Below are positions 1 through 64,000 of a stretch of 64,000 bases of DNA, in pieces. The notes under the pieces are model-generated. The model was not told the origin of the DNA. It saw only the letters and a program-made list of their open reading frames with translations, and searched no databases. The stretch comes from Macrostomum lignano (lineage: Eukaryota), in contig NIVC01002101.1 in NCBI GenBank assembly GCA_002269645.1, positions 124,001-188,000 of the forward strand. The letters are read 5' to 3'. The position numbers were made by a program, and so were the translations under genes. How positions within the stretch are numbered: the stretch's first letter is position 1; every line of letters begins with the position of its first letter.

Positions 1-519
1 AGCTTCTGCAAACAAGATTTGACAGCCTCTTCTTCGATCGACTCTGTTCAACTCGGGTCATTTGAGGACAGCTCACGCGTTAGGGCATAGCAGGGTGGCC
101 CGGCGGCAGGCTTGAGTCTTAAGCCCTCACCTGAGACGCTGTTTTTTTTTAAATTGGCCCGAGTCTCCATCGACTTTTGGCTCGGATTTTGGAGTGCAGC
201 TGTGAGCGCCTGTGGCACTGATCAGCGGCATTGAGTTAGTACTCTCGCAGCTGCTACAGACCGGTGGCGGTGCTTGCTTTTTAGGCACTGTCGCTTTTAT
301 CATTTTGGTTGGTGCCATCAAGTGTGTTGCCACCAGACCCAGGTCTGCGCTAAACAGCACTCGATCGCTTTCCGTCATGCTGGAGAAGCCGATATTAATC
401 ATCATATATCGCATGACTTTTGTGCGATCGAAGTCTAAATCTAGCAGGTCTCCGATTCTGGCAGGATGTCGGAGATGATTGATTGACTCGGAGGAATCGA
501 TGTGCAACCAATGCACTAA

Positions 520-860
520 AGTTAGACATGCTGAAAATTTTGAAATTATCGATTGTAACCGACAGAGTATGAAGTTGTCTATTCTTGAGGCGTTGTACAT
601 AAAACAGCTAAAAGCCCGCCATGAACAATCCAAATTGGTGGTAGAGGGGCGATCAGTGTCCATCTAAGGGTGTTCTGACCCCATGCGCTTGCCTCTTATT
701 TAGGGCCATCTAACTCTGCTACCCATACTTGCATCATGTTGACTTACTAGGCTAAAAAAATTACCACATCCTCTCTGCATGATCTATATTATTGCCTGAA
801 GATGCCGATTGTTCGGCAAAACATGTCGCGCAAAGATGAATAAAATTGCAATTTGATATT
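520..860 (+). mobile_element. Penelope-like retroelement 3' remnant (GIY-YIG endonuclease C-terminus plus terminal-repeat hammerhead-like motif)
   Basis: 533-613 translates ENFEIIDCNRQSMKLSILEALYIKQLK, matching the F-x-I(I/L)...L.ILEALYI..LK tail of PLE GIY-YIG domains. It is followed by CTGAAGATGCCGA-TTGT-TCGGCAAAAC-AT-GTC (796-827) and AATAAA (839-844). Confidence 0.7.
791..833 (+). ncRNA. Degenerate minimal type I hammerhead ribozyme motif (PLE-type)
   Basis: CUGAAGA core (796-802), stem II GCCGA/UCGGC closed by a UUGU loop, then CAAAAC where CGAAAC is canonical (G12>A), a 2-bp palindromic stem III AC-AU-GU and a GUC cleavage triplet (825-827). Stem I is weak. Confidence 0.55.
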
Positions 861-1983
861 ATTAAAGAATTGTTTGTTTTTGCTTTCGATCTCCTGTCTT
901 TTGTCAAATGAAACCTCGAATACAGAATCTATAAATAAAGTTTGACAAGTTTATGAGAAGAAAAACTTTTTTTTACTTCGACCAAAATCTTACGAAATTT
1001 TTCTACTTCCTAGCTAACGACCAGGAAGTCTTCCTGACACGCATGTTACTACCGAAAAATCCGTTTTCTGACTTCCCCAGTTTCCTGTAAAACTTCTACA
1101 AGTAGAAAGCAGGAGCAAAGGAAGCAGATCGGGTGACTTCAGCCTGAGTAAGTCAGGCACCTCGCTGTGCTGGGTAAAGCGATGCTTCACACCGGAAGTT
1201 GAAACAATGAAAGCCAAACAATTCAGACCCCTGATTCTCAGCAGCAGCAAACATCAAATTTCTCACTTGTGCCTTTAGGCTGCTTCTGTATTTGCAGTTT
1301 TTAGATCAATATACATCACCAAGACTTTAGCTAACCGTAGCTTAGAGCCTTTTAAAGCTTGTATGCAAATATATTCATAGGGTAATTAATGTATTATCTT
1401 ACCTAGAGATACACGTAGTAGGTTGATGTTACATGTATAAGTACGATAAATTGGCGTTGCAACTTGGAAAGGGTGAACTCCATCTTCTAAAATGTCCTAA
1501 TCTCGTTTTGAGCACTCTTCTCTTCTTTGATTTGCTCCACGCTTGACCAACGAGTCCTGTCTATCTAACCTTTCCGAGCCCCGCCAGGTGCTGAGGTTAC
1601 GGCAAGTATGGGCAATAATCCAATGAAATCTCGTCTACCTCGTAAAATAAAAAAAATCACTGTAAACGGACTGATTCGCGGCCAGAGGAGCTTCTGATCT
1701 TCTTGGGTTGCTGCGCAAGTACTTGCAAGAACGTGCAAGATCTTCGCTATGATACTTAGGTAAACTTACAAGATCTGAGCGACTTGCTACATCGTACAAG
1801 ATCTTAACTTTTATATTTTTTTATTTATAGCTTCAAATCGCATATACTTCTTAAATATGTTGTCCCATTTTTGTCATAAAACAAATTAGAGTTCAGCTAG
1901 AACACTTTAGCCAAATGAATGACAAAACAAATGTACGTCCCTTCTTAGAAGATACTGTAATGCAAGAACCGAGCAGATTGAGA

Positions 1984-2157
1984 AGATCTGCTAAGAATGG
2001 CACAGAGACAAGATCTGCTAAGAATGGCACAGAGACAAGATCTGCTAAGAATGGCACAGAGACAAGATCTGCTAAGAATGGCACAGAGACAAGATCTGCT
2101 AAGAATGGCACAGAGACAAGATCTGCTAAGAATGGCACAGAGACAATATCTGCTAAG
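1984..2157. repeat. 27-bp minisatellite, about 6.5 copies (AGATCTGCTAAGAATGGCACAGAGACA)
   Basis: Direct tandem units are visible; they give RSAKNGTET repeats in ORF 1915-2181. Confidence 0.95.
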
Positions 2158-4039
2158 TTTGAGAAACAGAATGTCATCTAGGGTAGTGGTAATCACCCGT
2201 AGTACGGCTCGTCATCGCTTGCTAGGGGGATGAGAATCAGAACGTAGTGGAAATTGCAAATTTAGAAAGCCATAATCTGATACAGGAGCCAAAATTGATA
2301 AAGCAGGCAACCGAAAGCGCCCCCAGTGAATAGCGGCGAAAGGTCGATTCAACACGATTGTCTACACCGGTAGGCGTGCATGCAGCAGGAATGTGTTAAT
2401 TATCATAAGTTACAGTCTTTGCATTGGGCGCAGCCTGACGCCAGTTACCCCTGGCTTAAATTAACTGCCCCATGCAAATCTGGATCTGCCGGGGACCACG
2501 AGGCCCAAAATCATCTCCGGCCCCAGTTCTCGACCACCCAGCATCCTCATGCTGGACTCTCCATAACGGGATCGCGCTGCGAACCCAGCAAAATGGGATC
2601 TCGTTTTAATGGCATTTTTAAATTATAGCAAAACCAGCGGTTTTAGGCGGCTGGTTTATGATATTTTATATGTACAAGCGTACATGGACGAGGTAGGACA
2701 TTTAAATTCAGCAGAAAGAGAAAACGAATCCGCAGATTATCGTGCACGTACACCTACTAGTTAACTGACTATATGCATGTACGTAAAAATTGTACATTTT
2801 GTACGTTTTGAAAATTGTACGTTTATTCTCAAATGTGCGTTTTGAGAATTGAGGAAGAATTTTCCCACCAAGGTTGTTTGCCCGCGCGAGCTTTTCCCGC
2901 AAGGGGTTTTCCAGTCAGAATGTTAAGTCAAGTAGAAAGCAGACTACTCCAGTTTAACTTTTAAATCACCACGAACGCATCTACTTTCTGCCGTTGAACA
3001 AAATGACCCAATGACTATTTGACAAAAGGGCTATGAAATGTCCAGTCGACGTTCTATTTAGGTTCTTTCAAAAAACACCTGGGCATCATTTTGATAGCGC
3101 GCGTTTATAGCGTTTATAGCGTTGTGCTAGGTTCTTAATAGTTTTTTTTGATTGCCGTTTTTGGTTTGAAAAGTTACTTTTTTACCAAATTTTACTGCAT
3201 CTGTTTTAATGCTGCTTTTTCTATTGTTTTAGCTGGTACTTGTTTTACTTTGACCAAAATTCAAATATTATTGTTTGATACATTTTTGCGCCGGGCCCCT
3301 ATTTCTAAATATACGAATTTAAAGAGCCTTATCCATCGTATTTACTGGTTCATTCTCACACTTACTGCATAAGTTTATAAAAAAGAATAACGTTTTGTAT
3401 TTTATTAAAATTCTCTACATTGCTTTAAATAAACTAAACCATAGATGCGAAAGGAATAGCTCCATTATAGCCATAGACTTGACAGGCCTACTATAAAGTG
3501 CTATATATTTGTGCTTGAATAAAAATAGTTGTACCAGTATATTTGGAAGCCATTGAAATCATAGATTTAGGTTGGCTATATAGTTTTCATGCATTCAAAA
3601 AAATTAAAAGCTTTACACTTAATCTCTGCTAATTGACTAGGCTAAACTATCTGCCAAAACTGCCTGCCAATCTTCAGTTGGTTGGGCTTGATATGGAATC
3701 TAATAATGCAGGCAATCAAGGACAAAATCATTGTGACGATGAGCTAGTAAGTAATCTAATAATAATGACAATGGACAAATATATATTTATATATGTTTTT
3801 TAATATTTTTATTAATAAAGATCTTAAATAATGTTATATTATAGCGTTATAGGGCTAAATGCCAAAATACCAATGGCAATCTTACTATTTCATAGCCTAT
3901 TGTACTTTTCTAAAATCCTATTGAAATAGAATTACCAAAACCTACTGACACAGTAACATTATATAGAGGTACTTCAAAAGGCCATACAAAGATTCTTATA
4001 CAAAAGATTAAAAGAGTAATTTTTATTATTAGAAGCTAG

Positions 4040-4184
4040 TGGATTGTGCGCACCCTGGTGCACTTTAAGCGACATAGGCACACAACTGGCGAGAGGCATT
4101 ATTGCCCATTCCATCGACTCCCTTGAGTAGGCATATAAGTGTGCAGATACGTACACAGGCCCACACTCACATAGGAGTGTACAG
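4040..4184 (-). mobile_element. 3' half of tRNA-derived SINE (family A)
   Basis: Reverse complement aligns to 13010-13160 of the full-length copy. Confidence 0.9.
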
Positions 4185-4192
4185 CTTTATTT

Positions 4193-5770
<1,578 letters not shown>

Positions 5771-5778
5771 CTTTATTT

Positions 5779-5960
5779 TATAATTAGGCATGTACACTTC
5801 ACTGCACATTGGGGGGGGTTGGCTCTCAAGGCTGTTAATTGCACAAGCAGAGCCAAGCCAAGATTCTAATTTAGCCCCAAATTTATGATTGCACTTGGAA
5901 TTGAGCCTAGGTCACTGGCACACTAGAGCCTATGCTAGATTGCTGGGCTATGGCCTCCCT
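5779..5960 (-). mobile_element. 5' half (tRNA head) of SINE family A, heavily C>T mutated
   Basis: Reverse complement aligns to 12816-12990; it is the colinear continuation of the 4040-4184 piece. Confidence 0.9.
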
Positions 5961-7217
5961 TAAAAAAGTAAAGAGTAAAATTACTTTATATGCATATATA
6001 ACTAAGTAAATAGTAGGAATAACCTGGGTTTTTTGGACTGTATAAGGTTTTTTGGCCTCTTGAAAATCTTATTGGCAATTGAAGTTTTGGTATCAGAGGC
6101 CAATCTGGCAACTTTATTTTCCCTATGCCAATTGCCAATTAAAAAATGATTTTATAAGTGTGTTAAATATGCTATATAAATTAATCATATGATGGTATTA
6201 TTAGTTTGTTATTGTTTGCACTATAGAAACCATAGCACCATAGTAATCTTAGAGTTGAGAGAACTAATTTCTGCTATTTAAACTTAGCCTTGGAAATATC
6301 TTCAAGAATTTGTATAGTTGCCAATAAGTAGCTAAAAATAGTCATTAAAACTAGATTTTAGGGTGCTAGTAAATTTATCAACTGGTAACTTCCTCAGCAA
6401 AGTACAGTATGTGCAGCTATCTTAGTACACAGATAATACAGATTTATAAAAGCAATGAGCTAAGCCATGTCATTGTAATGCTAGTTTTTAGGCACAAGAC
6501 ATGACAATTGTTAATTGTGACAATGTCTACCTTACTATTGCCAGATAGGCAGATTGTCTATTGTTGCAGAATGTCTTTTTGGTAGATTGACTAGATAAGA
6601 GACAGCAGCACACTGCAGCACCCAGCAGTCTACCATGTACAACATGATCAAATATAAGATACAATGATGATACAATTAAAACAATGAAACTAAGAATCTT
6701 CCATTTCAATAAGTAGCTAAGGAACTGCAATTAATTGTCAGGATGTCATTGGCAATGGTAAAATCAATTTTAATTCTAATCAGTTTTAATAAATGTAATT
6801 TAATAAAAAAGAATACTTAATTAACTTTGTATGCACATATAAATTGAAGCCTTATTGCTTTTGCTTCTATTTCCATCTCTTGCTTAATACACTTTGTTAT
6901 ATTACATATTAGTTTACGCACTATGCAAACCATGATAAACTTGTCAACATAGTTAATGAATAAAAATATGACAAGTTACCTAGATCTAGATTTTGAGCAC
7001 TAAGGGCCAGCTGGCAACTAGATTTCCAACCTTAAAAAACCTAGGGAATATGATTGTCTTCTTAAAGCTAAGTGCCTTATCATCTAATTAGTAGTACTTC
7101 TATATTCTTTTTGGATAGAAATTTTTGACTTATCCTTGGTCCAATACAATTTTCAGTGGCTAGATTGACCAAGTTAGCTAGCCTAGCAGTCATATAAATA
7201 TACATATGCATTGGTGC

Positions 7218-7655
7218 AATGGAATTGAACACAGCAGGCAAGTAGCTAGTCACATACCAATCAAAGGTCACAGTGCGGCCTTGTTCAACTGGCACTGAAG
7301 CCATGATGCCTCTGGGCTAGAAGAAAATTGCAAACATGATTTTCCCAGCTGACCTCATCCACTTCACCTTTTGGGGAGGTAGGGCTTCTTTGAGTGACCA
7401 AAGCATTGACTGTGATTTAGTTGGCGGGTCATACTGATGGAACTAGGCTTCATCACCTGTGATGATGTTCTGGAAGTTTGCAGATACTCCATCTTTGAAC
7501 TGATCCTGGAAATTTCTGCAAAAATCAATTCTCTGCTGCTTCTGCTCAGGCAAGAGGATTTGTGGTACCCATTTGGCAGCTTTCTTGGTGACACCAAGAT
7601 CTTCATACAAGATCCTCCAAATCAATATGGCATCAATGCCCAGACTCTTCTCCAG
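7218..7655 (-). pseudogene. Mariner (Tc1/mariner) transposase fragment
   Basis: EKSLGIDAILIWRILYEDLGVTKKAAKWVPQILLPEQKQQRIDFC...NIITGDEA*FHQYDPPTKSQS...RSAGKIMFAIF*PRG...GRTVTFDWYVTSYLPAVF. It contains the WVP motif, the TGDE first catalytic Asp and YDP.TK.QS, with in-frame TAG stops. Confidence 0.9.
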
Positions 7656-8140
7656 GCTGATGGTATGCACCATTTCTATATACATGTCTAGCCAAGCTTC
7701 GTCAAACCTAGGCCACGTCTTCAGTACCTTTAAGATGTAGCCTTGCAGGGTGTGGCCACCTGTATAGTAGTTGGTTTGCCACCACATCACTTTGGTTCCT
7801 AGTACCAGGTTAGCTGCTAGGCACATGTGGCCCTGGTCTTTTTCTATTAAATGCTTGGTTGTGTCTCTGCCTGCATCATCAAGCATGCCAGGCGCAGCCT
7901 TGGTTATGACATCACCATCCTCAAGACTGGCCCATCCCAGAGCCACGCAGGAGTACGCAGCAGCAGTTACTAATCCTACCAGCCATGGCACATCAGTGTC
8001 CAGTGCAGCTGTATTAGTCCTCACCCAGTTTGCAGCCCACATGGCTGCCAAGTTGGTATGGGCCTAGGTCAGGTTGGCTAGCTGTGGAAAGCAAAGCTTC
8101 TTGGCAGTTGGAATAGCAGCATCTTGGCCCACAGGTATGG
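7656..8140 (-). pseudogene. Probable endogenous viral element: negative-strand RNA virus nucleoprotein-like fragment (qinvirus/phasmavirus-type motif)
   Basis: About 160 codons with one TAG, including LVLGTKVMWWQTNYYTGGHTLQGYILKVLKT...IEMVHTI. This resembles the TK.NWW..NHH.G...GY..KV...VH.IGHW motif I recall from these nucleoproteins; NYY is explicable as NHH by CAC/CAT>TAC/TAT. The family assignment is from memory and was not searched. Confidence 0.55.
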
Positions 8141-8390
8141 GATTGCACCTTGGGATTGTACACATAAAATCTCTACTACAAGAACACTACTGGTGGCCTC
8201 GGATGGACAAGATGGTAGAATCAAGTGTAGGAACATGCCAAGTCTGCAAGACATCAAAGCCACAGAACAGAAAGTTCCGCATATCATGGCCCAAGCCAGA
8301 TGGCCTATGGACCAGAGTCTATATGAACTTTGCCAGTCCAATTGACAGGCACTACCTACTGGTATTAGTGGATGCCTACTCTAGTTTGGC
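8141..8390 (+). pseudogene. Ty3/Gypsy integrase fragment (H2C2 zinc-binding plus start of rve)
   Basis: HLGIVHIKSLLQEHYWWPRMDKMVESSVGTCQVCKTSK...WPKPDGLWTRVYMNFASPIDRHYLLVLVDAYS. Confidence 0.9.
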
Positions 8391-11300
8391 TGCATTTTAT
8401 TTTCTATTAACCCTCCACCTTTTATTTGTTGGTTAAAGACACAACAATAACAAAATTTTATCATGTTAAAATGAGAGAAACCAATAATAAAATGCATTTT
8501 ACAAGTTGTATACATGAAACAGCAACAAAATGCTTGCCCCTACCATGCAGTAGCCAACAAAGGGGGAATCAGAAAGTATCTCTAGGCCATAGCCCTAAAA
8601 AGTCATACCTGGTCTAATGAGCCAGAATCAGTCAAAGCCTGTTAGTATATGCCATTCACCCTTGGTCTTGCCTACATAGTCCTTGAAACTTGGGTAGCAG
8701 TACAATGTATAGCAGCTCAGGGCAGCAGGCCTCTGAGCAGATGATGTGGCCAGGCAGTCAAAGTTGCTACCTATGCAGTAGGTCAGAAAGCCATATCAGG
8801 TATACCATTGCATAGAGTGCAGTGTTGATCTTGCTGACTGGGTTGCTGCCTCTCCAAAGGCATCTGTCAGGGTCTAGGTCTCAGTGTTATATAGCAAGAC
8901 AATCTGCCTGAAACAGCTTCACTCTGGCCTCTGAGCCCATTATCCAAGGCCTCAAAATGGAGCACAGAGCACATGAATATATATTACAAATAATTGTCAA
9001 ACAAGTTTAACTTAGTTTCAGTATTTAGGTAACCATGGCCCCTCTATTAATAGCCTTAGCTACAAACTATACTACTTTGTCTCTGTCAACTTTTGCCCAT
9101 AAACTATATCTCAAACATTTAACCTTATTAGCTACCACATTAGCATTGAGTGAGTTATGTACTTTTTGCTAATAATTTTCATCTTTTAATGGTAAAGCAA
9201 ACTAAGGATTGGCAAAATCTAGCTTGCAGGCCAAATGTAGCCTAAAGAGCTAAAAACTCAAAAATCTGTTTCTCAGATCCTTTTAAACATTATAATAGTA
9301 ATTCAGCATACTAAAAGTTAATGTCTTCTCTTGGCTCACTTATCTATATAATTTTTTCTCTTATCTCTTTCTTCTCTTTCTATGGGACAAAAAATATAGC
9401 ATAAATTAAAATTATTTGATTAAAATTGTAATTTTGGCAATTAAAAAATTCCAAATGTTATTCTTTTTTAGTACTTCCAATTGTAATAAACATAATTTTT
9501 CTAATTCAATTTTATTAGCTAAAGTCCAATTCCAAAGTGTAGTTAAAGTTTTCTTTTTAAAAACTGTAAATTCTAATAGATTCAACATAAATCTCACTAG
9601 ATAAAAAATCAATATAGTTAAACTTCTTATTAACTTGATAAGTTGGATTGCTATCAAATACCATTATCAGTTCAAAATAACCTGATTTTTTATTATTATA
9701 TATCTGAACATAAATATGGAATAACAATTTACACACATACAAAGCAATAATAAAAAGTATAAAATAGCAACGAAGACAAAGTACAGGATCATATAATACT
9801 TGGCAAATAGTTAAAAAAAAGAAAATAGTCAGAGAAAAATAACAATTTTGTCTTCTCTAAGAGTAGTTTGCATTTTGCAAAAAGAGGTCAAAGAGATGTA
9901 ATGGCATACTTTGAAAGCAGGTCACATCTGCAAGTAAAGGTCAGTAAGAAAATATTAACATATACAATTGTAAAAATACACTTTAATTTAAATAAACAAG
10001 ATAAAGCAAGCAAATGTCAAAGAGATGTAATGACATTCTTTGTGAGCAAGTTAAGTCTACAAGAAATGATAAAAATTAGACTGCTAACATTGGTAGTTTA
10101 AAAAAGTATGTTTAGACTAGTTAAGTTGTAAAACTTTGCATGTATAAGTTCCTAATTCTCATGATATTCTACTGTATACCAAAAGCATTTTAGAAAGCAT
10201 TTTATTACTTCCAATATATCTTTGTACTCAACTAGTGAAAACAACTTTTGCTTGGTAATTCCTATGCTTGATAGCAAGCAACCCTTGAGGGCTTGTTTAC
10301 CATAAACAATGGTGACAAATGTTAGAGCGAATGTCAGTTGTTGGGATCACTATAATTAATTGATTTGAAGTCAACTATTTGTCCAATGTGGTAGGTAAAC
10401 TCAGCTATATTCTCAATTTGAATCGAGTTTGTCACTTCTTGTTTTTTTTCAAAAGCTGCTACTAGTAGCCAATTTGTTTGCTTTTGTTCTCTAAGCAATT
10501 GCTTCATGACATCAGGCATGCTTGTATTGAAGTCAGCTGACTGAATATTGTAGACCTACAATATCTGAAAAGATTAGCAACCCTTTGAGTTTAAGTTGTA
10601 TTTGGCTGAGTATCTCAAAGAGCTTGGCAGCCTCTTAACAAATAAAAATGGTACTAGATGATGCAATTTTTAAAAGTCTCAGTAGCTAGTGGACCAATGT
10701 TAGAACTAGTGCATCTGAGCTTTTATCTGAGTTATCTGTTTAGATAGAATCTTTATGCCATCAAGGTTAATTCATATAACAGTGTCAGTATCTAGAATTT
10801 CTAGGTCCTCCAATGCAGTAGCAAGTAGTTTAGATGCACTTACAAGCTTGACCATAGGACCTTAGGCTAAAAATAGCCTTTTCACTTTCGTTTTTTCTCT
10901 ATTTTCACCTGTTGCCCTTTTTGTTATCTTTGCCTTTGTTTCTAGCAGAATAGATTGCAGTGCAGCAGCATTGTAAGAGAATACTGAAGAGTTGAGCACA
11001 GTTTCAAAACACCATAATAGAAAGAATTCATTGCACAATGGCTTAGTGTGAAAATCTGGTAACTGGTTTGTTGTGAAAAATTTCTAAATCCATTTGCTAT
11101 AAAATAAAATGTAAAAAATTCAACTTGTAGTTAGACATAGGGTCACTGCCTGGAGTCTATAGTGAGTTGTGGAACCATGTCTAAATACAAGAAAAATATT
11201 TTGATGCAACTAATACTAGCAACTAACTTGCAGCCAAATACAATGTCAATTGATCAGTTTTTACAAGTTTTCACAACAATAACAATGTGAAAACAGGGAC

Positions 11301-11522
11301 TTCTATAAGTTTTTCACTAGTTAAAACAAGTCAACAAAGTATAGACTTTGTTGCATTTTAAAATGCAAATCCTGATTGCAATAATTACAGAGAAATTTAT
11401 GTAATACGGATTGTAATTATGGTAATTAATACAAATCTGATACAATGTCATTGGTGATGTATCAGAATCGTATATTCTTATTTAAATTTATACCTAGATG
11501 GAGATGTTGTGGTATTCAAAAA

Positions 11523-14500
11523 ATGAACCAAATCTTCATTACACCACAATGCTCAACTCTGAACTCACAGGACGATCTCGAGAGCCTCCGGCTTGCCGCA
11601 CTAGCCAGCCTGCGTGGCAAAGTCAAACCGGCCGCACCTGCCGCTGCTCCAGTTGCCAAGCCGCCTGTCAGTAGCAAGCCTGCCATTGCTCAGCCTGAGC
11701 AGAAACTCAACAGTATCAAGGCTGCAACTGCTGCCCCTTCAACTGCATCGGCTACAGCTTCAGCTACAGCTTCTGGGCAGAGGTTCGATGCTCGAGCTGG
11801 TAGTTATCAGGTGAGAAATCAGAGAGTTCACACGTCTGACAATTAGAAAGTGCGACCATGTGCAAATGCGTGCCAGTGTACAGTATTGGTGCGTTTCTGT
11901 GTACTGAGCAACTCAAAATTCGCGATCTACCCCAACCCTAATTATTTTCCCTGGTTAAAACTACTGACAGTAGTGTAAAAGCATATTGTCGCGTGTCTAA
12001 TTGAGTCGAGTGCGAAGAAAAACGTAGAGAGCCAGATCATTCAACTGGGCTCTTTATAAGACACGTTTATTTACCCTTATGGACAAGGCTACTGGTTTAG
12101 GCTAGGCTACTGTTTAGGCTACTGGTTTGTTTGCTATGCGTAGGTTGCTCCACCAGGCTTCCTGATTTCCCTAATCCTAGTAGTTAGCGATCAAAGGAAC
12201 AACACAGGAAACCGAAAATAACAATTCCTTTTATTCCAAATATTAGTTAGTTAGTTAAGCAGTTTTAGCGGTGTTAGTTAGCATAGACTACCTTGTAGTG
12301 CACTGTCTTGGCATTGACTACCTTATCGGTATTCCGTGCCCTGCTCCTATCTCCTGTTCCTGTTGGTTCCTGTTTAATTGTCTTCAAAACTGAAACTAAC
12401 ACAGGCGCCCCACTAATCGATACATATAAAGAAACCCAAAATTCGCGATCTACCCCAGCCCTAATTATTTTCCCTGGTTAAAACTACTGAAAGTAGTGTA
12501 AAAGCATACTGTCCCGTGTATAATTCTAACGCTCAATTCTGCCCTACTACTACTACCCTTAGGACAAAAGAAAGGATGGTTGGCCAAGGCTAAGAAGCGT
12601 CCCGCAGTCACTTGTGTCGCCCCAAAGTTGTTTCAGACGCGTTGCAGATCACACAGGTCAAATAGGAAAGAAGTGTTTCTAAACGACAAGATGTCACGAG
12701 ATATCAACTTTTTTCAGCACAAAAATTGTTATTGCTATTCTACGTAGAATAAATATTATTGGTCTATGTACAGTTCGTGTACCTAAATATTATAAAAATG
12801 CATGGTAAAGCTCGAGGGGGGCCGTAGCCCAGCGGTAGCGCAGCTGCTCTGGTGTGCCAGCGACCCAGGCTCGATTCCAAGTGCAGTCACATTAATTTGG
12901 GGCTGAATTGGAATCTCGGCTTGGCTCTGCTCGTGCAATTAACGGCCTTGAGAGCCAACCCCCCCCCAAGGCGCAGTGAAGTGTACATGCCTAACGATAA
13001 TATAAAGTTAGGGCCGCTGTACACTCCTGTGTGAGTGTGTGCCTGCGTACGTATCCGCGCGCTTGTATGCCTGCTCAGGGGAGTCGGCGGAATGGGCAGT
13101 AATGCCTCTCGCCGGTTGTGTGCCTATGTCGCTTAAAGTGCGCCAGGGTGCACACAACCCCCCTGTTTCTTATAAAAATGGCAAAGCTCGACTGATTGGT
13201 TTTATGAATCCATTTTATCACCTTTGTTGAATTATACTGTTACAGATTCAGCTAAGAATGAACAAATAGATTCATAAAACCGATCACAACATAAAATCCT
13301 AATTTTAAAATGGCAAAACATATCAGAAAAGTGGATCTGCTTCCTGTCGAAAGCAATAACAATTTTAATATGGGGCTGGACCTTCTGTCACTGGCCTCAC
13401 GTCACAGCACCAGCTAACAAACTTTCTTATTTATTTATTCCCAGCACAACCGTCGGGCCAACCTGTTGGTGTTGACTCAGCGGCAGCACAGGCCGGGGGA
13501 TGCCAAACCTGCATCGGCTTCGGTGGTTCCGCCAGCTCCCACCACGGCCAGTGGAGCTCCAGTCACCCAGCAGCCGCAGAGACAGCAGCAGCAACAACAA
13601 CAGCCGCAGCAGCCCTTAGCAACTGCGACTCAGCAGCGACTCACAGGACACGGAAAATTTGATCGAATTCGAGACGATGTCGAAGAGGACGATGATGAAG
13701 ATGATGAGGATGCTGAGGATGCTGATAGCGAAGCTCAAAAGAGCAAAGCCGATAGTAAAATCGTCGCCCAAGCCTCGGCGTCGCTGTTGCTAGGCAACGG
13801 ATTCGAGGAGGCGAACCCGCCGCAGCAAAGATCTGGCGCTACGGCGCCGCCAGTGGAATCGGCGCCGTGCACGCTGGACACGGACGAGGAGGAATCGCTG
13901 CTCAGATCGTCGTCGCCTTCGGTGGCCTCCTCAGCCGCTGCGTCGGTTGCCGACGAGAAAGACGAGCAGCCGGTTCAAGAAGAAGCGGATGAGGAGGCAA
14001 AGCAATCCCAAGATGATAAGGCTGAAGCAAAGGAGGATGCTGTGGAGGACGACGAGGAATCCTCAGTAGAAATCTTCAACTCTGTGGACGAGCTCGTCCT
14101 GGACGATTGCACCGACCTGCTGTTCGACGAGCCGCCAGTTGACGCTGCACCCGATGACGCTGCTGCTGCTTCGTCCGCCTCATCATCAGGAGCCAAGCGG
14201 CAGCTGGCCAGGACAGTGTCGCAATCGTCATCGCCTTCAGATCGTCGTCAGTCGTCTGCTAGAAGAAGCCCGCCGCATCAGCGGAAGCAACAACAGCCGC
14301 AACAACAGAAGCAGCAACAACCTCAGCATCAGCAGCATCATCAAGTATTGCATCCGCCTCTGCATCCGCCTCAGCATCCGCCAATACAGCCTCATCAGCG
14401 TTCTATGCCGCCGCAGGCGATGCAGATCAATCAGTCGTTTCGGCCGCCTGTGTTTATCAACCAGGCTGGCTATCCTATGCAGCAGATGGCACCGCAGCAG

Positions 14501-15421
14501 CATCCTCAGCAGCATCCTCAACTGTATCAGCCTCCGCATCCGTCATTCGCTCCTGTTTCGGTCGGGGCTGGTGCCGGTTTCCCGAATCCGGCTGCCGCTT
14601 TGATGATGCCACACCATCAGCAGCTTCAGAACTATCATCATCATCTTCCTCAGCATCCTCAGCAGCAGCAGCCGCCACTGCCGCCGATGTCTTTGCCGTT
14701 GCAGTTGTCGTCAGCTTCAACGGCGCCGTCTTCCTCGGCTTCTGCTGCTGTTGCTGCTGTTGCTGTGTCTTCGGCGGCTTCGGTTCCGGCTGCTGCTTCA
14801 GCGGCGGCGGCAGGCAGTTCCGTGGGCGAGCCGCCCCGAATGTCGCGTTCCCGCTCGAGCTCGAGCTCGTCGGCCTCGATCTCTGCAGCCGACCGGCGCA
14901 AGAAGAAGCGCCGACGGCAGCCGCGCGAGCATCGGCGCAGCCGGAGCCGCAGTCGCGGTCGCTCCGGTCGGTCTCGACATCGTCGCGCCGTGTCGGCCGA
15001 CTCGGCAAATTCTGCCTCGTCGTCGGTCGCTTCGTCGTCTTCGCCGCAGCAGCAGCAGCGACGCAGTAAATTGGCGCCGACCTCAATGGTGTCGGTGGTG
15101 ACGGCCGGCAAGCGGACTGCGGCAGCCGCGGCATCGACAGCTGCTGCTGCGACGGCTCAGCAACCGACGTCTTCGTCTGAGCGCAAAGCCAAGAAGCAGC
15201 GCCGCCAGCATTCCAAGCAGAAGCGGCACAAGCATCGGCACCGGAAGCGTCGGCAGCAGCGCGAAGGCTCCGCCTCGGTAGTTTCGTCGCCGACTGGCGG
15301 AGTTGCCGCTGGCATCGGCGGCAGCGGCGGCGACTCCCCTGGCAGCAGTCGGTCGAACGAGGATCTGCGCAACTTCCTTATCAAACGACGGAATGACGCA
15401 ATCAGCCAGTTGGCGCTGTGA
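11523..15421 (+). CDS. Low-complexity basic/RS-rich putative nuclear protein; exons 11523(or 11571)-11810 and 13445-15421
   Basis: Phase-0 join CAG|GTGAGA (11811) to TTCCCAG|CAC (13445) keeps the frame: ...DDLESLRLAALASLR...GSYQ|HNRRANLLVLTQ... Acidic, poly-Q/P, RS and KR-rich tracts follow, ending EDLRNFLIKRRN...L*. The start is uncertain: ATG 11523, or an acceptor at 11570 with an unidentified upstream exon. Confidence 0.75.
11914..12525. repeat. Pair of ~88-bp direct repeats (11914-12002 and 12437-12525) in an intron
   Basis: CAAAATTCGCGATCTACCCC(A/G)...GTAGTGTAAAAGCATA...TAATT occurs twice with few mismatches. Confidence 0.85.
12816..13177 (+). mobile_element. Full-length tRNA-derived SINE (family A) with target-site duplication
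   Basis: A-box TAGCCCAGCGG and B-box GGCTCGATTCC; flanked by ATGG(T/C)AAAGCTCGA (12802-12815 and 13178-13191); homologous pieces at 4040, 5779 and 35342. Confidence 0.9.
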
Positions 15422-15629
15422 ACTGCCGCTTTCTGGGTGGACTTTTTGTGACTATTTTTGACTAACTGAAACTGGCAAACTGGCGGTGAAATTGGCGCTG
15501 ACTGGCTGTTTTTTATATTCACTTCGTGGTGGGGACACAGCGACTGAGAACTGCAATGCTTGGGTTTTAGTGTTGGTTTAAAGTTCAGATTTATTTGATA
15601 CAATTGGTGTCTGACCCATTGCCTCAACC

Positions 15630-16062
15630 GGGTCAGCTTGACCCATTGACCTACAGCTTCAGGTATCTATTGACCTGCAAAGCTTCGTGAACCCATTGAC
15701 CCACAGCCTCGGGTATCTATTAACCTGCAAAGCTTCGTGAACCCATTGACCCACAGAACCTCATGACCACACTGACCCACAGAACCTCATGACCACACTG
15801 ACCCACAGAACCTCATGACCACACTGACCCACAGAACCTCACGACCACACTGACCCACAGAACCTCATGACCACACTGACCCACAGAACCTCATGACCAC
15901 ACTGACCCACAGAACCTCATGACCACACTGACCCACAGAACCTCATGACCACACTGACCCACAATCTCATGTGCACATTGACCCACAGAACCTCATGACC
16001 ACACTGACCCACAATCTCATAAGCACATTGACCCACAGAACCTCTTGTGCACATTGACCCAG
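15630..16062. repeat. 26-bp minisatellite (GACCCACAGAACCTCATGACCACACT) preceded by two longer related units
   Basis: About 10 visible units; the flanking units are diverged. Confidence 0.95.
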
Positions 16063-19000
16063 TAGAGCTCTTAAAATTGCAAATAAGCTTATTATTAATA
16101 AATTAATAGATGCAGTCGTTGTTAACCACCATGGGTATGTTAGTAGTATCTGTCGCTTACATTTACTCTGTTTTCTTGCTTGTATTATAACAAATTGATT
16201 TTGTGTTTCTGCCCACACCCCCTATCTGCATCTGTGGACCCTCGAATCGCTTGCATGTCTTTACCAACCTTTTGTTTTATCGCGTCTCATTCTGTGTTTA
16301 ATAGTACAACATGTACTTTGATCTGCTTCAGTTCTACTGTAATTTGAAACTATACAATTTCATGCTATGCGTCCAATAGAAAAATATTCATAATAACTGA
16401 ATATAATCCTGCAACTAAAAAATAAGAAAAAATGCGATGAAATTCGCTAAAGAATAACTGCAGGAAATTTTTAAAGCAATACCTGTTTGTTGCCATGCTG
16501 GTACCACTTGTCTCTATTATATACATTACTATGAGCCGTCATAACTTGCATTTTTTCATGAGTTTCTATTTGAGAAAATCTCTGTTGTGCTCAGCTGAGT
16601 AGCAGAGTCAGTGCGTTGGGGGACATCAAATGCGTTGCTGACCGACGCTAGAAAAAAAGATAATATTTGAGCACACTGCAGAGGGGTTGGGCTTTTGCTG
16701 ACGAGTCGCATTTATATTGAGCTATTTTTTTTAATTTGTGTTTTTTTCTTCAAATTCATTGACAAAGATACTGACGGCAGCTTTAAATTTGATCAGTTGC
16801 AATGCCTATTGTATTGTCTTGTGTATTTGTTGGTTAAGGCTATTTTTGTCAGACAGTTCCATGAGACATTGACAAATCAAATCAGGTATAAAAATAATTG
16901 CATTTCTAGTGCCAAATTAGCTTTAAAATGCAATTTGCTAGCCAATATTACTCACACCTGCATTTAGAGTCTCAAGGATTGTAAATTTGAATTTTGTTTG
17001 CTTCAGAAGTTCACAGTCAATGTTCGAGTTAACTTTAATTCTTAAAATCGGGGGTTTGATTTTATTCAAATTGACTGATTCTAGGTGTAGTAAAAGTCTA
17101 ATAGGATCAATAGAATGAGCCAAAAACTGTGAAGAAATTATATTCGTTTCTTGGAAAACCTATTTACTATTTTCCTATTTACTGGGAGTTAGTTTAAACA
17201 AATGTGGCTACGTAGGCGTCGCCATAGATTTTATGGTGCGCGGGGACAAAGCCAAGATATCTTTGGCTAGTTTGCGCGGGCTGCGCTAACTGGCGTTTGT
17301 GTACGCTGCCCACCCCTGCCCCTCCCCGCGGCTTCCCCCACCCCGGTGTTGGGGGGGGGGGGGGGTTGCGTGGCGGGGGTTTTATACCCCGCGGTTGGCT
17401 CTTTGGCCTCGCTGTCGCATTGCAATTGAAAAATTGAAGAAAAAAATTGAAACTGACGCTCATTTTGGCACCCTGTAGCAAAACTCTTGATTCCCATAGC
17501 GGGTCACAATTGATTGATTCGCCTTTTTATTCAACTCATTTCCTTGCATTGCATGTCCGAGATACAATGTCTATTGAATCTATCACAATTGAGCTCGAGA
17601 CGAAAAGGCGAGTTTAAGCTTTCCCTATTGTTAGTGTTTGGCGCTGTCAACAGTAGAAAGACCATGGGGTGCATTTCAAATACACACATTTTTCTTTTGT
17701 CTGTATCTCCAAAAATATTCAACCAATTGCAATGAAAATCCAGAACACGGGCTAACATTTTCCGCTCTATTCGATGAAGCAACTTCGAGAATCATTAAAA
17801 ATCGGCATTGTTGAGATATTCAACAATTCTCCTCGGGGCAAAAACCACCAACACTGGCTCAAAAAATCTCATCATGAAACCACGTCGGCTCAACAAACTA
17901 TGCATATCGGGTGCTTTTGTTGAAGGTCCCGACGGTCGCCGCCGATGCTCCAGACGGTGATGAAGGGGACCCTCGTTGCCTGGGATGCTGTGGCCTCTTT
18001 GACAGATGGACCCAGATTATTGAGCCAATATGATTCACCATAAAGGTTTATACAGTGTAGTGTTGGTTGTCCTTGCCACCAGTGTCTTCGACAAGAATCG
18101 TTGAATGTCTCGACGATGCTGACGTCGGCTGACTTTGAAAGTTAGTTCGTCGGAAAGGCAGAAAATTTTGATCCATGTGGTGGACTTTAACGAAAATCGG
18201 TAATTCAGTTTGCGAGCTATCGTGAAATGGGTCGTGTGTATTTGTAATGCACTCCCCGTGGTCTTTCCCCATGGGGAAAAATAGCCTGGTCTTTCTACTG
18301 CTAAAAGTTTTAGCTACTTATGTAATTTCGTTAGCTATATTTTAATGGCAAAAGCATCAGCTAGTGTTAAAACAAAAAAACATTTACTTATTAACTCTGA
18401 CTCAACTCTTACTTGATCAAAAGTTCTATCAAATTCTCAAAAAATCGCTTCTATGTCCCTTCTGTGTTTCACCAATGCAGGTCAGCCTCGGAGGTGAGCC
18501 AGTGAATGCGCTAAATCCAGGACGGCCAGATGATAGGTCCCCAGACTATAGCTAGTGAGGCGGAGTCGACGATCGATGCTCGTTGAATGCTGCCGCAGTC
18601 TTCTGCTTGTCTTCTTTTTTTAAATCCTAGTTTATAACTACGTACTCGTACGGATAAGCAAACTAAAGAGTACATAATTAATTGTTCGGTTAAGATATAT
18701 GATCATCTTTGAAAAGCCAGCTATACGTGTAACCGAAACCAGTAGGCATTTTATTTCAATTAAACAAAATTGTTATTATGAATCTCAACGAGTTTTTGAA
18801 AGCAACGGGGAAAGAATGCAAATTTGTTGTGTCTCTAATTAATAAAATTCGAATGAAAACATTTTCTGGGAAAAATTAGCAAGTTGACGTCTTGAGAAGC
18901 TATTAAAACAGTCAGTCAGCCGTGCATCCCTTTTCACCGCTTGATTTCCTAATTAAATAATTAGCGAAGCAATTAATTTATAATGACTATACTTAGACTT

Positions 19001-19485
19001 ATACCATGAGTAGTACAGTGCGTGAAGAAAGTTAAAATAAAAATTAATACAAAAATCCCATTACAAGAATCTGTGTGTTGAAAATAAATTTTCATTATGG
19101 GCTGTTATTTAGATGCCCCCAGTTAAGCAGACTTGGTCGCGGTTAGTACACAGCTTATTATAGTGTAATTAAGATAACAATTCCTAACTATAGTAGAAAT
19201 TCTCAACTTTTCCTTATAGTCAAATGGTTCCCATGATGTTATTGTTTAAAGTCAGTTTTCCTATGTAGATCCAAAGATTCCCAACAAGTGCATGTAACAC
19301 ATTCACTAGCACACCCACTACCTTGATGCACACAATTTTGAAAAAATTTACGGTCCGTGATTTTTCTGTATAACGTGTCTGCAGCCTTAAACTACTAAAA
19401 TATTCAATATGAATAAACGAACCAATTTCTATATATATAGTTGTGTATAAAGATGAATTTGCAAGGCTTGTTAACTCGATCAGCT

Positions 19486-22400
19486 CTACTGCGCTTCATT
19501 GAACTGAGAACCGTAGTTTGCTGGCGGACCTCGCAGCTGCTCATCAGGTGCCATCGCGGCAGCAGCCAATCCATTATTCGACAAACCCCCCGCCGACTTT
19601 GATGTCCGCCTGGTCTCGCTTAGAAACAGTCGCTCTGCAGCTGACTGAGCTGGGCCGACTGGGCGCGGCACGAGGCTGTGCCCGAGCCCCATGTACAGGC
19701 AGCTGAGACAGCACGCCAGCAGCACAAATATGAAGTGACCGATGGGGTAGGCACCCGAGCTGATGCCGTGCATTGCCTGGAGTATTTTGGCAAAGGTAAA
19801 CCACGCATACTCTGTCTGCGATAACCGTGCACTCCACTGGCCTCATGAGCCCCTTGGTTACCTGAGATATTCTCTTTGAGGCCCTTGGTTACCTGAGATA
19901 TTCTCTTTGAGGCCCTTGGTTACCTGAGATATTCTCTTTAAGGCCCTTGGTTACCTGAGATATTCTCTATGATCCCCTTGGTTACCTGAGAAATTCTCTA
20001 TGATCCCCTTGGTTACCTGAGATATTCTCTATGAGGCCCTTGGTTACCTGAGATATTCTCTATGAGCCCCTTGGTTACCTGAGATATTCTCTATGAGCCC
20101 CTTAGTTACCTGAGATATTCACTATGAGCCCCTTAGTTACCTGAGATATTCTCTATGAGCCCCTTGGTTACCTGAGATATTCTTTATGAGCCCCTTGGTT
20201 ACCTGAAATATTCTCTATGAGCCCCTTGGTTACCTGAGATATTCTCTATGATCCCCTTGGTTGCCAGCAATCCCAAACTCACCGCAGCCATCACCACTGG
20301 AAGCACAGCCTCTCCAAGAGCGGCTGAAGACACCAGGCAAAGTGTGGCGTCCTCTGCAAATGGCAAATTTGGCGGGTCTTTGACGGCAGCCTGCAGTGCA
20401 TCGCTTAATCGGCCAAGAGATGCCAATGATCAATGGGAAGTTGATTTTCATTAGCCTCTAACTCAATTATCCGCTAGAGTTTCTACAAAGAATAACAACC
20501 AATTAAAGTATAATTGCGTTGCATCAAGTGGAACTCACTGGTGACCCGAATGAGCTGCTCAGTCAGTGCCAGCAGAGCCGGCATGCAGTGGCTGACGAAA
20601 AACCCTGTAGCTGCCGTGGCTGCAAACAGCAGCCCGATGCTGTCCTGCCCGAACACAAACAGCATTGCCGACGCGACCAGGCCGACCTTTGATTTTGTAC
20701 AAATACGCTCATTTGTCTACTTGAAGTAAAAAGTTCAACATATCTATAGTTTTTGTATAAAATTCTAATCAGATTTCGACGTAATTTTCACTAAAATAGA
20801 AAATATTATCCAGCCTCTGCTCATTTGAATACTTATAGTAAAAAGTAAGCCATCGATCTAACACCATTTTTTATTGTCAGTTTAATCGAAATATGACGTC
20901 ATTCTCATCTGAATGTGAAATCAAACCGTAGCCAAGTTATTTGCTAAAGGGCACAAATAGTTCCAGTTGGATCGTGAATCGAACCCCCGACCTTCAAGTC
21001 GTGAATCAGACGCTCTAACCACCACCACAACCCCTTCACCATAGTCTACTCACAGTTAAGCGTAACATGTAGCTTCTTTATTAAAAACACCTATCACAAA
21101 AGTATAACAAATCTATCCTTAAGACTATAGTTGCAATTCCAGCATAAGTCCTACTCACCATATCGATAGACAGGATGCCAATGCTACTCAGCTTGAGACT
21201 TAAAAATATGCCCGAAAGCCGGCCAATCAGAGTGAAGCCCTGTGTATAATTTTTATTCATATCAATGGTTAATATTCTTGCATCTTAATTTAATAAAAGG
21301 CCAGACAACAAGAGCTTCGTAAGCGTATCAGCTGTACGCACCCAGAAAGTGGCTGGCAGGTAGGCAGTTTTGCCTCTATCCTCTCGAGTTCTCAGAGTTC
21401 GCATGGAGAATGCGAAGATCAGGCTGCTGTAGCTGCCCTGCAAATTGACAGACCAGGGGGTAGAGAGTGGAGGATGAGGGAGACATGGGAGGGTAGAGAG
21501 GGGAGGATGAGAGAGACATGGGAGGGTAGAGAGTGGAGTGGATGAGAGAGACATGGGAGGGTAGAGAGGGGTGGATGAGAGAGACATGGGAGGGTAGAGA
21601 GTGGAGTGGATGAGAGAGACATGGGAGGGTAGAGAGGGGTGGATGAGAGAGACATGGGAGGGTAGAGAGGGGAGGATGAGGGAGACATGGGAGGGTAGAG
21701 AGGGGAGGATGAGGGAGACATGGGAGGGTAGAGAGTGGAGGATGAAGAAGACATGGGAGGGTAGAGAGTGGAGGATGAGGGAAACACGGGAGGGTAGAGA
21801 GTGGAGGATGAGAGAGACATGGGAGGGTAGAGAGGGGAGGATGAGGGAGACACCGGGGGTAGAGAGGAGAGAGGATGAAGAAGACATGGGAGGGTAGAGA
21901 GTGGAGGATGAAGAAGACATGGGAGGGTAGAGAGTGGAGGATGAGGGAAACATGGGAGGGTAGAGAGTGGAGGATGAGAGAGACATGGGAGGGTAGAGAG
22001 TGGAGGATGAGGGAGACACCGGGGGTAGAGAGGAGAGAGGATGAAGAAGACATGGGAGGGTAGAGAGTGGAGGATGAGGGAAACATGGGAGAGTAGAGAG
22101 TGGAGGATGAGAGAGACATGGGAGGGTAGAGAGTGGAGGATGAGAGAGACATGGGAGGGTAGAGAGGGGAGGATGAGGGAGACACCGGGGGTAGAGAGGA
22201 GAGAGGATGAGGGAGACACGGGAGGGTAGAGAGGGGTGGATGAGGGAGACACGGCATGACAAGAACTCAGCAACCTTGGCTGTCACTCACCAGAATGCCA
22301 TCAAGTGCGAAAGCGCACAGCGAAGCAAACAACAGGATGCAGCAGGTGGCTGACGAGCTGATTGCAACTGGATCAGCATCTTCAGCTTCATCTTGGTCTT

Positions 22401-25400
22401 AAAGTGCACGGCAAAGATACTGGATTTATGTTTATGAGTTATTTTGGACCGGTTCAATACAGGTGTTATGGATCTGAGACAGGTGATTTGTCATCTGAGA
22501 CAGGTGATTTGTCATCTGAGACAGGTGATTTGTCATCTGAGACAGGTGATTAGGGATCTGAGACAGGTGATTAGAGATCTAAAAATGGTGATTAGAGATC
22601 TGAGATAGGTGATTAGGGATATGAGACAGGGGATTAGGGATCTGAGAGAGGTGATTAGAGACCTGAGACAGGTGATTATGGATCTGAGACAGGTGATTAG
22701 GGATCTGAGACAGGTGATTATGGATCTGAGACAGGTGATTAGGGATCTGAGACAGGTGTATGGATCTGAGACAGGTGATTATGGATCTGAGACAGGTGAT
22801 TATGGATCTGAGACAGGTGATTAGGGATCTGAGACAGGTGATTAGGGATCTGAGACAGGTGATTAGGGATCTGAGACAGGTGATTATGGATCTGAGACAG
22901 GTGATTAGGGATCTGAGACAGGTGATTAGGGATCTGAGACAGGTGATTATGGATCTGAGACAGGTGAATATGGATCTGAGACAGGTGATTATGGATCTGA
23001 GACAGGTGATTATGGATCTGAGACAGGTGATTATGGATCTGAGACAGGTGATTATGGATCTGAGACAGGTGATTAGGGATCTGAGACAGGTGATTATGGA
23101 TCTGAGACAGGTGATTAGGGATCTGAGACAGGTGATTAGGGATCTGAGACAGGTGATTAGGGATCTGAGACAGGTGATTATGGATCTGAGACAGGTGATT
23201 AGGGATCTGAGACAGGTGATTATGGATCTGAGACAGGTGATTAGGGATCTGAGACAGGTGATTAGGGATCTGAGACAGGTGATTAGGGATCTGAGACAGG
23301 TGATTAGAGATCTAAAAATGGTGATTAGAGATCTGAGACAGGGGATTAGGGATCTGAGAGAGGTGATTATGGATCTGAGATAGGTGATTAGGGATATGAG
23401 ACAGGTGATTAGGGATCTGAGACAGGTGATTAGGGATCTGAGACAGGTGATTAGGGATCTGAGACAGGTGATTATGGATCTGAGACAGGTGATTAGGGAT
23501 CTGAGACAGGTGATTAGGGATCTGAGACAGGTGATTAGGGATCTGAGACAGGTGATTATGGATCTGAGACAGGTGATTAGGGATCTGAGACAGGTGATTA
23601 GAGATCTAAAAATGGTGATTAGAGATCTGAGATAGGTGATTAGGGATATGAGACAGGGGATTAGGGATCTGAGAGAGGTGATTATGGATCTGAGATAGGT
23701 GATTAGGGATATGAGACAGGTGATTAGAGATCTGAGACAGGTGATTAGGGATCTGAGACAGGTGATTAGGGATCTGAGACAGGTGATTATGGATCTGAGA
23801 CAGGTGGTTATGGATCTGAGACAGGTGATTAGGGATCTGAGACAGGTGTATGGATCTGAGACAGGTGATTATGGATCTGAGACAGGTGATTAGGGATCTG
23901 AGACAGGTGATTAGGGATCTGAGACAGGTGATTAGGGATCTGAGACAGGTGATTAGGGATCTGAGACAGGTGATTATGGATCTGAGACAGGTGATTAGGG
24001 ATCTGAGACAGGTGATTAGGGATCTGAGACAGGTGATTATGGATCTGAGACAGGTGATTAGGGATCTGAGACAGGTGATTAGAGATTTAAGACAGGTTTA
24101 GAAGCAGGTTGTCTGATTTGGAATATTCAACTAAGACTCGGAGGCATGGATCTTATGTAGGATTGCATAAAAAAATATCTAAACATAACGGCCACTCCAG
24201 CCTCACCATCATCCGTGAGAATCTCCATCTCTGTCCTGTTAATTCTGAGCATCTCCTTGAAGGTTAGCACGCACATTGATACCATTATCGGAGCCTGCAA
24301 AGTGCGGTGCTGCGAATTGCAATTTCAAACCAAAAATTTGAACTTGAAATTTCTTAAATTTCTCACCTGAAAAGCGGCGATCACAAAGAAGGGGTATCGA
24401 ACTCGGGACAGCACTGATTCCAGCTCGTCGTCCACTGTGTACACTGTGGCCGAGGACACCTCGCGAGCTGCCGGAGGTGCAGCAGCCGCCGCGGCCTCCG
24501 CCTCAGGCAGGGTGCAGTTCAGCCACTCGTGCGGCGCCGGGTGAGACAGGAAAGCGCCGATGATGAGGGGCGACACGAAGGCGCCCAGGCTCTGGCAGAA
24601 GAACATGGCCTGCAGGAATGGCCCGGCTTGGCTTCTGTAGAGCTGCAGCAGCTGCGCGTTGCAGAAGAACTCCAGGCAGCCCTCCAGCAGCCCCATGGCG
24701 CTGAAGGCGAAGGCCAGGCCGGTGAGGCTGCGACACAGCGGCACCAGCAGGAAGCAGCAGGGCATCAGGGTGGCCACCATCAGCAGCAGCAGGTGGACTC
24801 CCAGCCTGCCGGGTGCATCAGCGAGACAGGAATCTATTGTTCAGGCTCTTTAAATAGTCAGCTGAGTAGCCTGGGTCCTTTATGACGGAGCAGCTCTGCT
24901 GGTGTAAACGCGTCTAGCCTGACTCTGGTTGATTCCGCTAAATTTATCCCTCCAAAGCACAGACAGTGTACATGCCTGGACGATTAGAGAGTCACAAGAG
25001 AGAGTACAGGTGTTAATGCACTTGTAATTTGCTCAGGAGACGGCTCACCTTCATGCAACTCTCATAAGTTATAAGATAAGTATGCATACACACGCTCACA
25101 CAGGGTGTGGAAAACTCAAGTAGAAGAGGAGACAACTACGGTTTCTTGGAAAACTTTTAAGATCAGGCAGGATTTACCGAAAATAGTGCATTCCGGAGAT
25201 GAAGGTTTTCATTTTTTGAGCACAAACATTGTAATTGCCTTCAGTAGGAGGCAGGTCCAGTGTTCTCAGCAACATTGAAAAGTCGCCATCACAGTGGATT
25301 CCGTCTGTGGTCGCCACATTTGAGAGTGCAGGTAAAGTCTCTCAATCTTTGCGAGTGACGCAACTAAGCTAGTTGGGGAATGAAGTGGGGTGGGCTTTGT

Positions 25401-27959
25401 GCGAGAGTTGGACGGATTAAAGCTACCCCAATCAGTTTCCTCGTATTTTTCATTTCAGAATAGTCCAAGAGAGATTGCTCACTGGAGCATGTGGAAACTT
25501 CTCAATGTTGCTGAGTATATACTCAAAGGACCTTTTTGTTTTCATAGCTGACAGCTAGCTGACAGAGTCTATCTGTACTATATTTTTATAATTGACACAT
25601 CTATATTCTAGTACCCCAATTTTCTAAACTATAAGCTTTAAGAAAGGCACAGCATATCAAAAGATGAACACTGCGCCTGCGTCCTATCAAAAGCAATAAC
25701 AAAGTTTTGTGCTGAAAAAATGAAAACCTCCATTCTGCTTTATGATTCTTAGTTGGCAGTGACTATTCGTCCGGTACCGGCTGAGCTGCGTGAGTTGGCA
25801 CTCTGCGCATCTTTTCTAGCAAGGTATACTAGCGTGATGTTAGAGTGTCAGTACTGAGTTCGAGTCTGTAGTGAAGACTCTACTTTTTTATTGTTACAAC
25901 TCCAAGTGTTATTGTAATAACTCTAAGTCCTTACTTTGGCGTTTGTGTTATAGAACAGCAAATATCGTTATTAATTTTGACTGTACTAAGACTACTGTTT
26001 ACTGTGAAACCAAAACATACCGATATGTATCGAACGAAATATAATAAAGGTAAAAATTATACAAAACTGCTGGATCGGGCAATGACATGTAGACTATGCC
26101 CAAGTATTTTTTGCCCAAAGTTCTAGCCTAAAAGTGAACTATACACTACTTTTTTGAGTATTCCCTGTGTTTTACAAGTTTTTATTACATATCCACATCC
26201 GTACTGTGCCGGACGAATAACTTCCTTTGGTGTACATATCGGCCTCTCGGACTTTCTAATCGTCAGCGATGAACACTCTCTGTGCCTTCGGGAGAATCAG
26301 GAATCGCGGCACGAGAGTCAGACCTGTCTACCTTTGAGCTGCTCTGAAATCCTCGAAACAAATCTGAAATCCCCTTAGAAAATCTCCCCAGAAAACTGAC
26401 CTGCCTCGACGCGTTTCCACGGTGAAGAAATTCCTGCAATTTTATCGAATTTTGAGGGTGGGTTTTAGTTTGAAAATTATTAGGCTGGGGATTGAAATGA
26501 TTTTATTTCAGGCTTTCTTTGACTATTGACAATTTTCATTTCTTTGAAAAATTACACAAAGGCGGATTAAGAGATTAGTGCGAATATGAAATAGCTTGCT
26601 TTGATTGAAAAATGGCAGATTAAATATTTTGGAGCCCGTTTTCGAATATTTATGTGAATGGATAGAATATTTTGCCTCTTGAGTCAGCGCTGAGATTTTG
26701 GGAGAGTTGCTCAGTGATGATTTGTGTCTGTCATCAGTGATGATTTGTGTCTGTCATCAGTGATGATTTGTGTCTGTCTGTCATCAGTGATGATTTGTGT
26801 CTGTCTGTCATCAGTGTTGGTTTGTGTCTGTCTGCAATCAGTGATGATTTGTGTCTGTCATCAGTGATGGTTTGTGTCTGTCTGTCGTCAGTGATGGTTT
26901 GTGTCTGTCTGTCATCAGTGATGGTTTGTGTCTGTCTGTCGTCAGTGATGGTTTGTGTCTGTCTGTCATCAGTGATGGTTTGTGTCTGTCTGTCATCAGT
27001 GATGATTTGTGTCTGTCATCAGTGATGATTTGTGTCTGTCATCAGTGATGATTTATGTCTGTCATCAGTGATGATTTGTGTCTGTCTGTATTCAGTGATG
27101 ATTTGTGTCTGTCTGTCATCAGTGATGATTTGTGTCTGTCATCACTGATGATTTGTGTCTGTCATCAGTAATGGTTTGTGTCTGCCATCAGTGATGATTT
27201 GTGTTTGTCTGTCATCAGTGATGGTTTGTGTCTGCCATCAGTGATGATTTGTGTCTGTCTGTCATCAGTGAGGATTTGTGTCTGTCTGCCATCAGTGATG
27301 ATTTGTGCCTGTCTGTCTTCAGTGATGATTTGTGTCTGTCTGTCATCAGTGAGGATTTGTGTCTGTCTGTCATCAGTGATGATTTGTGTCTGTCATCAGT
27401 GATGATTTGTGTCTGTCATCAGTGATGATTTGTGTCTGTCTGTCATCAGTGATGGTTTGTGTCTGTCTGTCATCAGTGATGGTTTGTGTCTGTCATCAGT
27501 GATGATTTGTGTCTGTCTGTCATCAGTGATGATTTGTGTCTGTCATCAGTGATGGTTTGTGTCTGTCATCAGTGATGATTTGTGTCTGTCATCAGTGATG
27601 GTTTGTGTCTGTCATCAGTGATGATTTGTGTCTGCCATCAGTGATGATTTGTCTCATTATTTGTGTTGAACTTGCCTTCTATTCAGGCAGCCCACCGCCA
27701 GGGTGACCATGAGCACTGACAGCTCGTGGAAGAGGAACAGGAAGGCGATTCTCTGCTCGCTTGTTCTCGCCAGACAGGCCAGTCCAGGCAGGGCGGCCCC
27801 CAAGCTGGCGTCCGACATGCCGACCAGGGAGAACAGCAGGCAGTAGTTCACCGTCCGCAGCAGGTTGGACCGCAGCAGCGACAGGTGTCGCCGAGGCGAC
27901 TGCAACTGCGGAGGGTCTCCGTTGGATTTGGGGGCCGCTGCTGCATTTTTGACTTCCAT
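19486..27959 (-). CDS. MFS transporter, MFSD4/NaGLT1-like, 9 exons, 534 aa
   Basis: Exons 27959-27676, 24805-24367, 24294-24207, 22397-22291, 21437-21342, 21239-21159, 20686-20539, 20353-20283 and 19776-19486 total 1605 nt, all phases are compatible and there is no internal stop. Motifs: GMSDASLGAALPGL, GLLEGCLEFFCNAQLLQLY...QAMFFCQSLGAFVSPLI, AYLPATFWGFTLIGRL, SAALGEAVLP. Confidence 0.9.
19845..20262. repeat. 31-bp minisatellite, ~13 copies, in MFS intron 8
   Basis: GAGCCCCTTGGTTACCTGAGATATTCTCTAT units. Confidence 0.95.
20940..21036 (-). mobile_element. tRNA-derived SINE family B, 5' part
   Basis: Reverse complement GGGGTTGTGGTGGTGGTTAGAGCGTCTGATTCACGACTTGAAGGTCGGGGGTTCGATTC...TTTGTGCCCTT matches the head of 57467-57700. 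Confidence 0.8.
21456..22255. repeat. ~33-bp purine-rich minisatellite in MFS intron 4
   Basis: GAGAGTGGAGGATGAGAGAGACATGGGAGGGTA units. Confidence 0.95.
22468..24096. repeat. 21-bp minisatellite, ~75 copies, in MFS intron 3
   Basis: GGGATCTGAGACAGGTGATTA and TGGATCTGAGACAGGTGATTA variants. Confidence 0.97.
26711..27655. repeat. 23/27-bp minisatellite in MFS intron 1
   Basis: GTCATCAGTGATGATTTGTGTCT(GTCT) units. Confidence 0.95.
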
Positions 27960-28039
27960 CTGGAGTTTGGCGACGGGGGTTCTGTGCTGAGCCTTGACAA
28001 CTTTAGTCAGACATCAAGTCAGTGAGAATGTTCAGTGAG

Positions 28040-28378
28040 AATCAGTGAGACCAAATGAGAATTAAGTGAGAGTCAGAGGAGAATCAGTGAGACATCAAGC
28101 AAGAACCAAAGGAGAATCGAGTGAGAGTCAGAGGAGAATCAGTGAGACATCAAGCAAGAACCAAATGAGAATCGAGGAGAGTCAGAGGAGAATCAGTGAG
28201 ACATCAAGCAAGAACCAAATGAGAATCGAGGAGAGTCAGAGAATAATCAGTGAGACATCAAGCAAGAACCAAATGAGAATCGAGTGAGGGTCAGAGGAGA
28301 ATCAGTGAGACATCAAGCAAGAACCAAAGGAAAATCGAGTGAGGGTCAGAGGAGAATCAGTGAGACATCAAGCAAGAT
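28040..28378. repeat. 54-bp minisatellite, ~6 copies, upstream of the MFS start
   Basis: GAGTCAGAGGAGAATCAGTGAGACATCAAGCAAGAACCAAATGAGAATCGAG-type units. Confidence 0.9.
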
Positions 28379-29097
28379 GTCAATAGACAATAGATGAGAC
28401 AATGAGACAATAAAAATCTCGCTAGAATCCAGCAATGTCAAACTCACCGCACTTGAGCAGCTCCGAGCCCTCAAGAAATTGTCAGTTGGTGGCTGCAGAG
28501 CTGAAATCACTACTCCACTTCGAGTCGGATCCCATATTTATTGGGGAAATTTTGCTTCCCCAGCCAACCACCGCGCCTCGTAGCGGAAACGTTCGGGAAA
28601 ATTTAGGGATTCTACAATGCTTTTTTGACTTCCTGCCTTTTACCGTGTTTCGGATCGCAGATCCTAGCAATTCAAGAAAGGACAGATACCCTCCTACGTG
28701 TATATATATTTAGGAAATTGAAGACGACACTTTTTATTGCCTTCGAAGGCTGATTCCATTTATTGGATTCCAATTGATTGCAGACTGGCCCAGCTCTGGG
28801 CTGGGTTCCTGCTCCAACACTGGCAGCATATTGCTTCCTGCAGCTCAGCTCAAGCCAGCAATGGGGTAGGGAGCTCACATGGCAGAGAGCTTCAAGTAAT
28901 TTTAATTGCTAAATTTCTTAAATGTTGAGCGGGGCTTGAGTTCACTACCGACTTGCTCACTGAATAATGGCCGGAGCTGGTGGCTTGGCTTGGGACCGGC
29001 TGACTGATATAGTTTGGCATGGCTCGGCTGAACCCGAATGCCACGTATTGACTGGCATGCGTGCAGGCATGAAAGGACAGGATAAGGACAAGTACGA

Positions 29098-29680
29098 ATA
29101 CAGGCACTGATACAGGCACTGATACAGGCACTGATACAGGCACTGATACAGGCACTGATACAGGCACTGATACAGGCACTGATACAGGCACTCATACAGG
29201 CACTGATACAGGCACTGATACAGGCACTCATACAGGCACTGATACAGGCACTCATACAGGCACTGATACAGGCACTTATACAGGCACTCATACAGGCACT
29301 CATACAGGCACTGATACAGGCACTCATACAGGCACTCATACAGGCACTCATACAGGCACTCATACAGGCACTGATACAGGCACTCATACAGGCACTGATA
29401 CAGGCACTCATACAGGCACTGATACAGGCACTCATACAGGCACTCATACAGGCACTCATACAGGCACTGATACAGGCACTGATACAGGCACTCATACAGG
29501 CACTGATGCAGGCACTGATACAGGCACTGATACAGGCACTCATACAGGCACTGATACAGAAACTGAAACAAACAGTGAAGGACAAAGATAGACAGACACA
29601 CAGACAGACAGGCAGACAGACAGACATACACACACAGACAGACAGACACTCTGACAGACAGACAGACAGACAGACACTCT

Positions 29681-29712
<32 letters not shown>

Positions 29713-29728
29713 CTAAGACAGACAGACC

Positions 29729-29792
<64 letters not shown>

Positions 29793-29807
29793 CTAAGACA
29801 GACACTA

Positions 29808-29880
<73 letters not shown>

Positions 29881-29881
29881 G
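29098..29881. repeat. 12-bp array (CAGGCACT(G/C)ATA)n followed by a (CAGA)n microsatellite
   Basis: 12-mer about 29098-29540; CAGA about 29590-29881. Confidence 0.97.
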
Positions 29882-31287
29882 GTAACCAGACAAGCAGTAA
29901 AATTCGGTCACTATAGGGGCATGGTAGTACATTAGCATAGCAGAGAGAGGAATAAGAGCTAGGAATGAGTAGGGAAGATAGAGAGAGTGGGCGAGCTGGA
30001 GGAAGGCGCAGAGCCTCATGCCTTAGGAGATCTTACGGCGTAATAATTGGTTCTCCTCTGCCTTATTCTTACCGAGCAATTCACATTGAAATGCCAGCGG
30101 TATCCCAGTCCCCCAATTGCATTTATGAGACAATAAATATCAACTGTTCTCTTCTCCACTGTGAGCTCCAGAAATTGCAGCCAACTTTGCCGTTCTGTCT
30201 GCAAATTAAAAAAAAACTAAATTGATTAGCGTCAAAATTAATCATCCAATTTGGTTTTTTGAAACAGTTTTTTTGAAATTATAATTGGTCATTATGACAG
30301 TGTTACTTATATAACATGAGTACCTTATACTCGTATAACGTAGTTTATAAAGACCGTATTTTGCTGATTTTGATTAAAACGTTTTTTTCATATTATATGC
30401 TACTTCCAATTAGTAGAATGTACAGAGAATTTATGGTCGAAATTTTTTGGTCTTTTGAAGTTAAAATTAAAGGCTGGGAAATGGATTATACATGTAGAAT
30501 AGCTTGGATTAGTGAATGAGTCATCTGGATGCAGGAATAAAGAAGAGAGAAGAAAGATAGACAAAGTAGAGGAGAGGGAATAAAGGACAGAGGTGAGAGG
30601 TGAGAGGTGAGAGGAGAAATGAGAAAAAGTGAGAGAAGGTGAGATGAGGTAGAAGAGAGGATAGAGGAGAGAGGTGAGAGGAGAGAGAAGAAAGGGGAGA
30701 GGAGAGAGGAGAGAGGAGAGGGGATTTTCTGCTATCGGTCTTACACAATAAGTCTAATCTGCTAACAATGCAGTGCATATAGCTTCAAGGTACCACTATA
30801 AGTTACCGCTGCAGTACTCGTATCAGAACGTAACAGTCGTAGCGTACAAAACTATTGCAAAATTATATGAGGTCTGGCTTGTTTAAATGCAATTTAGCAA
30901 TACCTGCCTTTAAGAAACATTCTATTTGGCTGCTTTAAAGAAACCTGCACGAATATTTTAGTTCATTTCAGATGTGCCGCATCTCCAACCCGAAGGTTCC
31001 CAGTCTGTCAATGCCAGCTGGGCTACACCACGACTGGGTACCGTGGATTCAATAGGGCTTTGTGAGATTAAATGAATTTTTTGATGACTTTGTTTGCAGC
31101 TTTGTTCTCTTATGTCCCAAGCTTTTCATGATGATATTCCAAGTATAGAGATTCCGAAAGCGAGGTTAAATGCAACAAATACAGCTGCGATTTTTGACTC
31201 CTACTGTTCGTTTGGACAGAAAAATTGGAATTTTGAAGTGATAGAATTCTTTTTGTACCGGTGTGTCAGGATTTAGAAGTTGCCTCA

Positions 31288-32535
31288 ATGATTTTGAATA
31301 AAGCTTTGCAATTCGCAAAATTTGTATGTTACATCCAAGTAACTTCTAGTGGTCCTTGTGCTACCTACGCACTTTACCCCACTCAAGTCTTGTAATCTTA
31401 AACAAATAGCTAACGCATTTGAAAGAATTTCATCTCGTCGCTTCTTGGGAATCACAGCATCATGCCAAGGTGAAGCGCGCGACCATCTCTTTTTTCTTCT
31501 CTCTCCACTCCATCTCTCTCCACTCCAGCCCAAATATAAACTGTACACCTATTCCAAGCTCGAACAGTTCGGCTGGGACTGCATCGAGTCCAAGTACGTT
31601 TTCAGGTTCGTTTTCATAAAAGCACGCAAGAGATGCGCAGCAGCCTGCAATTTATTCAAGACCTGCCAAGCCTTCACAACGATGGGTGGACACTGCAGAC
31701 TGTTTTTGTTTGACAAGTGCAGCAAGAACGTGCGCAAGTGCAGCTGCAATCGCGCCGCCAAGCTGTACGTGAGGCGACAGCCGGGCTTGCGACCGGGCGC
31801 CTTGTGTCCGGCCGACTTTCATCATAACAGGTGCGTGCGTTTTTGCTTCGCTTAGCGCCCTGGGATGTCTTTTGGGTTGCCTGTGTGCCAGCAAGCGAGT
31901 AGGAAGTGTTGCCGCTTTGCTGACCCATTGGCCGCCCTCGGTGCTTTGTCACTCTGTGCTTTCGGGTTGGTCCTCATAAACTCGAATTCCACGAATAGCC
32001 CCAGAATAATTTCAGTTACATCGAGAATCGAACGCAGTGTCCTTGTTACGAGAGTCAAAGGTGATAACGCTTCTCTTCCCAATCCTTCGCCAGGTGTGGC
32101 GTGAAGTACAAGCTTGCTCGGCCACGCTCATGTCGCTGGGACTCGGGCTTGGCCAGCTGCAACGCGGAGCGGGGACTCACCATCATGGCCGAGCCGATCG
32201 ACAGGGCCAAGTACTTTTACTTGAGGGAGCTGCATGCCAGATGGTTCAGACGGCCACGGAATTCCCCGAGCTTCTTCCTTGGAGTCAGTCAAGATCCCGG
32301 AAGCAAGGAACCGGCAGGCGGCTGGTTTTGGCACACCTGCCGGATCCCCATCGATCCCAGTCTGTGGCAGAAAGGAGAGCCCAGTAACTATGAACATACA
32401 GGCGTGGGAGAAAGTGTTGCGTGCGGTGGGGACGGATTTAAATTGCTGAACGACTGTCCGATGTCTTTGAAAACCAAACATCGCCATGTAGATGGCACGT
32501 TTTGTGAATGCCTGTCACCATTTGACATAGAATAG
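31288..32535 (+). CDS. PAN/apple-like plus C-type lectin domain protein; exons 31288-31338 (tentative), 31529-31830, 32094-32535
   Basis: CAAACNLFKTCQAFTTMGGHCRLF shows the PAN/apple Cys pattern. A phase-2 AG|GTGCGT to CAG|G join continues into a CTLD with WDSGLASC, FFLG, WFW, WQKGEPSN, LND.C and FCEC. The first exon is tentative. Confidence 0.75.
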
Positions 32536-33199
32536 TGATTCTCGAAGGCTCTACGCCTAGTGTGGGTTACTAAACTGAACTTTTCGTCACTTCAGTTCGG
32601 AAACGCTCTAAATTGAGAGGATATTAGTAGTTCACTTTGTCGAAACTTTTAATCCAAATATTAATTCAAGACATTCTTTGAATTTTAATAATCCAGACTC
32701 CAGCGATTGGAGCTGCTCCAGTTATGCGCAACTCAAATTCAGTTAATATGCAAAGTGTGCTTAGTGAAAATGATTAATCCAATGCTAAATCTGCTGTATT
32801 TTCAAATATAGACTCGATTACTAAAGAAATAAAGATCTGTCCAGAATCAACCCTGTTTGATGCCAAACCAGAATGCGTTCAAATACGAGCCACTTGACAT
32901 AAATAAATTCTAGTGAGTATATTACGACATTTGTGAAAGAGGACACCAACAGTGACTTATTTGCCGAGTTGCAAACTTAAAAAATGCAGTATTTTCTTTA
33001 CGTTTTCTTGCAATGGTTACTCTCTGAGTAGGGTGTGTTAGACGCACCGGGTGTTGCCGCTGTACATGCATCTGTACTCTGTCGGGGGTTCAGGTGTGGG
33101 GGCAGGTGTGGGGGTGTTGGCTGTGCCGGCCAGCTTAAAGTCTCTACACCCGGCCCGGCTTGTCTCCGCCGCCATTTCTCAACTTTTGCTCAGCCACCG

Positions 33200-33960
33200 T
33201 CATGAGTACCAGCCCAAAGCGACTCAACGTGCGCCAACTCAAGGCTGAGCTGCAAAACAGAGGCCACACTGCAGGCCGCAAAAAACAGCACACCAAGCGC
33301 TTGTCCACTGCACTCGGCTCAGAGCAAGCTGACGAAGACTTCAACGACTCCGAGATACTTCTTCTGCTCCGGAAGCCGAGGACGGCATCAGCTGCGCGGG
33401 CGAGGCGCCTCCGGGGGCGGGGAGCGACCGGCTGGCGGCGCTGCAGCAGGATGTGGCGCTGCTCGAACTGCAAGGCCGTCGTCGGGATCTTCAGCAACAG
33501 CTTCGCACTCAGCAGCGCTTGACGGCTCAGTCCCGCCAGCATCATCATCAGGTGAGCAAAAATTCACATGCCGGTCTGCAGTTGCACGAGGTTTTTGAAT
33601 CTAGGATAAGGGAGGCGGCTCAGCTTCATGCCGCTAATTGTCAGGCTCCGACTTGCAAGTTGCATCTCGTCAGAGACCACATCGAGCTATCCAGAGGACC
33701 CGGCCCAGCCAGTCAGGAGCAGTTGGTCGCCACTATGGAGAATGGCTCCCTCACATTCAGAAAGCAGGAGCTCGTGATCTGCCCGCTTGAGTTCGCGTTC
33801 TCTACTACTCGCATCCTTTTGCAGGTCGACCTCGCCCTCCGGAGACGCCGCCCGTCCCTCGGCTGCGTCCGCCGGACACCTGTGCCCGCCTCGACCTGGC
33901 GGAGAACTCCTGGCGATCCTACCTCAGCCAGCTGCGTTCCTGGGAAGCCTTCGGCGTCAG
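33200..33960 (+). pseudogene. Frameshifted SAP-domain/coiled-coil ORF followed by a short segment resembling a tyrosine-recombinase N-terminal helix
   Basis: KRLNVRQLKAELQNRGHTAGRKKQHTKRLSTAL (SAP). After an apparent 1-nt shift near 33350 comes DRLAALQQDVALLELQGRRRDLQQQL, then LAENSWRSYLSQLRSWEAF at about 33890-33950. Confidence 0.45.
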
Positions 33961-34094
33961 CACAGGCCGCCCTTCATTTTCTAGCAGTTCAAAATCATTG
34001 ATCATTGTGGGACTCACTTTAGGCTCGATATACTCAATTCCATGTACATTAAAAACCAGAAACCAAATCTGAATCTCACATTTGCTCTCTATTT

Positions 34095-34535
34095 GCTTCC
34101 CAAGACAATATACACTCGTGACTGGGCGGTTCTTCACACCCAGCCTCTCTTCCCCAACACAATGTACACCCGTGACTGGGCGATTCTTCACACCCCAGCC
34201 TCTCTTCCCCAAGACAATGTACACTCGTGACTAACTGGTTGTTCACACCCCAGCCTCTCTTCCCCAAGACGATGTACACTCGTGACTGGGCGGTTTTTCA
34301 CACCCCAGACTCTCTTCCCCAACACAATGTACACTAGTGACTAACTGGCTGTTCGCACCCCAGACTCTCTTCCCCAAGACAATGTACACTCGTGACTAAC
34401 TGGTTGTTCACACCTCAGCCTCTCTTCCCCAAGACAATGTACACTCGTGACTGGGCGGTTCCTCACACGCTAGACTCTCTTCCCCAAGACAATGTACACT
34501 CGTGACTGGGCGGTTCTTCACACCCCAGACTCTTT
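34095..34535. repeat. 55-bp minisatellite, ~8 copies
   Basis: CCCAAGACAATGTACACTCGTGACTGGGCGGTTCTTCACACCCCAGCCTCTCTTC units. Confidence 0.93.
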
Positions 34536-34789
34536 TCCACAAAAATGCAATTGTAGCAGTCCTAAGCCTGCCGAAACGAGGGTGAAAGCAACGATGTCTG
34601 CCCGCCTGCAAAAGTTGTCTATGGCCCCAAGTGGGCACAAAGAAACTATGTGTATATTTTGAGCTAATATTAGCATTAACATGAGATATTAACATTAACA
34701 TGAGATAAACATTAGATAAATAGTCCATTGACAAGTCTCGATTTCTCACGCGGTATACCTTCTGACCTTAGTTTGATTGATTAAAGTTA

Positions 34790-35190
34790 AACTGAACGAA
34801 GAACAGGCGTAGATAGGAGTTGAGATACCTCACTGGCATATTCTCGATGTGGTCAGGTAAATTATCCGCGCGTAGAAACTCTTTTAGTTTGCGAATATGC
34901 AATTCAGTTTGCTTAACTGTCGACTTCCGTTTACTTTCTTGCTCCACATGATGTAGGCCAGCTTCTTCTTCTTCGGTCAATTAACGAAACAGGTTTCCAA
35001 CGTGATCTTCCGGCGTAGGATTGCGTAGTTCCTCATCAATTAGCCTCTCTTGCTCATCCGTCAGCCCTGTCCATTGACCGATTCTGTCGACATGGTCCCG
35101 AGGATCAAGATGCGTGATGAAATCGAGCTCATCTGAGCTCAATCTACTAATTTCGTCTTCGCGTATTGAAGAATAACGCAGCATATTCGA
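34790..35190 (-). pseudogene. Crypton-type tyrosine recombinase N-terminal fragment
   Basis: LFR*LTEEEEAGLHHVEQESKRKSTVKQTELHIRKLKEFLRADNLPDHIENMPVRYLNSYLRLFFV matches the ..T.K.T......F..(Y/F)L......IE..P...L..(Y)L..FF pattern of Crypton/KCTD1-QRICH1-type YR N-termini. It has an in-frame TAA at 34981-34983 and is truncated after FFV. Confidence 0.65.
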
Positions 35191-35341
35191 CAAACAGTAA
35201 AGGAAAAAAACACGATGGATTTTTCTTTCTAACATGACTTAATATGACTATTGATGCACAATATACTTTCCGCGGATGCACCCGCGGACAGCAAGCTGCT
35301 TGCTGTCTGCTGGGGGATGCTTGCTAAAGAGTTACCTAATT

Positions 35342-35421
35342 AATGTGGCTGCACTTGGAATCGAGCCTGGGTCGCGGCACACAAGAGCAGCTGCGCTACC
35401 GCTGGGCTACGGCCCCCCCCC
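35342..35421 (-). mobile_element. SINE family A head only (CpGs intact)
   Basis: Reverse complement aligns to 12816-12895. Confidence 0.85.
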
Positions 35422-35698
35422 CACCACACAACGTTGCATGCGCACTCAGTGTCGTGTCAGCATTATTATTTTAATGATCCTTTCTATACACTTTTTTGTA
35501 TCCAATTTCCTCAGGTCATGCAAACCTAAAATCGATTAATTTTCATTTCCTCATCTTGCTTGACCTGTAATAATAATACGGTAATAATTTAAGAGTAGGT
35601 TGGGTAGAGCGTAGTAGTAGGTTGAGTAGAGTGTTGGAGTAGGTTGGGTAGAGTGAAGGAGTAGAATGGGTAGAGTTAAGGAGTAGAATGGGTAGAGT

Positions 35699-37078
35699 GA
35701 AGGAGTAGGGTGGGTAGAGTAGAGAGCGGATTCTGAACGGGATAAGAGGAGGCGGTATAAAGGTCGTGTCAACATATTGTGCACCACGTGTCATTTTCTA
35801 TTTTTGCTTTTGATATAAATAAATCTAGTGAAAATGCTCGTATTTACGCTCGCACGCTCGCAATGTTGTTTTATTGTGCACAAAACATGGAGCTTTGTTT
35901 TTTAATCATTTTTTACTTTAGGCTGGAGCGGAGATAAGCGGAGGTGGATCGTTGGTGGCTAGATGGGCAGTTGGGTGGCTAGGTGGGGAGTTGTGTGGCT
36001 AGGTGGGGAGTTGGGTGGCTAGATGGGCAGTTGGGTGGCTAGGTGGGGAGTTGGGTGGCTAGGTGGGCAGTTGGGTGGCTAGGTGGGCAGTTGGGTGGCT
36101 AGGTGGGGAGTTGGGTGGCTAGGTGGGCAGTTGGGTGGCTAGGTGGGGAGTTGTGTGGCTAGGTGGGGAGTTGGGTGGCTAGGTGGGCAGTTGGGTGGCT
36201 AGGTGGGGAGTTGGGTGGCTAGGTGGGCAGTTGGGTGGCTAGGTGGGGAGTTGGGTGGCTAGGTGGGCAGTTGGGTGGCTAGATGGGCAGTTGGGTGGCT
36301 AGGTGGGGAGTTGGGTGGCTAGGTGGGCAGTTGGGTGGCTAGATGGGGAGTTGGGTGGCTAGGTGGGCAGTTGGGTGGCTAGGTGGGGAGTTGGGTGGCT
36401 AGGCGGGGAGTTGTGTGGCTAGGTGGGGAGTTGACTAGATGTTGGCTAGTTTTTTATTTTTTGTGGGATAATCATTTCTGTTCACAAAATGATTCCAGGG
36501 CTGTCTATTGTCGCGCCAGTCTGCTACTGAGCTGGCAGAAGTTGAGTGGTGCCCCTTGCACCATTTAAGCTGCTGCCAAAATTTGCTGGCCAATACGTGC
36601 CGTAGGAAACATTGTCCAAGAGACAATGATTTCTACGCAATCTGCAATAGGCAAGGCTGCTTTTGGGGGCAAAATTCATGGTGCGAGGGGCCAGTTGTGC
36701 CAGCTCCAGCGCCAGCTCCCCGCTGTTCCGCTGGCAAGGTGCCGAGCCTTGCCACGCTGGCCAGTCTGGCAACACGCAGCAGCGGCCCGCCGCCACTGCA
36801 CTTGTGCAGTTGTGGTTTGGGAAAGGTCTTGGTCACTGACCTGTAAAAACGTGATCCCTTCTGAACGTTAAAACGGCCCTTTTCAGGGCCACCAAATTCG
36901 CGATTCTTGCGTTTAGTCAACTCTTTTAACTCCGCCATTGCCGGTCCCCAGCCCGGATGAAAAAGGAGGAGGGAAAGAAAATATACACATGCTCACGTTC
37001 GTGTCACTGTTTTTCTGTTTTCTGTTTTGATAAAACTGTCTTGCCATTTTCCACTTGAAATGTTTCATTATGCTTTTT
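35699..37078 (+). repeat. Left arm of a large inverted duplication, containing a 20-bp array (GGTGGG(G/C)AGTTGGGTGGCTA, ~24 copies)
   Basis: Near-identical reverse complement of 48646-50467 from GAAGGAGTAGGGTGGG to CATTATGCTTTTTG. Confidence 0.92.
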
Positions 37079-39119
37079 GGACTTCTTCAAGTTTATGCTG
37101 ATAAAATAGTTGCAATTTTGATAGGATCATAATTTTGTCTCTATAGGGGTTTTTGATGGTGCTGATTTCAAATTTGAGATCCATTTTTGGTAGCTTTAAC
37201 CCAATTATATGTAGCTTAAAACCAACCACCGGGGCATGGGGAATGGGGGTTTTAGGGTGGGGAGATTCTTCATGGGGATTGATTTTATCAACATAAACTT
37301 GAATAGAGGCATGGAGACCTATTCAAGATTGTGTTGATTTATTCCCATCCTAATAGCTAAATCACCTAGACCGACAGGTGCGGGCTCGATTGTTTCAGCA
37401 CCCATGCCTTCTGGGCCTGCCTGAAGATAATCCTCCACCTTCATATTGGTCCTGTTGCTGCTGCTGCAAAGTTTGGATTTGGATTTGAATTTGGCTAACC
37501 GAATTCACACAGAAGTTCGAAGCTCGCAGGCTAATCACGAAGGATAATCCATATCTTAGCCTTCGTGATAAGATATTCATTGGTTTAATAAGCAGCTTCG
37601 GCTACTACAAGTAGCAATAACGAAACCTACTAGTACTCACAAAACACAAAACATTTTTCAGCCTCCATTTTACGCCTCTATTTTTTAAACTAAACTAGAA
37701 AGTAATTGTATAACACAGATAGACACACATTTCGGCAGCCAGAGTCAAAATAAAGTAAAATTCAACATCGCACTTGGAGCAAAACTTATTATTTATTATT
37801 ATTGACAATTTCTGGGTGCTGATTTTTTTATTTTTCAATAAATGGTTCACGAAAACATTTAGGACTGCCGAGAAAAAAATTGGACTACCGATCCAATACT
37901 GGAGTCTTTACAGTAGAAACTCCAATACTGGAGTTTCGATTTTGCAACAGCAAAAAGTGCAAATAACTTTTCTGGACGACCTTCTGGCGCGCTGGGACCG
38001 GCGCCATATTCGACTCGGGTTGCCGAAATCTATAAGAACATGTTGTTCGCATAGCGTGAAAACCACTCTGCAAAATGCCAAATTGCCGACTGCAAATTGT
38101 AATCCAGGTCCACTTCTCAAATTCACGCCAGACCAAGCTGCTCATGGTAAAGATTCTGCAAGTAGTCAGGTGCTCCCGCAACCTCCAACTAATCAAAACT
38201 ACCCGAGCCGCTGAGCAGTTTAGCATTGCACTGAGAGCTAAACTGGACTACCGATCTAATACTGGAGTCCTTACAGTAGAAACTCCAATACTGGAGTCGT
38301 ATTGGAGATTAATGTAGAAGTATGTACTGCGTACATATACAATTTGGGATAGACATGTACAGCTACAATTTGGGATTAATGTACATATACGAGTACATGA
38401 GTTATTGTACATGGGATTAATGTACATATACGATGTGAGCTATACATAATTAGATGACTCATTTGGTAGTAGATGAGATTGTAGTACACTAATTCTCGCC
38501 CCTGCGTACAACTGTACATGTAAGTATTGTTTTGAGTTGTACATGTAATCTTGGTACGCGTGCGGGCCGGCTGGGGAGGACACTGTTACATGTAGAAGTA
38601 GATTAATGTAGATCACCAGGGCCGGAATCATGGCCAGATCATGGATGATCCATGCATTGCACCCATCCATGCATCATCCCTGATCATGTATGGACCGATC
38701 CTTGTTCATAGATGGTTTCATGCTCATTCCATGGATGGCAGAATAGCCATACATGATCATCGATGTATTACTTTCCATACATGGACATGTATGATTGTTA
38801 ATTCTGGCTGTATATACTACTCGTTAAGGCACATTTGAGTTTTAAAGAAATAACTCAAAGAACTATAGCTCAAACTAGCCATTTAGCCCCTTCCGGGTGG
38901 CTTCTTAGCAGTTTAGGGCTTGTCTATAAGCAGTTTTGCACAGTCGCTGAGCAAGTCTCACTAATCTCCGAGCAGTTCTGCAGTAGCAAATTTCTAAGCA
39001 GTTTCACACCAATTTTACTGAGACTAAAAAGTTCTAAAAAGTTACATTTCTTAATGTTTGAAACTGCAATTTCAATTCATTTATAGTTCTTTTATGATTA
39101 TTAGTTATTTTTAAATCCT

Positions 39120-39484
39120 CACCAGATTAGCACTATTCTCCCACATTAGCCCTACACCCCCAGATTAGCCCCACTTCCCCCAGATTAGCACTACTCCCCC
39201 CATATTAGCCGCACACCCCCAGATTAGCCCCACTCTCCCCAGATTAGCACTCAGCCCAGATTAGCACTCAGCCCAGATTAGCACTCAGCCCAGATTAGCA
39301 CTCAGCCCAGATTAGCACTCAGCCCAGATTAGCACTCAGCCCAGATTAGCACTCAGCCCAGATTAGCACTCAGCCCAGATTAGCACTCAGCCCAGATTAG
39401 CACTCAGCCCAGATTAGCACTCAGCCTAGATTAGCACTCAGCCCAGATTAGCACTCAGCCCAGATTAGCACTCAGCCTAGATTA
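39120..39484. repeat. 17-bp minisatellite (CCCAGATTAGCACTCAG, ~14 copies) with longer degenerate units at the left
   Basis: Direct units visible. Confidence 0.95.
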
Positions 39485-39924
39485 GTGTATGCCTTAGGTA
39501 TTGCCTACAAGCTCTATGAAAGTATGAAGTTGCTAAGCTGCTAAATTTAATAAGACTGAATTGGGATAAAACTGCCGATATGTATAAAAAATTGATTAGT
39601 GAACTGTAATAAATGCTGAGAAAAAAAAGATTCTTGAAAGGATCCTTTATTTCAGTTTGCTAAATATACTGAGGAGCCCGCCGAGAGGAGAACTGCAGAC
39701 TGCTGAGGGGAACTGCAGATTGGCGAAAGGATCATTCATGCAGACTGCAAAGGGACAAACTGAAAACTGCTTAGGTAGTTCTTTCAGACTTAATTAAGTT
39801 CTAGGCTGCTGAGGATAGTGGCGCCGCCGCGTCATCAACTGCCGCACCATTACGCCGCTGGCTCTGCGGTCCGACCATCGGCTGCTCATCTGCGACCTTC
39901 GGCTTCGGGACCCGCTCTACCAAG

Positions 39925-42705
39925 GCAATGAAGCTTCAGGGCAGGCGGCAGCGGAGATTAAGGAATAGGCAGCGGAGCTTCAGGGCAGGCGGCGGAGCTT
40001 CAGGGCAGGCAATGAAGCTTCAGGGCAGGCAGCGGAGATTAAGGAATAGGCAGCGGAGCTTCAGGGCAGGCAATGAAGCTTCAGGGCAGGTGGCAGCGGA
40101 GATTTAGGAATAGGCAGCGGAGCTTCAGGGCAGGCGGCGGAGCTTCAGGGCAGGCAATGAAGCTTCAGGGCAGGCAGCGGAGATTAAGGAATAGGCAGCG
40201 GAGCTTCAGGGCAGGCGGTGGAGCTTCAGGGCAGGCGGCGAAGATTAAGGAATAGACAGTGGAGCTTTAAAAAAGGCGGCGGAGCTTCAGGGCAGGCGGC
40301 GGAGATTAAGGAATAGGCAGCGGAGCTTCAAGGCAGGCGGCGGAGCTTCAGGCCAGGCAGCGGAGCTTCAGGGCAGGCAGCGGAGCTTCAGGGCAGGCGG
40401 CGGAGATTAAGGAATAGGCAGCGGAGCTTCAAGGCAGGCGGCGGAGCTTCAGGGCAGGCAGCGGAGCTTCAGGGCAGGCGGCGGAGCTTTAGGGCAGACA
40501 TAGGAGCTTCAGGGCAGGCGGCGGAGCGTTAGGGCAGGTGACGTAGCTTCAGGGCAGGCGGCGGAGATTAAGGAATAGGCAGCGGAGCTTCAGGGCAGGC
40601 GGCGGAGATGAGCTTCAGGGCAGGCGGCGGAGCGTTAGGGCAGGTGACGTAGCTTTAGGGCAGGCGGCGGAGATTAAGGAATAGGCAGCGGAGCTTCAGG
40701 GCAGGCGGCGGAGATTAAGGAATAGGCAGCGGAGCTTCAGGGCAGGCGGCGGAGCTTCAGGGCAGACATAGGAGCTTCAGGGCAGCCAGCTGAGCTTTAG
40801 GGCAGGCGGCGGAGATTAGAGAATAGGCAGCGGAGTTTCAGGGCAGGCGACGGAGCTTCAGGGCAGGCGGCGGAGCTTTAAGGCAGACATAGGAGCTTCA
40901 GGGCAGGCGGCGGAGCGTTAGGGCAGGTGACGTAGCTTCAGGGCAGGCGGCGGAGATTAAGGAATAGGCAGCGGAGCTTCAGGGCAAGCGGCGGAGATTA
41001 AGGAATAGGCAGCGGAGCTTCAGGGCAGGCGACGAAGCTTCAGGGCAGGCGGCGGAGCTTCAGGGCAGGCAATGGAGCTTCAGGGCAGGCGGCGGAGATT
41101 AAGAAATAGGCAGCGGAGCTTTAGGGCAGGCGGCGGATTTTCAGGGCAGGCGACGTAGCTTCAGGGCAGGCGGCGGAGATTAAGGAATAGGCAGCTGAGC
41201 TTCAGGGCAGGCGGCGGAGATTAAGGAATAGGCAGCTGAGCTTCAGGGCAGGCGGCGGAGATTAAGGAATAGGCAGCGGAGCTTCAAGGCAGGCGGCGGA
41301 GCTTCAGGGCAGGCAATGGAGCTTCAGGGCAGGCAGCGGAGATTAAGGAATAGGCAGCGGAGCTTCAGGGCAGGCGGCGGAGCTTCAGGGCAGACATAGG
41401 AGCTTCAGGGCAGGCAGCGGAGCTTTAGGGCAGGTGACGTAGCTTCAGGGCAGGCGGCGGAGATTAAGGAATAGGCAGCGGAGCTTCAGGGCAGGCGACG
41501 AAGCTTCAGGGCAGGCGGCGGAGCTTCAGGGCAGGCAATGAAGCTTCAGGGCAGGCAGCGGAGATTAAGGAATAGGCAGCGGAGCTTCAGGGCAGGCGGC
41601 GGAGCTTCAGGGCAGGCAATGGAGCTTCAGGGCAGGCGGCGGAGATTAAGTAATAGGCAGCGGAGCTTCAGGGCAGGCGGCGGAGCTTCAGGGCAGGCGG
41701 CGAAGATTAAGGAAGAGGCAGCGGAGCTTCAGGGCAGGCGGCGGAGATTAAGGAATAGGCAGCGGAGCTTCAAGGCAGGCGGCGGAGCTTCAGGACAGGC
41801 AGCGGAGCTTCAGGGCAGGCGGCGGAGCTTTAGGGCAGACATAGGAGCTTCAGGGCAGGCGGCGGAGCGTTAGGGCAGGTGACGTAGCTTCAGGGCAGGC
41901 GGCGGGGATTAAGGAATAGGCAGCGGAGCTTCAGGGCAGGCGGCAGAGATTAAGGAATAGGCAGCGGAGCTTCAGGGCAGGCGGCGGAGATTAAGGAATA
42001 GGCAGCGGAGCTTCAGGGCAGGCAATGAAGCTTCAGGGCAGGCAGCGGAGATTAAGGAATAGGCAGCGGAGCTTCAGGGCAGGCGGCGGAGCTTCAGGGC
42101 AGGCGGCGAAGATTAAGGAATAGACAGTGGAGCTTTAAAAAAGGCGGCGGAGCTTCAGGGCAGGCGGCGGAGCTTCAGGGCAGGCGGCGGAGATTAAGGA
42201 ATAGGCAGCGGAGCTTCAAGGCAGGCGGCGGAGCTTCAGGCCAGGCAGCGGAGCTTCAGGGCAGGCAGCGGAGCTTCAGGGCAGGCGGCGGAGATTAAGG
42301 AATAGGCAGCGGAGCTTCAAGGCAGGCGGCGGAGCTTCAGGGCAGGCAGCGGAGCTTCAGGGCAGGCGGCGGAGCTTTAGGGCAGACATAGGAGCTTCAG
42401 GGCAGGCGGCGGAGCGTTAGGGCAGGTGACGTAGCTTCAGGGCAGGCGGCGGAGATTAAGGAATAGGCAGCGGAGCTTCAGGGCAGGCGGCGGAGATTAA
42501 GGAATAGGCAGCGGAGCTTCAGGGCAGGCGACGAAGCTTCAGGGCAGGCGGCGGAGCTTCAGGGCAGGCAATGAAGCTTCAGGGCAGGCAGCGGAGATTA
42601 AGGAATAGGCAGCGGAGCTTCAGGGCAGGCGGCGGAGCTTCAGGGCAGGCGGCGAAGATTAAGGAATAGACAGTGGAGCTTTAAAAAAGGCGGCGGAGCT
42701 TCATG
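39925..42705. repeat. GC-rich complex satellite built from 20/21-bp subunits (GGAGCTTCAGGGCAGGCGGC and GGAGATTAAGGAATAGGCAGC) with higher-order blocks
   Basis: The diagnostic variant AATAGACAGTGGAGCTTTAAAAAAGG recurs at about 40250, 42120 and 42665. Confidence 0.95.
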
Positions 42706-44269
42706 GAGCGAAGCAAGAGCTATGAGCGAAGCGAAGCGTGTGTGAGCGATGGCGGGTTAGTTTAAATTAGTTAGTTTAGTAGATAGTTGAAATTGTTGCA
42801 ATTTAAGGGAAGTAATTGCAATTGCAACTATTCGGTGAGTTTGGTCATGCGATTTGGTCATTGGAGCAACTGTGCATTAATGAAGTACAGCTGACTTGAT
42901 CCCTAGACTGCGGAACTCGCACCCGCGTATGCGCCTCGCACAGTGCCTGTACTGGCTTGTACTATGATAGTTTAGGCGGAGTACAATGGTCGCTCATCGC
43001 GCTCAGGGGCCTAGTCTGAAGGTCTCCAAAAGTAACAATACATCTACATCATCGCTATAATCTGTCGACGTTTTAACACATTTAGTCCAAAAGCGTGTAG
43101 TTACGTGTACTTATACGTGTACTTCTGGGAATTTGGTAATGAAATAGTACATTTAGTAGTGTACTATCACATAGCTAGATACATACAGACAACTCATTTT
43201 TATAGTATATAGGATGAAGGCTCGCCAGCGCAAGAACCCCCTGCAAAAGTCCTCTCTGTCCCTGCATGGCCAATGCGATCCTAGTCCCAGCAGTGTCCCT
43301 TCTATTCGGCTATGACTTCGAGATAGACAGCTAAAAGACACTAGATGGCAGGTAAGTGCAGTGCCCCTCTAGTCGGAAGTCCGATTTCGATAGCTCCGGT
43401 TTGGTGAGCCGGGGCGCACGGACTGGTGGTAGCGGGTTACTTTAATCTGCGGATTAGCTAATCTCTACCTTTCAAATTCTCCCTGCTTGTCTCTCGCTGT
43501 CTTCTCCTAGCTAGCTATAGGACCTTGCTGCTCGCCCACAATCTTGCTACCATGGGGCTGACCATCTGACAGGAGTGAGAGGCCAGAGTTCTAAGTGATT
43601 CATTTCTGAATTCTGAGGCCCGAAGCTATAGGCTTAAAAAGGCCGAACCCATCAAATTGAAGAGAATGTCAGTTTTGAAGAGCTACAGGTAAGTTTATCA
43701 CATGTTCGAATTTCTACTGAGGAAAAAGCCTCCATTTACTACATTAGTGGCTACGTTTACACAAAAATCCACAAAAACTTGACTAAAAATGCATTCTGCA
43801 CGCTGAGCCGTGGAGTGGGTTTCAGCTGGACTACAGTACAGTATGGCTAGGAAAGAAGTGCATTTGGGATAACTCCAGTAGTGGAATATAAAGGAAACTC
43901 CAGCATTGGAGCGAGTACTGGATCGCTGATATAAATCTAGCATTGGAGCATAAAGGAAACTCTAGCATTGGAGCATCGGTGCTGGCTCCAATGCTGGAGC
44001 AGCTGGTGCTGGAGCAGAATTTCCTTATGCTCCAATGCTGGAGTCATATCAGCTCCAATACTGGAGCTTCGGTTTTGGCACCGGAAAAGTGCAAATAACT
44101 CTACCGGATGACCTTCTGGCGCTCTGGGACCGGCGCCAATCTGAGACCGGCGCCAATAACTCTACCGGACTGTAGCGATCGAAGGCTTCGACGGCAGTAG
44201 ATCTATTCCCGAGGGCTTGAGCTTGATAGCCTTAACAGGACTGATCTTCACTTTCTGAGGTGGAAAAGG

Positions 44270-45622
44270 AGAGATTTTGTGCAGTTGGGCCACGCCTCTG
44301 CAGCCGACGCCGATCCCCGCGGGCGCCTGGCTGTCGATCGGCGCCGATTTCGTGGGACCCAACAACAACAACATGCTGCTGGTGTGCGTGGACCGCTACT
44401 CAAGGTTTCCGGAGGTGCAGCTCATGCAGACGACGACGGCCGAGGCATTGATTCCCCGCCTGCGAGAGATGTTCGCCCGCTTCGGGATGCCACAGGAGCT
44501 CGTGACAGATAATGGACCACCTTTCTCGTCCAAGGAGTTCGGCCGGTTCCTGGCGAGCTACGGGATCAAGCACCGCCTCATCACGCCCTACTACCCAGCG
44601 GCCAACGGCATGACAGAGCGACTGAACCGCTCCATCAACAAAGTCGTGCGAGCAGCCATCGAGGAGCGGCGGGACTGGAGGGCCGCTCTGGACGAGTGGC
44701 TGCTGGCCTACAGAAACACGCCGCACACGGCCACCGGGCGCGCACCAGCCGAGCTGCTGATGGGCCGGCGGCCAAACGACATCATCCCCGCCGCCCGGCC
44801 GTCCCAGCGAGTCCGCATCAACGAGCAGCGGCTGAGAGAAGCCGACGCTGGCGCCAAGGCGGCGATGAAGCAGCACGCGGACGCAAAAAGGCGACCACGG
44901 CGGCACGACGTCCAGGTCGGCGACTCGGTGCTACGACGGCGGGTCGGTGCCAGCAAGACGCAGACGCCATTCGAGAGCGGTGCCTGGACAGTCCAGCGGG
45001 TGGCCGGCAACTCGCTGCTGCTACGCCGGGACGGCACGACCTGCTGGCGGCACTGCACGGCGGTCAAAGTCGTCAGCCCCGACTTGGCCGACGCCGGCGC
45101 CCAAACGCAGACCGCTGCACCGAGAGCTTCGGGCGAGGCGGCCCGAGATCCACCCGCCTCCCCCGTGGCGCTGCGCCCGCACCCCCGCGCTGCTCAGGCG
45201 GGCGTGAAAATCTACAAGGACTGAATTTGGAATCCTGCAATGACTGAAATTAACTGACTTTCTTTTCCGTAATATGCGGACTGAAGTTTTTTTTACGTTT
45301 TTGCTGCATTCAATTCAAATATTTTATTTCCTCAATATTTTAATCTCCATTTTCAATGCGCATCATCGGTGAATCTTTCGAACTTTGTATTTTCGAGTTA
45401 CGTTTAAATCGATTTTCTTCTCTCTCAGTCTCTATTCGAAAGGGGAGAGATGTAGTGTGCGTACGCACAGTATGGTACGCCCGGGCAGTCTGATTGGCTG
45501 CGGAGTGGGGTGGATGCCGCCACCCCAATTCTAACTCCATAATATATAGACGCGTGCCCAGTGCGGGAGATTTGTAAGAGTTTGGCTACACAGCAAACAC
45601 GGTCTCTGACTCAGTTACTACA
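44270..45622 (+). mobile_element. 5'-truncated Ty3/Gypsy LTR retrotransposon: integrase, PPT and putative 3' LTR
   Basis: Open ORF 44277-45224 with DFVGP...VDRYSRFP...TDNGPPF...TPYYPAANGMTER (DDE). PPT AAAGGGGAGAGA ends at 45450; candidate LTR TGTAGT(45451)...ACTACA(45622). Confidence 0.9.
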
Positions 45623-46354
45623 CTGCTCACGATGCAGGGCCCCTGGCGCCGGGGCTACGGCCGGGCGAGTCGCGTCGCGGATTGCCTGTTGGATGGCGCT
45701 GGGGTGATTGGCCAGGCGCACGCTGTTGCCGCCTTAAGAGAGCTCGCACTGAGAGAACTGATCTGACACCGCCTCCCATTGTGAACTGTTACTTTTAACT
45801 CAACAATACTGGGTGTGCCTTGTTGTTATTTTCTCTTCAAAAAAATTTGCCTAGCTGCGAACTGTGATGGTGCATATTGCATACTCGCGATTCAATAGCT
45901 TATACTTATTACTGTTTTACTCATGGCATTGACATTGCCTTCCGATGTCAAAGCTATTTATTGCGTGTAATATTACCGCAAAATTCAAGTTCGGGTGTCA
46001 TTATTTAGCTACTGCCGCTGTTCTGCATTACAATTATTATAGTACTTCGTACTACGACGTAACATTGTACCAAAAAATTTACATTGCGTGGCGCCAAAAC
46101 CAATCTTGTTGAATGCTACTAGCGTAATAGCCGTTTGAATCGCTTGAAATACATTGTAATGCCATGCTGTATTGCTTTTGACGATCTAAACGACACTGGC
46201 TAGACTTCACTGATCCATATGCTCCTCAAGCAAGGTATATGGAAAGCAGATTGAGCAGCAAACTTAGTGTTTGATTGATAGAGATTTTGTATAGTTGGAT
46301 CTTTGGATCACGGATAGAACCAAGGAATCTAGATCTGGAGGCATGGAGGCATGC

Positions 46355-47670
46355 GGGGGGGAGCGGCGGAAAGCAGCGGAGCTGTTGGGGGAGCGGCGGA
46401 AAGCAGCGGAGCTGTTGGGGGGAGCGGCGGAATGCAGCGGAGCTGTTGGGGGGAGCGGCGGAAAGCAGCGGAGCTGTTGGGGGGAGCGGCGGAAAGCAGC
46501 GGAGCTGTTGGGGGAGCGGCGGAAAGCAGCGGAGCTGTTGGAGGAAGCGGCGGAAAGCAGCGGAGCTGTTGGGGGAGCGGCGGAATGCAGCGGAGCTGTT
46601 GGGGGGAGCGGCGGAATGCAGCGGAGCTGTTGGGGGAGCGGCGGAAAGCAGCGGAGCTGTTGGTGGAAGCAGCGGAGCTGTTGGGGGAGCGGCGGAAAGC
46701 AGCGGAGCTGTTGGTGGAAGCAGCGGAGCTGTTGGGGGAGCGGCGGAAAGCAGCGGAGCTGTTGGGGGGAGCGGCGGAAAGCAGCGGAGCTGTTGGGGGA
46801 GCGGCGGAATGCAGCGGAGCTGTTGGGGGAGCGGCGGAAAGCAGCGGAGCTGTTGGGGGAGCGGCGGAAAGCAGCGGAGCTGTTGGGGGGAGCGGCGGAA
46901 AGCAGCGGAGCTGTTGGGGGGAGCGGCGGAATGCAGCGGAGCTGTTGGGGGAGCGGCGGAAAGCAGCGGAGCTGTTGGGGGAGCGGCGGAATGCAGCGGA
47001 GCTGTTGGTGGAAGCAGCGGAGCTGTTGGGGGGAGCGGCGGAAAGCAGCGGAGCTGTTGGGGGGAGCGGCGGAATGCAGCGGAGCTGTTGGGGGGAGCGG
47101 CGGAAAGCAGCGGAGCTGTTGGGGGAGCGGCGGAATGCAGCGGAGCTGTTGGGGGAGCGGCGGAATGCAGCGGAGCTGTTGGTGGAAGCAGCGGAGCTGT
47201 TGGGGGGGAGCGGCGGAATGCAGCGGAGCTGTTGGGGGGAGCGGCGGAATGCAGCGGAGCTGTTGGGGGGAGCGGCGGAATGCAGCGGAGCTGTTGGGGG
47301 AGCGGCGGAAAGCAGCGGAGCTGTTGGTGGAAGCAGCGGAGCTGTTGGGGGAGCGGCGGAAAGCAGCGGAGCTGTTGGGGGGAGCGGCGGAAAGCAGCGG
47401 AGCTGTTGGGGGAGCGGCGGAAAGCAGCGGAGCTGTTGGTGGAAGCAGCGGAGCTGTTGGGGAGCGGCGGAAAGCAGCGGAGCTGTTGGGGAGCGGCGGA
47501 AAGCAGCGGAGCTGTTGGGGAGCGGCGGAATGCAGCGGAGCTGTTGGGGGGAGCGGCGGAAAGCAGCGGAGCTGTTGGGGGGAGCGGCGGAATGCAGCGG
47601 AGCTGTTGGGGGGAGCGGCGGAATGCAGCGGAGCTGTTGGGGGGAGCGGCGGAATGCAGCGGAGCTGTTG
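46355..47670. repeat. ~31-bp G-rich minisatellite (GGAGCGGCGGA(A/T)AGCAGCGGAGCTGTTG(G)n-type) with a variable G-run
   Basis: Direct units with no stop codons in several frames, which explains the long spurious ORFs. Confidence 0.97.
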
Positions 47671-48645
47671 GTTTGATAACAGCTGACGAGGCTGACAGGC
47701 TTATTTGCATAGAGCGATGCTATGAGAATGAATTCAGTCAGTCAGTTTAAAGCAGAAAGCTGGCTCTGCCTCTGCCTACCCTTCAACTGAATCGAGTGAA
47801 CTCGCAGTGCCGAAGTGCCCAAAGTTGGTTCTACATGTACGTATTGTTTTGGCAAACTGGATTACAAAAAGGTACGGCTCATATATTACAGTGTATATAC
47901 TACATGTATTTGAGTGGCGAATTGGTGACGGTTTAAATGTTGCTAGGGCTATACGTGTATGTGACCCGTCCGGTGCTCTACTACCTTGAATTCATGCCCG
48001 TAAAGCTCAGCCTCCGATCATTTACTAAATATTTACTGTCGCGAAAGGGGACTCTCAGTCCCCAACATCCTGCATGGTATTAGGGGGCCTAGGGTCTTGT
48101 CCTTGGGGCCTTCGACAAGTGACTGCCGCAATTTGACTGGGGACTATGAACTCTAAACATTGGCACCTCAAGATTAGAGCGGCGGCACTCGAACCAAAAT
48201 AATGTTGAAGGACTACAGAAAACATGTATATCATAAAATAGAGAGCTAAATAAGTTGGCCAGTTGAAACAGTGGTTTGGTATAATGGGCTGAAACAAAGC
48301 AAATAAATTGTTAAACTACTATAATACGAGCTACTTTAATTTTGTCATGGAAACTGATTTAGAAACAACTAAAAAGATTTTGAATAATATGAGACAAAAT
48401 ATTTGTAACTTTTTTTAAGATATACAGCTACCACAACTTAACTGAAATTTCTACAGTTTTGATTAGTTGTAAGTTGCGGGAGCACCTGGCTTTACTTACA
48501 GACACTGTAGGGTGTCTGCCAGCGTGTCTGACACTGCTCTATAGGGTGTTTGTAAGCGTGCTTTGGAGGCTTTTGCACGATTGTTGCCTTCCTAGGCTTA
48601 CAACGTTTATTAGGTTTACAACGTAATGCGGAAAATAGGAAAGAC

Positions 48646-50467
48646 AAAAAGCATAATGAAACATTTCAAGTGGAAAATGGCAAGACAGTTTTATCAAAAC
48701 AGAAAACAGAAAAACAGTGACACGAACGTGAGCATGTGTATATTTTCTTTCCCTCCTCCTTTTTCATCCGGGCTGGGGACCGGCAATGGCGGAGTTAAAA
48801 GAGTTGACTAAACGCAAGAATCGCGAATTTGGTGGCCCTGAAAAGGGCCGTTTTAACGTTCAGAAGGGATCACGTTTTTACAGGTCAGTGACCAAGACCT
48901 TTCCCAAACCACAACTGCACAAGTGCAGTGGCGGCGGGCCGCTGCTGCGTGTTGCCAGACTGGCCAGCGTGGCAAGGCTCGGCACCTTGCCAGCGGAACA
49001 GCGGGGAGCTGGCGCTGGAGCTGGCACAACTGGCCCTCGCACCATGAATTTTGCCCCAAAAGCAGCCTGGCCTATTGCAGATTGCGTAGAAATCATTGTC
49101 TCTTGGACAATGTTTCCTACGGCACGTATTGGCCAGCAAATTTTGGCAGCAGCTTAAATGGTGCAAGGGGCACAACTCAACTTCTGCCAGCTCAGTAGCA
49201 GACTGGCGCGACAATAGACAGCCCTGGAATCATTTTGTGAACAGAAATGATTATCCCACAAAAAATAAAAAACTAGCCAACATCTAGTCAACTCCCCACC
49301 TAGCCACCCAAATGCCCACCTAGCCACCCAACTCCCCACCTAGCCACCCAACTCCCCACCTAGCCACCCAACTGCCCACCTAGCCACCCAACTCCCCACC
49401 TAGCCACCCAACTGCCCACCTAGCCACCCAACTCCCCACCTAGCCACACAAATCCCCGCCTAGCCACCCAACTCCCCACCTAGCCACCCAACTCCCCACC
49501 TAGCCACCCAACTGCCCACCTAGCCACCCAACTCCCCACCTAGCCACCCAACTGCCCACCTAGCCACCCAACTCCCCACCTAGCCACCCAACTGCCCACC
49601 TAGCCACCCAACTGCCCATCTAGCCACCCAACTCCCCACCTAGCCACCCAACTCCCCACCTAGCCACCCAACTCCCCACCTAGCCACCCAACTCCCCACC
49701 TAGCCACACAACTCCCCACCTAGCCACCCAACTGCCCACCTAGCCACCCAACTCCCCACCTAGCCACACAACTCCCCACCTAGCCACACAACTCCCCACC
49801 TAGCCACCCAACTGCCCACCTAGCCACCCAACTGCCCACCTAGCCACACAACTCCCCACCTAGCCACCCAACTGCCCACCTAGCCACCCAACTGCCCACC
49901 TAGCCACACAACTCCCCACCTAGCCACCCAACTGCCCACCTAGCCACACAACTCCCCACCTAGCCACCCAACTCCCCACCTAGCCACCCAACTGCCCACC
50001 TAGCCACCCAACTCCCCACCTAGCCACCCAACTGCCCACCTAGCCACCCAACTCCCCACCTAGCCACCCAACTGCCCACCTAGCCACCCAACTCCCCACC
50101 TAGCCACCCAACTCCCCACCTAGCCACCCAACTCCCCACCTAGCCACCCAACTGCCCACCTAGCCACCCAACTCTTCACCTAGCCACCCAACTGCCCATC
50201 TAGCCACCAACGATCCAACTCCGCTTATCTCCGCTCCAGCCTAAAGTAAAAAATGATTAAAAACCAAAGCTCCATGTTTTGTGCACAATAAAACAACATT
50301 GCGAACGTGCGAGCGTAAATACGAGCATTTTCACTAGATTTATTTATATCAAAAGCAAAAATAGAAAATGACACGTGGTGCACAATATTATGTTGACACG
50401 ACCTTTATACCGCCTCCTCTCATCCCGTTCAGAATCCGCTCTCTACTCTACCCACCCTACTCCTTCC
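48646..50467 (-). repeat. Right arm of the large inverted duplication, with the 20-bp array expanded to ~47 copies
   Basis: Reverse complement of 35699-37078. Confidence 0.92.
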
Positions 50468-51198
50468 CGTTGGAAAAGTTATGCACCTGCAGAGGCACAA
50501 AAGGTGAGCGAGGTGCACAAAAGAGGCACTTTGGTGGCCTATTTCGTGTGTGTTTTCGTGTGTGTGCGAGAAGACCCTTGTGAAGAAGATCATGTGAAGT
50601 TAATTCAATCATGTGAAGTTAATTTCGTGGAAATGATCTAAACTATGGCGGCTGCTGCAGTAATCAGTTTTGATATGAGTCAGTTGGATTTTCTTACACT
50701 GTTAACTGAGTTATACATGTGTGTCTCATCGCTTTGTTCTTATATTAGCATATATGTGCAATAGCAGTCATTGCAGTATTTTATTGAATTATATGCTTGC
50801 TGAAACTACTGAATGGCAGGCATATAACCGTTCCTGCAGCAGCGAATGCAATGACACACGCGGTGGGCAGGCTCCAACTAAATGGGATCTAAACAGGTGT
50901 CGGGGACTCGAGAACTCGACGGAAGAAGTGCAGCGAACCCCCCCCCCCCAACATGCACAAAGAGGCACCCCGGCTGCACGTGGGAACCCCTGGCCTGGAC
51001 CGACACAGTCAAAATGGACTGTATTTATACAGTGGCAGATAAAACAGCGCACGAATGTGCTGGGGTACATGTACGTGACGTCACTGAGCTGCGTGTAATG
51101 TAGTGTTACACATGAATACTAGAACTTATTAATAAAAGGAATATTGTCTGGCCTTAAACTGCTTAATCCAAATGAAAAGAAATGCAGTCCAACTAAAC

Positions 51199-54100
51199 TG
51201 AGGATCTGGGAGGCTGACTATCCTACCAAGTGAGGATCTGGGAGGCTGACTATCCTACCAAGTGAGGATCTGGGAGGCTGACTGCCCTACCAACTAAGGA
51301 TCTGGGAGGCTGACTATCCTACCAACTGAGGATCTGGGAGGCTGACTATCCTACCAACTGAGGATCTGGGAGGCTGACTGCCCTACCAACTAAGGATCTG
51401 GGAGGCTGACTATCCTACCAACTGAGGATCTGGGAGGCTGACTATCCTACCAAGTGAGGATCTGGGAGGCTGACTGCCCTACCAACTAAGGATCTGGGAG
51501 GCTGACTGCCCTACCAACTGAGGATCTGGGAGGCTGACTATCCTACCAACTGAGGATCTGGGAGGCTGACTGCCCCACCAAGTGAGGATCTGGGAGGCTG
51601 ACTATCCTACCAAGTGAGGATCTGGGAGGCTGACTGCCCTACCAACTAAGGATCTGGGAGGCTGACTATCCTACCAAGTGAGGATCTGGGAGGCTGACTG
51701 CCCTACCAACTGAGGATCTGGGAGGCTGACTATCCTACCAAGTGAGGATCTGGGAGGCTGACTGCCCTACCAACTGAGGATCTGTGAGGATGACTACCCT
51801 ACCAAGTGAGGATCTGGGAGGCTGACTGCCCTACCAAGTGAGGATCTGGGAGGCTGACTGCCCTACCAAGTGAGGATCTGGGAGGCTGACTGCCCTACCA
51901 ACTGAGGATCTGGGAGGCTGACTATCCTACCAAGTGAGGATCTGGGAGGCTGACTGCCCTACCAACTAAGGATCTGGGAGGCTGACTATCCTACCAAGTG
52001 AGGATCTGGGAGGCTGACTGCCCTACCAACTAAGGATCTGGGAGGCTGACTATCCTACCAAGTGAGGATCTGGGAGGCTGACTGCCCTACCAACTGAGGA
52101 TCTGTGAGGATGACTACCCTACCAAGTGAGGATCTGGGAGGCTGACTGCCCTACCAAGTGAGGATCTGGGAGGCTGACTGCCCTACCAACTGAGGATCTG
52201 GGAGGCTGACTGCCCTACCAACTGAAGATCTGGGAGGCTGACTGCCCTACCAAGTGAGGATCTGGGAGGCTGACTGCCCTACCAACTGAGGATCTGGGAG
52301 GCTGACTATCCTAACAAGTGAGGATCTGGGAGGCTGACTGCCCTACCAACTAAGGATCTGAGAGGCTGACTGCCCTACCAACTGAGGATCTGGGAGGCTG
52401 ACTATCCTACCAAGTGAGGATCTGGGAGGCTGACTGCCCTACCAACTAAGGATCTGGGAGGCTGACTATCCTACCAAGTGAGGATCTGGGAGGCTGACTG
52501 CCCTACCAACTGAGGATCTGGGAGGCTGACTGCCCTACCAATTGAGGATCTGGGAGGCTGACTGCCCTACCAACTAAGGATCTGGGAGGCTGACTATCCT
52601 ACCAAGTGAGGATCTGGGAGGCTGACTGCCCTACCAACTGAGGATCTGTGAGGATGACTACCCTACCAAGTGAGGATCTGGGAGGCTGACTGCCCTACCA
52701 AGTGAGGATCTGGGAGGCTGACTGCCCTACCAACTGAGGATCTGGGAGGCTGACTGCCCTACCAACTGAAGATCTGGGAGGCTGACTGCCCTACCAAGTG
52801 AGGATCTGGGAGGCTGACTGCCCTACCAACTGAGGATCTGGGAGGCTGACTATCCTAACAAGTGAGGATCTGGGAGGCTGACTGCCCTACCAACTAAGGA
52901 TCTGAGAGGCTGACTGCCCTACCAACTGAGGATCTGGGAGGCTGACTATCCTACCAAGTGAGGATCTGGGAGGCTGACTGCCCTACCAACTAAGGATCTG
53001 GGAGGCTGACTATCCTACCAAGTGAGGATCTGGGAGGCTGACTGCCCTACCAACTGAGGATCTGGGAGGCTGACTGCCCTACCAACTGAGGATCTGGGAG
53101 GCTGACTGCCCTACCAACTAAGGATCTGGGAGGCTGACTATCCTACCAAGTGAGGATCTGGGAGGCTGACTGCCCTACCAATTGAGGATCTGGGAGGCTG
53201 ACTATCCTACCAACTGAGGATCTGGGAGGCTGACTGCCCTACCAACTGAGGATCTGGGAGGCTGACTGCCCTACCAACTAAGGATCTGGGAGGCTGACTA
53301 TCCTACCAAGTGAGGATCTGGGAGGCTGACTGCCCTACCAATTGAGGATCTGGGAGGCTGACTGCCCTACCAACTGAGGATCTGGGAGGCTGACTGCCCT
53401 ACCAACTGAGGATCTGGGAGGCTGACTGCCCTACCAACTGAGGATCTGGGAGGCTGACTGCCCTACCAACTGAGGATCTGGGAGGCCGTCACAGAAACTA
53501 AGGATCTGGGAGGCTGACTGCCCTACCAACTGAGGATCTGGGAGGCTGACTATCCTAACAAGTGAGGATCTGGGAGGCTGACTGCCCTACCAACTAAGGA
53601 TCTGAGAGGCTGACTGCCCTACCAACTGAGGATCTGGGAGGCTGACTATCCTACCAAGTGAGGATCTGGGAGGCTGACTGCCCTACCAACTAAGGATCTG
53701 GGAGGCTGACTATCCTACCAAGTGAGGATCTGGGAGGCTGACTGCCCTACCAACTGAGGATCTGGGAGGCTGACTGCCCTACCAATTGAGGATCTGGGAG
53801 GCTGACTGCCCTACCAACTAAGGATCTGGGAGGCTGACTATCCTACCAAGTGAGGATCTGGGAGGCTGACTGCCCTACCAACTGAGGATCTGTGAGGATG
53901 ACTACCCTACCAAGTGAGGATCTGGGAGGCTGACTGCCCTACCAACTGAGGATCTGGGAGGCTGACTGCCCTACCAACTGAGGATCTGGGAGGCTGACTG
54001 CCCTACAAACTGAGGATCTGGGAGGCTGACTGCCCTACCAAGTGAGGATCTGGGAGGCTGACTGCCCTACCAACTGAGGATCTGGGAGGCTGACTATCCT

Positions 54101-54885
54101 AACAAGTGAGGATCTGGGAGGCTGACTGCCCTACCAACTAAGGATCTGAGAGGCTGACTGCCCTACCAACTGAGGATCTGGGAGGCTGACTATCCTACCA
54201 AGTGAGGATCTGGGAGGCTGACTGCCCTACCAACTAAGGATCTGGGAGGCTGACTATCCTACCAAGTGAGGATCTGGGAGGCTGACTGCCCTACCAACTG
54301 AGGATCTGGGAGGCTGACTGCCCTACCAACTGAGGATCTGGGAGGCTGACTGCCCTACCAACTGAGGATCTGGGAGGCTGACTGCCCTACCAACTGAGGA
54401 TCTGGGAGGCTGACTGCCCTACCAACTAAGGATCTGGGAGGCTGACTATCCTACCAAGTGAGGATCTGGGAGGCTGACTGCCCTACCAATTGAGGATCTG
54501 GGAGGCTGACTATCCTACCAACTGAGGATCTGGGAGGCTGACTGCCCTACCAACTGAGGATCTGGGAGGCTGACTGCCCTACCAACTAAGGATCTGGGAG
54601 GCTGACTATCCTACCAAGTGAGGATCTGGGAGGCTGACTGCCCTACCAATTGAGGATCTGGGAGGCTGACTGCCCTACCAACTGAGGATCTGGGAGGCTG
54701 ACTGCCCTACCAACTGAGGATCTGGGAGGCTGACTGCCCTACCAACTGAGGATCTGGGAGGCTGACTGCCCTACCAACTGAGGATCTGGGAGGCCGTCAC
54801 AGAAACTAAGGATCTGGGAGGCTGACTGCCCTACCAAGTGAGGATCTGGGAGGCCGTCACAGAAACTAAGGATCTGGGAGGCTGG
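51199..54885. repeat. 32-bp satellite, ~115 copies (TGAGGATCTGGGAGGCTGACT(GC/AT)CCTACCAA(C/G))
   Basis: Period of 32 checked at 51199/51231; recurring variant units indicate higher-order structure. Confidence 0.98.
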
Positions 54886-56019
54886 CCCAGCAAACTGGGA
54901 GGCTGGTAAATGAAAAGCCAGTAAGGCGCTAACACAGTTAGGTTTGTAGTAAAAAAAGCGACAAGCCGAACGTCCGTTCAGAGCCGATGCGAGTTTATTT
55001 GTGCATAAACATGCACAATGTATTTTGAATGCATATATATATATATTATCATTTAAAAATGAGCGACAGGAAATGATGGCTAAGACTATTGTTGCTTTGC
55101 AATTTTTTACTTTACCTGCAGTTAACTATAAAACTGAATGGACAAAACTACGCTCGTGTATTGATGGGGAAGCGCACAGCCTCACCCTACTCACATAGCT
55201 TATGAGTATCAAGATCATAGACCTAATTGTACTTTTCTGTTTATAAAGTACAGGCCGAACCTAAGCTAATTGCATATGAAATTCAAACAGCGCAACAGAG
55301 ACAGTTTTGACAAACAAAAAGTAAACAAACAAACAAATCAACAAAAACAAAGAAACAGACAAAATCGAAAACGAATGAAAATAAAAAAATAGGTTAATTC
55401 GCGACAGTTGACGGCATAGCTAATAAGAGTTGGGGATTTGACGCAATTATTGGATAAGACAAGCTGCAGCAGAGAGACTTAATCAGTTTTTTTACGATGA
55501 ACAAGACCGATAGAAATGAAACATGGGTTCGGTAGCAACAGAAACTGACGCATAAACACACAAATTTTATAAATGCCAAATCGCGTAAACACAAACGGCA
55601 GGTTAATATATGAAAATACCAATAGTAGTATAGTAGAGAAAATGTCGACAATCGCAAAATAGTTCAGCATGTACTTTTGTTGCGTACATTAAAAGTTAAA
55701 AAGTCAATTATTACATAACTATAACTTTAAATGTTATCTGGGTGCGCCCAGCTGGATGGCCCAGTAATTTTACAATGGTCTTCCTCCGTACAGGAAAAAT
55801 GGATTAACGCGTGAATTTGGGAGTTAAAAAAATTGTGCTTTTTCTAAACAAGAGAAGTGGGCTTTTTTGGGTGTTGCAAAAACGACAATGTGATGAGCGG
55901 GAGACATGAGAGAGAGAGAGACGAGACGGGTTGAAATCAGGAAAATGCGACAAATTTTCTTTAATCCTCTTCTCTAATCCCCTGATGACACATTTTAGAT
56001 ATTTTAGAGGATTCTAGGG

Positions 56020-56875
56020 CTGTGTGTTGGTGTGGGATCTCAAAATCGAGTATGGGATTCTGGGGCTATGTTTGGGTCTTAAGAGTATGGGGTCTAGGGC
56101 TGTGTGTGTAGGATCTCAAGAGCATGGGATTCTAGGGTTGAGTGTGTGTGTGGGATCTCAAGAGTATGGGATTCTAGGGTTGAGTGTGTGTGTGGGATCT
56201 CAAGAGTATGGGATTCTAGGGTTGAGTGTGTGTGTGGGATCTCAAGAGTATGGGATTCTAGGGTTGAGTGTGTGTGTGGGATCTCAAGAGTATGGGATTC
56301 TAGGGTTGAGTGTGTGTGTGGGATCTCAAGAGTATGGGATTCTAGGGTTGAGTGTGTGTGTGGGATCTCAAGAGTATGGGATTCTAGGGTTGAGTGTGTG
56401 TGTGGGATCTCAAGAGTATGGGATTCTAGGGTTGAGTGTGTGTGTGGGATCTTAAGAGTATGGGATTCTGGGGCTGTGTGTGTGGGATCTCAAGAGTATG
56501 GGATTCTAGGGCTGTGTGTGTGGGATCTCAAGAGTAAGGGATTCTAGGGCTGTGTGTGGGATCTCAAGAGTATGGGATTCTAGGGTTGAGTGTGTGTGTG
56601 GGATCTCAAGAGTATGGGATTCTAGGGTTGAGTGTGTGTGTGGGATCTCAAGAGTATGGGATTCTGGGGCTGTGTGTGTGGAATCTCAAGAGTATGGGAT
56701 TCTGGGGCTGTGTGTGTGGGATCTCAAGAGTATGGGATTCTAGGGCTGTGTGTGTGGGATCTCAAGAGTATGGGATTCTAGGGCTGTGTGTGGGATCTCA
56801 AGAGTATGGGATTCTAGGGCTGTGTGTGTGGGATCTCAAGAGCATGGGATTCTAGGGTTGAGTGTGTGTGTGGGA
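56020..56875. repeat. 42-bp minisatellite (GTGTGTGTGGGATCTCAAGAGTATGGGATTCTAGGGTTGAGT-type)
   Basis: Direct units that degenerate at both edges. Confidence 0.95.
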
Positions 56876-57134
56876 TACATCTGTGCCTCAGAGAGGTTCG
56901 TGTTGAGACTCGTGTCCCAATTCTTGCAGACGCGACCTGCTCTTCAAAGCGTGCCGAATTCTCTCCCTGTCCTAATTCTCAGGGAGTAATGTACTTAAAA
57001 TTGTCGCTTGTTTTATGTTGAAGTGCTAGTTTAATTAGCTAAGCTTTACCTCCTTCGCTTGTTTCAATAAAGAGGCTCTAGATACTGAAGCGAGTCCTGC
57101 ATCACCTGAGACCAGTCTATCTACGCATACCTAC

Positions 57135-58406
57135 CCGAACTAGGCAGAACGTATTCGTCTGCGATGACAGCGGGGAGGCCGACTGCTGCTGCTGCTGCAC
57201 TGTGACGGCCTGACGGAGTTGCTGAACTGCCGGCTGATGTGGCAGATGTAGAAGCACGTCTGCTGCCTGCGAAAATTTTTGAGTCATTTTTGAGACCGTT
57301 TTAAGCGCTGGAATGACACTGCCATTTAGTCTCTACAATACTCTTTACACACTACTGAACCTCTCTGAGGCACAGATGTTGCAACAGTCTACAGAATCAA
57401 TGTTTACAGGTTACTCAAAATGTGACAATGACAGCACGTCTTTAAAAAATCCTTAAAGCATAGTGAGGGGTTTACAGCCTAGTGGTCAGAGCGTCGGATT
57501 TACGACTTGAACGTCGGGGGTTCAATTCCCGATCCCAATGGAACAATTTGTGTCCTTGTAGCATTAGCTGGGGTAATTGAGGGTGTGTGGCGACCCCCTC
57601 CCCCATTTTCTGGAGAGAACAGCCGTAAGCAGCCTTTAGCTGTCAGTTGCACATCTGGCCCGATTGGGGCAGGTGTAATCAATTATTATTATCATTATTA
57701 GTTTAACAGGCAAACAATAACAGATAAAAAACTAACCAGGCATCATCAGTAAATAGCCGTCCAAATCCTCTGCAGTCTCATCATTGCCATTTTGTCTGTT
57801 GCTGCTGCGTCGGCTAGTCTGGCCGATGTCAGTTATTCGACAACGCGTCGACGGCTGAGTTGTCGTCAGAGTCTCAAAACTCGAAGCGGAGATGCTGGTC
57901 AGTCGATCTTGCGCAACCGACGATGTCGGAGCCAGCATTGGCGAGGCCTGCTGTTGTTGTGTCATAATCGGCGCCGATAGTCTCTGCCGTCGATAAGACG
58001 ATGACGACGAATTTGAAGACGACAGAAAGGACACCTCGGTGGACAGTCGTTGAGCTCTACCTTTGAAGCTGGACGAGATGAGGCTGCTGTATAGAGTTTT
58101 ACTGCAGCGTAAAGTCATTTTACCTTCACCAAAGCAGCTGGACCGGCCCAGACTAATAATAATAACTCTACCCAGCTGGTTGAGTGCTCGAATATGAAAG
58201 TAACTGATCTCGCAGACTTGAATGCCATCGTGACGGCCAACTAAGTCCATTTTCTCTGGATGTAAGCGCAATAAGTATTTGTTAGTTTGGCGTAGTATGG
58301 CAGTAGTTAGCTGACTGGGCGGCAGTTCTAACACTTTCACTTTGTAACCCCGCAGGTCCATTAGGGACACGTGCAGCATACTCAGGTGAGAGCTTTTCTG
58401 GCCCAT
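57135..58406 (-). CDS. FRS2/DOK/IRS-type PTB-domain adaptor; exons 58406-57737 and 57266-57135, 3' exons unresolved
   Basis: MGQKSS start fits the MGxxxS myristoylation consensus. KYLLRLHPEKMDLV...VCEISYFHIRALNQLGRVIIISLGRSSCFGEGKMTL fits an IRS-type PTB domain. Tyr motifs YLLM and YVLP are present. Phase-1 junctions G|GTTAGT, CAG|GC and G|GTAGGT. Confidence 0.75.
57467..57700 (+). mobile_element. tRNA-derived SINE family B with (ATT)n tail
   Basis: A/B-box head (TAGTGGTCAGAGCG...GGTTCAATTCC), TGTGTCCTT central motif and TATTATTATCATTATT tail; lies in an intron of the PTB gene. Confidence 0.8.
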
Positions 58407-59086
58407 GCTAAGTTCTTTAGCTCGGGGCTGCAGGCGTCATGAAAAGCAATTAGCAAAGCTGATTTCTTTAAAAATCCTACTGATGCATATTAGCTTTCCC
58501 TTTTACCTGAGTTTGTTTTATCCATCATTTATTCTTTGTGCATTTTCAAAGTCCTTTCCTAGAACTGTTCGTTAATTTTAGGGGGTGGCCTCAAAAGCAA
58601 TGGGACTTAGGGAAAACAAGAAAAGGGATTTTCTCGTTGCCCACTTACAGGTCCTTCCCAATGTCCGAGAAAGGTATTCACCAAAATATGCCCATGCAAA
58701 TAACAAAGAAAAAACAGATTTTTTAACGTCATTTTAAAACAAAAAAATGCAATTATCGGATGATAAAGACTGTTTTAATTAGTTTTGATTGACTTCATAT
58801 TTTAGGAATTTCAGTTTTCTGCTGTTGGGAATAGAAATAAGGGCCATCCAATTTGAAATTCAAACCTTTGCTAAATAAGAACCACTCTAGTACATTTAAA
58901 TATATAGATAAATATAAATAAATCTACCAATGATAAACATTGCAAAGCAAATACTTTGCTAACTATTCAAAAACTCAATCAATCAATTCATGTGCCTATT
59001 GATAAAAAATTTTCCCAATTGGTCACATTTCTATTTATCTCATTAATTCCCTACTAAAAGTAAAAATTGGTACTGAATGAGCAAAA

Positions 59087-59458
59087 GTGCTCAACAATTT
59101 GTCGCCTCAGCAGCCTCAGCAGCCCCAGCTGCCACCCCAGCAGCCCCAGCCGCCACCTCAGCAGCCGCCCCAGCCTCCATTCCCTGTTAGGTTCGCTGCA
59201 TTCCCAGCCACCAACGAACCTATAAGTGTCTGCGTGTCGGTTGTAGGCGACGATCCCTTGGTTTTCTACTTGCTGTGCAACAACGAACAGAGCAGAAGTC
59301 TGAGCAACCTGGTCTGCTCGATGGTTGAATACTACAACGGTTTGAAGCCTGACCATCCGCTAGGCTGCAACCTTTGCCCAGGCAAATTGGTGGCCACTTA
59401 CTATGAGCCAGATCAAACCTGGCAACAGGCCAGAGTTGTCAGTGTTGACCTTTTTTAA
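59087..59458 (+). pseudogene. Truncated extended-Tudor domain segment
   Basis: ISVCVSVVGDDPLVFYLL...SLSNLVCSMVEYY...PGKLVATYYEPDQTWQQARVVSV, then a stop. The expected V.(F/Y)VDYG strand was not found. Confidence 0.6.
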
Positions 59459-59734
59459 AACTACTTTTAAGAAGTTCATAACTAAACATGACTATTTGAC
59501 ATAATTTTTTATGTAATGTCCCATTCCCTAGAAAATGAGTTAACACAGTGATTTTTTGTGCTTTTTAATTTTAGGCCTCAAATTGCAGCTTATGAAGGTA
59601 CATGTCCCTATTGCAGCCAAGGTCTGAACCGCGCCGGACGCCCCCCTTTCCCGCGCCAGACATCTACCTGTACCGCGCCAGGGCCAGTCCCCAGGATCAG
59701 TGATTTGGTTCAATTAGTCAGTCAATGGCTCGCA

Positions 59735-62289
59735 TCAATCGACGTTGACCCGGCCCTTTGTTGCCGCCAGTCGCCGAAGCACCTGCTGCTTCCGGGTCGT
59801 GCTGCGACTGCTTTTTCGAAGCACCTGATGAGTCTTCAGCCACTTGCTGGCAATCGCCGTGATGGTCCGCGGCATCGATGCCCCTGATGGAGGGAGGTGC
59901 CATGCCAGCCGAGTCCGTAGCTCCAGGGTTTCGTCCAGCTGGAGTGCCCCTTGCTGACACTGGCGACCCATAGCCGAGTAAACACTCTCGACCTCCGCTT
60001 CTGGCCCGCGCTTTGCCAGTGCCCAGTCGTACAGCGCACACACGGAGGTGCCGAAAAGCTGATAAACAGCTGGGTCGCTAAACATGGCAGCGCAGAAAGC
60101 CTCCTCCCGCACCTTACTAACTACGGGCCCGCTAGGTAGCCCGAAGTCGAGGCTAAACTGATCGTCAGTCGTGGTGGAAAGGGCACGTAGTGGCGAATCC
60201 GGGCAGTCGCTGCCAAAGATGACCTTTCGGCAGTGGCTGTCCTCGGCTCACACCATGGCATAAAGCCCTTCACGCCAGGCTGCATGCAGACGTGAGCCAG
60301 CATTGGCGCCGAACATTCGTCGAAGCTGCTGTCGAGTCATAGCAGATTCGACTGCCCCACAGAAAGCAGCTTTTCCGTGCACTTGGAAGGCAGCCTCGAA
60401 ACGCAGCTGCACTGTCTGTTGGCGACGACGGCCACAGAGGGCTCGAAGATAGCCAACCAAGCCGAAGGCCGCCTCCAACCTGTAAACGAACGTTGGCACG
60501 GCCATTGCACTGCGGCGACTGAGGGCATTGGCCACATCACTAACCACCTGCAGCGATGCCTTCAGGGCTACCTCGACGGTATGCTGGCACTGGCCGGACT
60601 CAGGCCGTACGACCTGATTTAGGGGAATTTTAGGGAGGGTTCGGAAATTGATTTCGAATTTTATTTTTTTCCAATTTCCAAAAGGTTTCCGTGTCTCTCC
60701 TCTTCCTCCCTGAATCCCTCTACATCTCTCTTCAGCCTCCGTCATGAAGTCTAATAGTCTATTGAGTGTCTACTGTCTATCAGTTTAATAGTCTGTTGAC
60801 AGTTTTAACATATCCAAAAAAGCTATTGTGGCTTGGCTTCGATTCATGATTCTAATTGTAAAAAAATGCGGGGAACAATCTCCATATCTCTAACCTGGAT
60901 GTCATCATCGTCATCGTCGGACTGGTCCGAGTCGTCAGGCTCCAATGATTGGACCCGAAAGGGGCTGGCTGCTGATGCCGCGACCTCCATCCCATCGTAC
61001 ATGCCGTTGCGCAGACTCGGCAGCTTATCCCGAAGCTGTGACTCCACCGGCAGCAGTGGCTGTGGCTCGCGCTCGACCCGCACCTGGCTTCGACTACAGT
61101 CGCCCTGCCCGCTGCCGCTAGCGCTAGGGACTCCACCAGGGGCCAGGCCATCGGAAAGCGCACCCAGTGCCTGCTTTAGCCTGGTAAAGTGATGCGACAT
61201 TATTAAAAAACATAATAAGTACATTTGAAACAATTGGACCGGAATTTTCTTAGAATTTAAATATAGCTTGTTATAAGTTCATGCTTGCTCACTTTATCGA
61301 CATTTGATGTTTGTTTTACCTATATCATATTTTGTAGTTCGTAGGCTCTCCCATAGTCCAATTCTGCTTTAAATCGTACTTACTAAATTACTAGATGCTT
61401 TTCTGTTCAATATAAAAGTATACCGCTCTGTCCACTCAGGAGTTGTTTTTTTAAAGTGGTCATAATGGAAGTTTCGTTTTCTTTCCGAGAAGAGAGAAGG
61501 GAGGGGACTTGAATAACACTGACTTTTTCTCACCTTTCAAGCTGCACTGCCAGATACGAAAGATCGCCCACAATGTGCCAGGCAGGAAGCTGCAAGTTCT
61601 GCGCCCTCAGCATAACTGAGCTGAAGGGCTTCAGCACGTCGCGGACGACCAGCAGCTCGACGATGAACGGCGCTGACTTCAAATACGCCAGAACATGCTG
61701 ATCCTTTCGTGGCAGCTTGGATGCAGCCAGCGTGGCAAGCCATATCTTCAGCTCAGTGAGCGTCTTTGTGACCATCGAAAAATTCGACGATGCAAAACGC
61801 GTTGTGCTGAAGGACTGGCTCTTTCGAGCAGGCCGGTCCTCCAGCATAGCTGCAAATTGGTCGGCGGCCACGGCAATTTTGCCGCGCTGGACTTTGCGGT
61901 GAAGCCAACGAAATGCCTGGACGACTCGTTGAAACGCTGCACTAGACTTCAAGGCGTCGCGAACAGCGAGGTCCATCCAGTGGGCCGGGTCCCAGACTAC
62001 GCCAAAAAAGCCCTGGTCGATCTGTATCTGGCCGTCCAGATTGTGGTCGCCCGCGTCAAGCCAGTCAGCGCCGTCACGAATCTCGCGATCGCGGCCTTCA
62101 CAGTCACCGTCACCGAAATTGGCGGCGTCCACTGCCGCTGCCTCAGTCTGCTCTGGCTCTGCGTCTGCGGCACTAATCCTGGCATTGAAGACAGCATTAA
62201 ACGATTGCTGCACATACTGGCCATCGGCGGACAGCCCGGCACACTGGCGCAGGTGCAGCCCAGCGTCCTGAACGGCTCGTATGGCGGAC
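59735..62289 (-). pseudogene. Intron-containing hAT-like transposase with one premature TGA; exons 62289-61534, 61180-60895, 60613-59735; 5' exons not found
   Basis: Motifs GLSADGQY, WDPAHWMDL (CxxH-equivalent), STTRF, D.LKPFS...Q and PEAEVESVYS. Splice phases 2/2/0 are compatible. The last exon reads in frame through a single TGA at 60250-60248. Confidence 0.75.
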
Positions 62290-62689
62290 CTGATATTTGA
62301 CAAGGAGCGGGGAAAGCCTAACAATGGAGCCTAGACAATGGAGAGACTTAATTACTCATATATAAATTTATGAGACTCTATTCTAATTAGATCTATATTT
62401 GATTCAAAATAGCTAAGCCTACCTAAGCTTTAGCCTAGGCTAAAGATAAAAGCATTAATTTAGCCTTTTTATTGGATTAAAATATGTTTAGTTAGCATGC
62501 TTTGGTGTAACCCTTTTTTCATCTTTCTATATCCTCTTTTCTTATTCTCTATCTTCTATCCTTATACTCTTTTCTACCCTTTTTACCCTCCCCTCACCTT
62601 TTGATCCTATCCTCTTCAACCTATCTCTACCCTCTTCTACTAGGTTCTACCCTTGTTTATAGCTTTACATTTATTTGTGGCTTCATTCT

Positions 62690-63890
62690 CTTAGCCCTAG
62701 CCCCAGCTTAGCCCTAGCTTGAGATCAAGCCCCAGCTCAAGCTCTAGCCACACCACAGCCCTAGCAGCCAGCTCTAGCTTAAGCTCAAGCACTAGCCCAG
62801 CCCCAGCCCTATCCCACTCTATCCCAGCCCCTAATCTAGCCCTAACCTTAGCCCTAGCCCTAGTTCCTCCCCTAGCCCTGGCCTTAGCCTTAGTGCTTGT
62901 TATCCCTGCCCCAGCTCTGGCCCTATCACTATCCTGCCCCAGCCCTAGCCCTTGCCCTAGCCCCAGCCCTAGCCCCAGCCCTAGAACCAGCCCTAGCCCC
63001 AGCCCTAGCCCCAGCCTTTGCCCTTGCCCTAGCCTTAGCCCAAGCCCAAGCCCCAGCCTTAGCCCCAGCCCCAGCCTTTGCCCTAGCCCAAGCCCTTGCC
63101 CTAGCCTTAGCCCAAGCCCAAGCCCAAGCCCTAGCCCTAGCCCTTGCCCTAGCCTTAGCCCAAGCCCAAGCCCCAGCCTTAGCCCCAGCCCCAGCCTTTG
63201 CCCTAGCCCAAGCCCTTGCCCTAGCCTTAGCCCAAGCCCAAGCCCAAGCCCTAGCCCTAGCCCTTGCCCTAGCCTTAGCCCAAGCCCAAGCCCCAGCCTT
63301 AGCCCCAGCCCCAGCCTTTGCCCTAGCCCTAGCCCAAGCCCTTGCCCTAGCCTTAGCCCAAGCCCAAGCCCAAGCCCTAGCCCTAGCCTAGCCCTTGCCC
63401 CTGCCCCAGCCCTTGCCCTAGCCCTAGCCCTAGCCTTAGCCCAAGCCCTAGCCCTTGCCCGAGCCCTTGCCCTAGCCTTAGCCCAAGCCCAAGCCCAAGC
63501 CCTAGCCCTAGCCTAGCCCTTGCCCCTGCCCCAGCCCTTGCCCTAGCCTTAGCCCTAGCCCTAGCCTTAGCCCAAGCCCTAGCCCTTGCCCGAGCCCTTG
63601 CCCTAGCCTTAGCCTAAGCCCCTGCCCCTGCATCTGCCCTAGCCCCAGCCCCTGCCCTTGCCCTTGCCCTAGCCCTAGCCCCAGCCCTACCCCACCCAAG
63701 CCCTACCCCACCCCAGCGTCAGCCCTACCCCACCCCATCGCCAGCCCTACCCCACCCTAGCGCCAGCCCTACCCCACTCCAGCCCCAGCCCTACCCCACT
63801 CCAGCCCCAGCCCTACCCCACCCCAGTGCCAGCCCTACCCCATCTCAGCGCCAGCCCTACCCCATCCCAGTCTTGGCCCTAGACCCCCAG
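62690..63890. repeat. Degenerate hexamer array (CCCTAG/CCTTAG/CCCAAG/CCCCAG) with a ~120-bp higher-order period, grading into ~24-bp units
   Basis: Direct inspection; gives the ALALAQAQ/PSPSPC pseudo-ORFs. Confidence 0.93.
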
Positions 63891-64000
63891 ATCTGGCCCT
63901 TTCACTATCCTAGCCCTAACCCCAGCAGAATTCTACTTCTTTAACTCCTGCACCCCTGCACTCCCTACACCCCGTGCACTCCACATGTGCTGTTTGTATT

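Follow-up and report, generated by a model that had tools for sequence, protein, structure and literature searches.

Mosaic germline CpG methylation is known from invertebrates such as Ciona, oyster and annelids, and some species with this pattern methylate transposable elements (TEs) too. Outside CpG, DNMT3-type enzymes produce mCAG and mCAC in mammals and plants methylate CHG sites via CMT3; animals are not known to possess a chromomethylase. In vertebrates, APOBEC-type editing of retroelement cDNA leaves G>A changes on the sense strand of SINE, LINE and LTR copies. Fungi such as Neurospora mutate repeats by RIP, which acts as a C>T mutator at CpA and, in the RIP literature of Margolin and Selker, reportedly needs a substrate index, (CpA+TpG)/(ApC+GpT), of no more than about 1.03.

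The window analysed here is a 64-kb stretch (contig NIVC01002101.1, positions 124001-188000) of Macrostomum lignano, a model for regeneration and stem cells. Directly upstream of a Ser/Arg-rich gene it holds 6-8 kb of old transposon debris which is a real CpG desert, and CpG is restored at the inferred exon 1. The block consists of accumulated remains of old transposons in intergenic DNA; these include a SINE in two pieces, a TIR element, a remnant of mariner-like type and a Gypsy integrase fragment. The features are as follows.

3400..4022, no strand assigned: AT-rich, CpG-poor stretch, left part of the interval 3400-11400 (3 CpGs against 13 expected, o/e 0.23)
4023..4185, minus strand: tail half of a SINE-A copy (SINE positions 202-364), 7/11 reference CpGs lost
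4193..5770, no strand assigned: 1578-bp TIR element whose insertion splits the SINE-A copy
5216..5444, no strand assigned: (AT)15(AG)98 microsatellite within the TIR element, where the fully CpG-free core appears to start on the left
5445..11400, no strand assigned: core CpG-free block (17 CpGs against 189 expected, o/e 0.09; GC 35.6%; TpG/CpA o/e 1.28)
5771..5960, minus strand: head half of the SINE-A copy (SINE positions 1-193, tRNA-like head), 10/10 reference CpGs lost
7080..8051, minus strand: mariner-like transposase remnant (one frame, 323 codons, 2 internal stops; CpG o/e 0.14, TpG/CpA o/e 1.5)
8074..8436, plus strand: Ty3/Gypsy-type integrase fragment (H2C2 zinc-binding domain; PF17921, E=9e-12)
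10200..10950, minus strand: degenerate open frame with many stops and no Pfam match, probably another TE remnant
11523..11810, plus strand: inferred exon 1 of the neighbouring low-complexity gene, rich in Ser/Arg (start codon ATG at 11523; inferred donor CAG|GTGAGA at 11810/11811)
12815..13178, plus strand: intact SINE-A copy in intron 1, the reference for alignment (22 CpGs, o/e 0.76)
13445-15421: exon 2 of the same inferred gene
35335..35418, minus strand: fragment of a SINE-A head with its CpGs kept (95% identity to the intact copy)

In the core, CpG o/e is 0.09 compared with 0.83 in 64 control windows (non-tandem, GC<0.46; p=5e-8), and TpG/CpA o/e is raised reciprocally, to 1.28-1.31 in the block against 1.12 in the controls (p=8e-4). 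The TE fragments in the core are all equally depleted (CpG o/e 0.00-0.14), irrespective of family or GC content. Over the whole interval 3400-11400 the CpG o/e is 0.19, and the near-absence of CpG given for it in the preliminary description is thus confirmed; the depletion of this ~8-kb domain is not uniform, however, as the o/e of 3400-4022 and the value of 0.65 in the left part of the TIR element are higher than in the core. The flanks of the core have o/e values of 0.6-1.1, with 1.10 at 2400-3399. On the right, CpG does return abruptly near the 11.5-kb exon as had been described, the recovery falling at 11.4-11.6 kb (5' end and exon 1 0.62, intron 1 0.77, exon 2 1.11). The left edge is statistically not sharp; SINE-A has lost 10/10 CpGs from the head and 7/11 from the tail, and the TIR motif is lost in 3/3 cases on the right compared with 1/4 on the left. 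In the ~160 kb examined, the only non-tandem CpG deserts are this block and L003:1-1500.

The TIR element is flanked by an 8-bp direct repeat, CTTTATTT, at 4185-4192 and 5771-5778. In its terminal and subterminal inverted repeats the left side bears the motif CACTTCGG, which is present on the right in the decayed forms CACTTTGG and CACTTTAG; to the right of the microsatellite the CpG o/e of the element falls to 0.38.

The history of individual CpGs can be read from the split SINE-A insertion, using a single 353-bp alignment to one reference copy (12815-13178) located 7 kb away. CpG has gone from 17 of 21 sites, 15 of these 17 having become TG or CA, and the decay is strand-symmetric (8 changes vs 8 on opposite strands). 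As the split copy has lost most of its CpGs while the intact copy 7 kb off keeps its own, the loss occurred in place; such in-place loss is seen only in SINE-A and, weakly, in the TIR pair. These data support the localized germline loss of CpGs in a repeat-rich block that had been proposed. They also bear out its details, namely loss of every CpG in the head (10, where nine had been counted) together with five CpA-type C>T changes, three further CA>TA changes in the tail, and CpG retention in the SINE head near 35342. The statement that C>T/G>A makes up nearly all of the differences was too strong; such changes account for 32 of the 48 mismatches, and 14 are transversions.

Ordinary M. lignano DNA does not behave in this way. 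Among 164 unpolarised transitions between duplicated loci there is no CpG hypermutability (YpG 7.5/kb vs 4.0-8.4/kb in other contexts), nor does CpG decay with divergence at these loci. The commonest transition class is (C/T)pA, at 8.4/kb vs 4.0-7.5/kb. SINE-B insertions show CpG changes at just 3/67 sites, with the copies keeping a CpG o/e of 0.46-0.66. The absence of CpG hypermutability from ordinary DNA indicates that the CpG-destroying process is local.

Locally restricted germline CpG methylation is probably the best explanation of the block (probability roughly 0.7), and we infer it from the depletion, the reciprocal gain of TpG/CpA, the in-place loss and the strand symmetry. The block would have been CpG-methylated in the germline over a long time, with spontaneous deamination of 5-methylcytosine converting nearly every CpG to TpG or CpA, while the adjoining promoter, exons and intron, and most of the genome, would have been unmethylated and so have retained their CpGs. 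The TIR element would be younger, having landed in the SINE and only partly decayed, and the remaining substitutions would represent ordinary AT-biased decay. This explanation is favoured by the retention of DNMT1 and DNMT3 in M. lignano, which has low global 5mC according to three papers (PMC11292947, PMC9246332, PMC10658182; each of them cites Wasik et al. 2015); in view of these papers, the earlier remark that no such process has been described for an animal of this type goes too far. Methylation of CpG only fails to account for the clustering of SINE-A changes at CHG or for the enrichment of CTA/TAG and CTAG.

This non-CpG signal, as far as it is present, sits at CHG/CWG rather than at CpA in general. 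In the split SINE-A copy, C>T is found at 11/45 CHG sites vs 5/111 CHH sites (Fisher p=0.0006; 16 events in one copy), and the excess recurs in each half (6/21 vs 2/48 and 5/24 vs 3/63). By context the CHG changes are CAG 5/18, CTG 4/18 and CCG 2/9, and among CHH sites there are none at CAC (0/19), CCA (0/12) or CTC (0/13). Such a pattern would be expected if the local process struck CG and also CHG (mainly CWG), through non-CpG methylation or a context-specific deaminase, raising CAG>TAG and CTG>TTG. The excess is missing from the controls (SINE-B CHG 1/143 vs CHH 9/262; duplicated loci YWG 6.9/kb vs YHH 5.9/kb), and the block has an excess of the expected products, with CTA/TAG at 44/kb vs 31/kb in the 64 controls (1.39x; p=2e-4; GC-adjusted p=0.001) and CTAG at 6.7/kb vs 2.8/kb (2.7x relative to controls), while the remaining TpA trinucleotides are at 0.96-1.07x. 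The CTA/TAG enrichment noted previously is therefore real, if modest, although the CpG-normal windows 12001 and 43001 have the highest values of all, which argues against a combined CG and CHG process. Furthermore, the SINE-A pattern was recognised post hoc in 16 events from one alignment with a single reference copy, its CHG changes are strand-asymmetric (9/24 vs 2/21), unlike symmetric CHG methylation, and both CCG events are tandem changes beside a decayed CpG. Block-wide, CAG+CTG is not depleted (o/e 1.5 vs ~1.4 in controls), the mariner-like remnant is CWG-rich, and a mild ~2x YHG excess occurs in other diverged TE pairs as well. We consider a process of this type unlikely. It is similarly doubtful that discrete TE-rich blocks of M. 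lignano are hit by germline deamination at CG and CHG/CWG, whether in the form of a plant-like methylation footprint in an animal or through a DNA deaminase with a preference for CWG, leaving CpG-free, CTAG-rich islands. A CHG bias that held genome-wide would be of greater importance; at present it is based on one SINE copy.

The SINE-A non-CpG differences might instead date from copying and not be regional, arising by deamination of single-stranded first-strand cDNA, by A-to-I editing of the RNA from which the younger copies derive, or as subfamily-diagnostic differences, with CpG decay by methylation on top. Of the non-CpG C>T changes, most affect the strand complementary to the SINE RNA (12 vs 4 overall, with the CHG asymmetry already given). 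Editing of cDNA should produce this polarity, as should A>G editing in the lineage of the reference copy, although at similar site numbers this bias is borderline. The changes are equally frequent in both halves while CpG loss differs between them, and block-wide there is neither strand bias (TAG/CTA 135/128; TTG/CAA 170/169) nor CWG depletion. Against such an origin, the base directly 5' of the converted C varies (A 7, C 5, G 2, T 1), showing neither the TC/CC motif of known APOBEC3 nor a WRC motif, and copy-time changes leave the block-wide CTA/TAG/CTAG enrichment unexplained. It appears improbable, though a single alignment of 353 bp is too little to tell CWG methylation, cDNA or RNA editing and subfamily differences apart.

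Very unlikely is the absence of any local process, the block being simply older or derived from TE families with a consensus that was poor in CpG and rich in AT from the outset. It is indeed AT-rich (GC 22-46%), the excess of C>T over T>C at SINE-A non-CpG sites (16 vs 2) fits AT-biased decay, and the CpG poverty of the mariner-like and other remnants could be partly inherited from their consensus. However, SINE-A lost CpGs in place 8-20x faster than its non-CpG sites underwent C>T. Its levels of CHH C>T (4.5%) and T>C (1.3%) agree with the values for four SINE-B insertions located in DNA of normal CpG content (3.4% and 1.8%), so that the excess is context-specific and without an age effect. 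The lack of CpG decay with growing divergence in ordinary DNA is also contrary to drift, as is the mariner-like remnant, which has so few stops and no frameshift despite its low CpG o/e. This remnant matches Pfam Transposase_1 below the gathering score (E=0.0099) and has 3259 relatives, the best of which are 50-51% identical and carry the mariner motifs HHDNA..PYSPDLAP.

The CpA component of the preliminary description, a RIP-like repeat-targeted mutator active in M. lignano, was not upheld. The TpA/ApT ratio of the block (1.00) exceeds the fungal threshold of >~0.89, but so does that of the controls (0.93; p=0.17), and TpA o/e is not significantly raised (0.89 vs 0.82 in controls; p=0.10; GC-adjusted p=0.45). 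The eight CpA>TpA changes in SINE-A, occurring at like rates in the two halves (5/27 and 3/27), amount to 8/54 sites vs 8/103 at CpC+CpT (Fisher p=0.18), with CAC>TAC absent. As YpA is moreover the commonest class in ordinary duplicated DNA, the observations come essentially to the outcome which the preliminary description had itself set against its proposal, a CpA>TpA rate no higher than that of other non-CpG transitions. The TGG>TAG stops reported in TE remnants could be verified for one, at codon 203 of the mariner-like frame (W in 85% of relatives), and two internal stops in 323 codons are few for RIP. Fungal-style RIP is rejected on composition and is extremely improbable, since CpG and not CpA is the chief target, CpA/TpG is enriched so that the substrate has not been consumed, the substrate index (1.45 pooled, 1.44 mean) lies farther from RIP than that of the controls (1.24), and the SINE-A partners at 12815 and 35335 are unmutated where RIP would mutate all copies.

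With regard to the known systems, the block resembles fungal RIP in its C>T/G>A-dominated decay of repeats, in some changes that create TpA and in one TAG stop, and differs in having CpG as its main target, CpA/TpG enriched, sister copies unmutated and few stops. It recalls APOBEC-type cDNA editing through a C>T excess antisense to the SINE RNA across the whole SINE-A copy; however, the changes lack a TC/CC 5' motif, prefer G two bases 3' of the target and are only borderline in their bias. Clustering at CAG, CTG and CCG, with TAG/CTA and CTAG enriched in the block, is reminiscent of DNMT3-type non-CpG or plant CHG methylation, but here the pattern is strand-asymmetric, CWG is undepleted block-wide, the evidence is a single SINE copy, and CTG is struck as often as CAG, unlike in mammals. 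The closest likeness is to the mosaic germline methylation of invertebrates, with which the locus shares a sharply bounded CpG-depleted domain, a gain of TpG/CpA, CpG-normal neighbours, strand-symmetric decay and a host with DNMT1 and DNMT3, enzymes kept in M. lignano and lost from planarians and parasitic flatworms. It departs from that system in its near-total depletion, in the lack of CpG hypermutability of ordinary DNA and in methylation being deduced from sequence. Moreover, the depletion affects an intergenic TE block and spares the body of the neighbouring gene, which reverses the classical gene-body pattern. A CpG-erased TE block beside a CpG-normal gene, in a genome whose ordinary DNA is undecayed, suggests that the small amount of 5mC may be concentrated on a few discrete blocks for long enough to rewrite them, a placement that looks like the targeting of TEs or heterochromatin rather than gene-body methylation.

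The core of the CpG-depleted block (5445-11400) contains 17 CpGs, against 189 predicted from its base composition (o/e 0.09), so the CpG desert reported in the preliminary description is borne out. CpG o/e in the flanks lies between 0.62 and 1.11: it is 1.10 on the left (2400-3399), and in the gene to the right it is 0.62 at the 5' end, 0.77 in the intron and 1.11 in the large exon. The wider interval originally drawn, 3400-11400, is heterogeneous, with an o/e of 0.23 at 3400-4022, 0.52 in the SINE tail, and 0.65 and 0.38 in the TIR element to the left and right of its internal microsatellite. This microsatellite, a perfect (AT)15(AG)98 at 5216-5444, is exactly where CpG density falls to zero. 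An o/e of 0.00-0.14 is common to all transposable element (TE) fragments of the core, irrespective of family and GC content, and TpG/CpA is raised (1.31 vs 1.12 in 64 non-tandem control windows with GC below 0.46, p=8e-4). The block is nested TE debris, as listed here.

Features of the block and the adjoining gene
4023-4185, minus strand: tail half of the split copy of SINE-A, a tRNA-headed SINE
4193-5770: TIR element of 1578 bp, which splits the SINE-A copy
5771-5960, minus strand: head half of the split SINE-A copy
Right of the SINE-A copy, within the block: AT-rich unclassified DNA
7080-8051, minus strand: mariner-like transposase remnant, a single frame with two internal stops
8074-8436: Gypsy integrase H2C2 fragment
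10200-10950: degenerate open frame
ATG 11523, donor 11810, acceptor 13445, stop 15421: two-exon Ser/Arg-rich gene, inferred model
12815-13178: intact SINE-A copy

The TIR element has GTCACTTCGG-type terminal repeats and the 8 bp direct repeat CTTTATTT on both sides, and the tRNA-like head of SINE-A was assigned by eye from its A and B boxes; searches of the window with ARAGORN and Rfam detected neither a tRNA nor an RNA family. No further repeats of the block were found by sensitive blastn and tblastx against the window and the other M. lignano loci. The translated mariner-like remnant, used as a query, gave no match, and its relatives in an exhaustive representative search share at most 51% identity; at codon level 36 of its 45 deviating conserved columns were multi-step changes or transversions, and inference of its ancestral bases was uninformative. 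Since at most about 150 bp lie between the end of the block and the predicted start of the Ser/Arg-rich gene, the block is most simply the upstream intergenic region of that gene, whose product had no match in the protein collection with any of four start variants of the two-exon model.

Blocks of this kind are uncommon, but this is not the only one. When the window and four other loci (~160 kb of M. lignano DNA, tandem repeats masked) were scanned, the only non-tandem CpG deserts were this block and L003:1-1500 (NIVC01001102.1), which lies upstream of a gene for ribosomal protein S18. The latter is AT-rich (GC 27%), has zero CpGs and runs on past the end of the fetched locus; its CAG+CTG o/e is 0.89, compared with about 1.4 in ordinary non-coding DNA.

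Comparison of copies indicates that the CpGs of the block were lost in place. In one 353-bp alignment, with the single intact SINE-A copy as reference in lieu of a true consensus, the split copy has lost 10/10 CpGs in its head half and 7/11 in its tail half; 15 of the 17 are now TG or CA, and the changes are divided equally between strands (8 vs 8). A third head fragment, at 35335-35418, matches the intact copy. The motifs of the TIR element likewise read CACTTTGG/CACTTTAG on the right and CACTTCGG on the left. Further SINE-A copies were sought with a degenerate 23-mer in a metagenome scan (0 matches) and in M. lignano loci outside the window (~95 kb), where there was only an 82-bp partial match.

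A second SINE family, SINE-B, is tRNA-headed and about 300 bp long. In about 160 kb it has inserted independently at least four times, each time in CpG-normal DNA.

SINE-B sites
57480-57760 of the window
10757-11023 of locus L002
905-1089, 14231-14523 and 19872-20105 of locus L004
Duplicates in loci L003 and L005

Four independent SINE-B insertions in CpG-normal DNA were compared with the split SINE-A copy; they are equally diverged (CHH C>T 3.4% and T>C 1.8%, vs 4.5% and 1.3%) and yet retain their CpGs (3/67 changed, o/e 0.46-0.66), so that age alone does not account for the loss. In duplicated ordinary loci (164 transitions), (C/T)pG is not hypermutable, at 7.5/kb compared with 4.0-8.4/kb in other contexts. 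The CpG-specific process is therefore local. M. lignano is described as having both DNMT1 and DNMT3 together with low-level 5mC (PMC11292947, PMC10658182), and, given a local process in such a host, the best explanation is that the block would have been under CpG methylation in the germline over a long time; the methylation itself we infer.

A further component may be present at CHG sites. When the 16 non-CpG C>T changes of SINE-A were re-sorted by context, 11/45 CHG sites had changed compared with 5/111 CHH sites (Fisher p=0.0006, one 353-bp alignment), with per-site counts of 5/18 for CAG, 4/18 for CTG, 2/9 for CCG and 0/19 for CAC. The excess is present in each half independently. Neither SINE-B copies (CHG 1/143) nor duplicated loci show it, and in other diverged TE pairs a CHG-type effect reaches 2x at most. 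These changes could be the footprint of CWG methylation or deamination, but they are strand-asymmetric (9/24 antisense to the SINE RNA vs 2/21 on the other strand) and as frequent in the tail, which is less CpG-depleted, as in the head; moreover the block shows no depletion of CAG+CTG (o/e 1.5 vs about 1.4), and both CCG events are tandem changes next to decayed CpGs. These features would also fit with editing of the cDNA or source RNA at copying, or with subfamily differences. A Dcm-type CCWGG target was rejected, as just 1 of 8 clean CWG events falls in CCWGG. A CHG-biased component would thus be a low-probability lead, drawn from a single SINE-A alignment.

RIP uses up CpA/TpG and yields TpA. 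The block had been proposed to carry RIP-like C>T hypermutation at CpA as well as CpG, but this reading finds no support, and the block lies outside the RIP family in three defining features: CpA/TpG is enriched, C>T does not significantly favour CpA over other non-CpG contexts, and the sister SINE-A copies are unmutated. At 1.45, the substrate index (CpA+TpG)/(ApC+GpT) is more remote from RIP than in the controls (1.24); TpA/ApT is 1.00 vs 0.93, and TpA o/e 0.89 vs 0.82 (p=0.10, GC-adjusted p=0.45). Two internal stops interrupt the 323 codons of the mariner-like frame. By the standard that the preliminary description set for its own refutation, the proposal is essentially refuted: CpA>TpA changes in SINE-A (8/54) do not significantly exceed those at CpC and CpT together (8/103, p=0.18) and are alike in both halves (5/27 and 3/27), and ordinary duplicated DNA itself has (C/T)pA as its most frequent transition class. 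The statement that C>T/G>A makes up nearly all of the differences was also too strong, the count being 32 of 48 mismatches. Non-CpG C>T does exceed T>C (16/157 vs 2/151, p=0.001), as fits AT-biased decay when the reference itself is nearly unmutated.

The reported enrichment of CTA/TAG is confirmed (44/kb vs 31/kb, p=2e-4, GC-adjusted p=0.001), although the two highest-ranking windows in the M. lignano DNA examined, 12001 and 43001, are both CpG-normal. CTA/TAG is the sole enriched TpA trinucleotide (1.39x; others 0.96-1.07x), its two forms are equally frequent (TAG 135, CTA 128), and CTAG, enriched 2.7x in the block, is distributed among all its fragments. Double decay of CpG to TpA was rejected as the source of CTAG, as GTAC, TTAA and ATAT (from GCGC, TCGA and ACGT) are not enriched. 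A trinucleotide mass balance, setting loss of CCG/CGG against gains of CAG/CTG, CCA/TGG and CTA/TAG, depends on what the TE fragments were originally composed of; it gave inconsistent results and was set aside as a test.

Host exons of the window, combined in one query, matched M. lignano proteins at 99%, 90% and 90% identity, and the contig with the top match, NIVC01002101.1 of GCA_002269645.1, agrees at 100% with 47121-64000, which places the window at 124001-188000 of this contig. Of the window as a whole, ~29% (18,583 bases) consists of minisatellite and microsatellite arrays, whose units range from 2 to 166 bases, and several, including 22459-24097 and 51196-54854, are CpG-free merely through a CpG-less unit. 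A large inverted duplication (35699-37079/48645-50444), with arms 95-99% identical and each carrying a 20-bp minisatellite array, is a candidate foldback-type or long-TIR element; the ~12 kb between its arms holds minisatellites, long and rich in GC, along with a Gypsy-type integrase ORF (44277-45224, GC 62%, CpG o/e about 1). On the minus strand at 59735-62330, three long open frames (264, 165 and 125 aa) of normal CpG content appear transposase-derived by eye and had no significant Pfam match; in L001, a 21 kb locus spanning them, a PTB-like gene is the only called gene. At 62692-63870 about 192 units of (TAGCCC)n grade into 16-22-bp proline/alanine-like repeats, and the array runs beyond the window end into L001. 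The PTB-like gene at 57.7-58.4 kb is the one for which homeologous loci (L002 and L003) were compared. It has two more assembly copies, with 57143-58483 of the window corresponding to L002:9927-11400 and L003:9906-11343. Over 8.7 kb the two copies share 98% identity, whereas their identity to the window is 87-90%, and their neighbouring genes differ, consistent with recent large-scale duplication in the M. lignano genome.

The CpG-depleted feature is thus real and its explanation ordinary; the block is of moderate interest, as it predicts where the scarce 5mC of M. lignano is located. Its CpG o/e footprint is the one usual in invertebrate genomes with mosaic methylation, and the block behaves like a methylated domain of such a genome. 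Classical gene-body methylation differs from this pattern, since CpG depletion here affects TE debris between genes and leaves the adjoining gene CpG-normal; the TE-directed methylation of some invertebrates is the closer match.

Follow-up and report, generated by a model that had tools for sequence, protein, structure and literature searches.

Nucleoprotein-derived elements and the Qinviridae

Elements derived from the nucleoprotein (N) genes of negative-strand RNA viruses are well known in animal genomes, e.g. the bornavirus-like N sequences of mammals and the chuvirus or rhabdovirus N sequences of arthropods. The Qinviridae are a family known almost only from metatranscriptomes. The ICTV profile gives crustaceans, insects, gastropods and nematodes as associated hosts, with no flatworms in the list, and describes virion and replication as unknown (PMC10721934); a 2024 study states that trypanosomatids are the only confirmed hosts (PMC11108086). 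Elements of the qinvirus clade have been reported in arthropods (PMC6540820; see also PMC6955108), one of them being EVE7, an RdRp element derived from a qinvirus in the ant Camponotus floridanus (PMC6540820). The literature searched describes neither a qinvirus-like element nor a qinvirus-like virus from Macrostomum or from another flatworm.

The sequence described here is a 474-base segment of the genome of Macrostomum lignano, a free-living flatworm. It is part of record NIVC01002101.1 (assembly GCA_002269645.1), of which a stretch of 64,000 nucleotides, termed the window below, was analysed (record coordinate = window coordinate + 124000). Record and window are identical over 16,880 bases, and the record carries the gene of an M. 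lignano protein, BOX15_Mlig017888g1, that an ORF of the window matches without a difference. The segment is very probably a dead non-retroviral endogenous viral element, i.e. a fragment of the N gene of a qinvirus-like virus (order Muvirales) that became fixed in the germ line of M. lignano.

How does this locus compare with the described systems? With the N protein of the Qinviridae (genus Yingvirus, YP_009337853.1), it shares homology of the N-terminal lobe, a core that is in register and an identity of 19-31%, typical of the family. It differs in being DNA within an animal genome rather than an RNA segment of 1.6-1.9 kb, in representing profile positions 21-172 of 432 only, in carrying a stop and substitutions at invariant positions, and in having no close member. 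Like other negative-strand N elements, it is a decayed N piece of a virus that lacks a DNA stage, and it lies beside retroelement sequence; here, however, the source is qinvirus-like and the host a free-living flatworm, and neither the hallmarks of retroposition nor an intact ORF are present. EVE7 comes from the same virus clade and is also found in an invertebrate genome, but it represents the polymerase (L) gene in an insect, whereas the M. lignano fragment represents N in a platyhelminth. The element thus belongs to a known class, the N-derived elements; its host phylum is new, and it stems from a rarely endogenized family.

Members of the same protein family are also found inside two other long DNA contigs. 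One of these (L001; ENA ERZ25071359, contig ctg37724, 433 kb) has a tandem array of qinvirus-like N genes at 2194-14325, in which at least four N-like copies share one strand and are spaced by about 3.7 kb; one copy is intact, with an ORF of 420 codons (P0028). The other (L019; JAAUXU010013756.1, 64.5 kb) has at 5788-7131 an open piece of 448 codons that matches N profile positions 1-338. These copies are long open frames, in tandem in the first contig, whereas the window has a single short fragment.

Homology to qinvirus nucleoproteins

Homology of the 474-base stretch to qinvirus N is shown by two kinds of search. The first was a single-sequence search, performed with full HMMER and a 132-residue query against 1.84 billion (1.84e9) representative proteins. 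It yielded 14 matches, eight of them to N-type proteins that align in a single stretch and six to repeat proteins. The N-type proteins have E-values from 9e-7 to 7e-4, with one match each of 36-45 bits that spans nearly the whole query and a composition bias of 0-2 bits. The six repeat proteins were dropped, as their scores are summed from short matches and their composition bias is high. The eight retained proteins have 360-590 aa, can be aligned with one another over their full length and have in common the core quoted in the first-pass annotation of the window. This core coincides with invariant columns of the family alignment; other invariant motifs are situated well outside the part that the window covers.

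The second search used a 432-position profile that was built from the eight proteins, with the window left out, and run against all six-frame pieces of the window. It detected this stretch with an E-value of 1e-26 (91.2 bits for the stop-free part) and gave no other match in the 64 kb. When the in-frame stop is marked X, the alignment to the profile is collinear, reaches back to profile position 21 (positions 21-172 in all) and scores 102.6 bits. Presumed decay mutations were left as they stand, and the unaltered sequence sufficed for the searches. Pfam and PDB sequence searches and a word-indexed protein search with the fragment returned nothing, as did a PDB search with the family profile and an Rfam search over the window; tblastn of the fragment against phage records gave noise only.

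What ties this protein family to the qinviruses? One of the eight proteins (P0012) is the N protein of Shahe qinvirus-like virus 1, YP_009337853.1, with the UniRef name 'Nucleocapsid protein'. It was found at E 6.8e-5 in the 1.84e9 proteins, with one 37.7-bit stretch that spans query residues 20-131. The source contigs of most of the other family proteins are 1.4-2.2 kb in length. Relatives are encoded by six IMG/VR viral contigs of 1.6-1.9 kb, and one of these, which at 1883 nt has the size of an S segment, carries an ORF identical to the Shahe protein. The contig sizes agree with the ICTV profile, where the qinvirid S segment measures 1.6-1.9 kb and encodes N (PMC10721934).

Comparison with viral nucleoproteins by profile and structure, which the first-pass annotation had proposed, gave qinvirus N proteins as well. 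The AlphaFold model of a family member, P0004 (pLDDT 82.7, pTM 0.80), matches seven qinvirus N models in BFVD, with E-values of 2e-23 to 8e-12 and TM scores of 0.65-0.81; a yue-like virus protein comes next at E 4e-4, followed weakly by N proteins of the rhabdovirus type. In the PDB, the top eight matches of P0004 are mononegavirus N proteins (lyssavirus, rabies, RSV), aligned over the full length. Their E-values of 0.014-0.24, none of which reaches 0.001, and TM scores of 0.31-0.37 make the likeness to the two-lobed N fold of mononegaviruses suggestive only. The model of the fragment itself (pLDDT 81) has a single weak match in BFVD (E 0.033, TM 0.54), and this falls in the same qinvirus cluster. 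It should be added that the N role of the qinvirus S-segment protein has itself been inferred from structure. The first-pass annotation had spoken of nucleoproteins of the qinvirus or phasmavirus type; with the Shahe protein among the eight relatives and the seven structural matches of P0004, the former attribution is supported. Neither a phasmavirus nor another bunyaviral protein appeared in the sequence or structure searches, and the latter is not supported.

In the columns covered, the fragment is 19-31% identical to the family members, for which the median among themselves is 27%. A neighbour-joining tree places it within the family but near none of the members. Both findings point to a distinct lineage at family-level divergence.

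The family identity is also backed by the setting of another relative, P0014, of 360 aa, which is found on two 5.5-kb contigs (L003 and L004; ENA ERZ27241733 and JGI 3300010395). It is encoded there downstream of two separate ORFs that match Mononeg_RNA_pol, all on the same strand. Either both genes were integrated and the copy is broken, or the genome arrangement is an unusual one for a family described as bisegmented.

State of the fragment and its neighbours

Features of the locus are listed in Table 1. The first-pass annotation had placed the viral segment at 7656-8140, which the profile alignment corrects by only a few bases. The fragment amounts to ~35% of the protein, with the N-terminal lobe only, and is truncated at both ends. 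It has one in-frame stop and no frameshifts, and a complete ORF of the family size, about 360-590 aa, is absent. The rest of the N gene was found neither beyond the mariner fragment nor elsewhere in the 64-kb window when the profile was run against the six-frame pieces. With so small a part of the profile present and no other match in the window, the locus constitutes a gene fragment and not an N gene. There is no second DNA copy within the 64-kb window; a single short copy is all that is seen there.

Table 1. Coordinates of features in the 64-kb Macrostomum lignano window
Feature	Position	Strand	Basis or remarks
CpG-depleted block, with the whole patch inside	5500..11000	.	CpG observed/expected 0-0.26, excess of TG+CA
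Mariner-type transposase fragment, 5'-truncated	7248..7655	minus	Translation; Pfam PF01359 below cut-off
Chimeric ORF, 202 codons	7443..8051	minus	Codons 1-131 N-derived, remainder mariner-derived
Qinvirus-like nucleoprotein (N) gene fragment	7659..8132	minus	Profile of eight family proteins, excluding the window
LTR (Gypsy-type) retrotransposon integrase fragment, 5'-truncated	8137..8433	plus	PF17921 E 9e-12, PF09337 E 2e-7
ORF	57732-58406		100% identical to M. lignano protein BOX15_Mlig017888g1

The conserved core was examined at those columns of the family alignment in which K, W, N, H, H, G and Y are invariant. The fragment covers eight family-invariant positions; the core is in register, and six of the eight positions are kept. 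The two that are substituted fit decay after integration. Three deviations from the family core that had been pointed out at first reading (HH>YY, a TAG, and ATC AGC for ATC GGC) are present as described, and the peptide quoted with them is found in the minus-strand translation when the frame of the chimeric ORF is followed slightly further upstream.

The 3' end of the N fragment is joined to an internal point of the mariner sequence, in the same orientation and reading frame. The ORF at this junction had been called a chimera, and rightly so: the minus-strand frame passes from N-derived to mariner-type sequence at about 7656. The further claim, that its C-terminal part is mariner, holds to the extent that the sequence resembles a mariner-type transposase; the match to PF01359 (Transposase_1), at about 7248-7421, remains below the cut-off (E 0.03, 14.6 bits vs 24), and a helix-turn-helix region and a GDE motif are recognised by eye only. 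The mariner fragment lacks the N-terminus, shows no terminal inverted repeat at the junction with N and has two further in-frame stops. The product of the chimeric ORF corresponds neither to a gene on record nor to a protein that has been annotated or called; exact look-ups of this ORF and one neighbouring ORF in public assemblies were empty.

At its 5' end, the N fragment abuts an internal point of the Gypsy-type integrase sequence, head to head, the N match ending four bases short of the start of the integrase match on the opposite strand. The integrase fragment consists of the H2C2 zinc-binding domain, from profile position 17 (window position 8137), and the start of the catalytic core; the zinc-binding domain is encoded within plus-strand 8074-8433. 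Pfam searches found no reverse transcriptase, RNase H or other further domain in any frame of 6401-9700. A reverse transcriptase or RNase H left of the patch, on the integrase strand, would have shown that the chimera was inserted into a Gypsy copy, but neither was found. Together, the three fragments make up an island of some 1.2-1.7 kb that has a GC content of 45-52% and is surrounded by AT-rich sequence. An apparent continuation of the integrase core near 8530-8900 (plus strand) was seen by eye only, with no Pfam support.

CpG depletion

The first-pass annotation had regarded the changes in the viral core as part of a local C>T/G>A bias, a suggestion that finds its support at the level of the whole depleted block. 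The ratio of observed to expected CpG is 0.16 in 7656-8140 and stays at the low values of Table 1 throughout the block, against 0.8-1.0 in most of the window. A repeat of ~360 bp offers an internal comparison, as it is present in inverted copies, one at 4023-4185 and 5771-5960 and the other at 12815-13178. The part of the left copy that lies in the block has no CpG, and its partner outside the block has 10; at these 10 sites the left copy has TG, CA, AA or CT, mostly TG or CA, and where the copies differ the changes are predominantly C>T and G>A. The CpG loss in this repeat pair shows that depletion of the ~5.5-kb block happened in place.

Both DNMT1 and DNMT3 are retained in M. lignano, where 5mC is present at a low level (PMC11292947, PMC10658182), and this system offers a cause for the CpG loss. 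The block represents a localized in situ CpG decay, though only low-level 5mC has been reported for the flatworm.

The repeat has some features of its own. Its inverted copies bracket 6.9 kb that include the fossil, and the left copy is split by a 1.6-kb insertion in which 5248-5444 is an (AG)98 microsatellite. One more copy, incomplete, is found at 35335-35418.

A probable endogenous viral element and its alternatives

Several features of endogenous elements come together at this locus: a source virus without a DNA stage, contiguity with host DNA, one stop, ends cut by transposon sequence and CpG decay. The position of the patch within a CpG-stripped block, where the loss took place in situ, argues for a dead non-retroviral endogenous viral element. 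The proposal made at first reading, that the segment is a fossil of an RNA virus lineage, is supported by a truncated and decayed qinvirus-like N piece within a host contig.

Might the N-mariner chimera have its origin in a different organism, from which a composite mobile element was passed horizontally to Macrostomum? If so, the fossil would be uninformative on flatworm viruses. Mariner elements are well known for horizontal transfer, and a fragment of this type continues the reading frame of the N fragment in the same orientation. However, the mariner piece has neither its 5' end nor an inverted repeat at the junction, and hence the chimera in its present form does not constitute a mobile unit. 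In addition, the CpG decay in situ affects the patch as it does the surrounding sequence, which indicates long residence at the site and speaks against this route. Transfer from another organism is therefore considered quite unlikely.

Another thought is that the N-transposase ORF was domesticated and is an expressed host gene, e.g. an antiviral decoy. The frame is indeed open for 202 codons across the junction, and its N-derived part has no frameshift, but what is left amounts to roughly one third of N plus an internal part of a transposase, and the same frame has a stop just before the ORF and two more just after it. Other residues occupy two of the eight invariant positions, the CpG decay is as strong as in the flanks and, as mentioned, annotated and called proteins include no match. 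Domestication is thus highly improbable, and the N-mariner locus most likely has no protein function today, considering that it retains ~35% of N, with stops, cut ends and changes at invariant positions.

An explanation by exogenous viral cDNA or by a chimeric assembly, with no integration, is hardly credible. Viral reads are common in sequencing libraries, and the transcriptome data of M. lignano have yielded a nyamivirus (PMC12282299); the stretch, however, is found 7.6 kb into the 64-kb window of a 204-kb contig, transposon fragments are joined to it within a few bases on both sides, and it displays truncation, a stop and the local CpG decay that it shares with its surroundings.

The prospect that the similarity is due to chance or to a non-viral protein was tested and rejected, and its probability is close to nil: although the two best E-values of the large search belong to bacterial and repeat proteins, P0001 (7e-9) and P0002 (1e-8), these scores add up 5-13 repeated short matches, none above 12.6 bits, and have a bias of 19-36 bits, whereas each N protein aligns once, along nearly all of the query, with almost no bias, and the family profile has an E-value of 1e-26.

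A related observation is that the N core at 7740-7810 (minus strand) resembles a repeat of ~40 residues in the long bacterial surface-type proteins P0001, P0003, P0005 and P0010, so closely that such proteins head the list of a single-sequence search. As each such repeat scores no higher than 12.6 bits, the resemblance is taken as chance.

Possible origin and fate

How might a fragment of an RNA virus gene have entered the flatworm chromosome as an endogenous viral element? Viral N mRNA, or a copy of the S segment, may have been present in a germ-line cell, where it would have been reverse-transcribed by an enzyme of a host retroelement and then integrated. Participation of a host retroelement is a reasonable inference from what is established about such elements. 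On the minus strand, reading from the 3' end towards the 5' end, the mariner fragment is followed by internal N sequence and then by nearly the 5' end of N. First-strand synthesis that began on a mariner-containing transcript, with a template switch into the N mRNA, could have produced this order. Alternatively, a nested insertion and a subsequent deletion might have occurred, which would fit the order of the fragments equally well.

The neighbouring sequences do not provide direct evidence for reverse transcription, since one of them, the integrase fragment, has the opposite orientation and the other, mariner, belongs to the DNA transposons. Neither a poly-A tail nor a target-site duplication was found at either end of the N fragment, where other fragments abut within a few bases; as both ends are cut, the absence of these hallmarks of retroposition is uninformative. 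Following integration, the locus would have been silenced, probably by the 5mC system that is kept in the species, and would afterwards have drifted as a pseudogene.

Could the fossil have a role at the RNA level? It might serve as a working template in a silenced transposon island that resembles a piRNA-type small-RNA cluster, and so take part in sequence-specific defence against a qinvirus-like virus that still circulates in flatworms. This is an unlikely scenario, but if true, virus-derived immune memory would have its first description from a platyhelminth, and the fossil would identify an animal host for a family whose only confirmed hosts are trypanosomatids (PMC11108086).

Host range

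Where only sequences are at hand, few kinds of evidence for the past presence of viral RNA in the cells of a host lineage are stronger than integration into the germ line. The M. lignano element therefore argues that qinvirus-like viruses infected flatworms, and such infection would add Platyhelminthes to the qinvirus host range. The locus could also date a branch of the family, provided that the site is common to Macrostomum species. The value of the finding is in the host range and in this possible dating.

Other features of the window

The window has a second retrotransposon fragment, an integrase-core ORF at 44277-45224 (plus strand). It is open over 315 codons, matches Pfam rve at E 1e-14 and has a CpG observed/expected ratio of about 1.1, i.e. 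it shows no CpG decay; there is no long pol ORF upstream. Minisatellite arrays crowd the region 15747-63819, with periods of 12-61 bases and up to 134 copies, e.g. at 22459-24097, 39932-42654 and 51196-54854. The largest array is 3.7 kb long with a period of 32, and many of the long ORFs in the ORF list are translated minisatellite arrays. An open frame of 651 codons at 13466-15421 (plus strand) is rich in Gln, Ser, Ala and Arg-Ser repeats, has a GC content of 58% and is without a match in Pfam; situated 5 kb from the fossil, it may represent a host gene exon.
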